Source: Desulfobacterales bacterium (GTDB lineage: Bacteria; Desulfobacterota; Desulfobacteria; Desulfobacterales; SURF-7). From it: a stretch of DNA of 64,000 bases. How positions within the stretch are numbered: position 1 is the stretch's first letter; every line of letters starts with the position of its first letter. The notes beneath the pieces are model-generated. The model had not been told where the DNA came from. It did no database searches and saw nothing but the letters and a program-made list of their open reading frames with translations. The stretch spans positions 45,468 to 109,467 of the forward strand of contig JAWOIJ010000053.1 in NCBI GenBank assembly GCA_046484745.1, written 5' to 3'. This document shows, piece by piece, positions 1 to 64,000 of the stretch. The position numbers and the translations under genes were made by a program.

Positions 1-1
1 A

Positions 2-1423
2 ACGGTCGAGGGCGTCATTACCAGCCGTGTTAAAGGCGGTTTTTCGGTGGATGTCGGTCTTCAGGCTTTCCTGCCGGGTTCACAGGCTGATTTGAGACCG
101 ATTCGCAACCTTGATGAGCTGGTGGGACAGACACTTTCTTTTAAGATATTGAAATATAATCGTAAACGAAGCAACATCGTTCTTTCCAGAAGGGCAATAC
201 TGGAAACGGAGCGAGAATCGAAAAGAGCTTCAACGCTTAAATCCATAGCGGAAGGTCAGGTAATGACCGGGGCTGTCAAAAACATTACCGAGTATGGTGT
301 GTTTGTGGATCTGGGCGGTGTTGACGGACTGTTGCATATCACCGATATTTCCTGGGGCCGGGTAAAACATCCATCCGAACTGTTTTCAATTGGTGATGAA
401 ATAGAAGTCAAGATTCTTTCGTTTGATCTTGAAAAAGAACGCGTTTCTCTGGGCATGAAACAGCTGACTCCGGATCCGTGGACAATCGCATCCGAAAAGT
501 ATGCAGTGGGTTCCAGGGTGACTGGCGTAGTTGTAAGCCTTACCGATTACGGGGCATTTATAGAGCTTGAAGAGGGTGTTGAAGGACTGATTCATGTTTC
601 GGAAATGTCCTGGACCCGAAAAATCAGACACCCCTCCAAAGTGGTTTCAGTCGGTGATACCATCGAGGCCGTGGTACTGGATCTGAAACCGGAAAACAGG
701 CGGATTTCACTCGGCATGAAACAGGTTGTGCCAAACCCGTGGGAAGTCATCAGTGAAAAGTATCCCATTGGGACGACCATCGAGGGCAAGATCAAGAATA
801 TCACCGATTTCGGGCTTTTCATCGGAATTGACAATGATATAGACGGCCTGGTTCATATTTCGGATATTTCATGGACCAAAAGAATCAAGCATCCGTCTGA
901 AGTGTATAAGAAGGGTGATCTGGTTCAGGCTATTGTTCTCGATATTGACAAGGAGAGTGAACGCTTTTCGCTTGGCATCAAGCAGCTTCAGTCTGATCCT
1001 TGGAAAACCGTCCAGGAGCGGTACGAAGTCGGCAAGGAGATATCCGGAATCATCACCAACATAACGGATTTCGGTATCTTTGTTGAGCTTGAGGAAGGGA
1101 TTGAGGGCCTGATCCATGTTTCCGAAATCAGCAAGGAAAAAGTCAAGACCCCTGTCGGACAATATAATGTGGGTGATGAACTGACCGCCAAGGTGATGAA
1201 TGTCAACACGGAAGAAAGAAGAATCGGCCTTTCAATCAAACGCCTTGAATTTGACGATGAAGAGAGCCTGCTCAAGGATTATGTGACCAACATGAAACCA
1301 GCCACCTCTTCTTTTGGTGAAATTTTGAGTGAAAGTCTTCAGGAAAAACTGAACGATAAAAATGGAGACGCTGGTTCGGCAGATAACAAGGAGACTTCGG
1401 GAGAGGAAGAAACCGGAGAGTAA
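2..1423 (+). CDS. rpsA: 30S ribosomal protein S1, 5'-truncated by window edge
   Basis: The frame is open from base 2 (TVEGVITSRVKGGFSVDVG...), so the track start at 47 is internal. One partial and four complete S1/OB repeats carry the recurring ITxxGxFVxL..GxxGLxHxSExSW pattern (ITEYGVFVDLGGVDGLLHITDISW, LTDYGAFIELEEGVEGLIHVSEMSW, ITDFGLFIGIDNDIDGLVHISDISW, ITDFGIFVELEEGIEGLIHVSEIS). Acidic tail. Confidence 0.95.
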   Translation, partial: TVEGVITSRVKGGFSVDVGLQAFLPGSQADLRPIRNLDELVGQTLSFKILKYNRKRSNIVLSRRAILETERESKRASTLKSIAEGQVMTGAVKNITEYGVFVDLGGVDGLLHITDISWGRVKHPSELFSIGDEIEVKILSFDLEKERVSLGMKQLTPDPWTIASEKYAVGSRVTGVVVSLTDYGAFIELEEGVEGLIHVSEMSWTRKIRHPSKVVSVGDTIEAVVLDLKPENRRISLGMKQVVPNPWEVISEKYPIGTTIEGKIKNITDFGLFIGIDNDIDGLVHISDISWTKRIKHPSEVYKKGDLVQAIVLDIDKESERFSLGIKQLQSDPWKTVQERYEVGKEISGIITNITDFGIFVELEEGIEGLIHVSEISKEKVKTPVGQYNVGDELTAKVMNVNTEERRIGLSIKRLEFDDEESLLKDYVTNMKPATSSFGEILSESLQEKLNDKNGDAGSADNKETSGEEETGE

Positions 1424-1459
1424 TTTTTTGGTAAAAACAGCTCTTTTGCTAACTTCATG

Positions 1460-1495
1460 AAAACGCCGGAAAATTCTTTTCCGGCGTTTTGTTTT
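1460..1495 (+). terminator. Rho-independent terminator after rpsA
   Basis: Perfect 14-nt stem aaaacgccggaaaa / ttttccggcgtttt with a ttc loop, followed by gtttt. Confidence 0.8.
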
Positions 1496-1542
1496 GATGC
1501 GCCCTCAAGGGCGGAGAGAGTATAAGAAGGAGTGAATTCAAT

Positions 1543-2436
1543 ATGTTTTCCCGCAGACATCCATATCTTTTTTTTATGATCGTAATGACGGCAACGCTTT
1601 GCAGCTTTGTCATTTTACTGTCCCTTATTTTTAAAGTAAGCACGACGGGGACCCAGTTTGTTTCCGGTGAAAAAGTCGGTGTTGTCGAGGTCACGGGCGT
1701 AATCCTGGACTCAAAAGAAATTATCGAAAATATCAAGACATTCCGGGAAGATAAAACTGTCAAGGCGATTGTCCTTCGTGTCGAATCTCCTGGCGGGGGC
1801 GTAGGCCCTTCGCAGGAAATATTTCATGAAGTCAGAAAAACGATTAAAAAGAAAAAGGTGGTTGCCTCCCTGGGGGCGGTTGCCGCATCCGGAGGATATT
1901 ATATTGCAGCCGGGGCAAATGGCGTTGTTGCAAACCCCGGAACGATAACCGGAAGTATCGGAGTTATCATGGGGTATACCAATTTCCAGGAAGTTTTTCA
2001 GAAAATCGGTCTGACACCGGTTGTCATCAAGAGCGGAGAGTTCAAGGATATTGGTTCACCGGTTCGGGAAATGACGGAAAAAGAAAAAAAGATTCTTCAG
2101 GGTTTTGTGGATCGCGTTCACCGGCAGTTTGTGAATGACGCTTCCAAAGGCAGGGGGATAGACCCTGAAAAGATGATGGCCCTGGCGGACGGCCGGATAT
2201 TTTCAGGTGAAGAGGCAAAGGAACTGGGGCTGATCGACCGGCTTGGCAACCTGGAAGATGCGGTTGCATGGGCTGGACGTCTTGGGGGAATCAAAGGAAA
2301 AATTTCAACCGTCTACCCGGAAGTAAAAGGGATTCCGATGCTGAGAGAGCTGATGAATTCATCGGTGAAGCACCTGACTGAGAGTGTTTTCAGATCGCAG
2401 ATATCGGCAGGCTATTTATACCAGCCGGGGCAGTAA
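1543..2436 (+). CDS. sppA: signal peptide peptidase SppA, 36K type (S49 family)
   Basis: N-terminal TM helix, then S49 signatures VESPGGGVGPS, ASLGAVAASGGYYIAAGA and GTITGSIGVIMG. 297 aa. Confidence 0.88.
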   Translation: MFSRRHPYLFFMIVMTATLCSFVILLSLIFKVSTTGTQFVSGEKVGVVEVTGVILDSKEIIENIKTFREDKTVKAIVLRVESPGGGVGPSQEIFHEVRKTIKKKKVVASLGAVAASGGYYIAAGANGVVANPGTITGSIGVIMGYTNFQEVFQKIGLTPVVIKSGEFKDIGSPVREMTEKEKKILQGFVDRVHRQFVNDASKGRGIDPEKMMALADGRIFSGEEAKELGLIDRLGNLEDAVAWAGRLGGIKGKISTVYPEVKGIPMLRELMNSSVKHLTESVFRSQISAGYLYQPGQ

Positions 2437-2450
2437 CCCTCCTTTCTCGG

Positions 2451-3059
2451 CTACTCAAACATGCTGACATCACCCTGGCCTTTACGAATGACCTCAGGCT
2501 CATCATCGATCATTTTGATCACGCTGGATGGCTTGCCCTCAATCGGTCCGCCGTCGATTACAATATCGATCATTCCGGCAAAATAGTCATGGATCAGTGA
2601 CGGATCATGAAACAGCGTTCCGTCCGGCTTTGTGGCACTTGTCGAGATGATTGAATTCCCGAGAGTCTCTACGAGCATAATGCAGATTTTATTGTCCGGA
2701 ACCCGAATCCCCGCGGTTTTTCTTTTTGTCAGCATGATTTTCGGAACCAGTCTGGACCCCTCCAGGATGAAGGTGTAAGGACCCGGCAGCAGGCGCCTCA
2801 TGGTTTTGTAAGCATAATTCGAAACCTTGGCATACTGGCTGATGTTTTTCAGGTCTGAGCAGATAAAGCTGAAGGGTTTGTTCCGGTCCCGCTGTTTCAG
2901 CTTGTATATTTTTTCAATCGCCCGTTTATTCATGATGTCGCAGCCGATACCGTAAAAGGTGTCGGTGGGATACGCGATGATGCCTCCACGTTTCAGGCAT
3001 TTGATAACCTGCAGAATCTGGCGCTCCTGGGGGTTGATGGGGTTGATTTGGATCAGCAT
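2451..3059 (-). CDS. tsaC: L-threonylcarbamoyladenylate synthase (YrdC/TsaC/Sua5 family)
   Basis: YrdC-domain motifs GGIIAYPTDTFYGIGCD, KxRDRNKPF and GIRVPD. The track ORF begins at GTG 3101; I prefer ATG 3059 (MLIQINP...), but the start is uncertain. Confidence 0.8.
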   Translation of the reverse strand: MLIQINPINPQERQILQVIKCLKRGGIIAYPTDTFYGIGCDIMNKRAIEKIYKLKQRDRNKPFSFICSDLKNISQYAKVSNYAYKTMRRLLPGPYTFILEGSRLVPKIMLTKRKTAGIRVPDNKICIMLVETLGNSIISTSATKPDGTLFHDPSLIHDYFAGMIDIVIDGGPIEGKPSSVIKMIDDEPEVIRKGQGDVSMFE

Positions 3060-3348
3060 ATGTTTTTTTGTTTTTAAACTTTTTTTGCCGTGTGTTTCCA
3101 CAAAACCGGAATCGTTTCATTCTTTTCCGGGCGATGCGTGGCTGTCGAAGTTCCGCATTTTGTCTGTCCGGAAATACTACTACAGACGGATATAAATTGA
3201 AAGCACGTATTTGCTGCGGGAGATTAATTATGGGCTGTCATGGGTCTATCCGTAACCTGTTTCAGTCAAATTAAAGATTGCTAAAGCAACCCCTATTTGC
3301 TATTCACCACGGATAAACCGTGTCGGCGGGAAATAGTATCTGCCTTGA

Positions 3349-4839
<1,491 letters not shown>

Positions 4840-4840
4840 T

Positions 4841-7800
4841 ATGTCTGACATCCATTCAACGTTCACCCATCTGCATGTCCACACCCAGTACAGTCTTCTG
4901 GATGGCGCCATAAGGCTTGATGCCCTTTTTGAACGTGCCGCCTCCTATGGAATGGATGCCATCGCGATGACCGATCACGGGACCATGTTCGGCGCCCTCG
5001 AATTTTATGAAAAGGCGGAAAAAGCGAAGATCAAACCCATAATCGGGTGTGAATGCTATCTGGCTCCCAGAACGATTTCAGACAAAACGCCTCTGGATAA
5101 TCGCAGGGTCAGTCACCTGGTATTGCTTGCTGAAAACCAGGAAGGATATCGAAATCTGTGCAAGCTGGCATCTATAGCACAACTTGAAGGTTTTTATTAT
5201 AGACCTCGGATAGATAAGGAGATTTTAAAAAAGTACAGCAAGGGATTGATCGGCCTGTCCGCCTGTCTTCACGGAGAGATTCCCGGGCTTATCCAGGAGA
5301 ACAAAATGGACCAGGCAGATCAGGCAGCCCGGTTCTATCTTGAGACGTTTGGAGAGGGGAACTTCTTTCTGGAGGTTCAGCACAACGGGATAGCGGTGCA
5401 GGAAAAAGTGAATCAGGCATTGCTGGATATGAGCAGTCGTCTGTCCATTCCCCTGGTGGCCACAAATGATTGCCATTACCTTGACAGGGAGGATGTGGAC
5501 GCCCACGACGTGCTCCTCTGCATTCAGACCGGAAAGACCGTAAACGAGTCTGATCGGTTCCGTTTCAGCACGGATCAGCTTTATTTTAAATCCGGACAGG
5601 AAATGATCGAAACCCTTGGACATTTTCCCGGTGCAATTGAAAATACATCCAGCATTGCAGACAGATGTCACATCGAGTTTGATTTCAATACCTATCATTT
5701 CCCTCAGTTTGAAGCGGATTCGGAAATTTCCGTGGAAGAGCTTTTTGAAACGGAAGTCCGAAAGGGGTATGCCAAACGGATACAGCAGATAAAAGCCAAA
5801 AATCCGAATATGGATCAGAATCTGTATGATGAACGCCTGAATTATGAAATCAAAACCATCAATGATATGAAATTTCCAGGATATTTTCTGATCGTGGCTG
5901 ATTTTATCCGTTATGGAAAAGAAAATAACGTCCCGGTGGGACCGGGAAGGGGATCTGCCGCAGGCAGTATGGTCGCTTATTCGCTTGGCATCACCGATCT
6001 CGACCCCATCGAGCACGGTCTGATTTTTGAGCGCTTCCTGAATCCCTCCCGTATCAGCATGCCGGATATTGATGTTGACTTCTGCATCAACGGCAGGGAA
6101 AAGGTTTTCAAATATGTTGTGGACCGTTACGGAGGCGGGGATTATGTTGCCCAGATCATCACCTTTGGAAAGCTGAAGACCCGGGCGGTGATTCGGGATG
6201 TGGGCCGTGCACTCGATATTCCGCTGGGCGAGGTGGATGCCATCGCAAAGATGGTTCCCGATGTGCTGAACATCAGTCTGGAAGATGCCCTTGAACAGGA
6301 GCCGAAACTGGTAGAACTTTCCGAGCAGAAACCGGAGATCGGCAAGCTGATCAAGATCTGCAGGGTGCTGGAGGGGCTTCCAAGGCACGCGTCCACCCAT
6401 GCCGCGGGGGTTGTCATCGGCGATAAACCGCTTGTTGAATATCTTCCGTTGTACAGGGGAAAAAAGGGCGAGGTCGTCACCCAGTTCGATATGAAGCGGG
6501 TCGAGCGGATCGGGCTGGTAAAGTTCGATTTTCTGGGACTTCGCAACCTCACGGTGATCGACAACACCCTGGCGCTGATTTCCGGTCAGGAGAAAACGCC
6601 TCCGGATCTTTTAAATATCGACTTTAATGATCCGGATACCTACGAACTGCTTTCCGCGGGCGATACAACCGGCGTGTTTCAACTGGAAAGCTCGGGCATG
6701 AAAAACCTCCTCCTCCGCCTGAAACCTGAAAATTTTGCCGATGTGACCGCACTTGTGGCTCTTTACCGTCCGGGGCCCCTCGACTCCGGGATGGTAAACG
6801 ATTATGTGGAGCGAAAACATGGCCGTGAGCCGGTGGAATACCTGCTGCCCGAACTCGAACCCATACTGAAGGAAACCTATGGGGTGATCCTGTATCAGGA
6901 GCAGGTAATGAAGATCGCCGGCGCCCTGGCGAAATACACCATGGCGGAAGCGGACGGTCTTCGGAAGGCCATGGGAAAGAAAATCACCTCGATGATGGAA
7001 AAGCATCGGGATCTTTTTATGAAAGGGGCGGAAGCCAACAACCTTCCTGCGGACAAGGCCGGAAGCATTTTTGACCTCATGAAAAAGTTCGGTGGTTACG
7101 GCTTCAACAAATCCCATAGCGCCGCATACGCGCTCATCGCATATCAGACAGCCTACCTGAAGGCCCATTTTCCCGTTGAGTTCATGGCAGCCCTTCTGAC
7201 CAGTGAAATGAATTCCATTGACGGGATCGTGAAATATATCGCCGAATGTCGCTCCCACTCCATTCAAATCCTCCCTCCGGATATCAATGAGAGCTATAAA
7301 GAGTTTACGGTTTCCGCATCCGGGATTCGATTCGGACTGGTTGCCGTGAAAAACGTCGGGGAAGGGGCAATTGAATCCATTATCAAGGAGCGGGAAAAGG
7401 GCGGTCCGTTTACCTCTCTTTTTGAGTTCTGCGAACGGGTGGATTTGCGGAAAGTCAACAAAAGGGTTTTTGAAAGCCTCATACAGTGCGGTGCTTTTGA
7501 TTCCACCGGAAATAAAAGGTCCCAGATGATGGCCTCTCTGGAGTCTGCCCTGGAATACGGACAGACGATTCAGAAAGAAAAGGCCGATCCGCAGATGAGC
7601 CTGTTCGATATCGGAGATTCCGCATTGACCATTAACGTGCCGCCCATGGCGGATGTTGAGGAATGGGATGAAAAGACGCGGCTGAATTTTGAAAAGGAAT
7701 CCCTTGGATTCTACGTATCCGGTCATCCTCTTGATCAGTATGAAGCACTTCTGGAAAAGTATACCAATGCAAATGCCCTGACGCTTGGAGAAGTTTCGGA

Positions 7801-8377
7801 TAAGGCGGCCGTGAGAATCGGAGGAACCATAAACAGCATCAAGACAATCCGAACCAAAAAGGGCGATTTAATGGCTTTTGTGAATATCGAAGATATGCAT
7901 GGGATGGTTGAGGCTGTTATTTTTCCAAAGGTTTATGAGGCGGTATCCGATTTTCTTGTCCAGGATTTTCCGGTTTTAATCCAGGGCGAAGCCCAGAAAG
8001 ATGAAAAGGGCGTCAAGCTGCTGGCAGAGTCGGTCATTCCCATGGAAAAGGCAGAGGAAACATGGACGGCAAGTGTTCATGTCACGGTTGACGTGACCAG
8101 CGCGGACAGGGGGACCCTTCAAAGTCTCCGGGAAATATTGGATCGGTATCCCGGGTCATGCACCGGGTTCATCCATCTTCAGGCTCCGGAGTCGACGGAA
8201 ACGGTTATCCGGCTGCCCGATGATCTCAAGTTGAACGCTACGCCTGAAATGATACGTGAGATCAACGGATTTCTGGGATATTCGGCTGTCGATACAAGAT
8301 GCAGTGACGTTACCCTCGCCTCACCCCAAAACAATGGTTATAACGGACCAAGACGGCGGAAATATGGTGCAGGATAA
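4841..8377 (+). CDS. dnaE: DNA polymerase III subunit alpha
   Basis: PHP domain HLHVHTQYSLLDG, PolIIIA core (PDIDVDF, GLVKFDFLGL, NKSHSAAYA), C-terminal OB fold. ATG 4841 sits 1 nt after the guaB stop; the track TTG 4832 overlaps guaB. Confidence 0.96.
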   Translation: MSDIHSTFTHLHVHTQYSLLDGAIRLDALFERAASYGMDAIAMTDHGTMFGALEFYEKAEKAKIKPIIGCECYLAPRTISDKTPLDNRRVSHLVLLAENQEGYRNLCKLASIAQLEGFYYRPRIDKEILKKYSKGLIGLSACLHGEIPGLIQENKMDQADQAARFYLETFGEGNFFLEVQHNGIAVQEKVNQALLDMSSRLSIPLVATNDCHYLDREDVDAHDVLLCIQTGKTVNESDRFRFSTDQLYFKSGQEMIETLGHFPGAIENTSSIADRCHIEFDFNTYHFPQFEADSEISVEELFETEVRKGYAKRIQQIKAKNPNMDQNLYDERLNYEIKTINDMKFPGYFLIVADFIRYGKENNVPVGPGRGSAAGSMVAYSLGITDLDPIEHGLIFERFLNPSRISMPDIDVDFCINGREKVFKYVVDRYGGGDYVAQIITFGKLKTRAVIRDVGRALDIPLGEVDAIAKMVPDVLNISLEDALEQEPKLVELSEQKPEIGKLIKICRVLEGLPRHASTHAAGVVIGDKPLVEYLPLYRGKKGEVVTQFDMKRVERIGLVKFDFLGLRNLTVIDNTLALISGQEKTPPDLLNIDFNDPDTYELLSAGDTTGVFQLESSGMKNLLLRLKPENFADVTALVALYRPGPLDSGMVNDYVERKHGREPVEYLLPELEPILKETYGVILYQEQVMKIAGALAKYTMAEADGLRKAMGKKITSMMEKHRDLFMKGAEANNLPADKAGSIFDLMKKFGGYGFNKSHSAAYALIAYQTAYLKAHFPVEFMAALLTSEMNSIDGIVKYIAECRSHSIQILPPDINESYKEFTVSASGIRFGLVAVKNVGEGAIESIIKEREKGGPFTSLFEFCERVDLRKVNKRVFESLIQCGAFDSTGNKRSQMMASLESALEYGQTIQKEKADPQMSLFDIGDSALTINVPPMADVEEWDEKTRLNFEKESLGFYVSGHPLDQYEALLEKYTNANALTLGEVSDKAAVRIGGTINSIKTIRTKKGDLMAFVNIEDMHGMVEAVIFPKVYEAVSDFLVQDFPVLIQGEAQKDEKGVKLLAESVIPMEKAEETWTASVHVTVDVTSADRGTLQSLREILDRYPGSCTGFIHLQAPESTETVIRLPDDLKLNATPEMIREINGFLGYSAVDTRCSDVTLASPQNNGYNGPRRRKYGAG

Positions 8378-8391
8378 CCGGCTTGCCGGGC

Positions 8392-9408
8392 TTACCAGAT
8401 AACACTCATCATGGTGCAGTTCAGTCCGCTTCCAATTCCCATCAGGGCGATATGATCTCCGGGTTTGAGCTTGTTTTCATCTTCTGCCATGCCAAGGGTG
8501 ATGGGGATGGCGGCCGGTCCGATGTTCCCCAGTGTATGAAAATTCAGATGCGCTTTTTCCGGAGTCAACCCGAGCCTTTTATTCAGGGCTTCCATATTCC
8601 GTGCGCTGACTTGGTGGGGGATGTAATGATCGATGGTTTCATCGCTCCAGTTTTCCAGGTTTTCGGAAGCCAGTTTCCAGGTTTGATATGCCAGTTCCAC
8701 GCCATGCGTCATCACACTGGCAGCATCGGCAATCATCTGGTCCTTGTGTCCGAAGCAGAGCCGGCAGTGCTGGGTGGCGGCCAGGCTCGCGGATCCTTTG
8801 ATAATATGGCTTGAATTTGAAATATCCCGATGGCTCAGGATTACGGCGGCTGCACCGGACCCCAGCGTCAGCGTGGCAAAATTGTTAAAGAAATCCCTTA
8901 CGGTGACTTCCCGTGACTGAAGGCGCCGGATGGTGGCTTCGATGGGTTCACGGGACCCCTCACCGGCAACCACGAGGCCGTATTTTATCATGCCGCTTTC
9001 GATCATGTTGATAATGGTATTCATTCCGGTCATGAAACCCAGACAGGCATTTCCGATGTCGAAATTCAGACAGCCGGGCGGAAGCCCGATATTGCCGTGT
9101 ACAAGGGCCGCAACCGAAGGCTCGATATAGTCCTTGCATACCGATGTGCTGATAAGGCATCCGATCTCTTCCGGATTGATGGAGGTGGCTTCAATCGCCT
9201 TTCGTGCGGCCTGTGTCGCCACATCGCTGGGCATCACACCCGGAGGCCAGAATCTGCGTTCACGGATTCCGGTAAGGCCCACAAGCTGCCCCGGGGGGAT
9301 TCGAAGGCGCGACATTGTCCCGGCTAGCTGCTCTTCAATAAATGCCGACGATATGCGATGGAGAGGAAGTTCATATGCCACTGATTCGATTGCTACACTG
9401 CCGCTCAT
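8392..9408 (-). CDS. 3-oxoacyl-ACP synthase III family (KAS III / FabH-like) condensing enzyme
   Basis: Thiolase fold with active-site Cys in DIGNACLGF, His in IPHQVSARN and Asn in LGNIGPAAIPI. ATG 9408 is preceded by AAGGAGA. The longer track ORF (to 9549) adds a non-homologous leader. Confidence 0.8.
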   Translation of the reverse strand: MSGSVAIESVAYELPLHRISSAFIEEQLAGTMSRLRIPPGQLVGLTGIRERRFWPPGVMPSDVATQAARKAIEATSINPEEIGCLISTSVCKDYIEPSVAALVHGNIGLPPGCLNFDIGNACLGFMTGMNTIINMIESGMIKYGLVVAGEGSREPIEATIRRLQSREVTVRDFFNNFATLTLGSGAAAVILSHRDISNSSHIIKGSASLAATQHCRLCFGHKDQMIADAASVMTHGVELAYQTWKLASENLENWSDETIDHYIPHQVSARNMEALNKRLGLTPEKAHLNFHTLGNIGPAAIPITLGMAEDENKLKPGDHIALMGIGSGLNCTMMSVIW

Positions 9409-9686
9409 AAAGGTGAATCTCCTTGCTTTGTAAAAAGAGAGGCAGATGCAAAAACCCTGAACGTTCTGAAAATGCCTCCGGAAACAGGATGCAAAGCCTG
9501 CTGTTGTTTGAACCATACATCCAAACGGATTGTTTTTCAATGGCTTCAATTTGTTCTCCCAATTCAGGGAAAAAAATGATAATATTGTTAGTTGGTTTTT
9601 TTCCGGGTTTCGGATAGACTGGATTCAGGAAGTTTGGTCCATGCCGGCAAAGGGGTTGCTAAAAAGTTTCATCTGGATTTTTAAAT

Positions 9687-10136
9687 ATGACAGAACCAAA
9701 AAAACCATTCTGGGAAAGAAAATCTCTTGAACAGATGACAATGGAAGAATGGGAGCTTCTTTGTGACGGCTGCGGCCGCTGCTGCCTTGAAAAGCTGATC
9801 GACGAGGATACGGGAAAGGTGTTTTATACCAGCGTGGCCTGCCGTCATCTGGATACATGGACCTGCAAATGCGTCCTGTACGAGGAGCGGGAAAGCGTTG
9901 TGCCGGACTGTCTGGTGATAAAGCCCGAAATGATTCGGAAACTCGACTGGCTGCCCGCAGCATGCGCCTACCGCAGGATCATGGAGGGGAGAGGTCTTGA
10001 ATGGTGGCATCCCCTGGTTTCCGGAGATGTCAATACCGTTCATCAGGCAGGGGTTTCCATCCGGGAAAAGGTTATTTCCGCAACATATGTTTCCGAGGAT
10101 GATCTGGATGCCTATATTATTGACCTTGAAATCTGA
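9687..10136 (+). CDS. ycgN: YcgN-family cysteine-cluster protein (UPF0260)
   Basis: PFWERKSLEQMTxEEWELLCDGCGRCCLEKL, then a second Cys group (ACRHLD..CKCVLYE) typical of the family. 149 aa. Confidence 0.8.
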   Translation: MTEPKKPFWERKSLEQMTMEEWELLCDGCGRCCLEKLIDEDTGKVFYTSVACRHLDTWTCKCVLYEERESVVPDCLVIKPEMIRKLDWLPAACAYRRIMEGRGLEWWHPLVSGDVNTVHQAGVSIREKVISATYVSEDDLDAYIIDLEI

Positions 10137-10167
10137 TTCGAATTTCAATACCAAAAAGGGATAAAAT

Positions 10168-12318
10168 ATGACGTTTTTAAAACCAAAAAGAATGCTTTTT
10201 CTGCTTGCCGCATTATTCTGCTGCCTGATCGCCATCAACAGCATCACCATGAACGGATGCGCACTGGAAAAGGTTTCCTCGGAACCCTCCTGCCCCCCGA
10301 TCCCCGACAGGGAAGATCCCCTGGTGTTTGTGCCTGAAAAAGATCACCCAAAGGTCTGTCTCGAGATCGTTGAATTTCTGAAGGACTATCATTACAGGCG
10401 CCTGGACCTGGACGACAAGCTTTCCGAGAGGGTGTTGAAAGAGCTAATCCGTTATCTGGACAGCAATCGCAGCTATTTTCTGAAATCCGATATCGATGAT
10501 TTTCAATCGGTGAAGCACTGCCTGGATGATGCCCTGCAGCAGGGCGACCTGAAGCCGGCGTTTGTCATTGGTAATCGGTATCAACGCCGGGTTATCGAAA
10601 GACTGGAATATGTAAACAGCCTGATCGAGGGCGGATTGAAAGATTTTGATTATGAGGTTGAAGAATATATTGAAGTGGAGCGTAAAAAATCTCCATGGCT
10701 GACAGGCAGTGCGGAGCTGGATGATCTCTGGCGGAAGCGCCTCAAGAATGAAGTGATCAATCTGAGGCTTGCCGGAAAACCACAGGATAATATTCTGGAA
10801 CTGCTCGGGAAAAAATATAAAAACCAGCTTCACCGGATGAAGCAGCGGGACAGTGAGGATGTGTTCCGGGTCTACATGAACGCTTTTGCGCAGACATTTG
10901 ATCCCCATACAGAGTATTTTTCGCCGCGGGTTTCTGAAAATTTTGACATTCAGATGAAGCTTTCCCTGGAAGGTATCGGGGCGCTTTTGCAGGGCAAGAA
11001 TGAATATACGCAAATCGTTCGTCTGATTCCCGCGGGGCCGGCGGACAAGTCCGGTCTTCTCAAACCGGGTGACCGGATTGTCGGGGTGGGACAGGGCGCT
11101 GAAAACGAGATTGTCAATGTGGTGGGCTGGCGTCTGGACGATGTTGTCGATATGATCCGGGGGCCTAAAAATACGTTGGTCCGTCTGGAGATTATTCCGG
11201 CTGACGCCGCGGATGATACCATGACAAAAATTATCAGCCTTACTCGAAATACCGTCAAACTGGAAGAACAGGCTGCCCATAAAAAACTGGTGACGTTTGA
11301 AAAAAACGGCTTGCAATACAAGATCGGCATTATCAACATTCCCACCTTTTATGTCGATTTCAACGCGTATCAGGAAGGCAAAAAAGATTTCCGCAGCACC
11401 ACCCGGGATGTCGAGCGTCTGTTGAAGGAACTCATCCGGGAAAAGGTGGATGGGATCATCATTGATCTTCGCGAAAACGGAGGCGGGGCTCTTCAGGAGG
11501 CAAATGCCCTGACAGGGCTTTTTATTGATGAAGGTCCGGTTGTTCAGGTCCGCGGTGAAAAAGGACGGTCCCGCACGCTTCAGGATCCCTATCCCGGCGT
11601 TGTTTACGGAGGCCCGCTCATGGTCATGATCAACCGGATGAGCGCGTCCGCTTCCGAGATTTTTGCAGGAGCCATTCAGGATTACAACCGGGGAATCGTG
11701 GTCGGAACCCAGTCCTTTGGCAAAGGTACGGTCCAATCCCTTCAAAAGCTTGAAAAGGGACAGTTAAAGATAACCCAGGGAAAATTTTACCGCGTTTCCG
11801 GGGAAAGCACCCAGAACCGGGGGATCATACCGGATATTGTTTTTCCGGAAATGTACGACAAGAGCCAGATCGGTGAGAGCGCTCTGCCGAACTCCCTGGT
11901 ATGGGACAGCATCGACAGGGTCCGGTATAAACCGCTCCCTGAAATTGCAGACACCATCAAAAGACTCGAAAAGCTCCATCAGGAAAGAAGCAAAGATGAT
12001 CCGGGCTTCAAGTATATTCTCGCGGGGATTGAGCGGTTGAAAAAAGTACGGAGCCAGAAAACCATATCCCTTAAGGAGTCTAGCCGGAAAAAGGAGAGGG
12101 AAGAGGCTGAAAACCTTCGGCTGGAGCTGGAAAATATGCGAAGATCCATCCAGGGGGAAAAGGTTCTTGCGAATGTCTCCGAACTGGAAGAGGTGGATGA
12201 GGACGAAATTCCGGATCCCGAAGACAAAAAGAATAAATTTGATCCGGTGATGACGGAAGCGGAACAGATCTTTCTGGATTATATCCGAACCACTGAAAAA
12301 ATGATCGCCAGCGGTTGA
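10168..12318 (+). CDS. prc: tail-specific (carboxy-terminal processing) protease, S41 family
   Basis: 716 aa. Signal peptide, long N-terminal helical domain, PDZ (LEGIGALL...PAGPADKSGLLKPGDRIVGV), S41 core (DLRENGGGAL, SASASEIFAGAIQDY, GTQSFGKGTVQ) and a charged C-terminal extension. Confidence 0.9.
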   Translation: MTFLKPKRMLFLLAALFCCLIAINSITMNGCALEKVSSEPSCPPIPDREDPLVFVPEKDHPKVCLEIVEFLKDYHYRRLDLDDKLSERVLKELIRYLDSNRSYFLKSDIDDFQSVKHCLDDALQQGDLKPAFVIGNRYQRRVIERLEYVNSLIEGGLKDFDYEVEEYIEVERKKSPWLTGSAELDDLWRKRLKNEVINLRLAGKPQDNILELLGKKYKNQLHRMKQRDSEDVFRVYMNAFAQTFDPHTEYFSPRVSENFDIQMKLSLEGIGALLQGKNEYTQIVRLIPAGPADKSGLLKPGDRIVGVGQGAENEIVNVVGWRLDDVVDMIRGPKNTLVRLEIIPADAADDTMTKIISLTRNTVKLEEQAAHKKLVTFEKNGLQYKIGIINIPTFYVDFNAYQEGKKDFRSTTRDVERLLKELIREKVDGIIIDLRENGGGALQEANALTGLFIDEGPVVQVRGEKGRSRTLQDPYPGVVYGGPLMVMINRMSASASEIFAGAIQDYNRGIVVGTQSFGKGTVQSLQKLEKGQLKITQGKFYRVSGESTQNRGIIPDIVFPEMYDKSQIGESALPNSLVWDSIDRVRYKPLPEIADTIKRLEKLHQERSKDDPGFKYILAGIERLKKVRSQKTISLKESSRKKEREEAENLRLELENMRRSIQGEKVLANVSELEEVDEDEIPDPEDKKNKFDPVMTEAEQIFLDYIRTTEKMIASG

Positions 12319-12463
12319 ATCCGGAAGAAGAATATTACACTGCCGGATAAACCAGCTTGAGGAAATGGGTTGAAAAAGCATCAACTGAAAAATTAAGATT
12401 ATATTGTTAACATATTTAAATAAAAATATATTTTTATCGTATAATCTTTCATGATTTTGTGAG

Positions 12464-12497
12464 AAAAAGACCGGAGTATCTGATCCGGTCTTTTTTT
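12464..12497. terminator. Hairpin plus T-run, potentially a bidirectional terminator
   Basis: agaccgga-N8-tccggtct flanked by an A-run upstream and a T7 run downstream. Lies about 150 nt past the prc stop inside an AT-rich spacer. Confidence 0.6.
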
Positions 12498-12670
12498 GTT
12501 TTTTCATTAAAAGTAAAATACTCAAAAATAAACTCAAAATAGATTATTTAATTTTAGACCATATATATATTTAAAATAAAGTTTAAAATTTTGAAATAAC
12601 CAAAATAATCCTTGAAAAAAAAAGAAAACTATGTCTTAAAAGTAAAAAATTTTATAAAAAGTGAAAAATT

Positions 12671-13225
12671 ATGGTTGAGACAAAAACTATAAAAATCGAT
12701 CAGGAGGTGTATAATGAATTAAAGAAACGAATACAGGAATTTAGCGATACGCCAAATTCAGTGCTTCGAAGAGTATTGAATATCAATTCTCCAGACAGAG
12801 CGAAATTCAAGCCTGACATCCCACGTCCGGAGAAAATTTCCAGCAAAAACATTAACGGAAGAATCGAAGGGGACAGGCAGCGGAGCCGACTTAAAAAAAT
12901 GTATGGCTCTCGGGTTGATGAATATCCCATGCTCTATCATGCCGGCTGGCCAAGGAGCGGAGCCACGATTCAAAAATACTCTTTTGGAATTCCGTTGAGG
13001 AAATTTGAAGACCAGATGAAACAGGGCGGTCTGATGATTTTTATCTGCGGCAAGGCAGAACAATCATTTTTTATACCGTGCAAATGGATCGCTGATCACA
13101 TGGGTTCTTTGAATGAAATTCCAAAACAGCTGAAATTCAACATTCCGGTTTCCGGAGAGAATTATTACTGGATGAACAAGAAGGATAACATCTGTATCAA
13201 CCATTTTAAGAATACATTGCCGTGA
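12671..13225 (+). CDS. hypothetical protein with an RHH-like N-terminus (unassigned family)
   Basis: 184-aa ORF after about 170 nt of almost pure A/T. The N-terminus KTIKIDQEVYNELKKRIQEFSDTPNSVLRRVLNI has a strand-helix-helix pattern like Arc/CopG. I do not recognise the C-terminal 110 aa. Confidence 0.5.
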   Translation: MVETKTIKIDQEVYNELKKRIQEFSDTPNSVLRRVLNINSPDRAKFKPDIPRPEKISSKNINGRIEGDRQRSRLKKMYGSRVDEYPMLYHAGWPRSGATIQKYSFGIPLRKFEDQMKQGGLMIFICGKAEQSFFIPCKWIADHMGSLNEIPKQLKFNIPVSGENYYWMNKKDNICINHFKNTLP

Positions 13226-13250
13226 AGAATCGATCATACCGGTCAACAAA

Positions 13251-13496
13251 ATGGAGGGGATGATGAGAATTTCACAGAATGCGGTAAAAAGGCTGCGGCA
13301 GCGGGGGTTTAAGGACGATTATGTCGATCTGATCGTCAACCATGGAACACCCTATGAAAAAGACGGGAACGTGGTGGAATACCGGCTGGATAAAAAGGAT
13401 ATCTCACGGATCATGCAGTCCCTGGATAAGTGCAAGAAAAAGGCGGTTCTGGTGGATACAAGCGCGAGCGAGATCATAACCGGCTATAATATCTGA
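13251..13496 (+). CDS. small DUF4258-like protein (putative toxin-fold), start uncertain
   Basis: The 81 aa ISQNAVKRLRQRGFKDDYVDLIVNHG...KKAVLVDTSASEIITGYNI resemble my recollection of the DUF4258 layout (xSxHAxERxxERGI...VVTVY). GGAGGGG just upstream favours ATG 13260/13263. Confidence 0.4.
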   Translation: MEGMMRISQNAVKRLRQRGFKDDYVDLIVNHGTPYEKDGNVVEYRLDKKDISRIMQSLDKCKKKAVLVDTSASEIITGYNI

Positions 13497-13562
13497 ATGG
13501 ATCAGGGCAGTTGCATGAGCTGTACACAAGGAATCCAGAACCGCGGGTAGCCGGATCACCGG

Positions 13563-14888
13563 TCAGGCAGACTCCAGATAGTTGGATATGCTGTCTGTAA
13601 TGGTTTCCCAGGTTTTCTTTCTTTTCTCGTCGTCTGTCTCCAGCAGGGTAATTCTGAACCCCTGCCTGGTGCAGCAGAAGCCTGTCAACGGCACGACACA
13701 GATCCCCGTCGCCCCAAGAAGATAATATACAAACCGTTTGTCCGGTTGCACATCCTTGACCTTTTCTTCAATAAACGCTTTTACATTCGGATCCGATATG
13801 GGAAGGGTCTGCCTGTTGTTGAGAACGTTGTTTTCGAACAGAATGGCATTGTAAAACGCCCCGTGGGCCCGGACAACCTGAATGCCTTTTACCCCGGAGA
13901 AAATCTCGTATGCCTCGTTGGCGCGTTTCTCGAAAATTTTTTTCCGCCTTTCCAGATGATCGATGTACCGGGGATCACCCATCACCAGGGGGATGGCATA
14001 CTGGGGCAGGCTGGTGGAGCATACCTCCAGCATTTTGGCATTGGTGATGCTTTGTATATAGTGCCGGAAGATTTGATGCTTGTCCTGGTTGAATATCTCA
14101 AGCCATCCGCAGCGTGCGCCGGGCCAGGGAAATTCTTTGGATATCCCCCGGAGAGCGATTCCCGGAACCTCGTCGCCGATCACTTCGCTCAGATGAACGG
14201 TTTCTGCGCCGTTGAAGACAATATGGGCGTATATCTCATCGCACAGGACAAAAATGCGGTACCGTCTTGCGATATCGATCATCTGCTCCAGAAAGGGTTT
14301 GGGATAGACCGCTCCGGTGGGATTGTCCGGGTTGATCAGGAGCATTCCCGCGATAGAGTCATTGTACTTGATCTTGTTTTCCAGATCTTCCAGGTCCGGC
14401 ATCCAGTTTTTGTCCGGATCGAGGTTATAGGTCAGGTGATCATAGCCGGAATGTGCCGCCTCTGCCGAAGAATGGGTGGAGTAGGCAGGTGACGGACCGA
14501 TCACCCGGGCTTCCCGTTTCAGGTAGGTGAAGATCTTGGCCACCGCATCCCCAAGGCCGTTAAAAAACAGGATGTCATCGGCGGTGATCTGATGGCCGCC
14601 CCGGAGGTTGACCAGTTCTGCCAGGAACTCCCGCGCTTCCATCACTCCCCGGGTATCGGTATAGCCGTAGGTTTTGTCTTCGGCAATAAGCCCTGCAAGG
14701 ATATCCTTGATCCATTTGGGGACCTCTTCCCCCTTCTGGATGGGATCTCCGATATTTTCCCAGATGATTTCCAGGCCGAGTTTTTCAAGTTCCCGGCCCA
14801 CGGCCACAATCTCGCGGATTTCATAGGTGAGCTTGCTCCAGCCCACATGTTCGATGTTTCGTCGGAGGGTGTTTTTTGGCATATCCAC
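13563..14888 (-). CDS. PLP-dependent aminotransferase, class I/II (alanine-aminotransferase-like)
   Basis: 441 aa. NPDNPTG, CDEIYAHIVF and the PLP-lysine context GISKEFPWPGARCGW. Confidence 0.85.
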   Translation of the reverse strand: MDMPKNTLRRNIEHVGWSKLTYEIREIVAVGRELEKLGLEIIWENIGDPIQKGEEVPKWIKDILAGLIAEDKTYGYTDTRGVMEAREFLAELVNLRGGHQITADDILFFNGLGDAVAKIFTYLKREARVIGPSPAYSTHSSAEAAHSGYDHLTYNLDPDKNWMPDLEDLENKIKYNDSIAGMLLINPDNPTGAVYPKPFLEQMIDIARRYRIFVLCDEIYAHIVFNGAETVHLSEVIGDEVPGIALRGISKEFPWPGARCGWLEIFNQDKHQIFRHYIQSITNAKMLEVCSTSLPQYAIPLVMGDPRYIDHLERRKKIFEKRANEAYEIFSGVKGIQVVRAHGAFYNAILFENNVLNNRQTLPISDPNVKAFIEEKVKDVQPDKRFVYYLLGATGICVVPLTGFCCTRQGFRITLLETDDEKRKKTWETITDSISNYLESA

Positions 14889-15263
14889 CTCAGATTAGGT
14901 TAATTTCTTCCAATGTCTTATCAAAGACAATGGTTTATTTCAAAGACAAAAAAGGAAAGCCGGAATATAGATCTGTCAGGTGCAGGTTGCAAGGGAAAAT
15001 TGATGATGGTCTACGTTAAACCAAAAGCTCACGCAAAGGCGCGAAGACGCGAAGATTTCTAATTGATTTTTAAGTCGTTATGGCATACTGGACAATAATA
15101 CCTGATTGCCCTGGCGTGGTTCGACCCAAATGAAACCGTTCAGGGAATAGCCCGTCAATTTACGTCATATGACAACCTTCGCACGCAAAATGGCTGTTTT
15201 ATAAAACGGCTATTAGGACATATAATCATTGTTCGGCAAACAACGATAGGAGCGTGTGCTCAC

Positions 15264-15806
15264 ATGAGAAAAATGAAGATCAGTAAAGCGTTTACGTTGA
15301 TCGAATCTGGTCCAGTTGTTCTTGTTACGACACATGACGGAAAGAAGAACAATATAATGACGATCTCGTGGACCATGGTGGTGGACTTTACGCCGATATT
15401 TGCCATGACCACTGGGCCATGGAACTATTCCTTTGCTGCTCTTCGTAAAACGAAGGAGTGTGTTATTGCATTTCCCACAGTTGACATGCTTGATAAGGTC
15501 GTTGGAGTGGGAACATGTTCCGGCGTTGATACAGACAAATTTGAAAAGTTCATGTTGACCCCCGTGAAGGGAAAGTATGTCAAAGCGCCCTTGATAAAAG
15601 AATGCATGGCGAATATTGAGTGTAAAGTTGTCGACATCGTCAAGAAGCACAATATCGTCGTCCTCGAAGGCGTTGCCGCGTACTTTGATAATTCACGAAA
15701 GGAGAAGCGAACTGTTCACGCAGTTGGCGATGGAACTTTTATAGTGGATGGGCGTAAGTTGGACCGAAAGAAAATGATGCACTCAAAAATCCCAGCTGGT
15801 CTCTAG
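15264..15806 (+). CDS. flavin reductase-like (FMN-binding split-barrel) protein
   Basis: GPVVLVTTHDGKKNNIMTISWTMVVDFTPIFAMTTGPWNYSFAALRKTKECVIAFP is typical of the flavin_reduct domain. 180 aa. Confidence 0.8.
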   Translation: MRKMKISKAFTLIESGPVVLVTTHDGKKNNIMTISWTMVVDFTPIFAMTTGPWNYSFAALRKTKECVIAFPTVDMLDKVVGVGTCSGVDTDKFEKFMLTPVKGKYVKAPLIKECMANIECKVVDIVKKHNIVVLEGVAAYFDNSRKEKRTVHAVGDGTFIVDGRKLDRKKMMHSKIPAGL

Positions 15807-15860
15807 TTTTATAACAGGGAAACTTGTTGGCAAGAGCAAATCATCATTATATTCCCAGGC

Positions 15861-16049
15861 ATGTCCGGCATTTTTCAATATTACGGAGTGTGCGGAATTT
15901 TGAAGGAACTGGACTCGTGGGTGAAACGAAGGCTCCGCTGTTATCTTTGGAAGCAACCGAACCCCCGTGGTACGTGTGATCCGTATGCCCGGTGGTGTAG
16001 GAGGAGAGGGGCTGCGAGGCCTCTCCCTATCCCGATTCTGCTCATTTAA
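15861..16049 (+). pseudogene. group II intron reverse-transcriptase/maturase C-terminal fragment
   Basis: YYGVCGILKELDSWVKRRLRCYLWKQ matches the conserved maturase segment (...ELDxWIRRRLRxxxWKQWK...). No RT domains lie upstream and the ORF ends in an unrelated Arg/Pro-rich tail. Confidence 0.5.
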
Positions 16050-16200
16050 CCTTGACAGTATGTACGGTATGGCGCGTTATTGAAAAATATGAGGTGAACT
16101 ATGCCGACATTATCAGCCACTGAAGCACGATCAAAATTATACCGCTTAATAGATCAAACCGCTTCGTCTCATGAACCAATTGTAATTACAAGCAAAAGAG
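16036..16200. repeat. Copy 1 of a ~165-bp duplication (yefM promoter and first 33 codons)
   Basis: Near-identical to 22240..22405: ttc(t/g)gctcattta..cttgaca..tgtacgg..tgaaaaatatgaggtgaactATGccgacattatcagcc...agcaaaagag, with one silent gat/gac difference in the coding part. Identity stops abruptly at 16200. Confidence 0.9.
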
Positions 16201-16298
16201 CCGAAACGCGCTGTCATTATTGGCAGCGGGTACATTGGCAAAGAAATGGTCGAGGCTCTCCAATGCTCTGGCTGTTCATTTGGAGCATGAAAAATTAA
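16101..16298 (+). pseudogene. truncated Phd/YefM antitoxin fused out of frame to foreign sequence
   Basis: The first 33 aa (MPTLSATEARSKLYRLIDQTASSHEPIVITSKR) are identical to the intact antitoxin at 22306. The remainder is unrelated read-through. Confidence 0.85.
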
Positions 16299-16380
16299 CC
16301 GAAGCGGACATTATCCTGATTGCCGCAGGGCGAGACCCTCTGTAGATTTGGCCGTGAAGACCGGTATCCAACTCGGTTAC
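16203..16380 (+). pseudogene. remnant of an FAD/NAD(P)-dependent pyridine-nucleotide-disulfide oxidoreductase
   Basis: Pieces sit in three shifting frames: KRAVIIGSGYIGKEMVEAL (NAD-binding GxGxxG), HLEHEKLTEADIILIAAGRDP and DLAVKTGIQLG. Stops and frame shifts separate them. Confidence 0.55.
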
Positions 16381-16395
16381 TTACTTTTGATGCTT

Positions 16396-17043
16396 TTACC
16401 TTCCGCCTTGGGACATTTCCGCTCTTGCCCGTTCAATCGCCGTTTCAAGTTCCTTAATGGCATATTTAAGATTGTCGCCGTCGCTGGCCACCCTTCTTGC
16501 GATGGGCGTAATCGCCTCGACCCCCTTGGATGTCAGGTCGTTTGAAAGGTACGTTTGAATTTCTGTGGCATCAGACACATAGGTCCTGAAAGCTTCTTTC
16601 ACGCCGATGCTGTTTAAGGGAATTTTGCCGTATATCTCGGCAAGTTCCATGCGACGTTGTTCACTGAGTTCCTGTATCCGCGGATTTTTGTATTTGCTGC
16701 CTTCCGTTTGCCATTCCTCGAAATAGTCCTTGCCCCGAGCTTTCATTTCATCGGCGTGTTTGGAAAATTTTTTCTCCATTTTCACGATTTTTGAAATATT
16801 GTCCGAATACAGATCAAAGGCCTTTTTCACATCGGATTGCCCCGACCGTGTCAGCTCGTCCAGGGAAGCACCGGCGGCATCGAGCTGTGCGACAATCAAT
16901 TTGATATCGTTGTCCACCGTCTGCATTGTTATCCTTGCTTCTTTTGACCGCTGCATTCCCGTTGTTGCGCAGCCTGCGATACTGATGGCCAAGACCGACA
17001 GCGCTGTAAGAAGGAACGCAACCGATTTGTTTGTTAGTTTCAT
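16396..17043 (-). CDS. lipoprotein, DUF2959-like
   Basis: Signal peptide with lipobox LAISIAGC, then a helical protein with a YFEEWQTEGSKYKNPRIQELSEQRR segment resembling the DUF2959 layout as I recall it. 215 aa. Confidence 0.6.
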   Translation of the reverse strand: MKLTNKSVAFLLTALSVLAISIAGCATTGMQRSKEARITMQTVDNDIKLIVAQLDAAGASLDELTRSGQSDVKKAFDLYSDNISKIVKMEKKFSKHADEMKARGKDYFEEWQTEGSKYKNPRIQELSEQRRMELAEIYGKIPLNSIGVKEAFRTYVSDATEIQTYLSNDLTSKGVEAITPIARRVASDGDNLKYAIKELETAIERARAEMSQGGR

Positions 17044-17376
17044 AGCGCACTCCTGTTTTTAAAATTTTTTTTTGTTTCCGGGCGTTTTATTCATTGGTTA
17101 ATATTAACTCAATTTTTGTGCCGGATTTTTAACATTCAGGATTGCGTATTCTATCATAATGATTTTTATCGATAATACGTTTATAATACATTCGCTGTCC
17201 GACCTCTGATTGCCCTGTAAAAAAGGGTCATATTTACCCTAAGGTCGTATATAATCTTTTTTTCAGGCCTTTTGGGAGTAGTGGGCGGCAGATGGCAAGG
17301 AGGGGTTGCAATTCATAATCGTTTTTTAGCTTCCGGATTGTGTAGAAAGCGGCCAAGACGACTTTGGGGACCGGTG

Positions 17377-17410
17377 AAAAAAATGGGGCGAGGGAAAGTC
17401 CCTCGTCCCA
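17377..17410 (-). terminator. Rho-independent terminator retained behind the IPTL-CTERM remnant
   Basis: On the minus strand gggacgaggga-ctt-tccctcgcccc is followed by attttttt. Confidence 0.7.
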
Positions 17411-17435
17411 TGCGCATGTTCCGGGAGAACTTGTT

Positions 17436-17585
17436 TTAGAAGTCCGCCTTCCTTTTCCTCAGGTAATAAATGGATGTGAGGCCCATAATCGTCATGAAGA
17501 TGATCATTCCCCACTCGAAAAGCGTGGGGATGGAAGTGGGAGAAGCAGCATTGATGACGAGGGTATATTGACTGGCTGGCTCGGC
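17436..17585 (-). pseudogene. 3' remnant of an IPTL-CTERM sorting-domain protein
   Basis: The minus-frame translation AEPASQYTLVINAASPTSIPTLFEWGMIIFMTIMGLTSIYYLRKRKADF* carries the IPTLxEWGM motif, a TM helix and a basic tail. The frame is closed by TGA only 49 codons upstream and has no start codon. Confidence 0.65.
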
Positions 17586-17623
17586 TCACCACGCATATCC
17601 CCAATAAAAGAGAACAGATGGCC

Positions 17624-17783
17624 AGATACTATGGCTACTACAGCAAAAAAATATTAAACCATCTCAATATTCGTGACGTCCACAACCATGGGCCGCGATC
17701 AGTCAGTACCGAAACAACACGCCCAGCTTGTTTATGTTGACGATTATTCGCAGGTCCCACCATACGATTACTGGACCCAGTAA
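17624..17783 (+). mobile_element. C-terminal remnant of an IS91-family-like (Y2/HUH) transposase
   Basis: RYYGYYSKKILNHLNIRDVHNHGPRS... and, after a +1 shift, VYVDDYSQVPPYDYWTQ*. This resembles the RYYGxxSN / ILxHLGLWD / acidic-aromatic tail of these transposases as I recall them. It is internally deleted and frameshifted. Confidence 0.4.
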
Positions 17784-17900
17784 AAAAACACTTGTCGCTT
17801 CATACCGGATGGCTGCGTCCAAAATCCGCGCATTCCGATTAGTGTTTTTAAAGATATTGTTGATATGTTTGTCAAAAGTTGATATTCCGAAGCGGATATT

Positions 17901-19598
17901 ATGAAAACCATGGCCACCCAGCTTTCTTTGCTGCTGCAAATTGATAGACGAAAAAGCAATGTCCGGCTGCTGATAAAATTCTGCCTGCTGCTCTTTTTCT
18001 TTTTTGTCCTTTACAGTGTTCTGTTTCATTTGCTGATGCTTTACGAGGGGCGCCAATACTCATGGATTACCGGTTTTTACTGGACCCTGACCACCATGTC
18101 CACCCTGGGTTTTGGAGATATCACCTTCACCAGCGACATGGGAAAATTGTTTTCAGTGGTGGTGCTTCTCAGCGGCATCATTTTTTTGCTGGTGATGCTG
18201 CCCTTTACCTTTATCCAGTTTTTTTACGCCCCCTGGCTGGAGGAGCAGAACAAGGCCCGGGCGCCGCGGGCAGTATCGGAGGATTTGTCCGGGCATGTGA
18301 TCCTGACTCATTTTGACGCGGTTACCGTAGCCCTGATCCAGAAGCTCGAACAATACGCCATCCGCTATATCATTCTGGTCCCCGATCTTCAGTCAGCCTT
18401 GAACTTACACGACCAGGGTTACCAGGTGGTATTCGGCGATCCGGATGACCCCCAGACCTATCACCGCCTTAATATCGATAAGGCAGCTATGGTAGTCGTC
18501 CTGAACGACGACATCGTCAGTACCAATATCATTTATACCATCCGGGAAACGAATGCCGGCGTGGTCACCGTGACCAATGCCGACAAGGAGGAATCTCTGG
18601 ATATTCTGGAGCTGGCAGGCAGCACACATGTCCTGCAACTGACCCGGATGCTGGGCCGGGCCCTGGCCCGTCGCGTGCATGGCGTCAGCATGGCCGCCAA
18701 TGTCATCGGCCGGTTTGATGAATTGCTGATTGCCGAGGCATCGGCCATGCGGACCTGGCTGGAGGGGAAAACGCTGGTCGAAAGCCGGCTGCGTCAGGTT
18801 GCCGGAGTAACGGTGGTGGGCCTCTGGGAACAGGGCCGGTTCATGATTCCCGGGCCCTCTTCCCGAATCGGAGAGTCAACCGTGCTGGTGCTGGCCGGGA
18901 CCAAGGCGCAACTGGATCAGTTTGACGACTCCATCGCCGGCAACCGGAGAGAGAATCCGAACAAAGGGCCGGTGGTCGTGCTCGGTGGCGGTCGTGTTGG
19001 CTTGGCGGTAGCCGATACCTTGCGGAGCCGGGGGATCGATTTCCGGGTCGTGGAGAAAAGGCCCGATATCGCGGCACATCATCCCCAGTTTATTGAAGGC
19101 AGCGCCGCGGATCTGGAAACGCTCAACAAGGCGGGCATTCATGAAACCGCCGCGGTGATCATCACCACGCATGATGACAACCTGAATATTTACCTGACCA
19201 TCTATATCCGCCAGCTCCGGCCGGATGTGCAGATCATCAGCCGGTCCAGCCTGGACCGCAACATCAATACCCTGCACCGGGCCGGCGCTAATCTGGTCAT
19301 GTCGTTCAGTTCTCTGCTGACCGCCACCATTTTGAATCTGCTGCAGCCGCAAAAGGTGCTGATGCTTTCCGAAGGACTTAATGTGTTTCGAACCGCCCTG
19401 AGTTCAAGGCTGACCAATAAGGCCTTGCGCGACTTCCCGATTCGTGAAGAAACGGGTTGCAGTGTTGTCGCCGTTAAACGAGGGGAGTCGCTGATTATTA
19501 ACCCGGACCCCGCCATCGTCCTTGAGCATGGAGACGAACTCCTGCTGATCGGATCGACGGATTCCGAAAAAAAATTCTTGGAGAACTATTCAGGTTAA
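17901..19598 (+). CDS. potassium channel protein with tandem RCK/TrkA domains
   Basis: Two TM helices flank the pore signature TMSTLGFGDITF (TLGFGD at 18102..18119). Two Rossmann-like RCK-N domains (VVLGGGRVG) and TrkA-C segments follow. The start could be an internal Met. Confidence 0.85.
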   Translation: MKTMATQLSLLLQIDRRKSNVRLLIKFCLLLFFFFVLYSVLFHLLMLYEGRQYSWITGFYWTLTTMSTLGFGDITFTSDMGKLFSVVVLLSGIIFLLVMLPFTFIQFFYAPWLEEQNKARAPRAVSEDLSGHVILTHFDAVTVALIQKLEQYAIRYIILVPDLQSALNLHDQGYQVVFGDPDDPQTYHRLNIDKAAMVVVLNDDIVSTNIIYTIRETNAGVVTVTNADKEESLDILELAGSTHVLQLTRMLGRALARRVHGVSMAANVIGRFDELLIAEASAMRTWLEGKTLVESRLRQVAGVTVVGLWEQGRFMIPGPSSRIGESTVLVLAGTKAQLDQFDDSIAGNRRENPNKGPVVVLGGGRVGLAVADTLRSRGIDFRVVEKRPDIAAHHPQFIEGSAADLETLNKAGIHETAAVIITTHDDNLNIYLTIYIRQLRPDVQIISRSSLDRNINTLHRAGANLVMSFSSLLTATILNLLQPQKVLMLSEGLNVFRTALSSRLTNKALRDFPIREETGCSVVAVKRGESLIINPDPAIVLEHGDELLLIGSTDSEKKFLENYSG

Positions 19599-19795
19599 AT
19601 GATCCAGACCGTAAAGTCCTGGCCGCTGTGGATCACCTTCTCGCTCACGCTTCCGATGAAAAATTCCTGAATCCGGGAGACTTCTTTGCGGCCAAGCACG
19701 ATCGCCCCGAAATCACCGTCCTCCGCTTCCCGGACAATTGCTTCCGAGCGGCTGTCAACGCCGCTGAGAATCTTTTCGGAAATACTCTCTGATCT
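19595..19795 (-). pseudogene. C-terminal remnant of a universal stress protein (UspA family)
   Basis: The minus-frame translation ...KILSGVDSRSEAIVREAEDGDFGAIVLGRKEVSRIQEFFIGSVSEKVIHSGQDFTVWII* matches the USP C-terminal half (G-x2-G-x9-GSVS). No start codon. It overlaps the GntR 3' end and the K+ channel stop. Confidence 0.55.
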
Positions 19796-20525
19796 TTCCC
19801 TGATACTGCAGCAGCAGCAGGCCGTATTTATTCAGCTCATCGAGGGTTTTCGCGAGACCGCCTCCGGAGAATTCATTCAGCAGCAAAATTTTGTAATCGA
19901 TGTGTTTTTTCAGATCATCGCCTGTGATCGCGTTGTAGATTATTTCGAGCATCCTCCGGCGAAGCGGTCGTGATGAATTGAAGAGAAGTATGATTATGAG
20001 GTTTTTCGTGGCCCTGGCCAGATAGTCCTGCTGAGCCAGTTCGAGATGTATGATTTTATCCATATCCCCGATATGATCTTTCTCCTGCGCGATCATGTTT
20101 ATCAGGATTTTGATATCCCTGGGGGATGTTTTTTTCGCGGCCATTTTGATGATCTCCGGCAGCACCGCTGTCCAGAACTCCCACAATTCATCAAACAGGT
20201 ATCGATCGATTTCAATATGGGAGTTCTCTTTTTCATGTGAAAGGGCGAGGATTCTCAGAAAATCAAGGCCGGCGTTATCAAGATAATCCCTGACATAAAT
20301 TCCGTCCCCCTGCCTTATTTCAAGCAGCTGCATGGATTCAATCTGCTTCAGTGCTACCCTCAGACTGGTGCGGTCAACTCCCAGTTCCTCTGAGAGCTTC
20401 ACTTCTGTCGGCAGCTTTGTTCCAGCCTCAAGCTTTCCGGTAAATATACTGTTCAGGATATGGCTGACCACTTTTTCATGGCGCTGAGCGGGTTTCTTCT
20501 GAGTTTTTCCATCGTTTTGATTCAT
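19755..20525 (-). CDS. GntR-family transcriptional regulator (FadR/FCD subfamily)
   Basis: wHTH LPTEVKLSEELGVDRTSLRVALKQIESMQLLEIRQGDGIYV plus a helical FCD-like C-domain. ATG 20525 has a GGAGG SD; the track start 20633 is upstream. Confidence 0.85.
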   Translation of the reverse strand: MNQNDGKTQKKPAQRHEKVVSHILNSIFTGKLEAGTKLPTEVKLSEELGVDRTSLRVALKQIESMQLLEIRQGDGIYVRDYLDNAGLDFLRILALSHEKENSHIEIDRYLFDELWEFWTAVLPEIIKMAAKKTSPRDIKILINMIAQEKDHIGDMDKIIHLELAQQDYLARATKNLIIILLFNSSRPLRRRMLEIIYNAITGDDLKKHIDYKILLLNEFSGGGLAKTLDELNKYGLLLLQYQGKIREYFRKDSQRR

Positions 20526-20675
20526 ACTGCCGGCCTCCAGCCCGTTATATATGAGATTATTTCGGGAATTTCCTTCATTTTGAAATGATTCTGTGATGAT
20601 GAAAAACTTACCACAGGGATCAGATTCATCCAATATTTATTCATCGAATTTTTTTTAAAGTTTTTTTAATTTCAG

Positions 20676-20704
20676 TTGACAAAGTTTAATTTATTTATTA
20701 GATT
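20676..20704 (+). promoter_or_regulatory. sigma70-like promoter in the GntR/MBL divergent region
   Basis: TTGACA (20676-20681), 17 nt, TAGATT. The surrounding AT-rich spacer has ttgacaa...ttgtcaa inverted repeats (20676 / ~20741) that could be the GntR operator. Confidence 0.4.
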
Positions 20705-20770
20705 GATTAAACTAATTATGCATATTGATATAATTAATTGTCAAGAAAATAATTCATGCGAGGTGAACTT

Positions 20771-21976
20771 ATGGCATTCCAGGGAGCTATTAAAGGACAC
20801 TTTCCGACTAAAGAGATCAACGAATCGAAAGTAATGGAGATCGCAGATGATATCTGGATGATCGAGGGCTATGTCTCAGACAGTTTTATCTTCAAGCCTC
20901 CCTCATCCAACTGTTTTATATTGAGAGACAACGATATGGTGCTGTTAATCGATACAGGGACATATCCCCATTACCGTGAAAAACTTCTGAAAATTCTTGA
21001 AAAATACAGGAAGACGGGAGCGAAGAAGCTCGTTCTCATGCTCACCCAGGGACATTTCGACCATGTCTGCAATAACGATATCATCCTCGAAGCTGGATAT
21101 GACGAGGTTCGTTTTTTTCTGCCCGAAGATGAAGTTGACACCTTTGATCTCTATAACCACTGGACAGGTGAATACAGGGAGGTCATGGATTATTACAATC
21201 CCTACAGAGAGATGACCTTCGCGTTTCCTACCGCGATGGTCAATATGGCCAGCAGGGTTTCGATGAATTTTACACAGCGGATGGTGGACAGAAGCATCGC
21301 CTCCCTTTTCAGGGGCATACGGACCATGTCTGAAAGTGTTGAAATTTTATCCAACACCGGCAGGGTAACGGTAAAATTCGGCGATGTGGAATTTATAGGC
21401 TGGGAAATCGGAAGATTTTTCGCTATCCATGATGCCACCCACAGCCCCGGTCATCTTTCATTTTACGATCCGAAACATAAAGTGTTCATCACGGGTGACG
21501 CTACGCTTGAGATTAATCCGCCGTTTTTCAACAGCAGCCTGAACAATTGCATTTCAATGATGAAAAAATTTAAGCGGTTCGCTGAGCTGGGTTATGTAAA
21601 AACCGCCACCGACTCCCACCGCAGTATCATGAACGCGACGCGTCTGATGGAGGCCGCCGGTCGGGAACCTCTGCACCGGCTCCAGGTGGTGAATACCATC
21701 GAAGGTAGTGACTGCGCGCAGTTTTACGCGTTTTTTGAAGAGTACTACACGGTATTAAGAAATGAGGTGCTTGCAGCCCTGAAACGGCGAAGAAACGCCA
21801 CGGTGCACCAGATCATTCAGGAACTGAAGGCCTCGAAAGAACCCTATATGCAGTTCAAGGTTTTTATCAGATTTCCAAAACTGCCGTCGCGGCTGGAAAT
21901 CCTCGTGGCAAATGTGCTGAAGGAGCAGAACATCCCCAGACGCAGAGAGGGGAACAAAATTATTTTTTCATTATGA
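20771..21976 (+). CDS. MBL-fold metallo-hydrolase family protein
   Basis: The beta-lactamase-fold motif region LMLTQGHFDHVCNND (QGHFDH at 21047..21064) has the first His of HxHxDH replaced by Gln. Later ATHSPGH and TGDA. SD GAGGTG precedes ATG 20771. Confidence 0.75.
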   Translation: MAFQGAIKGHFPTKEINESKVMEIADDIWMIEGYVSDSFIFKPPSSNCFILRDNDMVLLIDTGTYPHYREKLLKILEKYRKTGAKKLVLMLTQGHFDHVCNNDIILEAGYDEVRFFLPEDEVDTFDLYNHWTGEYREVMDYYNPYREMTFAFPTAMVNMASRVSMNFTQRMVDRSIASLFRGIRTMSESVEILSNTGRVTVKFGDVEFIGWEIGRFFAIHDATHSPGHLSFYDPKHKVFITGDATLEINPPFFNSSLNNCISMMKKFKRFAELGYVKTATDSHRSIMNATRLMEAAGREPLHRLQVVNTIEGSDCAQFYAFFEEYYTVLRNEVLAALKRRRNATVHQIIQELKASKEPYMQFKVFIRFPKLPSRLEILVANVLKEQNIPRRREGNKIIFSL

Positions 21977-22043
21977 GAGATGCCGCCCTCAGAGCGGTTA
22001 TATATGCTGTTCGTACAATAATCCGCGAAAGGAGGAAAGTGTA

Positions 22044-22232
22044 ATGCCAAACAGCATCCATATCCATCCGGCTGCCGGAAGTTCAGCGAAAAAATCAGGA
22101 GCCGATATCTGTGCTGAAATTCTAACGGGCTGCGGGATCGAATTGTTTTTCATTGAAGAGCACCGGCAGACCGAAAAGCTTAAGCAGGCCCTCGAGCTCA
22201 GAATCTTTAACCGGTTTATACAGACTGTATAA
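22044..22232 (+). CDS. small ORF (62 aa), possibly the N-terminal fragment of a larger enzyme
   Basis: Strong SD AAAGGAGGA 8 nt upstream. SGADICAEILTGCGIELFF weakly recalls the N-terminus of ThDP-dependent enzymes. The ORF ends inside a perfect 10-bp palindrome. Confidence 0.35.
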   Translation: MPNSIHIHPAAGSSAKKSGADICAEILTGCGIELFFIEEHRQTEKLKQALELRIFNRFIQTV

Positions 22233-22239
22233 ACATTGT

Positions 22240-22405
22240 TCGGCTCATTTAATCTTGACAATCTGTACGGCATGGCGTACGCTATTGAAAAATATGAGGT
22301 GAACTATGCCGACATTATCAGCCACTGAAGCACGATCAAAATTATACCGCTTAATAGACCAAACCGCTTCGTCTCATGAACCAATTGTAATTACAAGCAA
22401 AAGAG
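22240..22405. repeat. Copy 2 (intact context) of the ~165-bp yefM promoter/5' duplication
   Basis: See copy 1 at 16036..16200. Confidence 0.9.
22255..22283 (+). promoter_or_regulatory. yefM-yoeB promoter with overlapping palindromic operator candidate
   Basis: TTGACA (22255-22260), 17 nt, TACGCT. The spacer contains gtacggcatggcgtac (22265..22280), a 16-bp palindrome with 2 mismatches built on GTAC half-sites. Confidence 0.5.
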
Positions 22406-22548
22406 GTAATGCTGTTCTTTTGTCCGAAGAGGATTGGCGGGCAATCCAAGAGACAATGTATCTTTTGAATATTCCTGGTATGCGTGAGTCTATACGCGAA
22501 GGTTTAGAGATACCTGTTGAAGATTGCAAAGAGGAGCTGGATTGGTAA
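22306..22548 (+). CDS. yefM: type II antitoxin, Phd/YefM family
   Basis: MPTLSATEARSKLYRLIDQ...EPIVITSKRGNAVLLSEEDWRAIQETMYLL. 80 aa. SD GAGGTGA. Overlaps the toxin gene. Confidence 0.92.
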   Translation: MPTLSATEARSKLYRLIDQTASSHEPIVITSKRGNAVLLSEEDWRAIQETMYLLNIPGMRESIREGLEIPVEDCKEELDW

Positions 22549-22808
22549 ATTATAAGGTTGTGTTTACAAAACAAGCTCAAAAAGACGCGAAAAAATTATC
22601 CGCCTCTGGCCTCAAGGCAAATGCCGAGCAATTAATAGAAATTCTACGAGACAATCCTTATCAGACACCACCTTTCTACGAAAAACTTGTCGGGGATCTA
22701 TTTGGTGCTTATTCCTGCCGTATTAATATCCAGCATCGGTTGGTTTATGAAGTGATAGAGAATGAAAAAATAGTGAAAGTCATCCGAATGTGGACTCATT
22801 ATGAATAG
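22542..22808 (+). CDS. yoeB: type II toxin, Txe/YoeB family mRNA interferase
   Basis: NYKVVFTKQAQKDAKKL...NPYQTPPFYEKLVGDLFGAYSCRINIQHRLVYEV..EKIVKVIRMWTHYE. Start is either TTG 22542 or ATG 22524 (the track start). Confidence 0.9.
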   Translation: MVNYKVVFTKQAQKDAKKLSASGLKANAEQLIEILRDNPYQTPPFYEKLVGDLFGAYSCRINIQHRLVYEVIENEKIVKVIRMWTHYE

Positions 22809-22812
22809 CTGA

Positions 22813-22870
22813 GCAGAACAATGCCTTTCAGTCCGACTCGCTTCGCTCGCGGCTGAAGGCCACGTTAGCG
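22813..22870 (+). other. attC-like (integron cassette recombination site-like) imperfect palindrome
   Basis: gcagAACaatgcctttcagtccgac-tcgcttcgctcgc-ggctgaaggccacGTTagcg. AAC/GTT outer boxes, paired inner boxes with an unpaired base, GC-rich centre, 58 nt, 4 nt after the yoeB stop. Confidence 0.5.
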
Positions 22871-22919
22871 CAACAGCATCTCATTTAATTAAAGAAGGAA
22901 TAATAACTGGAGAGAAATT

Positions 22920-23246
22920 GTGAATAAATCTGACGAGGATAAAATCATTGACATATGTCGCAAAAGCGATGTTTCCATGATTGGAATTTTTGGATCCACG
23001 GCTAGAGGCGAGGCCACTGCATCAAGTGATATAGACCTTCTAATAAAGCTGTCCAAGCCGAAGAGTCTTCTCGCACTGGTAAAGCTTGAACGAAATCTTT
23101 CAGAAGCTATCGGAAAAAAAGCCGAAGAAGCCGGAATCCTCAGCCGGGCGCAGCAATGTACCCGCCAGATGATCGGAAATCGCTTTTCCGGCGGTATGGA
23201 CATAGAAGAAAAAGGACAGATTTATTGTTGCCTGGCAATCGCATGA
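22920..23246 (+). CDS. nucleotidyltransferase-domain (MNT-type) protein with a non-canonical C-terminus
   Basis: GTG start. GIFGSTARGEATASSDIDLLIK is the Pol-beta NTase motif (GS...DxD). After LSEAIGKK (A7 run at 23114..23120) the sequence no longer resembles the family. No HEPN/DUF86 partner follows. Confidence 0.7.
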   Translation: MNKSDEDKIIDICRKSDVSMIGIFGSTARGEATASSDIDLLIKLSKPKSLLALVKLERNLSEAIGKKAEEAGILSRAQQCTRQMIGNRFSGGMDIEEKGQIYCCLAIA

Positions 23247-23319
23247 AGATGGATTGCAATCCCGCCAGGCTCCATCACAGTCTCTTATACGAAACATTGA
23301 CGATCAAGGTAGATCCCTT

Positions 23320-23871
23320 ATGAATTTGCAGGTGCGCAAGGCACTCGCTTCAGACAGGCGTGCAATTTCGGATGTCGTCATTGCAGCATTCGGTGACGTG
23401 CAGGGGCAAGAAATCTCTGATTTAATTGTCGATTTACTGGAAGATCCGAGTGCGCACCCTGTGTCATCGTTTGTTGTGACTGCGGAGGATACGGTTGTTG
23501 GGCATATTCTATTCACACGTGCAAGGCTCAGACATTCTCAGCGAACTGTTTCTTCCACTATCCTTGCCCCTTTATCGGTACATCCGGAATATCAACATCA
23601 GGGTATCGGGGGGCAGCTTATTCAAGAAGGCCTGAACGAGTTGAAGGCAGCGGGTTTCGAACTGGTATTTGTGCTCGGCCATCCCGGCTATTACCCAAAG
23701 TATGGCTTTTCCGCTGCCGGGATTAAGGGATTTGATGCGCCGTACCCGATCCCGCCTGAGAATTCTGATGCCTGGATGGTTCAGGAACTTCATCCAGGGA
23801 TTATCGGCTGCGTCAGTGGTCAGGTAGTATGCGCCGATGCGCTCAATGATCCGAAGCATTGGCGAGAGTAA
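23320..23871 (+). CDS. GNAT-family N-acetyltransferase (COG3153-like)
   Basis: VHPEYQHQGIGGQLIQEGLNELKAAGFELVFVLGHPGYYPKYGF is the acetyl-CoA binding Q/RxxGxG/A motif with the family's typical tail. ATG 23320 (MNLQVRKA...). Confidence 0.85.
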   Translation: MNLQVRKALASDRRAISDVVIAAFGDVQGQEISDLIVDLLEDPSAHPVSSFVVTAEDTVVGHILFTRARLRHSQRTVSSTILAPLSVHPEYQHQGIGGQLIQEGLNELKAAGFELVFVLGHPGYYPKYGFSAAGIKGFDAPYPIPPENSDAWMVQELHPGIIGCVSGQVVCADALNDPKHWRE

Positions 23872-23970
23872 AAACGGGCGTATAATTGCATCCTGTGGAC
23901 TCAAGATTCGGATTTTAAGGATATACCGGATGTCAACCTGCCGGTCTTTAACATATAAAGGGTTCGAACA

Positions 23971-25500
23971 ATGGTAAAGAAAGCATCCGATCCAAAAAAG
24001 GATCTGCTGAAAGAACTGGATGAATTGCGCCGCCGGAAGAAAGAAATGGATGCGTTTCAAAAGCGTTGCCAGCAGGCGGAAGACGCTTTGCAGGCAATTG
24101 AAGAGAAAAACCGGGTATTGGGTGATAGTGCGCCGTTCGGCATCTTCACCATTGACCTGAAAGGGCGCATCACCGGCCTGAACCGCAAAACGCGGGAGAT
24201 GCTCCCGTGGCCTGAAAGTCAACCTCCCGAATCAATAAACATTTTTGAATTTCAGCCCTTGATTGATTCAGGAGTCAGTGATGATATCCGTCGCTGCCGG
24301 CAGACCGGAAAATCCATGATTCGCGATTATTCCTGCATCAACGATAATGGAAGTTGCCTGGAATTACGCTTTTACATAAGCCCTGTTGTCGATTCCACGG
24401 GTGACGTGTCCGGTGTCATGGCGTTTGTGGAGAACTTTACCAATTTGAAACTGGCTCAGGCAGCTGCCGTGGAAAGCGAAAAGCGCTATCACCTGTTATT
24501 CAAGTCAGCGCCCATTGCCATGATGGAACGGGATGCCTCTGAACTAAAAACCCATATTGAAGAGCTTCGTCAATCCGGTGTTTCCGATCTAAACCATTAC
24601 CTGCGGCAGCATCCCGAAGAAGTGCCGCATTGTATGTCACTCATTAAAACCGTTGACTGCAATGACGCGTTTTATGAACTGCTGGAGATAGAGGAGAAGA
24701 ACGTTCTGCGGTCGGGAATTCCTTTGATCGCGCTGGGCAGCGAATTTCAGCAGATGGCGAAAGAGATTATTCTGATGCTGGATCAGGGAACGATTCAACG
24801 GGAAAGAGAACAGACGATTTACACACTGACAGGAAAAGAGAAAAGTGTCCTTGTCCGAGCCCTGATTCTTGCAGGCCATGAAGAAACGTTCTCGCGGGTT
24901 GTAATTTCCCTGGTGGATATTACCAAACGCAAGCAAGCCGAAGAGACATTGCGAGCCAGTGAAAAAAGATTTCGTGAGCAGTCCCTTCGTGATAATTTGA
25001 CCTCCCTGTATAATCGGCGCTTTCTTTACCAGTCTCTGGCTGATCTGATCGAAACCGCCAGACACAATCAAACCCAGGTTTCCCTTCTCTTTATGGACAT
25101 GGACAACTTCAAGCAGGTTGTGGATACACACGGCCATTTAAACGGCAGCTATGCGATTCAGGAAGTCGCAAGCACCATCAAAAGCACTCTCGAATCACCG
25201 GCTTATGCCGTAGCCTACGCAGGCGACGAATTTGTCGTGGTTCTGCCGGGCCTGGACCAGCATCAGGCCGCAAGCAAGGCATCACAAATTCAATCTCAAA
25301 TTCAAGCGACAGATTATCTGCTAAGCAGAGGTGAATCGATACAGCTTCAAGCCAGCTGCGGCGTAGCCACTTTTCCCGAACATGCCTCCGACGTGGATTC
25401 GCTTTTATCCGCAGCAGATCACGCCTTGTTCTCCATCAAAAAAATCGGCAAAGGCGCCATCGGTTATTACAGAAACATCGATATTGTTTCCGATGTATAA
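23971..25500 (+). CDS. PAS-domain sensor protein with a GGDEF domain (motif AGDEF)
   Basis: N-terminal coiled coil and two PAS-like segments, then RDNLTSLYNRRFL...LFMDMDNFKQVVDTHGHLNGS...AYAGDEFVVVL. The signature pentapeptide reads AGDEF (25219..25233). Confidence 0.85.
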   Translation: MVKKASDPKKDLLKELDELRRRKKEMDAFQKRCQQAEDALQAIEEKNRVLGDSAPFGIFTIDLKGRITGLNRKTREMLPWPESQPPESINIFEFQPLIDSGVSDDIRRCRQTGKSMIRDYSCINDNGSCLELRFYISPVVDSTGDVSGVMAFVENFTNLKLAQAAAVESEKRYHLLFKSAPIAMMERDASELKTHIEELRQSGVSDLNHYLRQHPEEVPHCMSLIKTVDCNDAFYELLEIEEKNVLRSGIPLIALGSEFQQMAKEIILMLDQGTIQREREQTIYTLTGKEKSVLVRALILAGHEETFSRVVISLVDITKRKQAEETLRASEKRFREQSLRDNLTSLYNRRFLYQSLADLIETARHNQTQVSLLFMDMDNFKQVVDTHGHLNGSYAIQEVASTIKSTLESPAYAVAYAGDEFVVVLPGLDQHQAASKASQIQSQIQATDYLLSRGESIQLQASCGVATFPEHASDVDSLLSAADHALFSIKKIGKGAIGYYRNIDIVSDV

Positions 25501-25579
25501 AGTGCCTTTGAAAGAGCGGGTCCCTGTCCACGTGGTGAAACGATAATGTAATGAAAACAAGAAGGTGAGCAAACTCAAC

Positions 25580-26893
25580 ATGCGAATGAAATGGATTCGA
25601 TTGATCGTTCTACTGATTCCGGTGTTCTTCTGGTCGGTTCAGACCGGGACGGCGGAAATCAGACTCAGCCTTGACGATTGCATTGAAACCGCTCTGAAAA
25701 ATCAGCCGAGCATTCGTGCGGCCCAGGCAGATCTGTCAGCCGGCAAGGGCCGTGAAAAGCAGGCTGTCTCCCGCTATCTGCCCCGGATTACGGCAAGCAC
25801 GGGTTACTCGGAGGCGCATCAGGATGGCAGTGCCCTTGGGGAAACCGTTACCAAGAGCTACAGCACATCGCTGTCCCTCAATCAAACCATTTATGACTTC
25901 GGCCGGACCGGTAACGCCTATGATTCAGCTTGCCTGAGTACACGATCGGCGGAGTTGGAAGCGGAGCGGGTAAAGCAGGACGTGATCTTCAATGTGAAGC
26001 AGGCCTATTTTGATTTGCTCCAGGCTCAAAAACTTGTCATTCTCGCTCAAAAAACACTGGAACAGTCTGAAAGCCGTCTCAAACAGGCCGAAGCGTTCTA
26101 TCGGACCGGTTCCAAACCCATATTTGACGTAACCCGGGCCGAAGTAGAAGTGAACAGCATGCGGCTCGATCTTATCAACGCTGACAATCGTATGCGAATC
26201 AGCGGTATGACCTTGAACAACACCATGGGTGTCGATCCGGAAGGCCGAATCGAGATCGATGACAGCCTGACAATCTGGCCGGCCATCCCTTCCCTGGAAA
26301 AGATCAAGGCCGAGGCCATTGAAAATCGTCCGGATCTGCGTAAGGCTGAATCGGACATCGCGGCCATGGCAGCGCGCGTTCGGTCGGAAGAAGCGAATCA
26401 TCGCCCGGCTATTGCTCTCAACGGCAGCTATAACTGGGCGAACGGTACAACCGAAATGGGAATTTTCAAAGGGGATATTGAAAACAGCTGGAATGCGGGG
26501 ATCGCTCTTTCCATTCCCCTTTACGAAGGAGGTCTCACCTCCGGGAAGGTGAACGAGGCGAAATCAAACCTTCAGTCGCTCGAGGCGCAACGGGACACAC
26601 TCCGCCAGGCCATTATGGTCGACATAAGCAGATATTACGCGGATATGGAAAGCGCACGGGTCCGTATCGGGGTGATGGAGCGTTTTCTTCAAAAAGCAAC
26701 GGAAAATTTCGCCATTGCCCAGGGCCGATATGAGGAAGGCGTCGGGCTTTACATCGATGTGACGGATGCGCAGGTTTCATCGGTAAAGGCAGAGACGGAT
26801 TATGTACAGTCCCTGTATGATTTCCAGCTTGCTGCGGCGAGGCTTCTGAAGGCAATGGGAAAAGGGGAGCAACTACAAGGAATGGTGGAATGA
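25580..26893 (+). CDS. TolC-family outer-membrane efflux protein
   Basis: Signal peptide, then two OEP repeats (LSLDDCIETALKNQPSIRAAQ...; ...LEAQRD...). The track GTG 25565 is an alternative start. Confidence 0.88.
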   Translation: MRMKWIRLIVLLIPVFFWSVQTGTAEIRLSLDDCIETALKNQPSIRAAQADLSAGKGREKQAVSRYLPRITASTGYSEAHQDGSALGETVTKSYSTSLSLNQTIYDFGRTGNAYDSACLSTRSAELEAERVKQDVIFNVKQAYFDLLQAQKLVILAQKTLEQSESRLKQAEAFYRTGSKPIFDVTRAEVEVNSMRLDLINADNRMRISGMTLNNTMGVDPEGRIEIDDSLTIWPAIPSLEKIKAEAIENRPDLRKAESDIAAMAARVRSEEANHRPAIALNGSYNWANGTTEMGIFKGDIENSWNAGIALSIPLYEGGLTSGKVNEAKSNLQSLEAQRDTLRQAIMVDISRYYADMESARVRIGVMERFLQKATENFAIAQGRYEEGVGLYIDVTDAQVSSVKAETDYVQSLYDFQLAAARLLKAMGKGEQLQGMVE

Positions 26894-27990
26894 ATACTAT
26901 CGGCAAGCTGCTGAGAAGGAAATGGGTCTGGCTCCTGTTGATCGGGGCATTCGTTATCGCGGGATGGTGGGTGCTGGGCGGAAAGAAAGCAATCCCGGTC
27001 AAAATAACAGAACTCAAGCCCGATGAACTCCGCGTTATCGTGAATGCAACGACCACATCCACGGTCACGTCCGAAACAGAGGTCACCCTGTCGGCCCAGC
27101 GCACCGGACGGGTCGTCAAGCTTCCGGTTCAGGAGGGAGACATGGTCAAAGCCGGGGATCTCATTGCCCAGCTCGATTTGAGTGAGGAATCGGTTCAGAC
27201 CAGAAGCAACCTGGCCCAGAGCAAGGCGACCTATGAAGAGGCTGAAAAAAATAAAAACCGCGCGGAGGCTTTGTTCAACAAAGGCATGATCGCCCAGCAG
27301 GATCTGGATGCGGCACGCAGGACCCATGAAATCGCAAAGGCGCAATACCAGGCGGCCAAGGCCGATTCCGAAGTGAAACAGGAATACGCGATCATTCGAA
27401 CGCCTTTTGACGGCGTTGTCGCGAAGAAGTACACCGAGGTGGGTGAACTGCTGCTTCCGGGGAAGCAGATCGTGATGATTGTGGATCCGGAGAATATTTA
27501 TGTACTGGCCACCATCGATGAAGTCGACCTGGGCAGACTGCGCCTGGATCAGCCTGTCCGTATCACCATCGACGCCTTCCCGGCTGAAACGTTTCAAGGC
27601 TATGTGGGCCGGATATCACCCATTGTGAGCGGTGGCAAACTCGAAACCCGAACGGCGGATGTCTGGGTCTATTTCAATGAAAAACAGCCGAAGGTCAAGC
27701 CCGGGATGTCTGCGGACGTGGAGATATCGGTGATGACACTATCGAATGTCCTTTCCGTGCCTTCCCAGGCCGTCATCGAACGGGAAGGAAAAAAACAGAT
27801 TTATTGCGCCCAGGGAACGGCCCTGAAGCCGGGTGATGTGGCCGTGGCGAAATTAAAACCGGTTGAAGTGGGCGAGACCAATTGGAGTTTTACCCAGATA
27901 ACCGGAGGTCTTTCCGACGGGGAATATGTCATCACAACCCCTGAGGCCGAGGGGCTGCAGAACGGGGCAAAGGTGAAAATTGAACCATAG
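26890..27990 (+). CDS. efflux periplasmic adaptor subunit (HlyD/MacA-like membrane fusion protein)
   Basis: N-terminal TM anchor, lipoyl-like hairpin (VKLPVQEGDMVKAGDLIAQLD / IRTPFDGVVAKK), coiled-coil insert and beta-barrel C-terminus. ATGA overlap with the upstream gene. Confidence 0.88.
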   Translation: MNTIGKLLRRKWVWLLLIGAFVIAGWWVLGGKKAIPVKITELKPDELRVIVNATTTSTVTSETEVTLSAQRTGRVVKLPVQEGDMVKAGDLIAQLDLSEESVQTRSNLAQSKATYEEAEKNKNRAEALFNKGMIAQQDLDAARRTHEIAKAQYQAAKADSEVKQEYAIIRTPFDGVVAKKYTEVGELLLPGKQIVMIVDPENIYVLATIDEVDLGRLRLDQPVRITIDAFPAETFQGYVGRISPIVSGGKLETRTADVWVYFNEKQPKVKPGMSADVEISVMTLSNVLSVPSQAVIEREGKKQIYCAQGTALKPGDVAVAKLKPVEVGETNWSFTQITGGLSDGEYVITTPEAEGLQNGAKVKIEP

Positions 27991-28017
27991 AGACAAAAAG
28001 TACCCGGAAATTGTGCG

Positions 28018-28695
28018 ATGATCGAACTCGTCAATATAACCAAAACCTATCTCATGGGTTCGGTGGCGATCACCGTGCTCACGGATATTGTTCTGAACGT
28101 TCAACGCGGAGAGTTCATCGCCATTATGGGACCTTCCGGCTCGGGCAAATCGACCCTCATGAATATTTTGGGTTGCCTGGATCGGCCCACAAGCGGCGTC
28201 TACTATTTTGAGACTCGCGAAATCAGCACCCTGACGGATGATGAGCTGGCTTCGGTCCGAAACACAAAAATCGGATTCGTATTTCAGACCTTTAACCTGC
28301 TTCCGCGGTTTTCGGCATTGAAAAACGTTGAAGTGCCGCTGATCTACAGCGGCGTTCCGGCCCGGAGGCGCAGGGAACTGGCGCTGCCCCTGCTCGAAAA
28401 AGTTGGACTCGGAGAACGGATGCAGCATAAGCCTACAGAGTTGTCGGGCGGACAACAGCAGCGTGTGGCCATCGCCCGCGCCCTGGTGAACAATCCGCCC
28501 CTGCTTCTCGCCGATGAACCCACCGGCAACCTGGACAGCAGCTCGGGCGAAGAGATCCTGAAGATCCTGACGGGACTCAACCGCCAGGGAGTCACCGTCA
28601 TCATCGTGACGCATGATCCGGATGTTGCCGCCCAATGCAAACGGATCATCAACCTGAAGGACGGACGGATTCTGAATGATCAGGTGAATGCATGA
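28018..28695 (+). CDS. ABC transporter ATP-binding protein (MacB/LolD-type)
   Basis: Walker A GPSGSGKST, Q-loop, signature LSGGQQQRVAIARAL, Walker B LLLADEPTGNLD, H-loop VTHD. Confidence 0.93.
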   Translation: MIELVNITKTYLMGSVAITVLTDIVLNVQRGEFIAIMGPSGSGKSTLMNILGCLDRPTSGVYYFETREISTLTDDELASVRNTKIGFVFQTFNLLPRFSALKNVEVPLIYSGVPARRRRELALPLLEKVGLGERMQHKPTELSGGQQQRVAIARALVNNPPLLLADEPTGNLDSSSGEEILKILTGLNRQGVTVIIVTHDPDVAAQCKRIINLKDGRILNDQVNA

Positions 28696-29900
28696 ATTTC
28701 CTTGAAACCTTCCGGGTGGCCTTTGAGGCGATCCTGTCCAACAAGGTGCGTTCAGGGCTGACCATGCTCGGCGTCATCATCGGTGTCATGGCGGTGATTC
28801 TGCTTGTATCCATCGGTGAAGGTGCACGGACCTACATCACCAAAGAACTGACCGGACTCGGGACAAACCTTCTCATCATCACGCCCGGCAAGACCAGCAC
28901 CAGCGGGGGATTTCACCCGCCGTCGGCTGGAACCGTCCGCAAATTGACCTATGATGATTCATTGGCGCTCAAACGTCGCGCCTGGCTTTTAACCGACGCG
29001 GTCCCCATCGTGTTCGGGACGGGCAAGATTAAGTACGAAAACCTTGGGCGCGATACCAGCATAATCGGCACGACCAAGGAATTTGAACGCGTGCGGAATC
29101 TCTTTGTGGATACCGGTTCTTTCATATCTCAGGGGGATGTGGATTCCAAGGCCAAAGTTGTCGTCCTGGGTAGAACCGTAAAAGATGAACTGTTCGGAGA
29201 AGAAAGCCCGCTCGGAAAAATAGTCCGACTGGCAGATGCGCGTTACCGGGTTGTGGGCGTCATGCGGAAAAAGGGAACGAGTCTTGGATGGGATATCGAT
29301 GATGTGGTCTTCATTCCCGTGACGAGCGGCCAGGAGCTTTTCGATACCGACGGATTGTTCGAAATTCTCGCCTCCACGCCGCGGGCCGAGGATGTCGAGC
29401 GCGCCATCGATCAGGTAAAAAACATTCTCATCCGGCGCCATGCCCACAAGGAGGATTTTACCATCCAGACCCAGGGGGCTATTTTGGAGACCATGAACAC
29501 CATCCTCGGCGTATTGACCGCGGTGTTAGGCGGCATTGCCGGCATTTCGCTTCTGGTGGGGGGGATCGGCATCATGAACATCATGCTCGTTTCAGTGCGC
29601 GAACGTACACGGGAGATCGGAATCCGCAAGGCTCTCGGCGCCCGCAACCAGGACATCATGGCCCAATTCATCGTCGAGGCCATTACCCTGAGCGGCGCCG
29701 GCGGGGTTATCGGCATCTTTATCGGGGTCGGCCTGGCCTTTGTCATTCCTGTGTTCGTGACCGTTCTGCCTACCAGTGTCTCGGCCTGGTCCATTATCAT
29801 GGCCTTTACCTTTTCCGTTGCCGTCGGGGTGTTCTTCGGCGTTTACCCCGCGCGCAAGGCAGCTCTCCAGGATCCCATTCAGGCGCTTCGGTATGAGTAG
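28692..29900 (+). CDS. ABC transporter permease, MacB/FtsX-like
   Basis: TM1, a large periplasmic MacB_PCD-like domain, then an FtsX 3-TM bundle (REIGIRKALGARNQDIMAQF). Overlaps the ATPase gene by 4 nt. Confidence 0.9.
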   Translation: MNFLETFRVAFEAILSNKVRSGLTMLGVIIGVMAVILLVSIGEGARTYITKELTGLGTNLLIITPGKTSTSGGFHPPSAGTVRKLTYDDSLALKRRAWLLTDAVPIVFGTGKIKYENLGRDTSIIGTTKEFERVRNLFVDTGSFISQGDVDSKAKVVVLGRTVKDELFGEESPLGKIVRLADARYRVVGVMRKKGTSLGWDIDDVVFIPVTSGQELFDTDGLFEILASTPRAEDVERAIDQVKNILIRRHAHKEDFTIQTQGAILETMNTILGVLTAVLGGIAGISLLVGGIGIMNIMLVSVRERTREIGIRKALGARNQDIMAQFIVEAITLSGAGGVIGIFIGVGLAFVIPVFVTVLPTSVSAWSIIMAFTFSVAVGVFFGVYPARKAALQDPIQALRYE

Positions 29901-30064
29901 TACGGGTCTCTTTTAATATTTACTTGTATGACGTCAAAACGACAGGTTACGGGCACCCGGGGATAGAATATCCGAATCCCTGCGTGATCCATCACGTTGT
30001 TTCTTGTTTCTCCTGTGTTGTATCATTTTTAGATCCCGTTACCATTAAGGATCATTTCAATTCC

Positions 30065-30093
30065 TTGACACGCGACCGTAATTTGAATATAAA
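30065..30093 (+). promoter_or_regulatory. sigma70-like promoter upstream of the GMC oxidoreductase
   Basis: TTGACA, 17 nt, TATAAA. It would give a ~140-nt leader that contains gttttgtc...gacaaaac pairing. Confidence 0.45.
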
Positions 30094-30238
30094 AAGATAC
30101 TTGAAAAGCAAATTCCGATCACAGGTTTTGTCTGGTGTGAACCACGCAGACTGCCGACAAAACAGACAGTTCCGTCCGAATCGATGCAGCGTAAACCATA
30201 AACCAGGTTGTGTTTAAAATCTATCCATGAGGAAAGCC

Positions 30239-31540
30239 ATGAAGATCAGCAATCAAACGTTTGATGTTATCGTTGTTGGTTCCGGACCCGGCGGTGCCAC
30301 GGTGGCAAGAGATCTGGCAAAAAACGGTAAAAAGGTGCTTATCCTGGAACGCGGACAAAACGCGGAACTCAAAGGCGTATTCTGGCATTATATCCTTTAT
30401 CAATGCATCCCGTTTCAAAGTCTTCTGCTTACACCCCAGCTTCTGGGAATGGTGCGCGGGTTAATCACCGGCGGGAGTTCGGTTTTTTATTACGGTACCT
30501 GCTTTCCAGTGCCGTTCAGCATGCTTGAATCCCATGGTGTGGATATTCGCGGAGAGGTGGAGGAGATCCGCAAGGAGCTTCCCATCGGACCATTGAGGGA
30601 TGATATCATGGGGCCCAAGGCAAAACTGGTAATGAACAGCGCCCGGGCATTGGGATACAAATGGGACAAGCTTGATAAATTTATGGTTCAGGACAGGTTT
30701 GATCCTGATCAACATCCAGCGCATTTTTATTATGGCGATCCCAGGAAAGTGAAATGGAGCGCACGGTTGTTTGTCGAAGAAGCTCTTCAAGACGGCGCTG
30801 TACTGGTAAATCGCGCAAAAGTGAAACAGATAATTGTTGAGAACGGTAAGGCAATCGGGGTTGCGTTTTCCAGATGGGGCAGAAAACACACCGTTTTTGC
30901 ATCGAAGATCGTTGTGGCTGCCGGCGGTATCGGCTCTCCCGTTATTCTGAAAAATTCCGGAATATCCAAAGCCGGGGTTGATTTTTTCTTTGACCCCTTG
31001 ATTTCCGTGGTCGGCTACATCGACGGCATAGACAATAAACCGGAAATACCTATGTCTGCCGGAATGCATGTGCGCGAAGAAGGGTATATGATGACGGATA
31101 TGGACCTTCCAAAAATGCTGGATATGATCTTTACGCTTTCCGCCTTCCGGTTTCACAGGATTTTTTCCCATAAAAAAGCGGTCCGTATCATGGTTAAAAT
31201 AAGAGATGATCTGGGCGGGCGAATCGGAAACATGGGCGGCATACGAAAATGGTTGACACGAGACGATGAGAAAAGATTGCAAAGTGGATATAAACGGGCA
31301 GAGAAAATTCTTCGAAAAGCAGGCGCCAGGGAAATATTTAAAACATGGAGGCTGGCGTCTCATCCAGGCGGTACGGTAAAGATTGGAGAATGTGTGGACA
31401 CCAATCTGAAAACCGAATACGACAATCTTTATGTATGTGACTGTTCGGTTATGCCGGAAGCCTGGGGATTGCCGCCGACACTCACCATCCTCGGTCTTGC
31501 AAGGAGATTGTCGAAGCATTTGCTGGATCAGGACAGCTGA
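30239..31540 (+). CDS. GMC-family FAD-dependent oxidoreductase
   Basis: FDVIVVGSGPGGATVARDLAKNGKKVLILERG dinucleotide fold, a central GGIGSP segment and the C-terminal GMC_oxred_C-like LYVCDCSVMP. SD GAGGAAAG precedes ATG 30239. Confidence 0.82.
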   Translation: MKISNQTFDVIVVGSGPGGATVARDLAKNGKKVLILERGQNAELKGVFWHYILYQCIPFQSLLLTPQLLGMVRGLITGGSSVFYYGTCFPVPFSMLESHGVDIRGEVEEIRKELPIGPLRDDIMGPKAKLVMNSARALGYKWDKLDKFMVQDRFDPDQHPAHFYYGDPRKVKWSARLFVEEALQDGAVLVNRAKVKQIIVENGKAIGVAFSRWGRKHTVFASKIVVAAGGIGSPVILKNSGISKAGVDFFFDPLISVVGYIDGIDNKPEIPMSAGMHVREEGYMMTDMDLPKMLDMIFTLSAFRFHRIFSHKKAVRIMVKIRDDLGGRIGNMGGIRKWLTRDDEKRLQSGYKRAEKILRKAGAREIFKTWRLASHPGGTVKIGECVDTNLKTEYDNLYVCDCSVMPEAWGLPPTLTILGLARRLSKHLLDQDS

Positions 31541-31668
31541 CAGCCGCCTGAACCGGAGCCGTCCCGTTCGAGCCCCGAATGATCGGCAGAGACCGGCATG
31601 AGGCGCAGAAAGGGATGGTTGTTTTGCAACAAAAAGAATGATGATAACAATAGGGGAATGGTGAAAAA

Positions 31669-31956
31669 ATGGAAAAAATATTCAATGGAAAAAAAACAGC
31701 GAAATTGGGCACGAAAAAGAATCCTGCTGTTGTCAATGTACAAACAGAAAAAAGAGTGAAAGAACTGGGATCCGTATTTAAAAAAAATGGTTGGGAATAT
31801 ACCATTGAATTGGAGCCGGATAAACCCGAGGATATTGCAAACCTGGAGATATTGTTGAATCCCCAGAAAACAACGATTGTTGAAAAAAAAGTGGGCCGCA
31901 ATGAACCCTGCCCCTGTGGAAGCGGTAAAAAGTATAAAAAATGTTGTGGCGAATAA
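31669..31956 (+). CDS. SEC-C metal-binding motif protein
   Basis: C-terminal [18 protein letters not shown]. 95 aa. Confidence 0.75.
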
Positions 31957-32062
31957 GATTTTTTCATTCCGGGAATCAAGCCGCACATAACCACTTTCTT
32001 TGCAGTAATTCGAGATGTTACGGATAAATGGTCGGAAAGCCCATGCCAGGAGAGAGCAGATC

Positions 32063-32449
32063 ATGAAGAAAAACGATTCCAATAAAAACCGCGCGGAAAG
32101 CATCGTCGCCGAGGCACGCAGAAATCAAATGCAGCGTGAGCAGGGCTATCGAGAGCAGGCGCTCAAACTGTTTCCCCACATCTGCGGCCGCTGCGGACGT
32201 GAATTCAGCGGGAAACGGGTACGCGAACTCACCGTTCATCATAAGGATCACAACCACGACAACAACCCCCGGGATGGCAGTAACTGGGAGCTGCTTTGCC
32301 TCTACTGCCATGACAATGAACACTCACGACTTGAGGTTGCCGAAGCATACGATCACTCGGCGTCCTTCGAACCTTCGGAGTCTACATCTTCCGGTTTCAA
32401 AGCCTTTGCCGGACTCGATGCGCTGCTTAAACAAAAAAACAACAAATAG
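32063..32449 (+). CDS. yajD: YajD-family HNH endonuclease-like protein
   Basis: CGRCGREF...LTVHHKDHNHDNNPRDGSNWELLCLYCHDNEH. SD AGGAGAGA precedes ATG 32063; the track start 32015 is upstream. Confidence 0.8.
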   Translation: MKKNDSNKNRAESIVAEARRNQMQREQGYREQALKLFPHICGRCGREFSGKRVRELTVHHKDHNHDNNPRDGSNWELLCLYCHDNEHSRLEVAEAYDHSASFEPSESTSSGFKAFAGLDALLKQKNNK

Positions 32450-32796
32450 AACGGGCCATACGGCATGGCGGATAGGTGGCGCTGCAGAAGAAGAAAAGAA
32501 CGATGCATATGAACGCTGTTACCTGAAAACGAAGAGATGGTTGAAAAATCAGGGTGTAATAACCTGCCTGGATCATACTTAAAAACATAATTCGATCTGA
32601 AAAATACGATTATGATGCGAATAATGTGGTTTTGATGGCATGACCTATGGTAGAGAATAACATACGGTCGGATGACAATGGGATAAATCAGGTGGGAAAA
32701 AGCTGCGCTGTTGATGAGGTACTGCTTTTCTCTGCCGGTTATTTGAAACACCGGGTGATGTGAAATTTTTATAATTTATTACAAAAGGAGATTCGG

Positions 32797-33210
32797 ATGA
32801 AGATCTATGTGGGGAATTTGTCGTACGATGTCACCGAAGGGGACTTGCGGCAGGCGTTAGAAGAATTCGGGCAGGTTGAATCCGCCACCATTATAAAAGA
32901 CAAGTATAGTGGTCAATCAAAAGGATTTGGATTCGTGGAGATGCCCTCGAAAGATGAGGGGCAGTCTGCAATCGATGGCCTGAATGGCAAAGAATTCAAA
33001 GGAAGAACGCTTAACGTAAATGAGGCTCGCCCTCGAACTGAAAGTCGGGGCCCCAGAGGCGGACAGGGCGGCGGCAGAGGCGGACAGGGCGGCGGCAGAG
33101 GTGGACAAGGCGGCGGCAGAGGCGGTCAGGGCGGCGGAAGAGGTGGCCAGGGCGGCGGTGGCAGAGATGGTGATCGAGGAGGACCAAGAGGCGGCGGCCG
33201 CAGCTATTAA
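32797..33210 (+). CDS. RRM-domain RNA-binding protein with a C-terminal RGG/Gly-rich repeat tail
   Basis: RNP2 KIYVGNLSY and RNP1 KGFGFVEM, then a GGQGGGR x5 tail. SD AAAGGAGA. Confidence 0.9.
   Translation: MKIYVGNLSYDVTEGDLRQALEEFGQVESATIIKDKYSGQSKGFGFVEMPSKDEGQSAIDGLNGKEFKGRTLNVNEARPRTESRGPRGGQGGGRGGQGGGRGGQGGGRGGQGGGRGGQGGGGRDGDRGGPRGGGRSY
33058..33165 (+). repeat. In-frame 21-bp tandem repeat (about 5 units) encoding GGQGGGR
   Basis: ggcggacagggcggcggcaga repeated head-to-tail with a few synonymous or near-synonymous changes. The last unit is one codon longer. Confidence 0.9.
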
Positions 33211-33343
33211 CCATCAATATTCAACAGACCTGATTGCAATCATATGAAATTTTGTTTAAAATCTCTATGGCCTTCGGTTGTCACTAAAAAACTACTCCCA
33301 TAGATCAGAATAATCAAAAAAGTCAAATCTCCATCTTGAATTG

Positions 33344-33410
33344 CCTGGTTTGTAACCCCACGGTTCGCGCGTGGGGTTACAAACTGAAACCAGGGGCTTC
33401 GGGGCTTCGT
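33344..33410. repeat. Hairpin-containing intergenic repeat, copy A
   Basis: Perfect 11-bp stem gtaaccccacg / cgtggggttac (7-nt loop), extendable by cctggttt / aaaccagg, followed by caaactgaaaccaggggc. It shares cgtggggt..caaact.aaaccag.ggc with copy B at 37586. Confidence 0.6.
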
Positions 33411-33728
33411 GCTGTTTTCAAAGGCCGTTGCCCGCGAGTTGAATTTTCGCATCAGCTCGCCGCAGGCGGATCGTTGCGGGTGGTGGTTTGCCCGGATTTT
33501 TTTGTGCTTCGATATTTTTATTTTTCCGCAACTGCAAATTTTAAAACTGTTACAAATTATTGACGATTTTTAAATCTTCTGCTACCAGTATATTTCAACA
33601 CTGCTGCATTGAAACCGATCCTGCGGCACAGCTCAGAATCAGTCGGATTGGTTATGATATTTTCGATCGTATAAAAGTTGAGAACCGTTAATTGCACTGA
33701 ATACTACTATCCGAACAAGGTATCAAAA

Positions 33729-35201
33729 ATGTATAGAGAGGATTTTATAAAAGAGCTGAGATCAGAGCTGCTGGATCTGGTTGAGAAACATCTTTCACCG
33801 ATTGCAAAACGATATAATTACAGTGAGACGCCACTGGAAACCACCATCAGGTGGCGGCCTCTTGTGCTGGTTTTGGGCAATTATTCATCCGGAAAATCAG
33901 CACTGATCAATGAATTTTTAGGTGCGGATATTCAGGCGACCGGACAGGCGCCAACAGATGATTCGTTTACCATTCTGACGCATGGTGATGCTGACGCTTC
34001 TGTCAATCGTATTCATGTTACAGAAGAACGGGACGGCAAATACCTGCTGAATGATCCAAAATACCCTTTTCAGAATTTAAAAAGACACGGGCAGCGATTT
34101 GCTTCTCATTTCCGGCTGAAGAAGGTTAATTCACCCATACTGAAAAATTTTGCTCTCATCGATACACCCGGAATGCTGGACAGTATCGCCGAACAGGACA
34201 GGGGATATAACTTTCAGGAAGTAATCGGTGATCTGGCTCAGATCGCCGACCTTATTCTTGTGCTGTTTGATGCCCACAAGGCTGGAACCATTCGGGAGAC
34301 GCACATCAGCCTGAGAGATACCCTGCCTGCTCACACATTTGAAGATCGGGTAATTTTTGTGTTGAACCGTATTGATGAATGTTCATCCCTTGCGGATCTT
34401 CTTCGGGTTTATGGCACGCTTTGCTGGAATCTTTCTCAGATTACCGGCCGCAAAGATATTCCCATGATTCGGCTTACCTATTCACCCAGCGCAGCAGCCA
34501 ATTCCATGGATCAGCAAAATCCGGAAACCGGCTACCTGAGATATCTCAAGAACCAGAGAGAAGATTTGAAAAAGGCTGTACTGGAGGCTCCACGGCACCG
34601 GCTCGATAATCTGGCAAGTTTTGTTGAACTCCATTCAGAGCGGCTGTCTAATTATATTGAGGCACTTGTGAGCTATGGAAAGAAGCGTCGAAGGTTTTTT
34701 ATAAAACAATTTTTTATGGGGCTGTTTCCCAGCATCGGCGCCGGCGCGGCCGCAATGTCTCTTTTGCTCAATTTTGGATTGATGGGATGGTTTCCGCCTC
34801 CCGTGATGCTGGGTATCGGCGGCGGCATTTCCATTTTTTTCCTTTTTCTATGGTTAGCTTTTTTCAGCCGGATGCTGGTGAAACGGTTTCACAGAAAACA
34901 GGTAAAGAAGATCGATAACCTGGTTTCTCTGGACAATCAGAGTCTCCGGGACAGTTGGGCTGCTGTCCGGGATCTGGCAATAAAATATCTGGAAAAAACA
35001 GAGGGCAAATTTTCTCTGTGGCGTATGGAAGATGATTATTTCGCTGTCAAAAGAATCCTGGAAGAGGGAACAAAAGAAATTCGAGAGACAATCAGTGAAA
35101 TTGCAGCGATTCCCCCGGGTGAACGGGTAGACAATCCTCCAGGCCCTTTTCTATCCGCGCTTGCCAGACAGATGAATGAGCCCGATGCCGCTTTCCGATG
35201 A
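33729..35201 (+). CDS. EHD-like dynamin-superfamily NTPase with a C-terminal membrane hairpin
   Basis: P-loop GNYSSGKS (33876..33899), LIDTPGMLDS, RGYNF, LILVLFDAHK, VLNRID, LLRVYGTLCWNL. Two adjacent hydrophobic segments (...FFMGLFPSIGAGAAAMSLLLNFGLMGWFPPPVMLGIGGGISIFFLFLWLAFF...). The track start is TTG 33678; I prefer ATG 33729. Confidence 0.8.
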   Translation: MYREDFIKELRSELLDLVEKHLSPIAKRYNYSETPLETTIRWRPLVLVLGNYSSGKSALINEFLGADIQATGQAPTDDSFTILTHGDADASVNRIHVTEERDGKYLLNDPKYPFQNLKRHGQRFASHFRLKKVNSPILKNFALIDTPGMLDSIAEQDRGYNFQEVIGDLAQIADLILVLFDAHKAGTIRETHISLRDTLPAHTFEDRVIFVLNRIDECSSLADLLRVYGTLCWNLSQITGRKDIPMIRLTYSPSAAANSMDQQNPETGYLRYLKNQREDLKKAVLEAPRHRLDNLASFVELHSERLSNYIEALVSYGKKRRRFFIKQFFMGLFPSIGAGAAAMSLLLNFGLMGWFPPPVMLGIGGGISIFFLFLWLAFFSRMLVKRFHRKQVKKIDNLVSLDNQSLRDSWAAVRDLAIKYLEKTEGKFSLWRMEDDYFAVKRILEEGTKEIRETISEIAAIPPGERVDNPPGPFLSALARQMNEPDAAFR

Positions 35202-35262
35202 TACACCTTTACGGGTTTTGGAGTCGTTTTTCAATATGTGACAGGGAGGGCGGTGAGAACGG

Positions 35263-35667
35263 ATGAAAGGATCAAAGATGAAATCATTCATAAACGCGGC
35301 AATATCCATTCTTTTCCTGACCGGCATCATTTTGAGTTGTGAAAGTTCAAAGACCGAACTCTCCTTTCAGGACATTCCGCATTACCCCGCATCCATACCG
35401 GAGCAGCACATGGAAGGTTCCGGATTTTCCGAAACAGCAGGGGAGGAGCTTAAACTGCTTTCTACAACCGACCCGTTTAAAACCGTCGTCGCATTTTATA
35501 CGGATGAACTGAATCAATACAATCCGGAAGTCATATCCCAGGCTTCCGAACCGGGGCGGCAGACGGCAATAACCGTCAAGCAGGGAACAAAGGTGTTAAC
35601 CGTGGTAATCAAGGAGCATGGTAAGGAAGGAAGGGTTGTGATAACCCATATGGCTGCGGGGGAATGA
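35263..35667 (+). CDS. small lipoprotein, unknown function
   Basis: Signal peptide with lipobox GIILSC; about 110 aa mature. ATG 35278 is an alternative start. Confidence 0.6.
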   Translation: MKGSKMKSFINAAISILFLTGIILSCESSKTELSFQDIPHYPASIPEQHMEGSGFSETAGEELKLLSTTDPFKTVVAFYTDELNQYNPEVISQASEPGRQTAITVKQGTKVLTVVIKEHGKEGRVVITHMAAGE

Positions 35668-35790
35668 GTGTTTTTGTATAACATCCCTGATTGATTCCCG
35701 CAGCACATCGCTTAAGGAAAATTTAAAAATGAGAAAATGTTTCATTCAGAATATCCATCATTCTGGAAAAATCAATAAGGAATTCATCCC

Positions 35791-36960
35791 ATGAACATCA
35801 CGGTTAATTTTTCAAAACGGATTGAACGCATGCGGCAGGAAATGGAAAGGCAGGGCATCGATGTTTTCATCGGAACACGCATGGCCAGCGTCACTTTTGT
35901 CTCCGGGGCTTTTGTGCCGTGGCGGGGAGCGGTGGTTGTATCACGGGACGGATACACCGGGCTGGTCAATTTTCTGATAGATCAGGAGCGTGTAAAAGCC
36001 GAATCCTGGCTGGACAATGTTGTGGCCTATGCGCCTATTCCCGGAATGGACATGCTGGACATCGTTGTGAGCCAGATAAAGGCAAACGGTTTGGATAAGT
36101 CCAAAATCGGCGTGGAGCTAGGGCATTCACCCAGAGGAAATACAGGGTATCTGACATCCACCGAATATGACCTGCTCCGGGAAAACCTTTCAGAGGCGAC
36201 ATTTGTCAACTCTATTTCCGTGGTCGATCGGGCCGGATATATCAAGGACCCCGAAGAGATTATGCTCATGCGACAGGCCACGGCCATGGCCGACAGCGCT
36301 ATTGATGCTGTGCGCGAGGCTTTATGCATCGGAATGACCGAGGCCGAAGCAGCGGGGATCGGTGAAATGGAGCTGAGACGACTGGGCAGTGAATATCACT
36401 GGGCGGTAACCGGGTCCACCGAGGCGGCCTCGGGATACCGCACGGCCTACAACATGTGCGGTACCACACAGCCCACGGGTAAAATCCTGCAGGCCGGTGA
36501 TAACGTGATTGTCGACTTTCATCCAATGTACCGGACCTTCATGTCTGACCTGTCTCACAATTTCATTCTGGGAAAACCCACATCGGAGCAGCAGAAGCTG
36601 GCTGACGCCTTTCTGAGAGCAGCAATGAAACTGGTTGACTCCATGAAGGCCGGAAACACCGTGGGCCAAGTGTGGCATGCCGTAAATGATCAGCTCACCA
36701 AAGATGGATATATCCAGTTTGCCGTGCCGTTTTTCGGTCACGGTCTAGGTGTTCTGGGTCATGAGTGGTATCCGCCCATCGGAAACAGCGAAGAATATAT
36801 CAACATTGTCTTCGAAGAAAATGTTATCGAGGTTGGCTTTTTATCCATAACAATTCCGAAAGTAGGTGGTATGCGCCTGGAGTGCCCCATACGAGTTACG
36901 GCATCCGGCGGAGAGATGCTTTCATCCACGCCCCTTGCCGCGACCGTGATCGCTCTATAA
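35791..36960 (+). CDS. M24-family metallopeptidase (Xaa-Pro dipeptidase/creatinase-like)
   Basis: Creatinase-like N-domain plus a pita-bread C-domain with metal-ligand contexts VIVDFHP, FMSDLSHNF, FGHGLG and EENVIEVG. Confidence 0.8.
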   Translation: MNITVNFSKRIERMRQEMERQGIDVFIGTRMASVTFVSGAFVPWRGAVVVSRDGYTGLVNFLIDQERVKAESWLDNVVAYAPIPGMDMLDIVVSQIKANGLDKSKIGVELGHSPRGNTGYLTSTEYDLLRENLSEATFVNSISVVDRAGYIKDPEEIMLMRQATAMADSAIDAVREALCIGMTEAEAAGIGEMELRRLGSEYHWAVTGSTEAASGYRTAYNMCGTTQPTGKILQAGDNVIVDFHPMYRTFMSDLSHNFILGKPTSEQQKLADAFLRAAMKLVDSMKAGNTVGQVWHAVNDQLTKDGYIQFAVPFFGHGLGVLGHEWYPPIGNSEEYINIVFEENVIEVGFLSITIPKVGGMRLECPIRVTASGGEMLSSTPLAATVIAL

Positions 36961-36992
36961 TTTGTCCATACCAAAGACGGGAAAATCGGGAT

Positions 36993-37583
36993 ATGAAAAA
37001 TTTTCTGCTTTGCTTTGTCCCCTTTTTTGTGGCGGTTGACGCCGTCGGTGTGCTGCCCATTTTTCTTGGATTGACCGAGGGACTCGATTCCCGTCAGCGC
37101 AGACGCATTATCTTTCAATCTCTGATAACCGCATCCGCTGTTGCAATTATGTTCCTGCTTGGAGGGCCTTTTGTGCTGGCTCTTGTTGGCGTGGGTGTTT
37201 CTGATTTCATGCTGGCCGGCGGTATCCTGCTGCTCGCAATATCCCTTTCAGACCTTATTACAGGAGAGAAACGGCAACGGACAGTAGATCCTGATACGAT
37301 AGGGGCTGTACCCATAGGTGTTCCGTTAATCAGCGGACCGGCAGTATTGACCACCGCGGTTCTTCTCGCAAATGAGCATGGAATCGCTCCTGCTTCCGCT
37401 GCTTTGCTCGTGAATATCGGTATTGCCGGAGTTGTTTTTTCATTTGCAAAAGCCATCGAGCGTTTTCTGGGTAATGCCGGAAGTAAAACCCTGTCTAAGG
37501 TCGCAAGCCTTTTTCTGGCTTCAATTGCCGTTATGTTAATACGGAAGGGCATCTTCGAGATTTTACACGTTATGCCGAAATGA
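36993..37583 (+). CDS. MarC-family (UPF0056) integral membrane protein
   Basis: FVPFFVAVDAVGVLPIFLGLT..., six predicted TM helices, 196 aa. The track ORF from 36765 overlaps the M24 gene and is rejected. Confidence 0.85.
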   Translation: MKNFLLCFVPFFVAVDAVGVLPIFLGLTEGLDSRQRRRIIFQSLITASAVAIMFLLGGPFVLALVGVGVSDFMLAGGILLLAISLSDLITGEKRQRTVDPDTIGAVPIGVPLISGPAVLTTAVLLANEHGIAPASAALLVNIGIAGVVFSFAKAIERFLGNAGSKTLSKVASLFLASIAVMLIRKGIFEILHVMPK

Positions 37584-37585
37584 TT

Positions 37586-37650
37586 GTTTGAAATCAAACC
37601 TCACGCTATGCGTGGGGTCCGCAAACTTAAACCAGAGGCATTTCATGCCA
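37586..37650. repeat. Hairpin-containing intergenic repeat, copy B (possible terminator of the MarC gene)
   Basis: gtttgaaatcaaac, then cctcacgc-tat-gcgtgggg, then tccgcaaacttaaaccagaggc, then ggcat-ttc-atgcc and a T-rich run. It starts 3 nt after the stop. Confidence 0.55.
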
Positions 37651-37815
37651 TCTTTAATTTTTTCAATCAGGTATCAAGTTGATATTTTTATATTTGATTT
37701 CATATAGTTACGGTTTAGTTCTATCCCGGAATGGAAGTAATTTTTTTTTGAGATAGCTTGTAATAACCATTCGATAGGTTAACGTTGGAAATGATCCAAA
37801 AGAAAGGGATTCACC

Positions 37816-38619
37816 ATGTCAAACTTCACGGATAAAGTAGTCATCGTAACCGGGGCATCGGAAGGTATTGGACGAGCATTATGCCTCCTGCTTGCAGAAC
37901 GGAAAACAAAAATTGTTATCGCGGCCCGAAACAAAGAGCGATTGAATGAACTGGAGAAGGAGATTGAAGCCGCAGGAAGCATGGCGCTTACCGTTCCAAC
38001 CGATCTTACCGATGAAAGTGCCTGCAAAAATCTGATTGAGAAAGCAGCCGGTGAATTCGGACAGATCGATTTTTTGGTTAACAACGCGGGCAGAACCATG
38101 TGGACGCTGTTTGAAGAGATACAGGACACATCCATTTTTGAACAACTGATGCGGTTAAATTACCTCGGCTGTGTATATTGCACCTACTATGCGCTTCCCT
38201 ACCTGAAGAAGACCAGAGGGCTGATTGTCGGGATATCCAGCGTGGCAGGTCTTACCGGAGTCCCTACCAGAACAGCCTATTCCGCGACGAAGCACGCTTT
38301 ATTTGGATTTTTTGATTCATTGAGAATTGAATTGAAAGATACCGGAGTTGCGGTCACCATGGTTGCGCCTGATTTTGTTCTTTCAGAAATACACAAAAGG
38401 GCGCTTACCGGTTCAGGCGAACCCCTTGGAAAAAGCCCGCTTCAGGAATCCAGAATCATGACAGCCGAAAAATGCGCCTCCCTGATACTTGGCGCTATGG
38501 AAAAACGAGACCGGATTTTAATACCATCGTTACGGGGGAAACTGGGTCGCTGGATGAAGCTCATCGCGCCTTCTGTTGTGGATAAATTGGCGGCAAAGGC
38601 GATGGGAGAGAAGCCCTGA
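37816..38619 (+). CDS. SDR-family oxidoreductase (classical)
   Basis: TGASEGIGRA, NNAG and YSATKHAL (YxxxK). 267 aa. Confidence 0.9.
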   Translation: MSNFTDKVVIVTGASEGIGRALCLLLAERKTKIVIAARNKERLNELEKEIEAAGSMALTVPTDLTDESACKNLIEKAAGEFGQIDFLVNNAGRTMWTLFEEIQDTSIFEQLMRLNYLGCVYCTYYALPYLKKTRGLIVGISSVAGLTGVPTRTAYSATKHALFGFFDSLRIELKDTGVAVTMVAPDFVLSEIHKRALTGSGEPLGKSPLQESRIMTAEKCASLILGAMEKRDRILIPSLRGKLGRWMKLIAPSVVDKLAAKAMGEKP

Positions 38620-38784
38620 AGCGTTGAATACAAGGATCGGTTTTCCTCCATTTGATATCCCGCAGCGAACATGATACGTTCATATCCGTTATCAACGCAA
38701 AACAGACATTATTCCGTTAAAATTCGATGAAGGTGTTTTTCGCCGGTACGCTTTCAGCCGAAAACGAATGGATCAGCAGGAGAT

Positions 38785-39207
38785 ATGGAACACGCTGTCA
38801 ACGGAGGGGGCATGGAAAAAATGCAGTTGCGGCCGCATCATCTTTTTTGTGAGCGGTTCCTGAAGGTTGAACTTCCGGATCGTGGAGTCGAGTTCGGGCG
38901 GGTCCAGCAGAAAATTATCGATGTCATCGAATCCAATGATGATACTCTGGTGGAAATAATCGAAGGTGTTGATGAACTCTGCAGGGTTTGTCCGGATTTT
39001 CGGGATGACCGTTGTGAGAACGCATTCGGAGATGAAGATGCGGTCAGGAAATGGGATGGAATCATTATCAAGGGGATCGGCGTATCTTACGGAGAGATCA
39101 GGACTTCAGGCGAGTGGGGAAGGCTGATCGAAAAAAAAGCACCGCTGGACTTTTGCCGGAACCGGTGCCACTGGAACTCAATCTGTACCGTCTTCCAGTC
39201 GGGGTGA
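38785..39207 (+). CDS. DUF1284-domain protein
   Basis: LRPHHLFCERF near the N-terminus and CRVCPDFRDDRCEN are as I recall for DUF1284. Start options are 38785, 38812 and 38821. Confidence 0.65.
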   Translation: MEHAVNGGGMEKMQLRPHHLFCERFLKVELPDRGVEFGRVQQKIIDVIESNDDTLVEIIEGVDELCRVCPDFRDDRCENAFGDEDAVRKWDGIIIKGIGVSYGEIRTSGEWGRLIEKKAPLDFCRNRCHWNSICTVFQSG

Positions 39208-39228
39208 ATATCACTTTAACAACGCATC

Positions 39229-39534
39229 ATGAAATCGGTATATAAAAGTTCAATCATAAAAGCAGATCCCAAGTCTATCATGGATCGTTTCGGGCTTGTC
39301 CTGAAAAGTATGTTCAATTTCGGTCTGTTGAAACAAGAACAGATAAAGGATAATGAGATGATCCTTTTGGTCGAAGATTTTGATCCGGATTTTGAACTGT
39401 TTTATGATATCATTATCGGATGGCTGGAAAAATACATCGAATTATGCATGGGAAAACCGGTTCAGGCAACGTTCACTGAAAAATCATGGGAAGGAAATCC
39501 AGTGACCAGAATCAAGGTAACCTGGCCCGCCTGA
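39229..39534 (+). CDS. hypothetical protein
   Basis: 101-aa ORF tightly following the DUF1284 gene. No family recognised. Confidence 0.4.
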   Translation: MKSVYKSSIIKADPKSIMDRFGLVLKSMFNFGLLKQEQIKDNEMILLVEDFDPDFELFYDIIIGWLEKYIELCMGKPVQATFTEKSWEGNPVTRIKVTWPA

Positions 39535-39540
39535 ACGGCT

Positions 39541-40500
39541 TTACGGCTGCCGCCGGACAGATTTGAAAAAATCCCATATGATTTCGGCAGCATCGAAATT
39601 TTTGAGCGGGTCATTCCTGTTGAGTGTTGACGTATAATACTTCCCGGGCCAGTCATGCCCCCAGTTTTCGATAGCATAAAGAAGAACCGGGGATGATGTC
39701 TGACAATCCTTCCATTGCCAGAAATGAATGCGGTCTTTTAGAAGGTTTTTTTTCTCCGGCCGGGGAGTACAGCCATTGTTTCTGATCCAGAACTGAATCG
39801 ACTCTACCACGGATAGATAAACACGCGGCCCGCCCCGGTTCGGGCTTATTCCGCCGCCATAAGGAACTTCCCGGTCCGACAATCCATGAAATATGATCAT
39901 TGGAAGTGCCCTGACCGGATCGGGCGGCCGCCATTCCGGCACATCTTCGGATGCCTTTCCCCCGATGGAACCCGCAAGGGGAGCGGCTGCCGCCAGGAGA
40001 TCTCCTCGTTCCGCGGCAAATCGATAGGTAAACATTCCGCCGTTTGAAAAGCCTGCCATATAAACACGGTCGCGATCGATATTTAACCGGGTACAGGTTT
40101 CTTCAATGGCGGCAGCAACAAATCCGATGTCGTCGATGCCGTCGTCAGCCGCTTTTCCACAGCAGTGACCGGCATTCCAGTGCTGCAGAAAACCGAAAAG
40201 CCCGATACCGTTCGGATACATGACAACGAACCCTTCCCGATCCGCTACATCGCTGAAACCGGAAAATTTTTCCATTCCCTTTGCCGTATCAAAAGCGCCA
40301 TGAACAACAACCACCAGCGGCAAGGTGTTTTTCATGTCATAAGAAGGTGGAACATGAACCAGATAGGATCGTCGGAATCCTTCCGTCCAGTAATCCATGG
40401 TTCGCTCATATGTTTTTGATTCGGGAGGGATGTGCCCCTGCGGCAGCGTGGCCATGCATCCGGTTATCATGAAGATAATGATCAGGGAGATTGTTCTCAT
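39541..40500 (-). CDS. PHB-depolymerase-family esterase (LpqC/COG3509-like alpha/beta hydrolase)
   Basis: Lipoprotein-type signal (ITGC), PLVVVVHG, WNAGHCCG, nucleophile elbow GFSNGG and a late FHGLSD. Confidence 0.8.
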   Translation of the reverse strand: MRTISLIIIFMITGCMATLPQGHIPPESKTYERTMDYWTEGFRRSYLVHVPPSYDMKNTLPLVVVVHGAFDTAKGMEKFSGFSDVADREGFVVMYPNGIGLFGFLQHWNAGHCCGKAADDGIDDIGFVAAAIEETCTRLNIDRDRVYMAGFSNGGMFTYRFAAERGDLLAAAAPLAGSIGGKASEDVPEWRPPDPVRALPMIIFHGLSDREVPYGGGISPNRGGPRVYLSVVESIQFWIRNNGCTPRPEKKNLLKDRIHFWQWKDCQTSSPVLLYAIENWGHDWPGKYYTSTLNRNDPLKNFDAAEIIWDFFKSVRRQP

Positions 40501-40896
40501 CGGAAACTCCTCGGCCTTTTGATTTTACTTTTTTCAGAATACCAACCTGATCGCCGGTTTTGGAAAAACGAAATCCAGACACGCTTTCTCAAAACTTTGA
40601 ACCGATTGCAGATTCATTCTGATCAACGCTTGCGGGAAAGGGGGCATGCTCAACCAGGAATCCGGCTTGTGAACGGTGTGAAAATATATAACATAGATGA
40701 TGATTCGGATAAATGGTTTTCCGGAAAGGAACCTGAAACAACGAAATAATTTGAAATTGCAGACTTAAAATTGTATTCAGGGAACAGGCAGGTAATATAT
40801 CGCGCATGATCAGCAGGGTATGGTTACTCATAAAACACCTGCCGAAAAATGACGGTTGTTTTTTTAATCAGGTGCCACTGACACACGGAGATTGCA

Positions 40897-41670
40897 ATGG
40901 AATATCGCTATCTGACGATTACACGTGAAAAGCATATTGCCACGGTTATGTTGAATCGTCCGGAAAAGTTGAATACGTTGAATGTTGACATGATGAATGA
41001 AATCATTCAAGTCGCCGATGAACTTCAACAGGATGAGCAGACCCGTGTTGTTATTTTCACGGGCGCAGGCAGGCATTTCAGTGGTGGCGTTGATTTGACC
41101 GACATCAGGCAGATAAAAGTGATGACCGAGGGTTCGCTGCTGATGAAAAGTCGTTATCTCAAGATCGGTCCGAAACTGATTCGCGCGGTTTACGAGATCA
41201 GTCAGATCACCATTGCCGCGTTGAACGGTGCGGCTCTCGGCGGCGGCGCATGTATTGCCGCTGCCTGTGATTTTCGAATCGGCGCTGAAGATTGCCGTGT
41301 TGGTTATCCTGAAGTAAACCTCGGAATGAATTTAAGCTGGGGAGCACTGCCCATGTGTGTAAACCTTATCGGACCATCCAGGGCCAAACGCATGGTCATT
41401 CTCGCCCAGCAGGAAAACGCCCGGACTCTTTTGGATTGGGGGTTTCTGGATGAGGTCGTGCCGGGCGACCAGTTGCTTTTCCGGGCAGTCGAAATGGCTG
41501 AAACCTACGCGGCCCAGCCACCTGTCGCGGCCCAGATGGTAAAACAAAGCGTAAATGCCCTCTCTTCATCACTGCAGCAGGCAATCATGCACATGGATAC
41601 GGATCAGTATCTGCTTGCCGCTCACAGTGAGGACTTTGCGGAAAGGATTCAGGCTTTTTTTAAAAAATAA
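40897..41670 (+). CDS. enoyl-CoA hydratase/isomerase (crotonase) family protein
   Basis: LNRPEKLNTL, FTGAGRHFSGGVDL, IAALNGAALGGGACIAAACDFRI. 257 aa. Confidence 0.9.
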   Translation: MEYRYLTITREKHIATVMLNRPEKLNTLNVDMMNEIIQVADELQQDEQTRVVIFTGAGRHFSGGVDLTDIRQIKVMTEGSLLMKSRYLKIGPKLIRAVYEISQITIAALNGAALGGGACIAAACDFRIGAEDCRVGYPEVNLGMNLSWGALPMCVNLIGPSRAKRMVILAQQENARTLLDWGFLDEVVPGDQLLFRAVEMAETYAAQPPVAAQMVKQSVNALSSSLQQAIMHMDTDQYLLAAHSEDFAERIQAFFKK

Positions 41671-41746
41671 GAGTCTTGCCGCGGTAAGAAGTGCAAGGCT
41701 CGCCGGACTGAACTGAAAAGAAATCGCGATAAAGGGAGAATTGATT

Positions 41747-42364
41747 ATGAAGGTTCTTTTTTCACTGGGAGTTGCCGATATCCGGGAAACGCTGACCGGA
41801 ATCAAGTCAATTATCAGGGTGCTGGGGTTGGTTGAAGGCGTGAAGACGATAAACCATGCTTCCATCAAACATTTTGCGGCAATCATGAAGGGAGAGGGGA
41901 GTCAATATCCTGAAAAAGGAAAAAGGCGTGTCTGGTTTAAGCTGCACTATCTGAAACATGTGTATGAATATTTAAAAAAGAGAGATGACGCAACAGCCGA
42001 CCAGAAGGTGGAAAAAATCATCAAGGCATCGACCTTGCAGTTCATCGGCCAGATGATCCCGGCATCGTATCTTTTCACAAAAGAATTTATGTTGAATGCT
42101 GTATGGCAGAATATGGTGGAGAAGGATTACAATATTGAAGGCAGCGTCATGCCTCCTGAAGGAAATTCCATATCGGTGAACGTACGAAGATGTTTTTATG
42201 ATGAACTGTCCAGAGAGGTGGGTTTGATGCCGATTGCGGACAAGATGTGCAACGGTGATTTTATATTCTGGGAAACCTATCATCCGAATGTCAGATTTTC
42301 ACGAACCAAAACGTTAATCGGCGGTGATGACCATTGCAACCATACGATCACATGGGTTGAATAG
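41747..42364 (+). CDS. ATC-hydrolase-like (L-2-amino-thiazoline-4-carboxylate hydrolase domain) protein
   Basis: The C-terminal CFYDELSREVGLMPIADKMCNGDFIFWETYHPNVRFSRTKTLIGGDDHCNH matches my recollection of PF14196. SD AGGGAGA precedes ATG 41747. Confidence 0.6.
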   Translation: MKVLFSLGVADIRETLTGIKSIIRVLGLVEGVKTINHASIKHFAAIMKGEGSQYPEKGKRRVWFKLHYLKHVYEYLKKRDDATADQKVEKIIKASTLQFIGQMIPASYLFTKEFMLNAVWQNMVEKDYNIEGSVMPPEGNSISVNVRRCFYDELSREVGLMPIADKMCNGDFIFWETYHPNVRFSRTKTLIGGDDHCNHTITWVE

Positions 42365-42399
42365 CCCGGTAACTTTTTGATACGAGGAGAGACGAAAAG

Positions 42400-44781
42400 A
42401 TGCTGTTTTCTGCCGCCAATCAAGGGCCTTTTGTGACACAGCGAATATCTGAACTGAAGAAAACGGTACAGGAATATCGACCGGGAATCTGCACGGAACG
42501 GGCTCTGATCTGGACCAGCTATTTTAAAAAAACTGAAAATCGAAAGAAGCCTGTTTGCATCCAGATTGCGGAAGCTTTTAGGGAGGTCCTTGCAAAGAAG
42601 ACCATTAAAATTTATCCGGGTGAGCTTATTGTCGGCAACTTCACGTCAAAACGAGTCGGTGGCGAGATACAGCCTGAACTTCTTGGAATGCTGGTCATGG
42701 AGGATATCTTTAAATTTCCGCGGAGGAAAACAAATCCCCTTCAGATATCCGGCCGGGAAACATGGCAGCTTCTTAAAATCATTCCTTTCTGGATGTTTCG
42801 TTTTCTTGCTATCCGGGTTCACAAATCTCCTCTTGTGACAATACGAAAAATGCTCAGCCAGTTGAAATCCTATTTTTATGTGATGAATGAAGTCGGCGGC
42901 ATTGCTCACACGGTTCCGGATCATGAAAAACTGATCCGGATTGGAACAGAGGGAATTGTCAAAGAGGTATCGGAGTATCAGAGTCGATGCAGGAAGAACT
43001 CTGAGCAGTGGCATTTTTATGAGGCGGTAAAAATCAGCGCCCATGCCTTTGCCATGTTTTGCGGACGATACCGGCAGACGGCCCTGAAGATGGCGGAAGT
43101 CGAGCAAAACCCGGATGAAAAAGAAAATTTGATGACAATTGCAGATGGTTTCGAAACAGCGCCCGAGAAAGGGGCCTCTACCTTCCGGGAGGCTATTCAG
43201 ACAGCCTACCTGGCCCATATCGCAGTCATGCTGGAAAGCCTGGATAATTCCATTGGAATAGGCAGGATGGATCAATATCTTTTTCCCTATTATGATCAGG
43301 ATGTAAAAAGAGGAGTGCTGAGCCGTGAGCAGGCAAAGGACCTGATTGCTGCCTTTTCAATTAAAATGTGTGAACTGGTTCCCGTGTTTTCAGAAAGAAT
43401 CATCAATTTTCACGGAGGATTTTACAATGCCCAGGTCGTTGCTGTCGGTGGTTTAGACCGGGAAGGTAATGACGCGACAAATGAACTCAGCTATATTTTC
43501 CTCGAGGTGATGAATGAGCTCAGAATGAGGGAACCCAATTATCATGCCCGCCTGCATTTGGGCTCACCCCCGGAATTTATGGACAAGATCATATCCAATC
43601 TCTGCTCGGGATCGAATACACCGGCGCTTTATAATGACGGGGTTATCATCGAAACGATGGTCAAAAACGGTTACAGCCTGGAAGATGCGAGAAACTACAG
43701 CACAGTCGGATGCGTTGAGGCGATTTCACCGGGAAAGAGTTTCGCCTCCACCAATGCGGCAATGGTGAATGTCCCGATTATTCTTGAGCTGGCGCTAAAC
43801 CAGGGAAGGCGGTTTCACTCCATTATCCGTCAAGGGGCAAGTACTCTTCCGGTATCGAAGATGAAAACGATGGATGATGTGAAAAAAGCCTTTGAATCGC
43901 AGCTATGTTTCCAGATCAATAACCTTATCGAGGATCTCCAGGCGCTTGAACGCGCGAATATGAAGTACCATCCGACCCCCTTCACAAGCATGCTTCATGA
44001 CGGATGCATCGCATCGGGCAAATGCACCACCCAGGGCGGAGCCATTTATAATTTTTCAGGCATCCAGGCGGTTTCACCCATTGCGGCAGGAGATGGGCTT
44101 TACGCAATTGAGAAGGCTGTATTCAAGGATCGCAGGATTTCCCTGCCGGATCTGGTTCGTTTATTAAAAAGAAATATTGATGATCCGGAGCGGCTGGCCT
44201 ACTTGAAAGGACTCAAAAAATTCGGCAATGACGAGGAAGAAGTGGACAGGTGGTCTCTTTATGTTGTTGACGCGTTCAGGAAGTCGTTGAGCGGCTATGT
44301 CAATACACGGGGAGGAAAATATATCATGGGGATATACTCTGATACGATTCATGAGTTTTTCGGACGTATTACAGGCGCTCTTCCCTATGGGAGAAAAAAG
44401 GGAGAGAGTTTTTCTTCCGGTATCGCCCCGGGAAACGGATTTGACATTAATGGCCCAACCGCACTTTTCAATTCAGTCAATCGGTTTGATTTTACAGCCA
44501 TCGCAAACGGAATAAACTTTAATTTCAAGCTCAGCCCTCATACGGTAAGCAGTGAAACAGGACGGGCAGCCCTGTCCGGTTTGCTCAAGACCTATTTTAA
44601 AAGAGGGGGGATGCAGGTACAGACCAATGTACTGGATCCCGAAGAGCTGATCCGGGCGCGAAATCATCCTGAACAGTATCCGAATCTGCTTGTCAGGGTT
44701 TCCGGATACTCGGTCTATTTTAATGATCTGACCCCGGTGATGAAGGAAGAAATTATACGAAGAAGCACGCTGTCCGTATAG
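42400..44781 (+). CDS. glycyl-radical enzyme, PFL2/eliminase-type (GRE-1)
   Basis: 793 aa. Cys loop STVGCVE (Cys438 codon 43711..43713, Glu440). C-terminal glycyl radical motif LLVRVSGYSVYFNDL (Gly769 codon 44704..44706). Confidence 0.92.
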   Translation: MLFSAANQGPFVTQRISELKKTVQEYRPGICTERALIWTSYFKKTENRKKPVCIQIAEAFREVLAKKTIKIYPGELIVGNFTSKRVGGEIQPELLGMLVMEDIFKFPRRKTNPLQISGRETWQLLKIIPFWMFRFLAIRVHKSPLVTIRKMLSQLKSYFYVMNEVGGIAHTVPDHEKLIRIGTEGIVKEVSEYQSRCRKNSEQWHFYEAVKISAHAFAMFCGRYRQTALKMAEVEQNPDEKENLMTIADGFETAPEKGASTFREAIQTAYLAHIAVMLESLDNSIGIGRMDQYLFPYYDQDVKRGVLSREQAKDLIAAFSIKMCELVPVFSERIINFHGGFYNAQVVAVGGLDREGNDATNELSYIFLEVMNELRMREPNYHARLHLGSPPEFMDKIISNLCSGSNTPALYNDGVIIETMVKNGYSLEDARNYSTVGCVEAISPGKSFASTNAAMVNVPIILELALNQGRRFHSIIRQGASTLPVSKMKTMDDVKKAFESQLCFQINNLIEDLQALERANMKYHPTPFTSMLHDGCIASGKCTTQGGAIYNFSGIQAVSPIAAGDGLYAIEKAVFKDRRISLPDLVRLLKRNIDDPERLAYLKGLKKFGNDEEEVDRWSLYVVDAFRKSLSGYVNTRGGKYIMGIYSDTIHEFFGRITGALPYGRKKGESFSSGIAPGNGFDINGPTALFNSVNRFDFTAIANGINFNFKLSPHTVSSETGRAALSGLLKTYFKRGGMQVQTNVLDPEELIRARNHPEQYPNLLVRVSGYSVYFNDLTPVMKEEIIRRSTLSV

Positions 44782-44864
44782 AGGAAAGACCTCCTTAACA
44801 CTTTGAGTTAATTGATATTTAAGGATTGAATGAGATGAAAAGGCCATTCAGGATCGAAAAAAGC

Positions 44865-44893
44865 TTGACTCGCTATATATACTTTATATATAT
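44865..44893 (+). promoter_or_regulatory. sigma70-like promoter embedded in a (TA)n-rich tract upstream of the PadR gene
   Basis: TTGACT, 17 nt, ATATAT, inside ctatatatactttatatatatatattgtatatataaa. Confidence 0.45.
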
Positions 44894-44954
44894 ATATTGT
44901 ATATATAAATTCCATCCGGCTGGATGAACTAAAATCTATCAAATACAGGATGAT

Positions 44955-45497
44955 ATGGCGATAAAATATTCAATATTGGGGTTGCTGCACTATACGGACA
45001 TGCACGGGTATCGAATCAAAGAGCATATTGAGCGCAATTTCGGCCATATGTGGTCGATCAACTTCGGCCAGATATACCCGAATCTGAAAAAAATGAAGGC
45101 GGAAGGCTTGATTTCAATGACGGAAGTCATTCAAAACGGTGAAAAGGGACCGCCTCGAAAACGATATTCCATAACCCAAAAAGGAAGAGCGGAATTTATC
45201 AAATGGCTTGAGAGTTCACCTGAAAAAACGATGATTCTCAGGGATCCCTTTCTGATGCGTTTTGTTTTTTATGGATTCGGGGATTACCGGAGGTCGCTTG
45301 AAATGATCGAGAAACAGATTTCTGTCTATGAGAATCAGCTGGCAAGAAGGAGAGAAAACCTAAAAAAATGGCGTAAAAGAGGCATCTATGTCGAACTGAT
45401 ATCTGAGCTTGGAACCGATATGAATGAAATGATTCTGGAGTGGTTGAAACAGGCTAAAACAAAAATAATAGATCATTATAAAGAGGAAGTGAAATGA
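44955..45497 (+). CDS. PadR-family transcriptional regulator
   Basis: ILGLLHYTDMHGYRIKEHIERNFGHMWSINFGQIYPNLKKMKAEGLI wHTH plus a C-terminal helical domain. 180 aa. Confidence 0.88.
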   Translation: MAIKYSILGLLHYTDMHGYRIKEHIERNFGHMWSINFGQIYPNLKKMKAEGLISMTEVIQNGEKGPPRKRYSITQKGRAEFIKWLESSPEKTMILRDPFLMRFVFYGFGDYRRSLEMIEKQISVYENQLARRRENLKKWRKRGIYVELISELGTDMNEMILEWLKQAKTKIIDHYKEEVK

Positions 45498-46480
45498 ACT
45501 TCACTGGGATTTCCCTTGTAACCGGCGCCGGCGGTTTTATGGGCAGCCATGTTGTTGAACATCTCGCGGGAAAAGGCATCAAGGTAAGAGCGACGTCAAG
45601 GCCCAGAAAGGACCTGTCCTTTTTTGACAGACTTGGCGTAGAGTATGTTGCTGCGGATCTTACACGGCCGGAAACCCTTTCGCGACTTTTTGAAGGTGAC
45701 GTGGATCGCGTTTTTCATCTTGGCGCGATCTGTAATTTTTCCACCCCTTTTGAAAAACTCTATCCCACCAATGTCAAGGGGGTGGATAGCCTGACCGATC
45801 TTGCTCTTCAGCATGGTGTAAAAAGATTTATTCATGTCACCTCAACCAGTGTATATGGATATTATAAAGGAACACCTTTCAGGGAAACCGACAAGCCGGA
45901 TCCCATGGATGACTACGCGCGAAGTAAAAAGGAAGGCGAGGAGGTTGTTTTTAAAAAGCTCGCACAGGGGCTTCCGGCGGTTATTGTCCGTCCTCCTACT
46001 GTCTATGGCCCAAGATGTAATGACGGCGCGGGAAAAGTATTTTCAAGACCTTCGAAAATCAGCGCCTTTCCCGGAAGTGGAAAACAGCTTCTCGCAAATG
46101 TCAGAGCCGAAGATGTCGCCGCCGCACTGGAACATCTTTCCTGCCTGGATGATGCGGTGGGAGAGATTTATAATATCGCAGACGATACCAATCCGACACT
46201 TGAGGAAGCCTTGACACTTTCCGCGAAGACTTATACCACAACAGCCCCGAAACTGCACCTGCCGCTTTCCATTGTAAAATTTTCAACGATTCTGGATGGA
46301 TTTTTTTCCCGGCTGAGAGGTAAAATACCGGAGTTGGAATATGATGCGGTAAAGTATCTGTACTTTGATTATGTGGTTGATAATACGAAACTGAAAAATA
46401 CCGGTTTCGCCCTGCGATATCCGGATTTCAGGGAATCCATGGCGCAGCTGGGGAGGCGGTTCCAGCAAAGCCATGCGTAA
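45494..46480 (+). CDS. NAD-dependent epimerase/dehydratase (extended SDR) family protein
   Basis: VTGAGGFMGSHVVEHL, YARSKKEGE (YxxxK). ATGA overlap with padR. Confidence 0.85.
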   Translation: MNFTGISLVTGAGGFMGSHVVEHLAGKGIKVRATSRPRKDLSFFDRLGVEYVAADLTRPETLSRLFEGDVDRVFHLGAICNFSTPFEKLYPTNVKGVDSLTDLALQHGVKRFIHVTSTSVYGYYKGTPFRETDKPDPMDDYARSKKEGEEVVFKKLAQGLPAVIVRPPTVYGPRCNDGAGKVFSRPSKISAFPGSGKQLLANVRAEDVAAALEHLSCLDDAVGEIYNIADDTNPTLEEALTLSAKTYTTTAPKLHLPLSIVKFSTILDGFFSRLRGKIPELEYDAVKYLYFDYVVDNTKLKNTGFALRYPDFRESMAQLGRRFQQSHA

Positions 46481-46540
46481 AAGGTTCGTCATCGTGAAAC
46501 AGGAAGTCGTTACAGAAATGCATCGCGAACAGGAGGTCAT

Positions 46541-47371
46541 ATGAGTCAGATTGTTGTAATTACCGGCCTGGCCCAGGGAATGGGAAAAGAAATTGCCGAA
46601 ATGCTGGCGCGTTCCGGAGATAAAATTGCAGGTTTTGACGTTGATCCGGATGGGATCGCCAGCCTGAAGAAAACGCTTGATGGGATTGGCTGTGATAATC
46701 ACCTGGATGTCATTGATATTACCGACAGAGAAAAAATTCTGAAATTCCGCGACCAGGTACTCGAAAAATTCGGGAAGGTGGATACGGTGGTATCCAATGT
46801 CGGGATCGGCTTTTTCGGTCCTTTCGAAGAGATCGATCTGGAGAAAGCCTTGAAGTGTTTTGAAATCAACGTAATCGGAGCGTCCGCAATATTTCAGGCA
46901 TTTATTCCTTCCATGCGGAAGGCAGGCCGCGGTAAACTGATTGCCATGTCTTCGCTGGTAGGCCGGATACCCTTTCCCTTTGAATCCATTTATACGGCTA
47001 CCAAGTTTGCCATAGAAGGACTTGTCGAATCAATCAAGTATGAAGTAGAGCCTTTTGGAATCCGTACGGCTCTGATAGAGCCGGCACAGGTTTCTACCGA
47101 CTTTGCTGCAAAAATTCATGTGCTTCCTCCCGAAGGATCTCCATACCGCGAACGCGCAAAACGGTTTATCGACCGTGACAATGAACTGATCAAAACGGCA
47201 ACCACTCCTGTTGCTGCCGCAAAAAGAATCGTAAAAGTGATTCGGTCCGAAAAACCGAAACTTCATAACCAGGTTGATTTCATGAGTACTTTTTTTCTGT
47301 TTTTGAACTGGATATTGCCGAAAAAGATCAGGGATGTCATCCTGGTCAATCATATGGATATCAAGGTTTGA
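46541..47371 (+). CDS. SDR-family oxidoreductase
   Basis: ITGLAQGMGKEIA, SNVGIG, YTATKFAIEG (YxxxK). 276 aa. Confidence 0.85.
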   Translation: MSQIVVITGLAQGMGKEIAEMLARSGDKIAGFDVDPDGIASLKKTLDGIGCDNHLDVIDITDREKILKFRDQVLEKFGKVDTVVSNVGIGFFGPFEEIDLEKALKCFEINVIGASAIFQAFIPSMRKAGRGKLIAMSSLVGRIPFPFESIYTATKFAIEGLVESIKYEVEPFGIRTALIEPAQVSTDFAAKIHVLPPEGSPYRERAKRFIDRDNELIKTATTPVAAAKRIVKVIRSEKPKLHNQVDFMSTFFLFLNWILPKKIRDVILVNHMDIKV

Positions 47372-47425
47372 AATGATTTTGTTATGGGTCTGTCAGAAAA
47401 ATAATTTTAAACGCAAGGAGCCGTT

Positions 47426-49807
47426 ATGGAACCCGAACTGCTAACTCCCGAACAGATTGCCGAAGACCGTGTCGGAAGATTGAGGCAAAGGCTGATCAAC
47501 GCGCCGCAGGAAGTTTGTGTTGAAAGGGCCCGATATCTGACACAGGCCATGAAGGAAAACTGGGACAAAGACCATCTGACACGGATGAGTCTCGCGCTCG
47601 AGAAAATTCTGCACAACATTAGCATCGCCATCCGGGAGGATGAAATTATCGTGGGCTGCCGTACGAGCAAGCTGAAAGGCGCTCCGCTCTTCCCTGAAAA
47701 CAAGGTTCGATGGCTTGCAATCGATGTGGAAAATTTTGACAGGCGGATGGTTCAACGCGCACTCATACGGGAAAATGAAAAACAGGAGCTTTTGAATGAT
47801 ATTATTCCGTTCTGGGAAGGAAAAACCGTTGAAGACCGATATGAGGCACTCCTTCCGGATGAGATCGCGGAAGATGTGGATAAATATGTTTTTACCTTTA
47901 TGCTGCAAATAACCTATGGAATCGGCCATTTTACAATGGATCACGCCAAGGTTCTTGCCATGGGGCTTTCCGGAATCATTGACGAGGCACAAAACAGGCT
48001 GGGACTCCTTTCTGAAAAAGAGAAAGCTGGTGAAACCGGAAAGTTTTACGAATCGGTAATCCGATCTCTCCATGCGGCGATTCATTTTGCCCGAAGATTC
48101 TCGAAGCTGGCTTCACAGATGGCCGGAGAAGCGAATGATCCGGTCAGAAAAAAGGAACTGGAGGAGATCGCTCTGGTGTGCAGCCGGGTTCCTGAAAAAC
48201 CCGCTGAAACCTTTCATGAAGCGGTGCAGAGTTTCTTTTTTATTCATCTGATTTCTCAGATCGAATCCGGCGGAAATTCGATTTCACTGGGACGAATCGA
48301 TCAGGTTTTGTATCCTTTTTATAAAAAGGATCTGGAGAGCGGTAAGATTACGCCGGCTAAAGCAAGAGAGCTCCTCTCACTCCTTTTTCTCAAAATCGGA
48401 GAATTATGGAATGTGCTCGAAGAGGCTTATATCCCCGGCGGGGAGGGGACAGAGGGAAAAACAACGCAGAATGTCACTGTCGGGGGTATTGACAGAACCG
48501 GAGCCGATTCTACCAATGAGCTGAGCTATATCGGTCTGGATGCATATGCGGCTATCCGGACGGTCCAACCCAATTTTGGTGTACGCCTCAGTAAAAAATC
48601 TCCGGAGTTTTTCTTCATGAAGGCAATCGAGTATGCCAAAGACGGGGTTCTTCTTCACTTTCTCAATGACGATGCCATTGTTCCCTCTCTCATCCATGCC
48701 GGGCATGCAGAGGAGGATGCGAGAGACTACGGCGTTGTCGGCTGCCTGGAACCCAATGCGCAGGGGAAAACGTTCGGTTCCACATTTGCCGCGCAATTCA
48801 ACGGGTGCAAGTGCCTCGAATTCGCGTTGAGCAACGGGGTGGACAATATTTTCGGCTACACCTCCGGTCTTGAAACAGGCGATCCCGCCGATTTTAAAAC
48901 ATTTGAAGATGTCTGGTCGGCATATGACCGTCAGGTCATTCATTTTATCGGCCAGTTAACCGGTGGAATGGAGTGCCTTGACCGGGCAATCTCCGAACTG
49001 GTTCCGTCCCCGTTTGCTTCGGCAATGATCGAAGGCCCTCTTGAAAAAGGAATGGATCTCACAAAGGGCGGTGCCGTATACAACTCAACCGGGGTCCAGA
49101 TCATGGGCTTTTCCAATATAGCGGACAGCCTTTATGCGGTTAAAAAAATGGTGTTTGAGGAAAAGAAATTCTCGTTTGCCGATCTGGTCAAGTGGCTTTC
49201 GGACGACTGGATGGATGCAGAAGATAAACAGGTTTTTTTCCGAAACAAGGTTGAAAAATACGGCAATGACATCGGCCCGGTAGATGAGATGGCCGTGAAA
49301 GTAGCCGGGCATTTTTGTGATGTTCTTGAAAAATACCGCAATTTTCGAGGCGGAGCGTATTGGCCGGGAATTTTTTCCGTAGGGTTTCATATCACCATGG
49401 GCGCATTCACTGCAGCGACTCCAGACGGCAGGTTTGCCGGAGATGCTCTGGGAAACGGGGTTACGCCCAGCAATGGCCTTGCGGTCTCAGGTCCTACTGC
49501 GATTATGAATTCAGTCAGCAAGCTCCCCCTGCGGCGGATTTATAATGGAATGAATCTCAATATGCGTTTTCAGGGAAAAAAGATAAAAAGTCGTGACCTC
49601 ATGTCTCTGATAAAAACGTATTTTGGTAATGGAGGATTTCAGGTTCAATTCAACATGGTTGATTCCGATACGCTTCGAAATGCGCAGGCAAAGCCTGAGA
49701 GTTATCGGGATCTTGTTGTCAGGATCAGCGGATATTCCGGTATATTTATCAGCCTGAGCGATATCGCCCAGGATGAGATCATCAGAAGAACCGAATATGA
49801 AATGTAA
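47426..49807 (+). CDS. glycyl-radical enzyme, PFL2/eliminase-type (GRE-2), paralog of GRE-1
   Basis: 793 aa. Cys loop VVGCLEP (Cys440 codon 48743..48745, Glu442). Glycyl radical motif LVVRISGYSGIFISL (Gly769 codon 49730..49732). Confidence 0.92.
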   Translation: MEPELLTPEQIAEDRVGRLRQRLINAPQEVCVERARYLTQAMKENWDKDHLTRMSLALEKILHNISIAIREDEIIVGCRTSKLKGAPLFPENKVRWLAIDVENFDRRMVQRALIRENEKQELLNDIIPFWEGKTVEDRYEALLPDEIAEDVDKYVFTFMLQITYGIGHFTMDHAKVLAMGLSGIIDEAQNRLGLLSEKEKAGETGKFYESVIRSLHAAIHFARRFSKLASQMAGEANDPVRKKELEEIALVCSRVPEKPAETFHEAVQSFFFIHLISQIESGGNSISLGRIDQVLYPFYKKDLESGKITPAKARELLSLLFLKIGELWNVLEEAYIPGGEGTEGKTTQNVTVGGIDRTGADSTNELSYIGLDAYAAIRTVQPNFGVRLSKKSPEFFFMKAIEYAKDGVLLHFLNDDAIVPSLIHAGHAEEDARDYGVVGCLEPNAQGKTFGSTFAAQFNGCKCLEFALSNGVDNIFGYTSGLETGDPADFKTFEDVWSAYDRQVIHFIGQLTGGMECLDRAISELVPSPFASAMIEGPLEKGMDLTKGGAVYNSTGVQIMGFSNIADSLYAVKKMVFEEKKFSFADLVKWLSDDWMDAEDKQVFFRNKVEKYGNDIGPVDEMAVKVAGHFCDVLEKYRNFRGGAYWPGIFSVGFHITMGAFTAATPDGRFAGDALGNGVTPSNGLAVSGPTAIMNSVSKLPLRRIYNGMNLNMRFQGKKIKSRDLMSLIKTYFGNGGFQVQFNMVDSDTLRNAQAKPESYRDLVVRISGYSGIFISLSDIAQDEIIRRTEYEM

Positions 49808-49827
49808 TGGATAAAGGAAAAAATTGA

Positions 49828-50763
49828 ATGGAAAAGGTGATGACAATCAAAGAGGCGGTTTCCAGGTTTGTTCGATCAGGAGATTTCCTGTATATCGGCG
49901 GATATATCTGCAGACCTCCTTTCTCGGCGATTCATGAAATTATCAGGCAGGGGCTCAAGGATCTGACCATAACCCGATGCAATGCCGCTGATGATTTTGA
50001 CATGCTGATCGGCGCGGGCGCTGTAAAGCGTTTTATCGGGACATTTCTTTCCCTTGGGGTATATGGGCTTGGCCGCTGCTACAGGCGATCAATTGAAAAG
50101 GGAATTCCGCATAAGGTTGAAGTGGAAGAATACTCCAACCTGTCGCTTCCGATGATGCTTTTTGCAGGATCGATGGGGATGCCTTTTGTTCCGGTTAAAG
50201 ATATGGTGGGGACCGACCTTTTAAATGTCAGATCATTTATGGGGGACAACAAATACAAAATGATCGATTCTCCGTTTGATGGAAGCCCGACACTTCTGGT
50301 CCCGGCGCTGCACCCTGATGTCGCGATCATTCATGTACAGCAGGCTGACAAGTACGGCAATGCGCAGATATGGGGTATTGCCGGTGACTGTCAGGCAGGA
50401 GCCAATGCTGCCGAAAAGGTCATTGTTTCCTGTGAACGGATCGTTGACCGGGAGATAATCGGGAAAGACCCTTCGCGCACGATCGTTCCTTCTTTCAAGG
50501 TGGTGGCGGTTGTGGAAGAACCGTTTGGAGCTCATCCCGGGTATACTCCCGGATTTTATGATGTGGATTTTTCATACGGTTATCTGTATCAGCAGGCCTC
50601 CAATACGGTTGACGGGTTTAATGATTTTTTAAAAGAATGGGTATATGACATAGAAGACCGGAATGCATACATACAGCATTTCATTGAACGCTTCGGGTAT
50701 GAGGTATTCAGCAAGCTTCAGGCGGATTTTGATTACAGCTATCCGGTTAGCTATGCCTATTAA
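49828..50763 (+). CDS. CoA-transferase subunit A (family I, glutaconate-CoA-transferase-like)
   Basis: MTIKEAVSRFVRSGDFLYIGGY and ALHPDVAIIHVQQADKYGNAQIWG are typical of the alpha subunit. Confidence 0.82.
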   Translation: MEKVMTIKEAVSRFVRSGDFLYIGGYICRPPFSAIHEIIRQGLKDLTITRCNAADDFDMLIGAGAVKRFIGTFLSLGVYGLGRCYRRSIEKGIPHKVEVEEYSNLSLPMMLFAGSMGMPFVPVKDMVGTDLLNVRSFMGDNKYKMIDSPFDGSPTLLVPALHPDVAIIHVQQADKYGNAQIWGIAGDCQAGANAAEKVIVSCERIVDREIIGKDPSRTIVPSFKVVAVVEEPFGAHPGYTPGFYDVDFSYGYLYQQASNTVDGFNDFLKEWVYDIEDRNAYIQHFIERFGYEVFSKLQADFDYSYPVSYAY

Positions 50764-50805
50764 AGATAATTAAAAACTTTTTAAAGCTTCTTGCGGAGTG
50801 GAAAC

Positions 50806-51606
50806 ATGACAAACAGTTTGAAGGAATATATCAAACCGGAGTTGATGGCGTGCTGCGGGGCAAGGGAAATCAAAGACAATGATATTGTTATCGTGGGCAC
50901 CGGCTTTCCGACCATGTCCGCCAATATCGCCAAGCAGACACACGCACCGAATGTAATATTGATGCAGGAATCCGGCGTGATCGATGCCCGGCCCAAACGG
51001 CCGGCGCTGTCAGTCGGAGATCCCTGTCTTAACCCGGGCGCGGCAATGGTGGGAGGGCTTCTGGAAATTATGGGAATGTGCCTTCAGGCCGGATGGGTTG
51101 ACGTAGGTTTTCTGTCCGGAAGCCAGGTAGACAAGTTCGGAAATATCAACACCACGGTAATTGGTGATTATCACAAACCCAAAAGCCGTCTGCCCGGAAG
51201 CGGAGGTGCGAATCCAATCGGATCCCTGGTGAAAAGGACATTGATCATTGCGTTGCATGACAAAAGACGGCTGGCGGGAAAAGTCGATTTTATTACGACA
51301 CCCGGCTATATTGACGGGCCCGATGCAAGACGGAAATGGGGACTTCCGCCGGAGACCGGTCCGGAATGTATTATTACGAATAAAGCGGTATTGAGGTTTG
51401 ATTCGGAGAGCCGGGAGGCTTATCTGGCTTCTTTTCATCCCGGATCTTCGGTAGAGGAAATCCTTGAAAACACCCCCTGGGACCTCAAGGTCGCGGAAGA
51501 TGTTCATGAAACAGAACCGCCCACGGTTGAAGAGCTGAAAGCGATTCGGGAGGTGCTGGATCCCCACAGAATGATCAGTATGTATGAAAAGCGCGGATAT
51601 GTATAG
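50806..51606 (+). CDS. CoA-transferase subunit B (family I)
   Basis: VGTGFPT, candidate catalytic Glu in LMQESGVID, DKFGNINTTVIG, PGSGGANPI. SD GGAGTGG precedes ATG 50806; the track TTG 50791 is upstream. Confidence 0.82.
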   Translation: MTNSLKEYIKPELMACCGAREIKDNDIVIVGTGFPTMSANIAKQTHAPNVILMQESGVIDARPKRPALSVGDPCLNPGAAMVGGLLEIMGMCLQAGWVDVGFLSGSQVDKFGNINTTVIGDYHKPKSRLPGSGGANPIGSLVKRTLIIALHDKRRLAGKVDFITTPGYIDGPDARRKWGLPPETGPECIITNKAVLRFDSESREAYLASFHPGSSVEEILENTPWDLKVAEDVHETEPPTVEELKAIREVLDPHRMISMYEKRGYV

Positions 51607-51708
51607 AACCAGTTCCATCAATGATTTTTAAAATCCGTTTCGGTTATACTGTCTAAATTTTGTCCGGCATTAAACGGGATGGATATTTGACCTGTAATGG
51701 AGGAATCA

Positions 51709-53076
51709 ATGGATCATACCAGAAAGCTGGCTGATTTTTGTTCAGACCTGTCACTTAAGGAACTCCCCCCGGAAGTCATTCACATGGCAAAACGATGCGT
51801 GCTGGATTATATCGCCAACATTTACGGTTCACTTCAACTCGATGCGGTACAGCGGGTGATCTCATACATCAAGACGATTCAAAAAAACGGGGATACAACC
51901 GTTCTGGGCTGTGATTTTAAAACCAGCATACATCTGGCCGCTTTTATTAACGGTACCACCGCAGAGGCCATAGAAGCGCAGGATGGCGTCCGTTTTGGAG
52001 GCAACCATCCCTGTGCGGCCGTCATCCCGGCAGCTTTTGCCGTGGCGGAACAAAGAAATTCAGGCGGCGGCAGATTCATAGAAGCGGTGGTTGCCGGATA
52101 TGAGGCGGCCAACAGACCGGCTGCCGCCATGCATCCCTGGCATACACTTTCAGGGTTTCTGCCAACAGGGACTTGTGGCACATTCGGAGCGGCAGCAGCA
52201 GCAGCCAAACTCAGCGATTTTACCGCAGACCAGATGTTGAATGCCATTGCAAACGCGGGCTATATTCTTCCCATTTCCATGGCGGAACATTTAATGGGAG
52301 GATATACCATAAAAATCGTTCAGGGCGGACAGGCGGCCGGTGCCGGAATTATGGCTTCCGGTCTTGCCGGAGCTGGTCTTACCGGCACCCCCTTTGTTCT
52401 TGAAGGCTCCGAACTGAACGGAGGGTTCACCAAGATCACCACGCAGGTAGCGCCGAAATTTAATCTGATCTCCGATGACCTGGGAAAGAAATATTCCATC
52501 ATGGATGTCTATTTCAAACCCTATACAGCCTGCCGGCATACCCATGGTGCAGCCCAGGCAGCCCTTGAACTGGCAAGGGAAAATAAAATTGGACCGGAAG
52601 ATGTTAAAACCGTTGAAGTACATACATACGGAATCGCGGAACTGGCTGTTGGAAAAGGCGTAGCGGAAAATGATACTTTTGTATCCGCCCAGTTCTCTAT
52701 TCCCTATGTTGTTGCCGTGTGCCTGTCAGATGGCGAACTCGGTCCGAAACAGCTTACGGAAAAGAGACTGGCGGATTCCAACCTGATCGAGCTTTCCAGA
52801 AAGATTCGTGTAACAACAGACGAAAAACTGAACCAGGCATATCCGGATAAAACCAGCAGCCGGATTGAAGTCTGCTTGAAAAATGGAGAAATCCTGAAAA
52901 AGCAGATTGATATTCCAAAAGGAGATCCGCGGGATCCAATGGATGTGGATGACATTGCCGCAAAGATTAAAAATTTTGCAGACCAACGCGATCCTCAGAA
53001 GCTCGATGAACTGATCGGGATGATCCTCGAGCTTGAAAAGGTGGACAGTGTTCGAAGAATTATAGAAATGATTTAA
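51709..53076 (+). CDS. MmgE/PrpD-family protein (2-methylcitrate-dehydratase superfamily)
   Basis: LADFCSDLSLKELPPEVIHMAKRCVLDYIAN and FKPYTACRHTHGAAQAAL are characteristic of the family. Confidence 0.85.
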   Translation: MDHTRKLADFCSDLSLKELPPEVIHMAKRCVLDYIANIYGSLQLDAVQRVISYIKTIQKNGDTTVLGCDFKTSIHLAAFINGTTAEAIEAQDGVRFGGNHPCAAVIPAAFAVAEQRNSGGGRFIEAVVAGYEAANRPAAAMHPWHTLSGFLPTGTCGTFGAAAAAAKLSDFTADQMLNAIANAGYILPISMAEHLMGGYTIKIVQGGQAAGAGIMASGLAGAGLTGTPFVLEGSELNGGFTKITTQVAPKFNLISDDLGKKYSIMDVYFKPYTACRHTHGAAQAALELARENKIGPEDVKTVEVHTYGIAELAVGKGVAENDTFVSAQFSIPYVVAVCLSDGELGPKQLTEKRLADSNLIELSRKIRVTTDEKLNQAYPDKTSSRIEVCLKNGEILKKQIDIPKGDPRDPMDVDDIAAKIKNFADQRDPQKLDELIGMILELEKVDSVRRIIEMI

Positions 53077-53142
53077 TGCAGGCTCTGGTCTGAATTTTTG
53101 CCGGAACCCTGTAGAAGGATCGACAATATACAAGGAGGACAA

Positions 53143-54303
53143 ATGGACTTTAGTTTGAACAAAGAACAGACCATGTTGATACAGTCTCTTCAGGATATGG
53201 GAAAAAGAGAAAAGTTCACGGAACTTGCCGCGGAAACAGACAGAACAGGGGAATTCCCTCATTATTTAATGCAAAAGTATGCGGAGATGGGGCTGATCGG
53301 CATGTCTCTTTCCCCGGAGTACGGAGGAGAAGGCGAACCTTCACTCACGGCCATTCTGGCTATTGAAGCACTGGCAAAATACAGTCCCATGATTGCCGCA
53401 CCTGTTTTCGAGTCCAATGTCGGTCCGGTCAGGGTGATTGACATGTTCGGCACTGATGAACAGAAAAAGCGTATTATTCCCGGTGTCTGTAAAGGAGAGT
53501 TCAGCGTATCGGTCTGCATGACGGAGCCGGAGGCAGGTTCGGACCTGACGTCTCTTTCCACGATACTTGAAAAAAAGGATGGCCATTATGTTCTAAATGG
53601 CCGGAAATCCTTTATCACAGGTGGCGGTATGGCCAGTCATTATCTGGTTTATACCCGATTTGGTGATGTAAAGGGATATAAGGGCATCGGTGCGGTTATT
53701 GTCGAAAAGGGAACGCCCGGCTTCAGCTTCGGGAAACAGGAAGAGTTCATGGGGCTCCGCGGGATGCCTTCATGTGATCTTTTTTTTGACGACGTTGCTG
53801 TTCCGGAGGAAAATATCGTCATCCGCCAGGGTGATTTCGGCAACCTCATGCTGACTTTTGATATCGAGCGATGCGGGAATGCCGCGATGTGCCTTGGAAT
53901 CGCCGGCGGCGCTCTCGATTTTGCCAGGGCCTATGCTCTGGAGAGAAAAGCGTTTGGCCGTCCGATCTGCGAATTTCAGGATATTCAGTTTATGATCGCG
54001 GACATGGCCATGAAACTCGATGCGGCCCGTCTTCTTGTATATCGCGCTGCAAACGGGGCGGGCCAGGGGCTGCCGTCAATCTATGAAGCTTCCATGGGAA
54101 AATGTTTTGCCAATGAGATGGTGCGGGAGGTTACGGATAAGGCCATGCAGATACTGGGAGGCTACGGATACAGCAAAGAATTTCCCGTTGAACGGATGCT
54201 CCGGGACAGCCGGGCATGGGGCGTGGCCGGGGGAACCCTTCAGATGCTGAAGGTGACCATGGCCAGTATTGTTTTCGGCAGGCGCTTTGACCAGAGAAAA
54301 TAG
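53143..54303 (+). CDS. acyl-CoA dehydrogenase
   Basis: MTEPEAGSDL, KSFITGG and the catalytic-base context GGYGYSKEFPVERMLRDSR. SD AGGAGG precedes ATG 53143. Confidence 0.9.
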   Translation: MDFSLNKEQTMLIQSLQDMGKREKFTELAAETDRTGEFPHYLMQKYAEMGLIGMSLSPEYGGEGEPSLTAILAIEALAKYSPMIAAPVFESNVGPVRVIDMFGTDEQKKRIIPGVCKGEFSVSVCMTEPEAGSDLTSLSTILEKKDGHYVLNGRKSFITGGGMASHYLVYTRFGDVKGYKGIGAVIVEKGTPGFSFGKQEEFMGLRGMPSCDLFFDDVAVPEENIVIRQGDFGNLMLTFDIERCGNAAMCLGIAGGALDFARAYALERKAFGRPICEFQDIQFMIADMAMKLDAARLLVYRAANGAGQGLPSIYEASMGKCFANEMVREVTDKAMQILGGYGYSKEFPVERMLRDSRAWGVAGGTLQMLKVTMASIVFGRRFDQRK

Positions 54304-54399
54304 GCTGCCGGCTGGAAAACAACGATTTCAATTCATGAATGTGACGTCGATAAGCAATCGACTTGACATTGAGAACCATTTCACCTCAGGGAGGGATTT

Positions 54400-54840
54400 A
54401 TGAGCGAGTATTATCGTGATGCAGATCATCTTTTGGAGATATACGATTATTTTTTATCCAATGTGCTTCAGGACAAGAAGATCGGGCCGAAAATGGCGAA
54501 ATCGAACATCATTATCAAGTTTATATACACCGATCCGGATTGTGAAATCACAATTGATTTTAAAAATCCGCCGGAAAAAGAAGGCTACTTCGGCAACTTT
54601 TATCTGGGACCGACTCCTCTTAAAGAAGATGTATGGTCCAAACAGAGCGCGGATCACTCGCATCGATTCTGGCATGGTTTTGAAAATCCGATCGCGGCGG
54701 TTACGAGAGGGAAGGTAAGGCAGGGCGGAAAGATAACGGCCATGCTGAAACTGCTGCCTGTTGTCAAGCCCACCTTTAAAAGGTTCCCGGAGATTCTGAA
54801 GGAAATGGGTTACGAAAATCTGATCGTTCATAAAAAATAA
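54400..54840 (+). CDS. SCP2 (sterol-carrier-protein-2-like) lipid-binding domain protein
   Basis: IIIKFIYTDPDCEITIDF...AVTRGKVRQGGKITAMLKLLPV resembles the SCP2 fold pattern. 146 aa. Confidence 0.55.
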   Translation: MSEYYRDADHLLEIYDYFLSNVLQDKKIGPKMAKSNIIIKFIYTDPDCEITIDFKNPPEKEGYFGNFYLGPTPLKEDVWSKQSADHSHRFWHGFENPIAAVTRGKVRQGGKITAMLKLLPVVKPTFKRFPEILKEMGYENLIVHKK

Positions 54841-54886
54841 AAAAGACCTGGCTTATCAATCAAAATGTTGTCTGCAGGAGTCAATT

Positions 54887-56755
54887 ATGAAAGGCAATAC
54901 AGGGAAAATCATCGAGATTGATCTCAGCACTGAAAAGTTTAACATAACGGATCTGCCTGAAGCGTACTACAAAAAATATATCGGGGGAAGCGGTCTTGCC
55001 GCTAAATATTTCTGGGGAAAGGCTGATTTTAATGCGGAGCCATTGTCCGAAGGCGCCATGCTTCTGTTCATGAACGGGCCTTTTGCCGGCCTTAAACTAT
55101 CCGGGGCAAGCAGAAACTGTGTGGCAGGACGATCTCCTCTTACCGGAAATTGGGGAGATTCCTCCTGTGGCGGATATTTTGCTCCTGAGCTTCGATATGC
55201 CGGGTATGATGGTATCGCCATAACCGGCAAAGCAAAATCACCCGTTATTATTGATATCCACGGAAAAACAATTCAGCTGCTGGATGCCGCCAAGTATTGG
55301 GGCAGGGGAATCGAAGATACCAACAATGGCCTGAAAGCGGAATTCGGGAAGGATTGCCGAACGCTGGTTATCGGACCTTCCGGAGAAAACGGTGTCCGGT
55401 ATTCCTGTATCATCGGCGAGGGGCATCACACCTTTGGAAGAGCCGGCTATGGAGCGGTGATGGGCTCGAAAAATCTGAAGGCGATCACGGTAAAGGCTGA
55501 ACAGAGAAAAATGGATCTCGCCGACCCGGAGAAATATCAGGCGCTGCGAAAGGAGATCAATGAAGGGATTCGCAATTCGATGACTGCAGAAGTACTTCAT
55601 GAACTCGGAACGTCCGCCAAACTGGAAGTCGGTGTCTATGATGGTGATGTCCCCATCAGGAACTGGACATCAAACTACTGGGAGGAGATGGCTGAAGCCT
55701 TGACCGGAAGCACCCTTGCCGAAAAATATCTCACCCGAAGGGGATCCTGCGCTTTCTGCAGTATCGCCTGCAAGCGGATTGTGGAAGTAAAGGAGGGGCC
55801 GTTTCATATTCCCGAAGGTCCCGGACCTGAGTATGAGACCATTGTCTCTTTTGGCGCGCTCCTGGGATCAATGGATCTGGCGGCTGTGTGCAAAGCCGGA
55901 CGCGTATGCAATGACCTGGGATTGGACACCATATCCGCCGGCGGAACCATCGCGTGGGCAATGGAAGCCTTTGAAAAAGGGGATCTGACGGTTGAAGATA
56001 CCGATGGTGTGACGATTGCCTGGGGTGATATGAAAACAGTTATTGATGTTCTTCTGCCGGGTATTGCCGCTAAAAAAGGAAAACTCGGCGCCCTTCTCGC
56101 TGACGGGAGTGTCGCGGCAGCTAAAAAAATCGGAAAAGATTCGATTCGATACACGGCCCATTCAAAAGGCCTCGAAGCTCCGATGCATGACCCGAGAGGC
56201 GGGGGGCACGGAATGGCTCTTACTTACGCTGTCAGTCCCAGAGGCGGTTGCCATGTTTCAAGCCCGATGCTTTCGATAGAGGCCGGCGCCCGTTACTATC
56301 CGGAGATTGATTTTGAATATGATCTGGAGCCCATGACAGACGAAAACAAACCAGAGGCTGCCGTTACCGCCATCGAACTCGGAAGCATTGAAAACAGTGC
56401 CTGCTATTGCGAGTTCGCAGACCGGGAGATAACCATGCCCCAGTGGGTTGGCCTGTTTAACACCGTCGCGGGATATCCATGGGATATCAAAGAAATGATG
56501 CGGTCCGGCAGGAGAGTTTTTTATCTGAAGCGCATGATTAACTACCTGTATGGCCGCCGGGCGGCTGATGATGACCTGACGCCCAGAATGCTGTCAAAGG
56601 CAGTTGATGGAGAGCCCGAAGGAATCGAAATCAATTTCAGCGGGATGAAAAACAAGTTCTATCAGCTCACCAGACTTGATCCTGAAAAAGGAATCCCCGT
56701 CAAAGAATGTCTCCGGGAATACGATATGGAGCAGGAAGCTGAAAGGGTGTGGTGA
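54887..56755 (+). CDS. aldehyde:ferredoxin oxidoreductase (tungstopterin AOR family), AOR-1
   Basis: N-terminal YIGGSGLAAKYFW, GRSPLTG, [4Fe-4S] ligands in GSCAFCSIAC, the DTISAG pterin-binding segment and C-terminal AFOR_C. Confidence 0.9.
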   Translation: MKGNTGKIIEIDLSTEKFNITDLPEAYYKKYIGGSGLAAKYFWGKADFNAEPLSEGAMLLFMNGPFAGLKLSGASRNCVAGRSPLTGNWGDSSCGGYFAPELRYAGYDGIAITGKAKSPVIIDIHGKTIQLLDAAKYWGRGIEDTNNGLKAEFGKDCRTLVIGPSGENGVRYSCIIGEGHHTFGRAGYGAVMGSKNLKAITVKAEQRKMDLADPEKYQALRKEINEGIRNSMTAEVLHELGTSAKLEVGVYDGDVPIRNWTSNYWEEMAEALTGSTLAEKYLTRRGSCAFCSIACKRIVEVKEGPFHIPEGPGPEYETIVSFGALLGSMDLAAVCKAGRVCNDLGLDTISAGGTIAWAMEAFEKGDLTVEDTDGVTIAWGDMKTVIDVLLPGIAAKKGKLGALLADGSVAAAKKIGKDSIRYTAHSKGLEAPMHDPRGGGHGMALTYAVSPRGGCHVSSPMLSIEAGARYYPEIDFEYDLEPMTDENKPEAAVTAIELGSIENSACYCEFADREITMPQWVGLFNTVAGYPWDIKEMMRSGRRVFYLKRMINYLYGRRAADDDLTPRMLSKAVDGEPEGIEINFSGMKNKFYQLTRLDPEKGIPVKECLREYDMEQEAERVW

Positions 56756-56825
56756 TTGGTTAGGGCGGTTGTCAGAAAAACGTTCCGTTTCGATGCGCCG
56801 AAGATGATGAACCTCATTTGCTGGT

Positions 56826-56948
56826 TTACGGATGTTGATCGTTTCTAAACTCGCTTTGCTGAAATTAAAAAACTCAGCCGCTGCGCGGCTTCAAACAGTT
56901 TTAATTTCAATGCTCCGCTTCGTTAAGAAACGACAACAACATCCGTAA
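56826..56948. repeat. 123-nt imperfect long inverted repeat between convergent transcription units
   Basis: The left arm ttacggatgttgatcgtttct...gctgaaattaaaa pairs with the right arm ttttaatttcaatgc...agaaacgacaacaacatccgtaa. The apex is agccg-ctgcg-cggct. Confidence 0.7.
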
Positions 56949-57232
56949 AAGGCTTCACTCGGTTTCATCCTCTTCGGATTCAATCGGAATAGAATTATGA
57001 CAATCATTATAAAGCTGGTTTTAAAAATTCCCTTTGAGGGGGAGACACTGAAAACAAGACCGGCAAAAGATATGTTGTCCACAGGCATCCTGCAGAACAG
57101 CCAATACACACTTGATCCGGAAGTTCGTTTTGAAAACAATGCAAAAATCTATACCGTGACCACTCAATCCGGTAAATTCACTGTTCGCGGTGATGTTATG
57201 CTCCGAAGATTTTGGCAGAACTGAAGCGATAG

Positions 57233-57802
57233 CTAAGGGTAGATTGTACTCAGGTAAAAGATCGAGTCTTCTTTTTTAATAAATATATTGAAGTAAATTT
57301 CATTACCTGCATTTTGGATAATCCTTTCCAAATCAATTAATCCATTTGAATCTGAGACGCTATTTTCTATGGTTTTTTTACTTGAGGTTTGAATGATTAA
57401 TTTTTCACCCGGACCAGGTTGTTGCTCACCACAAAGTACGATCCGACCTGTTTGGACGTTCCCATGATGTTTTTTTTCTGTTCCTGCTGCTTCCGCCCAC
57501 GCCCGTTGCAATACAAAACTGCCTACATGCGGTGTGGCTATTGCCGCTGGTGTTGCGAGAACCGCTGCCGCTTCGATGGCACGCTTCTTTTTTTCCTTGT
57601 AAACCTCCATTTCTTCCTGCATCTCCATACATATGGGCTGCTTTACCAGGAAAAATTGACCGGCTTTTGTTTCAAGCTTATATGCATACGTGATTTGTTC
57701 ACCCGCATACTTTTCCCCTTTAACGATCTCGGCTTCTGCATAGGCGGTGAAGAAAAATATGATAAAGAACAAAAAAAGTGAGCGAATTTTATTGGTCTTC
57801 AT
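57233..57802 (-). CDS. secreted hypothetical protein
   Basis: 189 aa. Signal peptide ...FFFTAYAEA. No family recognised. Confidence 0.5.
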   Translation of the reverse strand: MKTNKIRSLFLFFIIFFFTAYAEAEIVKGEKYAGEQITYAYKLETKAGQFFLVKQPICMEMQEEMEVYKEKKKRAIEAAAVLATPAAIATPHVGSFVLQRAWAEAAGTEKKHHGNVQTGRIVLCGEQQPGPGEKLIIQTSSKKTIENSVSDSNGLIDLERIIQNAGNEIYFNIFIKKEDSIFYLSTIYP

Positions 57803-57843
57803 TCTGATATCCTTTCATGACGACCGGTGTTCTGGTTTAACGA

Positions 57844-58671
57844 CTACTCCAGGACCGGGAACATTCCTTTTTCATGCATTATTGCAAGGCCATAATACGA
57901 AAGGCCGAAATTAATAACCGTCTTTTCACTTGTATACGGAGCAGGGTCCTTTTTTATGACAAAAGAATAAATCTGTTTGAACGGATAAGCCCTATCCTTT
58001 GGAGATCGTTTGTCTATGGTTAAAATTTTTATGGATTCTTCACCGGTAAGAGCGCCATTGGTCATAAAGGATATAGAGCCGGGTTTTTCTTGGACCTCCT
58101 CGATAACGGCAACAGAACGGTCAACGATTACATCATATTTGATCTCTCTCATCTGCATCACATTCATCCTGAAATTCTGATACGCTCCTGTCTCTTCTCC
58201 TGGAACAATAACTTCTATTTTCCGGTCTGCCCCTCCAAGTTCTTTCCAGTTGGACAGCCGTCCGCTGAAGATATCCCGTATTTGGTTCAATGAGAGATTG
58301 CTCAAGAGGCACGGCGTACCCGTTCCGGAATTAACATTTGTGAAAACCGCAATGGAATCGTAACAAAAGGGGATTTCAATATACCCCTTCTTTTTCAGTT
58401 CATCAGGCACTCCGAGTGAAATCAATGCGATATCGCTCGCATCATTGACCAGCCGATCCAACGCTTTGTGCGATGGGCCATTATAGATCTGAACAGGAAT
58501 CCCGAAAAAATTTTGAAAATCGATTACGATTTGTTTCCCATATGCTTTTGCAATCTGAGAAGAACAGGCAAAGCGAATACCTGAATTCGCATATGCCGGT
58601 AAAATAAGAATTGTAAAAAACAGCAGTGATAGCAGATTACAAAAGAGAAACATTGAAATAAATTTTTTCAT
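57844..58671 (-). CDS. PstS-like periplasmic substrate-binding domain protein (PBP_like_2)
   Basis: Signal peptide. LSLNQIRDIFSGRLSNWKELGG is the hallmark phosphate-binding-protein-family segment. No permease or ATPase genes are adjacent. Confidence 0.65.
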   Translation of the reverse strand: MKKFISMFLFCNLLSLLFFTILILPAYANSGIRFACSSQIAKAYGKQIVIDFQNFFGIPVQIYNGPSHKALDRLVNDASDIALISLGVPDELKKKGYIEIPFCYDSIAVFTNVNSGTGTPCLLSNLSLNQIRDIFSGRLSNWKELGGADRKIEVIVPGEETGAYQNFRMNVMQMREIKYDVIVDRSVAVIEEVQEKPGSISFMTNGALTGEESIKILTIDKRSPKDRAYPFKQIYSFVIKKDPAPYTSEKTVINFGLSYYGLAIMHEKGMFPVLE

Positions 58672-58996
58672 ATTTATTTCTCCTGATTAAGCAATTGAGT
58701 ATTGGAGTAAACCAGCACCAGCACGACGGATGGCTATAATTGGGAGAAAACCATACATTAGAATTGAAATAGATTGTGAAAACTTTAACGCAGCTATCAA
58801 TAAGTTGTCAAATGAAAAAAGAATGGCAAACCGTCCGGGATCGTTTCTCCTGCCATTAACAATGCCGACTATGGTATCGTTAATTCCATACAGGTTGTGA
58901 CAACTTCTGAAATTGACGCATTTCTCATTACGGAAGTGATAAGAATGAATCACCTGATAAAAAATCCGCGAATTGCCGATATCGTATACTTGATTT

Positions 58997-59224
58997 TTAC
59001 AAAATAACCATGGTTATGGCATCTGTCGGACAATCCTCCGCGCAACTTCCGCAACCGGTGCAAACAGATTCATTCAGCAGGTTTGGATACTTATGGTTTG
59101 GTATGCCGCCGCTTGCCACGGACATGGACAGACAGTCCACCGGACACGTATCAATGCATATTACGCACGAGTTGCATTTTTTGATGTTAAACTGGGGGAT
59201 TTTCTTTTCCTTATTGTTCGTCAT
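58997..59224 (-). CDS. 2x[4Fe-4S] ferredoxin
   Basis: CNSCVICIDTCP and CTGCGSCAEDCP. 75 aa. Confidence 0.9.
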   Translation of the reverse strand: MTNNKEKKIPQFNIKKCNSCVICIDTCPVDCLSMSVASGGIPNHKYPNLLNESVCTGCGSCAEDCPTDAITMVIL

Positions 59225-59284
59225 GCCGAGTACCTCATTTTTATTGCCACCGGATTGGTTTATTGCCCATGGTCGCCTTCATCA

Positions 59285-61279
59285 TTATGAATCTTTTTTT
59301 GAATCTTCGAGGCCAAGCCGGTTGAGTGATGAAGCCGAAGGCTCTCCGGTTTGGGGATCCCAGCCAAATTCTCGCCAGTAGTCCGACATCATGGTTTCCA
59401 GATCCACGGTGCGGCCTTTGTTTGCGCCCTCCTTTCGGGGCGGCAGCCCCAGGGCGCGCGGAGCGGCTTTTACTTCCCCTGGTTTGATTCCGTGCTTGAC
59501 ATTAAATGCCTGACGCAGGGTCTGAATCCGTGCTCCGATTTCCATATATTCCTCCGGGGTTTTATTCCACCCGGTGGCCGCGTTGAACCACTCAAAAACA
59601 GGAAAGCGAGGGGTTCCCATAAAAGCCGCAAACAAACAGGCACCGGCTCCATTTAAGAGGCTCATGTATTTACTGCATGCCGCACCCATGGCGGCCTTTG
59701 CTTCATCAGCCACATACTTTTTGTCTTTATGATAAATCATGGAAAAGAGCCCGAATCTGGGAACATTTTTTACCCGTTTCCAGAGCTGATACATTTCGTA
59801 ATACATCTGGGATCCAATGGTGTGTCTGCCGGGTGTCGGTTCAACGGCATAGTGAAGGTTGTAACCGGGATCATTTCGGCCATCATGCATCGGCAGGTCC
59901 TGGCCACCCACCTGGGAAGCATATTGCATGGCATTCAGCCCCAGTTTTTCCGCAGCCTTTTTGGATCCGTCCGCCAGAAGATCCCCGATCCCTTCCCGCT
60001 CGATCATTTTTTTCAGCAGGGCAATAATGGCTTCGGTGTTGCCCCAGCTTAGTTCAAGCCCATCGGTGTCTTCGGTGGTCAGCAGCGCTTTTTCAAAGCA
60101 TTCAATGGCAAATGCAACTGCCGAGCCTGCGGAAATGGTATCCATTCCCGCCCGGTTCAGCAGTTCGTTCATATAAAAAAGGCTGTCCGGGTCTTCATTC
60201 ATGCACAGGCCGCCAAGTGCCAAAACCGTTTCATATTCGGGTTTGTGGGTTTCACTGAATTCCCCTCCGGTTTTACCTTTGATTGCACATATGCCGCCGC
60301 AGCCCAGGGGGCAGGAATAGCAGTGATATTTAACCATTTCACATTCCGTAAACACATCGGGATTTATCGGTTTTGACTTTTTGGGCCCGAAATCCTTATT
60401 GCTTCCCAACCAGTTTTTAACCGGTGCATCACCCATTTCGATGCTGGCCTGATTCATACTGACGGTTCCCCATTTCCGCAGCATGATTTTATACAGAAGA
60501 CCATCCTGTACCATCTGGGTGGGCAATATTCGAAGCAGTGCGCCAAGGTAAGCCGTCATGGGGCCGGATAGAAACGGCGGCTGAAACTGGACCCATTTAT
60601 TGCACTTTTTGCTCAGCTTTTTCATTTCGTCACGGTTATGGGGAATCACTTTTTTAACGCCTGATAAAACCACCGCTTTCAGTTTTTTAGAACCCATTAC
60701 CGCGCCCAAACCCGAACGGGCGGCCATTCGTCCTCTGTCGTTTGAAATTCCTGAAATCAGGGAAAGCTTCTCACCTGCCGGGCCAATGCAGACGATACGG
60801 GGCTTTTTTTTAGCGGTAGATCGTTCAAGCAGAATTTCTTCCGTTTCAATGGCGTCTTTGCCCCAGAGATCAGAGGCATCCCGAAGCTCCGCCTTTCCTT
60901 TTTCTATGGATAGATAAACCGGTTTTTCACTGATACCGGTAAAAAAGATTCCATCATAACCGCATCTTTTAATCGCCGGTGAAAATGTTCCGCCGCAATT
61001 GGCATCACCCCATCCTCCGGTCAAAGGAGATTTGCCCACCACCATCCAGCGTCCGGTAAACAGACTTCCTGTGCCGGTCAGCAGACCGGATACAAAACCG
61101 AGCATATTTTCCGGCCCAAGAGGTTCCGCGTCTTTCGGAATGTTTTTGTACAGCATGTAAGCGCCCAGACCCAGGCCGGAGAGAACTTTTTCATAGACTT
61201 CATCCGGAATGACTTCCTCCTGAATCTGACCGCTGCTTAAATCCACCCGCAGCACTTTGCCCATATATGCGTGTCCCAT
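59285..61279 (-). CDS. aldehyde:ferredoxin oxidoreductase (tungstopterin AOR family), AOR-2
   Basis: LSGLGLGAYMLY, GKSPLTGGWGDANCGG, Cys cluster YHCYSCPLGCGG, DTISAGSAVAFA. 664 aa. SD AAGGAGAGGA. Confidence 0.9.
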   Translation of the reverse strand: MGHAYMGKVLRVDLSSGQIQEEVIPDEVYEKVLSGLGLGAYMLYKNIPKDAEPLGPENMLGFVSGLLTGTGSLFTGRWMVVGKSPLTGGWGDANCGGTFSPAIKRCGYDGIFFTGISEKPVYLSIEKGKAELRDASDLWGKDAIETEEILLERSTAKKKPRIVCIGPAGEKLSLISGISNDRGRMAARSGLGAVMGSKKLKAVVLSGVKKVIPHNRDEMKKLSKKCNKWVQFQPPFLSGPMTAYLGALLRILPTQMVQDGLLYKIMLRKWGTVSMNQASIEMGDAPVKNWLGSNKDFGPKKSKPINPDVFTECEMVKYHCYSCPLGCGGICAIKGKTGGEFSETHKPEYETVLALGGLCMNEDPDSLFYMNELLNRAGMDTISAGSAVAFAIECFEKALLTTEDTDGLELSWGNTEAIIALLKKMIEREGIGDLLADGSKKAAEKLGLNAMQYASQVGGQDLPMHDGRNDPGYNLHYAVEPTPGRHTIGSQMYYEMYQLWKRVKNVPRFGLFSMIYHKDKKYVADEAKAAMGAACSKYMSLLNGAGACLFAAFMGTPRFPVFEWFNAATGWNKTPEEYMEIGARIQTLRQAFNVKHGIKPGEVKAAPRALGLPPRKEGANKGRTVDLETMMSDYWREFGWDPQTGEPSASSLNRLGLEDSKKDS

Positions 61280-61290
61280 ATCCTCTCCTT

Positions 61291-62478
61291 TTACCAGGTG
61301 TAGGCTTCATTCAGTACATTCAAGGCGTCCTTTTCATCCATTTCCAGGGGATTAAAAGTCAGCGTACCGTCATTGATGGCCGTTTGTGCAATGCTTTCCA
61401 GCTGGCTTCTGGACACACCGGCCTCTTTTAAATTTCGAGGCAGACCACAGAGATCATGAAGGGTCTGCTGCAGCTTTCGAACCAGCACAATTGTTCTTGC
61501 CGCCCGCCGTTCTTCGGGCATTTTGGTATACTCTTCCATGCCGCCAAAGGGGAGCAATAGCTCGGCCACATATTTTTTCGTTTTTTCAAGATTGTATTCC
61601 AGTCCGATGGGTAAAAATATCGACATGGCCATGCCATGTGGTATGTGGCAGATTGCACCGACGGAATGCCCCAGCGCATGAACCATCCCGCACATGGAAT
61701 TGGAAAAGGCAGCCCCTGCCATGGTCGAAGCATTGGCCATGGCTGAACGGGCATTCTCGTCATTCCCGTCCTCTACCGCTTTGCACAGGTTTTCGCTGAT
61801 CAGCTTGATGGCGGCAAATGCATAGGCATCGCTCAAGGGATTTTTTTGCAGACAGGTGTATGACTCCATGGCATGGGTCAACGCATCCATGCCGGTGGCA
61901 GCCGTGATATGCGGCGGCATGGTTATGGTCATGCGTGGATCGAGTATGGCAACTTTGGGAAACAGAAGATGGGAGGCAAAACCCATTTTTACATTTTTTT
62001 CCGTATTCTTTATCACGGCGGCAAGGGTTACCTCTGACCCGGTTCCGGCTGTTGTGGGAATAACGACAAACGGCTGCATCGGTTTTTTCAGTCTGTCCGC
62101 GCCTTCAAATTCCATCAAATCATTGGAATTTTCACTGATCACGATGTTGACGCCCTTGGCGGTATCAATGGGGGAACCACCTCCGACAGCCACGATGGCA
62201 TCACAGCCGTTTTCACGGTAAACCGTTACAATGTCGTTCACCACTTTAGTGGATGAATCCGGCGGAACATCGTCATAAATGGCACCGATGGTCATGCCGG
62301 AACTGTCAAACGCGGTTTTGACATGCTTCATCAATCCGGCCTTTACCACTCCCTTGTCGCTGATAATGATCGGCCGGTTCACCCCCAGCTGATCAAGCTC
62401 ATAAGGAAGATTATCAAGTGCCTTTTTCCCTGACAGAATCTTTACGGGATTAAAAAATTCATAATAGCTGGGCAGCAT
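61291..62478 (-). CDS. iron-containing (group III) alcohol dehydrogenase
   Basis: VAVGGGSPIDTAKG, TTAGTGSEVT and metal-His contexts DALTHAMES and HALGHSVGAICHIPHG. Confidence 0.92.
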   Translation of the reverse strand: MLPSYYEFFNPVKILSGKKALDNLPYELDQLGVNRPIIISDKGVVKAGLMKHVKTAFDSSGMTIGAIYDDVPPDSSTKVVNDIVTVYRENGCDAIVAVGGGSPIDTAKGVNIVISENSNDLMEFEGADRLKKPMQPFVVIPTTAGTGSEVTLAAVIKNTEKNVKMGFASHLLFPKVAILDPRMTITMPPHITAATGMDALTHAMESYTCLQKNPLSDAYAFAAIKLISENLCKAVEDGNDENARSAMANASTMAGAAFSNSMCGMVHALGHSVGAICHIPHGMAMSIFLPIGLEYNLEKTKKYVAELLLPFGGMEEYTKMPEERRAARTIVLVRKLQQTLHDLCGLPRNLKEAGVSRSQLESIAQTAINDGTLTFNPLEMDEKDALNVLNEAYTW

Positions 62479-62536
62479 AATTGGCTCCTATGGTATGAGG
62501 TTATTTTTGATGGTTTCACAAAAAGTCCATTTTCGG

Positions 62537-63061
62537 TTATAGCCCGAAAGGCACGCCGATAACATTGACGACAACTTTAGTCATCATTTTTTTCAGCGTT
62601 AACGGCGGCACCCGTTTAAGCAAACGTTTGCAGATAAATTTCGGATAAAGAAGTGTTAACAGGGTGTTCAGGCAGCGGGTAAATGCCATCGCGTAGGCAA
62701 TGTCGCCTTTAACCGTCATTCTTCGCTCTGCAAATGCCTGAGCTGAGCCTATCTGAGGGGTCAGTACCAGAAAAGCACATTCAAGATTCTTAAAATTAAC
62801 CACCAGGTCGCCATCATCATATTTTGTACCGCGGTATTTAAGCCGGCCATTTATTTTTTTCATTGCCATTCGCGGGCCAAAAGGCAGAACATTCATAATG
62901 ATGATAAACCCTTCGGGCCATGCGGAAACTTCTTTTTTGATGTCTGAATCGTGTCTGGCTCCCGACTGAAAGGCCCGCCCCAAAACCATGAATACGATTT
63001 TGGCTATCAGGGCTTTAAACCATTTTTTCCCCGGTTTGATCGGGCGATATTTTTTACCCAT
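62537..63061 (-). CDS. hypothetical protein, possibly SCP2-like
   Basis: 174 aa from ATG 63061 (SD GGAAGGAG). AFAERRMTVKGDIAYAMAFTRCLN resembles the terminal helix region of SCP2 domains. Weak call. Confidence 0.45.
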   Translation of the reverse strand: MGKKYRPIKPGKKWFKALIAKIVFMVLGRAFQSGARHDSDIKKEVSAWPEGFIIIMNVLPFGPRMAMKKINGRLKYRGTKYDDGDLVVNFKNLECAFLVLTPQIGSAQAFAERRMTVKGDIAYAMAFTRCLNTLLTLLYPKFICKRLLKRVPPLTLKKMMTKVVVNVIGVPFGL

Positions 63062-63224
63062 GATGACTCCTTCCATATTGAATTTCAGTATTCCCGAAAG
63101 CTGACGAAAACCGCTACCATTACCCGGAGGGTTGCTTTTGATCCGGGCATCCGATCCCTTTGTTTCCATTCCGGATGATAATTCCCAAAACGGCAGAGAA
63201 TACGATATTGGACCGATAAGGTGG

Positions 63225-63791
63225 CTATCGTGCCATTTTTAATAAATAGCGGACGATATCCTTGACCGCAATATTCTGGATTTTCAGCATGGATTGAATG
63301 ATGAGACCATCCAGAACCGCTACCAGTATGGTTGCAAGAACTTCGAAATCGCTCTGTCCCGGAAGGATTTTTTCAAGGCCTTCTTCCATGGTTTCAAACC
63401 AGTGCCGATAAGTTGCAATAAACCTTTCTTTCAAAACCTTGTTTTCAGTCAGGGCCTCCCGGATCAGGTAAAGATGCAGCCGGCTTCTGGTTTCCGCCTG
63501 TAATATGGTTTCCACCATGGCGGTTAAAACCGTTTCAGGAGATGGCGGCTCTTCGATCCGGTCAATCAGCATAAACAGATCATTTGAGATCTGTTCGATG
63601 TGATCCACCGCGATATCAAAAATCAGGTCATTTTTCGTTGCGTAATAATAGTACAGGGTGCCCTTGCTGATACCGATTTCACGCGCGATATCCGACAGGC
63701 TGGCATTATCGATCCCTTTTTGAATGATCAGGCGGGTTGCACCATCGATAATTGTCTTTTTTTTCTGAACATGTTTGTTATTGGGCGCCAT
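63225..63791 (-). CDS. TetR/AcrR-family transcriptional regulator
   Basis: N-terminal HTH ASLSDIAREIGISKGTLYYYYATKNDL plus a helical ligand-binding domain. 188 aa. Confidence 0.92.
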   Translation of the reverse strand: MAPNNKHVQKKKTIIDGATRLIIQKGIDNASLSDIAREIGISKGTLYYYYATKNDLIFDIAVDHIEQISNDLFMLIDRIEEPPSPETVLTAMVETILQAETRSRLHLYLIREALTENKVLKERFIATYRHWFETMEEGLEKILPGQSDFEVLATILVAVLDGLIIQSMLKIQNIAVKDIVRYLLKMAR

Positions 63792-64000
63792 TTTTCTCCA
63801 AAATTCGGCCAGCCGGCCGAATCATGAATTCTTCTAACATGATGCCCTGAATTCTGTCAAGAGGTTCCAGATCGTTATCGGCGGTTGCGGGAAAGTGAGT
63901 AAAACCATCTTTGACGACCTGTTTCTTTTTTCATGGTTCCCCTGCGGTTCAACAGCTCTTTTTATATCGTTGACACACAATTTTTTCTTGAATATACAAA

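Follow-up and report, generated by a model that had tools for sequence, protein, structure and literature searches.

Two aldehyde:ferredoxin oxidoreductase genes of a Desulfobacterales bacterium probably lie in independent transcription units that converge on a dispersed repeat

The window, i.e. the whole 64,000-nucleotide stretch of DNA analysed, carries two groups of genes that converge on a dispersed repeat (Table 1). On the plus strand, unit 1 extends from a candidate PadR box through AOR-1 (44.87-56.76 kb), in the order PadR, two SDRs, the glycyl radical enzyme (GRE) GRE-2, CoA-transferase A/B, a PrpD-like protein, an acyl-CoA dehydrogenase, an SCP2-fold protein and AOR-1. On the minus strand, unit 2 extends from tetR through a ferredoxin gene (63.86-59.0 kb), with genes for an SCP2-fold protein, an iron alcohol dehydrogenase (Fe-ADH) and AOR-2 in between. 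All the open reading frames named in an earlier note on this DNA were found where it had placed them and every family assignment was borne out; the spacers of the minus-strand array were also as described there, namely 11 nt between Fe-ADH and AOR-2, containing AAGGAGAGG, and 60 nt between AOR-2 and ferredoxin. No GRE activase is encoded on this contig, and none of the open reading frames scanned showed a microcompartment shell domain.

Table 1. Features of the two convergent units and of the DNA between them (positions in the window).
Feature	Position	Strand	Evidence or remark
Candidate PadR-type operator, TATATAC-N16-GTATATA	44874-44907		directly follows a CTTGAC box; padR lies downstream
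PadR regulator, first gene of the GRE-2 operon	44955-45497	+	PF03551 8.3e-19; syntenic in relatives
Two SDR genes: epimerase-like (328 aa), classical SDR (276 aa)	45494-47371	+	order kept at 64-79% identity
GRE-2, diol-dehydratase-like glycyl radical enzyme	47426-49807	+	PFL-like 1.7e-191 plus Gly_radical
CoA-transferase A and B, PrpD/MmgE-like protein, acyl-CoA dehydrogenase	49828-54303	+	order kept at 60-84% identity
SCP2-fold protein, 146 aa (SCP146), core member of the GRE-2 operon	54400-54840	+	AF2 and Foldseek
AOR-1, aldehyde:ferredoxin oxidoreductase family, 622 aa, optional last gene of the GRE-2 operon	54887-56755	+	AFOR_N 6.7e-68, AFOR_C 3.4e-102
Dispersed repeat, 254 bp, with terminal inverted repeats	56760-57013		between the convergent units; synteny breakpoint
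PstS-like binding protein (275 aa) and secreted 189-aa protein	57844-58671 and 57233-57802	-	PBP_like_2 2.3e-23 (275-aa protein)
Doubtful 88-aa ORF	58687-58953		within the stretch 3' of ferredoxin
2x[4Fe-4S] ferredoxin, 75 aa	58997-59224	-	two CxxCxxCxxxCP motifs
AOR-2, aldehyde:ferredoxin oxidoreductase family, 664 aa	59285-61279	-	AFOR_N 3.1e-73, AFOR_C 4e-96
Group III iron alcohol dehydrogenase (Fe-ADH), 395 aa	61291-62478	-	Fe-ADH plus ADH_Fe_C
SCP2-fold protein, 174 aa (start at M37), constant partner encoded upstream of Fe-ADH	62537-63061	-	fold and homologue lengths
TetR-family repressor, first cassette gene	63225-63791	-	TetR_N 9.8e-16; syntenic in L033, L034, L094-L098
Candidate TetR operator, ATTCGGCC-N4-GGCCGAAT	63803-63822		downstream of TTGACA box (63860-63855)

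AOR-1 and AOR-2 are 29% identical to each other. In both, the four [4Fe-4S] cysteines are retained, as are Glu313 and His448 of the Pyrococcus furiosus aldehyde:ferredoxin oxidoreductase (1AOR) and the pterin motif DxxGLD (AGMD in AOR-2), and both score best against this AOR sensu stricto (329 and 316 bits); they are nevertheless distant, bacterial relatives of it, and AOR-2 bears some 45 additional residues inserted after domain 1, between domains 1 and 2. This family assignment was made from sequence, which cannot tell tungsten from molybdenum, and both enzymes may be tungsten-dependent. The AorABC enzyme of Aromatoleum aromaticum comprises a polyferredoxin subunit and an FAD subunit. Its AOR family member (8C0Z) matches both AORs with 230-235 bits, whereas here only the gene for a small 2x[4Fe-4S] ferredoxin, the predicted dedicated partner of AOR-2, lies 3' of AOR-2, and no such gene lies 3' of AOR-1.

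The two small proteins that the earlier note had called SCP2-like do not reach the Pfam SCP2 cut-off (E 0.013 for one, no match for the other); the description was nonetheless confirmed by predicted fold, the top 46 Foldseek PDB matches being SCP2 domains for both the 146-aa protein (AF2 pLDDT 93; 1IKT at E 2.6e-7) and the 174-aa protein (pLDDT 81.6). The fold is shared with SCP2 domains attached to lipid-handling enzymes: the SCP2-like domain of MFE-2 (1IKT), the alkylsulfatase SdsA1 (2CFU) and UbiJ-SCP2 (6H6O). One homologue of the small proteins is fused to an aldehyde dehydrogenase. For the protein of unit 2, read as a 210-aa ORF in the earlier note, M37 is the most likely start: its ATG has a Shine-Dalgarno site (GGAAGGAG) in front of it, and the majority of close homologues measure 174-175 aa. 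None of the 392 homologues of the 146-aa protein has an assigned function in any source, and our literature search found neither a partnership of SCP2 with Fe-ADH, AOR or aldehyde dehydrogenase nor a paper describing an SCP2/Fe-ADH/AOR module.

In unit 1, the best solved match of GRE-2 is the B12-independent glycerol dehydratase (1R8W, 568 bits). GRE-2 is closest to the GRE diol dehydratases, i.e. this enzyme and propanediol dehydratase (5I2A), and keeps the catalytic Gly, Cys-x-Glu, His164 and Ser282, but Asp447 of glycerol dehydratase is replaced. For GRE-2, this agrees with the earlier suggestion that the GREs are dehydratases or lyases. AOR-1 is, to judge from gene order, the last gene of this conserved radical-enzyme operon, as had been proposed: its orthologues occupy the same slot in six lineages (G080, G126, L115, L116, L118, L121), and other families repeat the order from PadR to SCP2 and AOR-1, with 57-85% identity. 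In three other lineages, the AOR-1 slot, or the slot just before SCP146, is occupied by an NAD-type aldehyde dehydrogenase (PF00171), which fits an aldehyde-forming GRE-2, and in G145 the SCP2 protein of the GRE-2 operon forms an in-frame fusion with an aldehyde dehydrogenase. Five of the 14 GRE-2 operons lack a gene for aldehyde oxidation and have to rely on one encoded elsewhere. A slot held by an AOR, held by an aldehyde dehydrogenase or left empty supports a role of AOR-1 as the aldehyde-oxidising step downstream of the diol-dehydratase-like GRE. In pdu systems, the aldehyde is handled by the CoA-acylating PduP. The GRE-2 operon likewise contains an aldehyde-oxidising gene, as do diol dehydratases with PduP/PduQ-type disposal, but it would use a non-acylating AOR or aldehyde dehydrogenase followed by the CoA-transferase instead of PduP. 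Some GRE-2 operons adjoin polar-amino-acid ABC or TRAP-type transporters, at odds with the greasy ligand hinted at by SCP2.

In unit 2, AOR-2 appears to be part of a self-regulated alcohol/aldehyde-oxidation cassette. The Fe-ADH shows the GGGS and D/H/H/H metal-ligand motifs, and all its NCBIfam equivalog matches fall below their cut-offs. The candidate TetR operator occurs once in the window, has no second perfect copy elsewhere in the genome and is not found at GRE-2 operon loci; upstream of tetR in relatives, its arms are invariant or carry one change (L094-L098) or carry one change each (L036), with diverged flanks. The PstS-like and 189-aa genes, located 3' of the ferredoxin gene on the same strand, have their own promoter-like site (58811-58782) and stand beside AOR-2 in the closest relative only (L094); they are appended to the cassette and are not members of it. 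All solved relatives of the former protein are PstS-type.

The cassette is common in sulfate-reducer-type bacteria and elsewhere lies far from such radical enzymes. Among 40 loci with AOR-2 homologues (45-81% identity, flanks of up to 9 kb), a ferredoxin homologue is found 3' of the AOR-2 orthologue in 29, SCP2 plus Fe-ADH are kept in 12, and the exact order TetR, SCP2, ADH, AOR-2, ferredoxin occurs in two same-family genomes (55-81% identity); GRE, CoA-transferase, PrpD, PadR and SCP146 gave no match in these loci, even at E 1e-3. At 21 loci found through the SCP2 protein, it directly precedes an Fe-ADH in 20 and has an adjacent AOR, from different clades, in 16, and a GRE is present in none. 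At the genome level, of the 200 genomes of the order, 52 encode an AOR-2 orthologue (at least 57% identity); 43 of these 52 are without a GRE-2 orthologue and 35 have relatives of neither GRE-1 nor GRE-2.

These data bear on the proposal of the earlier note that the genes from AOR-1 through TetR together constitute a single module in which the aldehydes released by the GREs are dismutated, with acid coming from the AORs and alcohol from the Fe-ADH and the minus-strand array as the dismutation branch. Such a module is very improbable, because AOR-2 arrays occur in genomes without GRE-1 or GRE-2 orthologues, have a candidate operator of their own that the GRE island lacks, and are followed by different DNA in close relatives. 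Indeed, no GRE or other island gene lies within 8-9 kb in any of the 61 related loci (40 AOR-2 and 21 SCP2), the two units are on different contigs in G080, G126, G111 and G158, and their adjacency is lost even in relatives at 85-96% nucleotide identity. Each unit has a separate conserved candidate operator, through which the two would be regulated independently: the PadR box is kept upstream of padR in 10 GRE-2 operons, occurs once in the window and is absent from unit 2, and its sole other, near-identical genomic copy (C37:8160) precedes a Zn-ADH and not this Fe-ADH. What the proposal retains is the physical adjacency in this window, the eliminase-like character of GRE-2, the five GRE-2 operons without an aldehyde-oxidising gene and a co-occurrence above expectation, with AOR-2 orthologues in 9 of 14 GRE-2-bearing genomes versus 43 of 186 others (odds ratio 6, Fisher p 0.002, uncorrected for kinship or genome size). 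The two units meet at the 254-bp repeat (inverted arms 56825-56837 and 56937-56949; no Rfam match), of which the genome has six full copies (94-100% identical) and some 20 partial ones. Synteny with relatives at 85-96% nucleotide identity breaks exactly there and each side runs into different DNA: the cassette continues into DNA that is here C68 (L094 and L095), AOR-1 into DNA that is here C98 (L116, 89% nucleotide identity), and L115 ends at the repeat. The same coincidence would be expected had contig C93 been mis-joined across the repeat, the units then being far apart in the chromosome; in a near-identical MAG the island contig stops at the repeat and the cassette contig goes on into C68-like DNA, and a search for an independent contig spanning the junction found none. 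An assembly chimera is still unlikely: most other repeat copies are internal to long contigs, so assembly generally went across the repeat, and the C68 copy is a 97-nt fragment abutting a gene end, a poor fit to a simple reciprocal mis-join. It would, moreover, be compatible with two separate units.

Alcohol oxidation is the usual energy-yielding direction in sulfate-reducer lineages, to which the named relatives belong (Desulfobacterales). This speaks against a reductive cassette, in which AOR-2 would reduce a carboxylic acid with reduced ferredoxin and Fe-ADH would turn the resulting aldehyde into an alcohol, serving either as an electron sink or in fatty alcohol synthesis; so does the gene order, SCP2 and ADH before AOR and ferredoxin, which resembles that of ADH/AOR alcohol-oxidation pairs (PMC10907483). 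In Desulfofundulus kuznetsovii, adjacent ADH and AOR oxidise alcohols (PMC10907483). AORs are however reversible: Adh and Aor of Solidesulfovibrio fructosivorans interconvert ethanol and acetate and form ethanol from acetate during fermentation (PMC10084766), and AOR-dependent acid reduction has been reported in Thermoanaerobacter sp. X514 and Aromatoleum aromaticum (PMC10816221, PMC9295118). The sequence itself fixes neither direction; on the grounds given above, reductive operation is considered quite unlikely. The TetR cassette shares the combination of ADH and AOR with the D. kuznetsovii pair, whose genes are also neighbours, and with Adh3929/Aor2487 of S. fructosivorans, but has three additions: an SCP2-fold protein that constantly accompanies the ADH, a 75-aa ferredoxin of its own, and a TetR whose candidate operator is conserved. 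The substrate of the cassette is probably not methanol or ethanol and may be hydrophobic.

In summary, the region probably consists of two independent transcription units, which a repeat element would have brought into convergent adjacency by chance and only recently. Unit 1 would be a PadR-repressed catabolic operon, in which the diol-dehydratase-like GRE-2 forms an aldehyde and AOR-1, probably with the help of the SCP2-fold protein whose gene directly precedes it, converts this aldehyde to the acid; the CoA-transferase, the acyl-CoA dehydrogenase and the PrpD-like protein would then handle the acid in the form of its CoA ester. Unit 2 would be a self-contained cassette, autoregulated by TetR, in which a poorly soluble alcohol, presented by the SCP2-fold protein, is oxidised in turn by Fe-ADH to the aldehyde and by AOR-2 to the acid, with the electrons passing to the dedicated 2x[4Fe-4S] ferredoxin. 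Given their co-occurrence at the genome level, the GRE-2 unit and the AOR-2 cassette may cooperate in trans.

The region that runs convergently from AOR-1 to tetR is best described as two units. Unit 1 is a plus-strand, putatively PadR-controlled operon that contains a glycyl radical enzyme (GRE-2) and ends with the genes of a 146-aa SCP2-fold protein (SCP146) and AOR-1, and Unit 2 is a minus-strand cassette encoding TetR, another SCP2-fold protein, a group III Fe-ADH, AOR-2 and a ferredoxin. An earlier note had read AOR-1 through TetR as one GRE-linked aldehyde dismutation module, an interpretation that is partly supported. Each gene that it named was recovered in the ORF list and by family scans, at the positions it gave.

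The two AORs share 29% identity and both exceed the curated Pfam cut-offs for AFOR_N and AFOR_C. Their placement is based on bit scores against solved structures: (i) the P. furiosus AOR is the top solved match of both (329 and 316 bits), (ii) FOR, WOR5, AorB and BamB give weaker scores for both, and (iii) in the alignment to 1AOR, the four [4Fe-4S] cysteine ligands, Glu313 and His448 of the P. furiosus enzyme are kept in both proteins and a DxxGLD-type pterin-binding motif aligns. The cut-off of 868 of the NCBIfam AOR equivalog NF007354 was missed (186.7 and 190.2 bits) and scores against the GAPOR equivalog NF040818 were far below 1300. A BamB, FOR, GAPOR or WOR5 identity was excluded on scores, AOR sensu stricto being the best. 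AOR-1 and AOR-2 are thus assigned by sequence to the aldehyde:ferredoxin oxidoreductase family, a level at which tungsten versus molybdenum is not readable.

Features of the two units and of their junction (window positions unless a contig is given)
Feature	Position	Strand	Description
First glycyl radical enzyme of the window pair	42400-44781
Candidate PadR operator	44876-44905		TATATAC-N16-GTATATA after a CTTGAC box, upstream of padR
GRE-2	47426-49807
AOR-1	54887-56755	+	622 aa; AFOR_N 228.8 bits, AFOR_C 342.9 bits
Dispersed repeat, 254 bp	56760-57013		13-nt terminal inverted repeats
Secreted protein	57233-57802	-	189 aa
PstS-like binding protein	57844-58671	-	275 aa; solved relatives PstS-type only
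88-aa ORF	58687-58953		doubtful
Ferredoxin	58997-59224	-	75 aa, two CxxCxxCxxxCP motifs
AOR-2	59285-61279	-	664 aa; AFOR_N 246.2 bits, AFOR_C 322.9 bits
Group III Fe-ADH	61291-62478	-	Fe-ADH 167.9 bits, ADH_Fe_C 171.6 bits
SCP2-fold gene, unannotated ORF	62537-63169	-	210 aa; probable gene 62537-63061
TetR	63225-63791	-	N-terminal HTH, TetR_N 9.8e-16
Candidate TetR operator	63803-63822		perfect palindrome ATTCGGCC-N4-GGCCGAAT after a TTGACA box, upstream of tetR
Other full copies of the repeat	C17:89496-89748; C77:53878-54129; C18:38747-38997; C45:149523-149773; C98:32472-32721

Of 200 other genomes in the order, 52 contain AOR-2 orthologues (57-81% identity), 14 contain GRE-2 orthologues (62-73% identity) and 17 contain relatives of GRE-1 at 48% identity or more. 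Forty AOR-2 homologues (45-81% identity), with flanks of at most 9 kb in either direction, were searched with every gene of the 40.9-63.8 kb interval. No relative of the GRE, CoA-transferase, PrpD, PadR or SCP146 genes was detected in these 40 loci (E 1e-3, no coverage filter). The small ferredoxin following AOR-2 is kept in 29 of them, the SCP2-fold protein with one or two Fe-ADHs in 12, and the exact order TetR, SCP2, ADH, AOR-2, ferredoxin in both genomes of the same family. A scan of a species-representative genome collection with the SCP2 alignment added 21 loci, from Desulfobacterales MAGs, Desulfosudis oleivorans MAGs, Desulfobotulus alkaliphilus ASO4-4, Desulfatibacillum, a Desulfohalobiaceae MAG and an Anaerolineales MAG. 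The SCP2 gene lies directly 5' of the Fe-ADH gene in 20 of these and an AOR of varying clade (80-97%, about 45% or only 28-35% identity to AOR-2) is adjacent in 16; a GRE occurs in none. The contents of both sets of loci indicate that the cassette is made up of two tight pairs, SCP2/Fe-ADH and AOR-2/ferredoxin, and is not a GRE accessory.

A single GRE-linked dismutation module is contradicted by these data, since a GRE or other gene of the GRE island was found in 0 of 61 related loci in total, since a GRE-2 orthologue is missing from 43 of the 52 genomes that have AOR-2 (35 lack both GRE-1 and GRE-2), and since the adjacency is lost in close relatives. The proposed tie between the array and the GREs is likewise refuted by orthologous arrays in genomes devoid of GRE-1/2 orthologues: five genomes (G168, G043, G086, G101 and G160) carry the full ADH/SCP2/AOR-2 array without them. 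All five encode other GREs, on separate contigs or well away from the array, and the claim of independence for the cassette is therefore limited to the lack of a GRE-1/2 orthologue and of linkage. The two units may nevertheless cooperate in trans: AOR-2 is present in 9 of 14 genomes with GRE-2 versus 43 of 186 without it (odds ratio 6, p 0.002, a comparison that ignores kinship and genome size). Both units are present on different contigs in four genomes (G080, G126, G111 and G158).

With regard to shared regulation, the two units carry different conserved candidate operators. The arms of the putative TetR site are invariant or have one change in five orthologous cassettes, in which the flanking DNA has diverged, and each shows one change in a sixth, where tetR is in divergent orientation, so that this candidate operator is conserved across six orthologous loci. 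The palindrome occurs once in the window, is the sole perfect copy in the 4.3-Mb genome and is absent from the GRE-2 operon loci compared. The candidate PadR site is kept in ten GRE-2 operons and also occurs once in the window. A second, near-identical CTTGAC and PadR-box promoter is present elsewhere in the genome (G000:C37:8160; L123:5161-5190), about 130 nt upstream of a gene for a 404-aa Zn-dependent alcohol dehydrogenase (L123:5313-6527), which likely also belongs to the PadR regulon. Should the GRE-2 pathway include an ADH under common control, this predicted regulon member on contig C37 would be it, and not the Fe-ADH of the cassette. In other genomes, the short PadR-box pattern before Zn-ADH genes is unspecific, as a control pattern matched equally often, and no close orthologue of the C37 enzyme was found in five genomes with the GRE-2 operon. 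Just past the end of the window, a lone DctP-type TRAP solute-binding gene (L001:1401-2567) is divergent from tetR and shares with it the 141-nt operator-bearing spacer; it is conserved only in the two closest relatives (L094 and L095), and neither DctQ nor DctM is encoded nearby.

The 478-nt spacer between the AOR-1 stop codon and the 189-aa gene contains the 254-bp repeat, which is present in the genome as six full copies (94-100% identity) and about 20 partial copies, and which has no match in Rfam. The synteny of close relatives breaks exactly at this repeat. L094 (92-96% nucleotide identity) and L095 (85%) stay colinear over the cassette, starting at the DctP gene, and then continue into sequence located on contig C68 in the genome of the window, L116 (89%) passes from AOR-1 directly into sequence located on C98 in that genome, and L115, which comes from the MAG that also contains L094, stops at the repeat's first base. 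These breaks imply that the convergent adjacency is specific to this assembly, resulting either from recombination between repeat copies or from an assembly join. A real rearrangement at the repeat is favoured, given that most of the other copies are internal to long contigs and that C68 carries no more than a fragment; when metagenome contigs were scanned for the exact pattern, no independent contig spanning the junction was returned. Gene neighbourhoods in draft assemblies can thus arise from a repeat-borne rearrangement or from an assembly join at a repeat. In L116, the convergent array 3' of AOR-1 (L116:11879-17738, corresponding to G000:C98:34109-40050) encodes a glyoxalase-like protein, an epimerase-like SDR, a TPP enzyme, a 118-aa ORF and a Zn-ADH, together with a divergent TetR gene, and may represent the ancestral neighbour of the GRE-2 operon.

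On gene order, AOR-1 is a member of the GRE-2 operon. Its orthologues are rare (7 of 200 genomes), and two of the genomes (G080 and G126) retain the entire block, at 64-85% identity, in the order PadR, SDR, SDR, GRE-2, CoA-transferase A and B, PrpD-like, ACAD, SCP146 and AOR-1. This gene order recurs in a near-identical MAG, a metagenome contig with 89% nucleotide identity, a Desulfobacter MAG and one other contig. The arrangement differs in G143 and G054, where the orthologue of AOR-1 lies 3' of an Fe-ADH gene and an SCP146-like gene, forming another SCP2/ADH/AOR trio. The AOR-1 slot is filled by a PF00171 aldehyde dehydrogenase (ALDH) in G111 and G145, an enzyme of this family is encoded immediately 5' of SCP146 in L117, and five lineages have no aldehyde-oxidising gene in the slot. 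Among 14 lineages, six have an AOR (a seventh is likely, across a contig break), three have an ALDH and five have neither. Since unrelated aldehyde-oxidising enzymes are swapped in one operon slot, the pathway would pass through an aldehyde; AOR-1 and this replacement, together with one SCP2 fusion, make a good comparative case for an aldehyde as the product of GRE-2. In the Desulfobacter sp. MAG GCA_028770805.1 (L118), GRE-2 and a CoA-transferase gene are broken by two insertion sequences (Transposase_mut and IS630/DDE_3).

The closest solved match to GRE-2 is the B12-independent glycerol dehydratase (568 bits). GRE-2 has the glycyl radical motif RISGYSG and a GCLE motif (a single Cys with Glu two residues on), and its His and Ser align with His164 and Ser282 of 1R8W; by these residue criteria it is assigned to the 1,2-eliminase (dehydratase) class of GREs. 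Asp447 of glycerol dehydratase is replaced by Phe, and the substrate is therefore probably not glycerol. No BMC-domain shell gene of a Pdu/GRM-type microcompartment system was found among the ORFs scanned (17.9-64 kb). The genome encodes eight GRE paralogues, eight AOR paralogues and only four GRE activases, each activase beside another GRE (C14, C32, C35 and C55), and four GREs, on C93 (the window pair), C2 and C78, have no activase nearby. Because all four activases adjoin other GREs, GRE-2 would be activated in trans. A second locus with both an AOR and a GRE (L002; G000:C78:8000-27258) encodes, in this order, a 771-aa ACAD/ferredoxin/nitroreductase fusion, an AMP-forming ligase, a 578-aa AOR, an unannotated 204-aa ORF and an 801-aa GRE, with no activase.

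In the proposed scheme for Unit 1, release of PadR would allow transcription of the operon, trans-activated GRE-2 would dehydrate or eliminate on its substrate to give an aldehyde, the SCP2-fold protein would probably hand this aldehyde to AOR-1 for oxidation to the acid, and the CoA-transferase, ACAD and PrpD-like protein would act next at the CoA-ester level. In L117, L119 and L120, the GRE-2 operon is followed by genes of polar-amino-acid-type ABC (SBP_bac_3) or TAXI-TRAP transporters, and this hints that the substrate is polar and imported, even though the operon includes an SCP2-fold protein.

As for the cassette, the Fe-ADH translation shows GGGSPID, MDALTH, VHALGH and HIPHG (GGGS nucleotide motif and D/H/H/H metal ligands), and no substrate-specific equivalog cut-off was reached. 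The spacer between the ADH and AOR-2 genes is 11 nt, with AAGGAGAGG, and that between AOR-2 and the ferredoxin is 60 nt. A 325-nt gap with a promoter-like site lies 3' of the ferredoxin gene; the 88-aa ORF is considered doubtful because it has no family match and overlaps this site. The genes of the PstS-like binding protein and of the 189-aa protein, which the earlier note does not mention, occur beside AOR-2 in the nearest relative only and are treated as an appended unit. A tungstate-binding role was rejected for the 275-aa protein, given its PstS-type relatives, the lack of a WtpA-type tungstate-binding protein in the genome searched and its non-conservation beside AOR-2. A paralogue is encoded about 1.9 kb from another AOR (G000:C41:74789-79230). 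Two more Fe-ADH and AOR pairs (C70:24941-27986 and on C98) and an Fe-ADH and SCP146-like pair on C98 are also present in the genome, the C98 pairs at 82245-86005 and 92734-94569.

Following release of TetR, tetR, scp2, adh, aor2 and fd would be transcribed, the SCP2-fold protein would bind a poorly soluble alcohol, and this alcohol would be oxidised in two steps by Fe-ADH and then AOR-2, the electrons of the latter passing to the ferredoxin. This oxidation scheme is modelled on the ADH/AOR routes of D. kuznetsovii and S. fructosivorans (PMC10907483, PMC10084766); the cassette may also work in the reverse, reductive direction. Two-step ADH/AOR routes and GRE dehydratases with aldehyde-oxidising partners are already known. 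No description of the constant SCP2-fold partner, the dedicated ferredoxin or the operator was found in the literature searched.

The designation of two ORFs as SCP2-like in the earlier note holds at the fold level and fails at the Pfam cut-off, the cassette protein scoring 16.2 bits against PF02036 (cut-off 21.3) and SCP146 giving no match. Most homologues of the 210-aa ORF have a length of 174-175 aa, and GGAAGGAG lies just upstream of an ATG at residue 37, which argues for the shorter gene. AlphaFold models built from homologue alignments are confident (pLDDT 81.6 for the 174-aa and 93.0 for the 146-aa protein). For each of the two, the 46 best Foldseek matches against the PDB are all SCP2 domains, with target-normalised TM-scores up to 0.68 and 0.76, respectively; they include UbiJ-SCP2, MFE-2 SCP2-like domains, sterol carrier proteins and alkylsulfatase C-terminal domains. 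In G145, an in-frame fusion with an Ala/Pro-rich linker joins an SCP146-type protein to an aldehyde dehydrogenase of PF00171 (L088:12156-14090, on G145:C10; 644 aa), and a GRE activase gene follows (L088:14185-15144). A tentative joint reading, which we consider possible with some doubt, is that SCP2-fold proteins serve in anaerobes as dedicated substrate partners of aldehyde enzymes, in a carrier route and in a new GRE-2 pathway. One SCP2 family would always precede Fe-ADH and recruit AORs of different clades, and a second would be a core component of an uncharacterised GRE operon, also fused to aldehyde dehydrogenase. Nothing on SCP2 together with AOR or ADH in anaerobes was found in the literature searched.

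In summary, the Fe-ADH/AOR-2 cassette is not usable as evidence on the substrates of both glycyl radical enzymes, and this result keeps a wrong functional link out of annotation. The evidence for an aldehyde narrows the substrate search for an uncharacterised GRE operon that is widespread in Desulfobacterota. The cassette is common, includes an SCP2 member without functional annotation and has a clean candidate operator, making it an easy target for learning which alcohols these bacteria oxidise. If the joint reading is true, both SCP2 families would define a carrier-assisted route that holds reactive, poorly soluble aldehydes between enzymes, and the GRE-2 operon would be a new glycyl-radical pathway in which the aldehyde is oxidised by an interchangeable AOR or ALDH.
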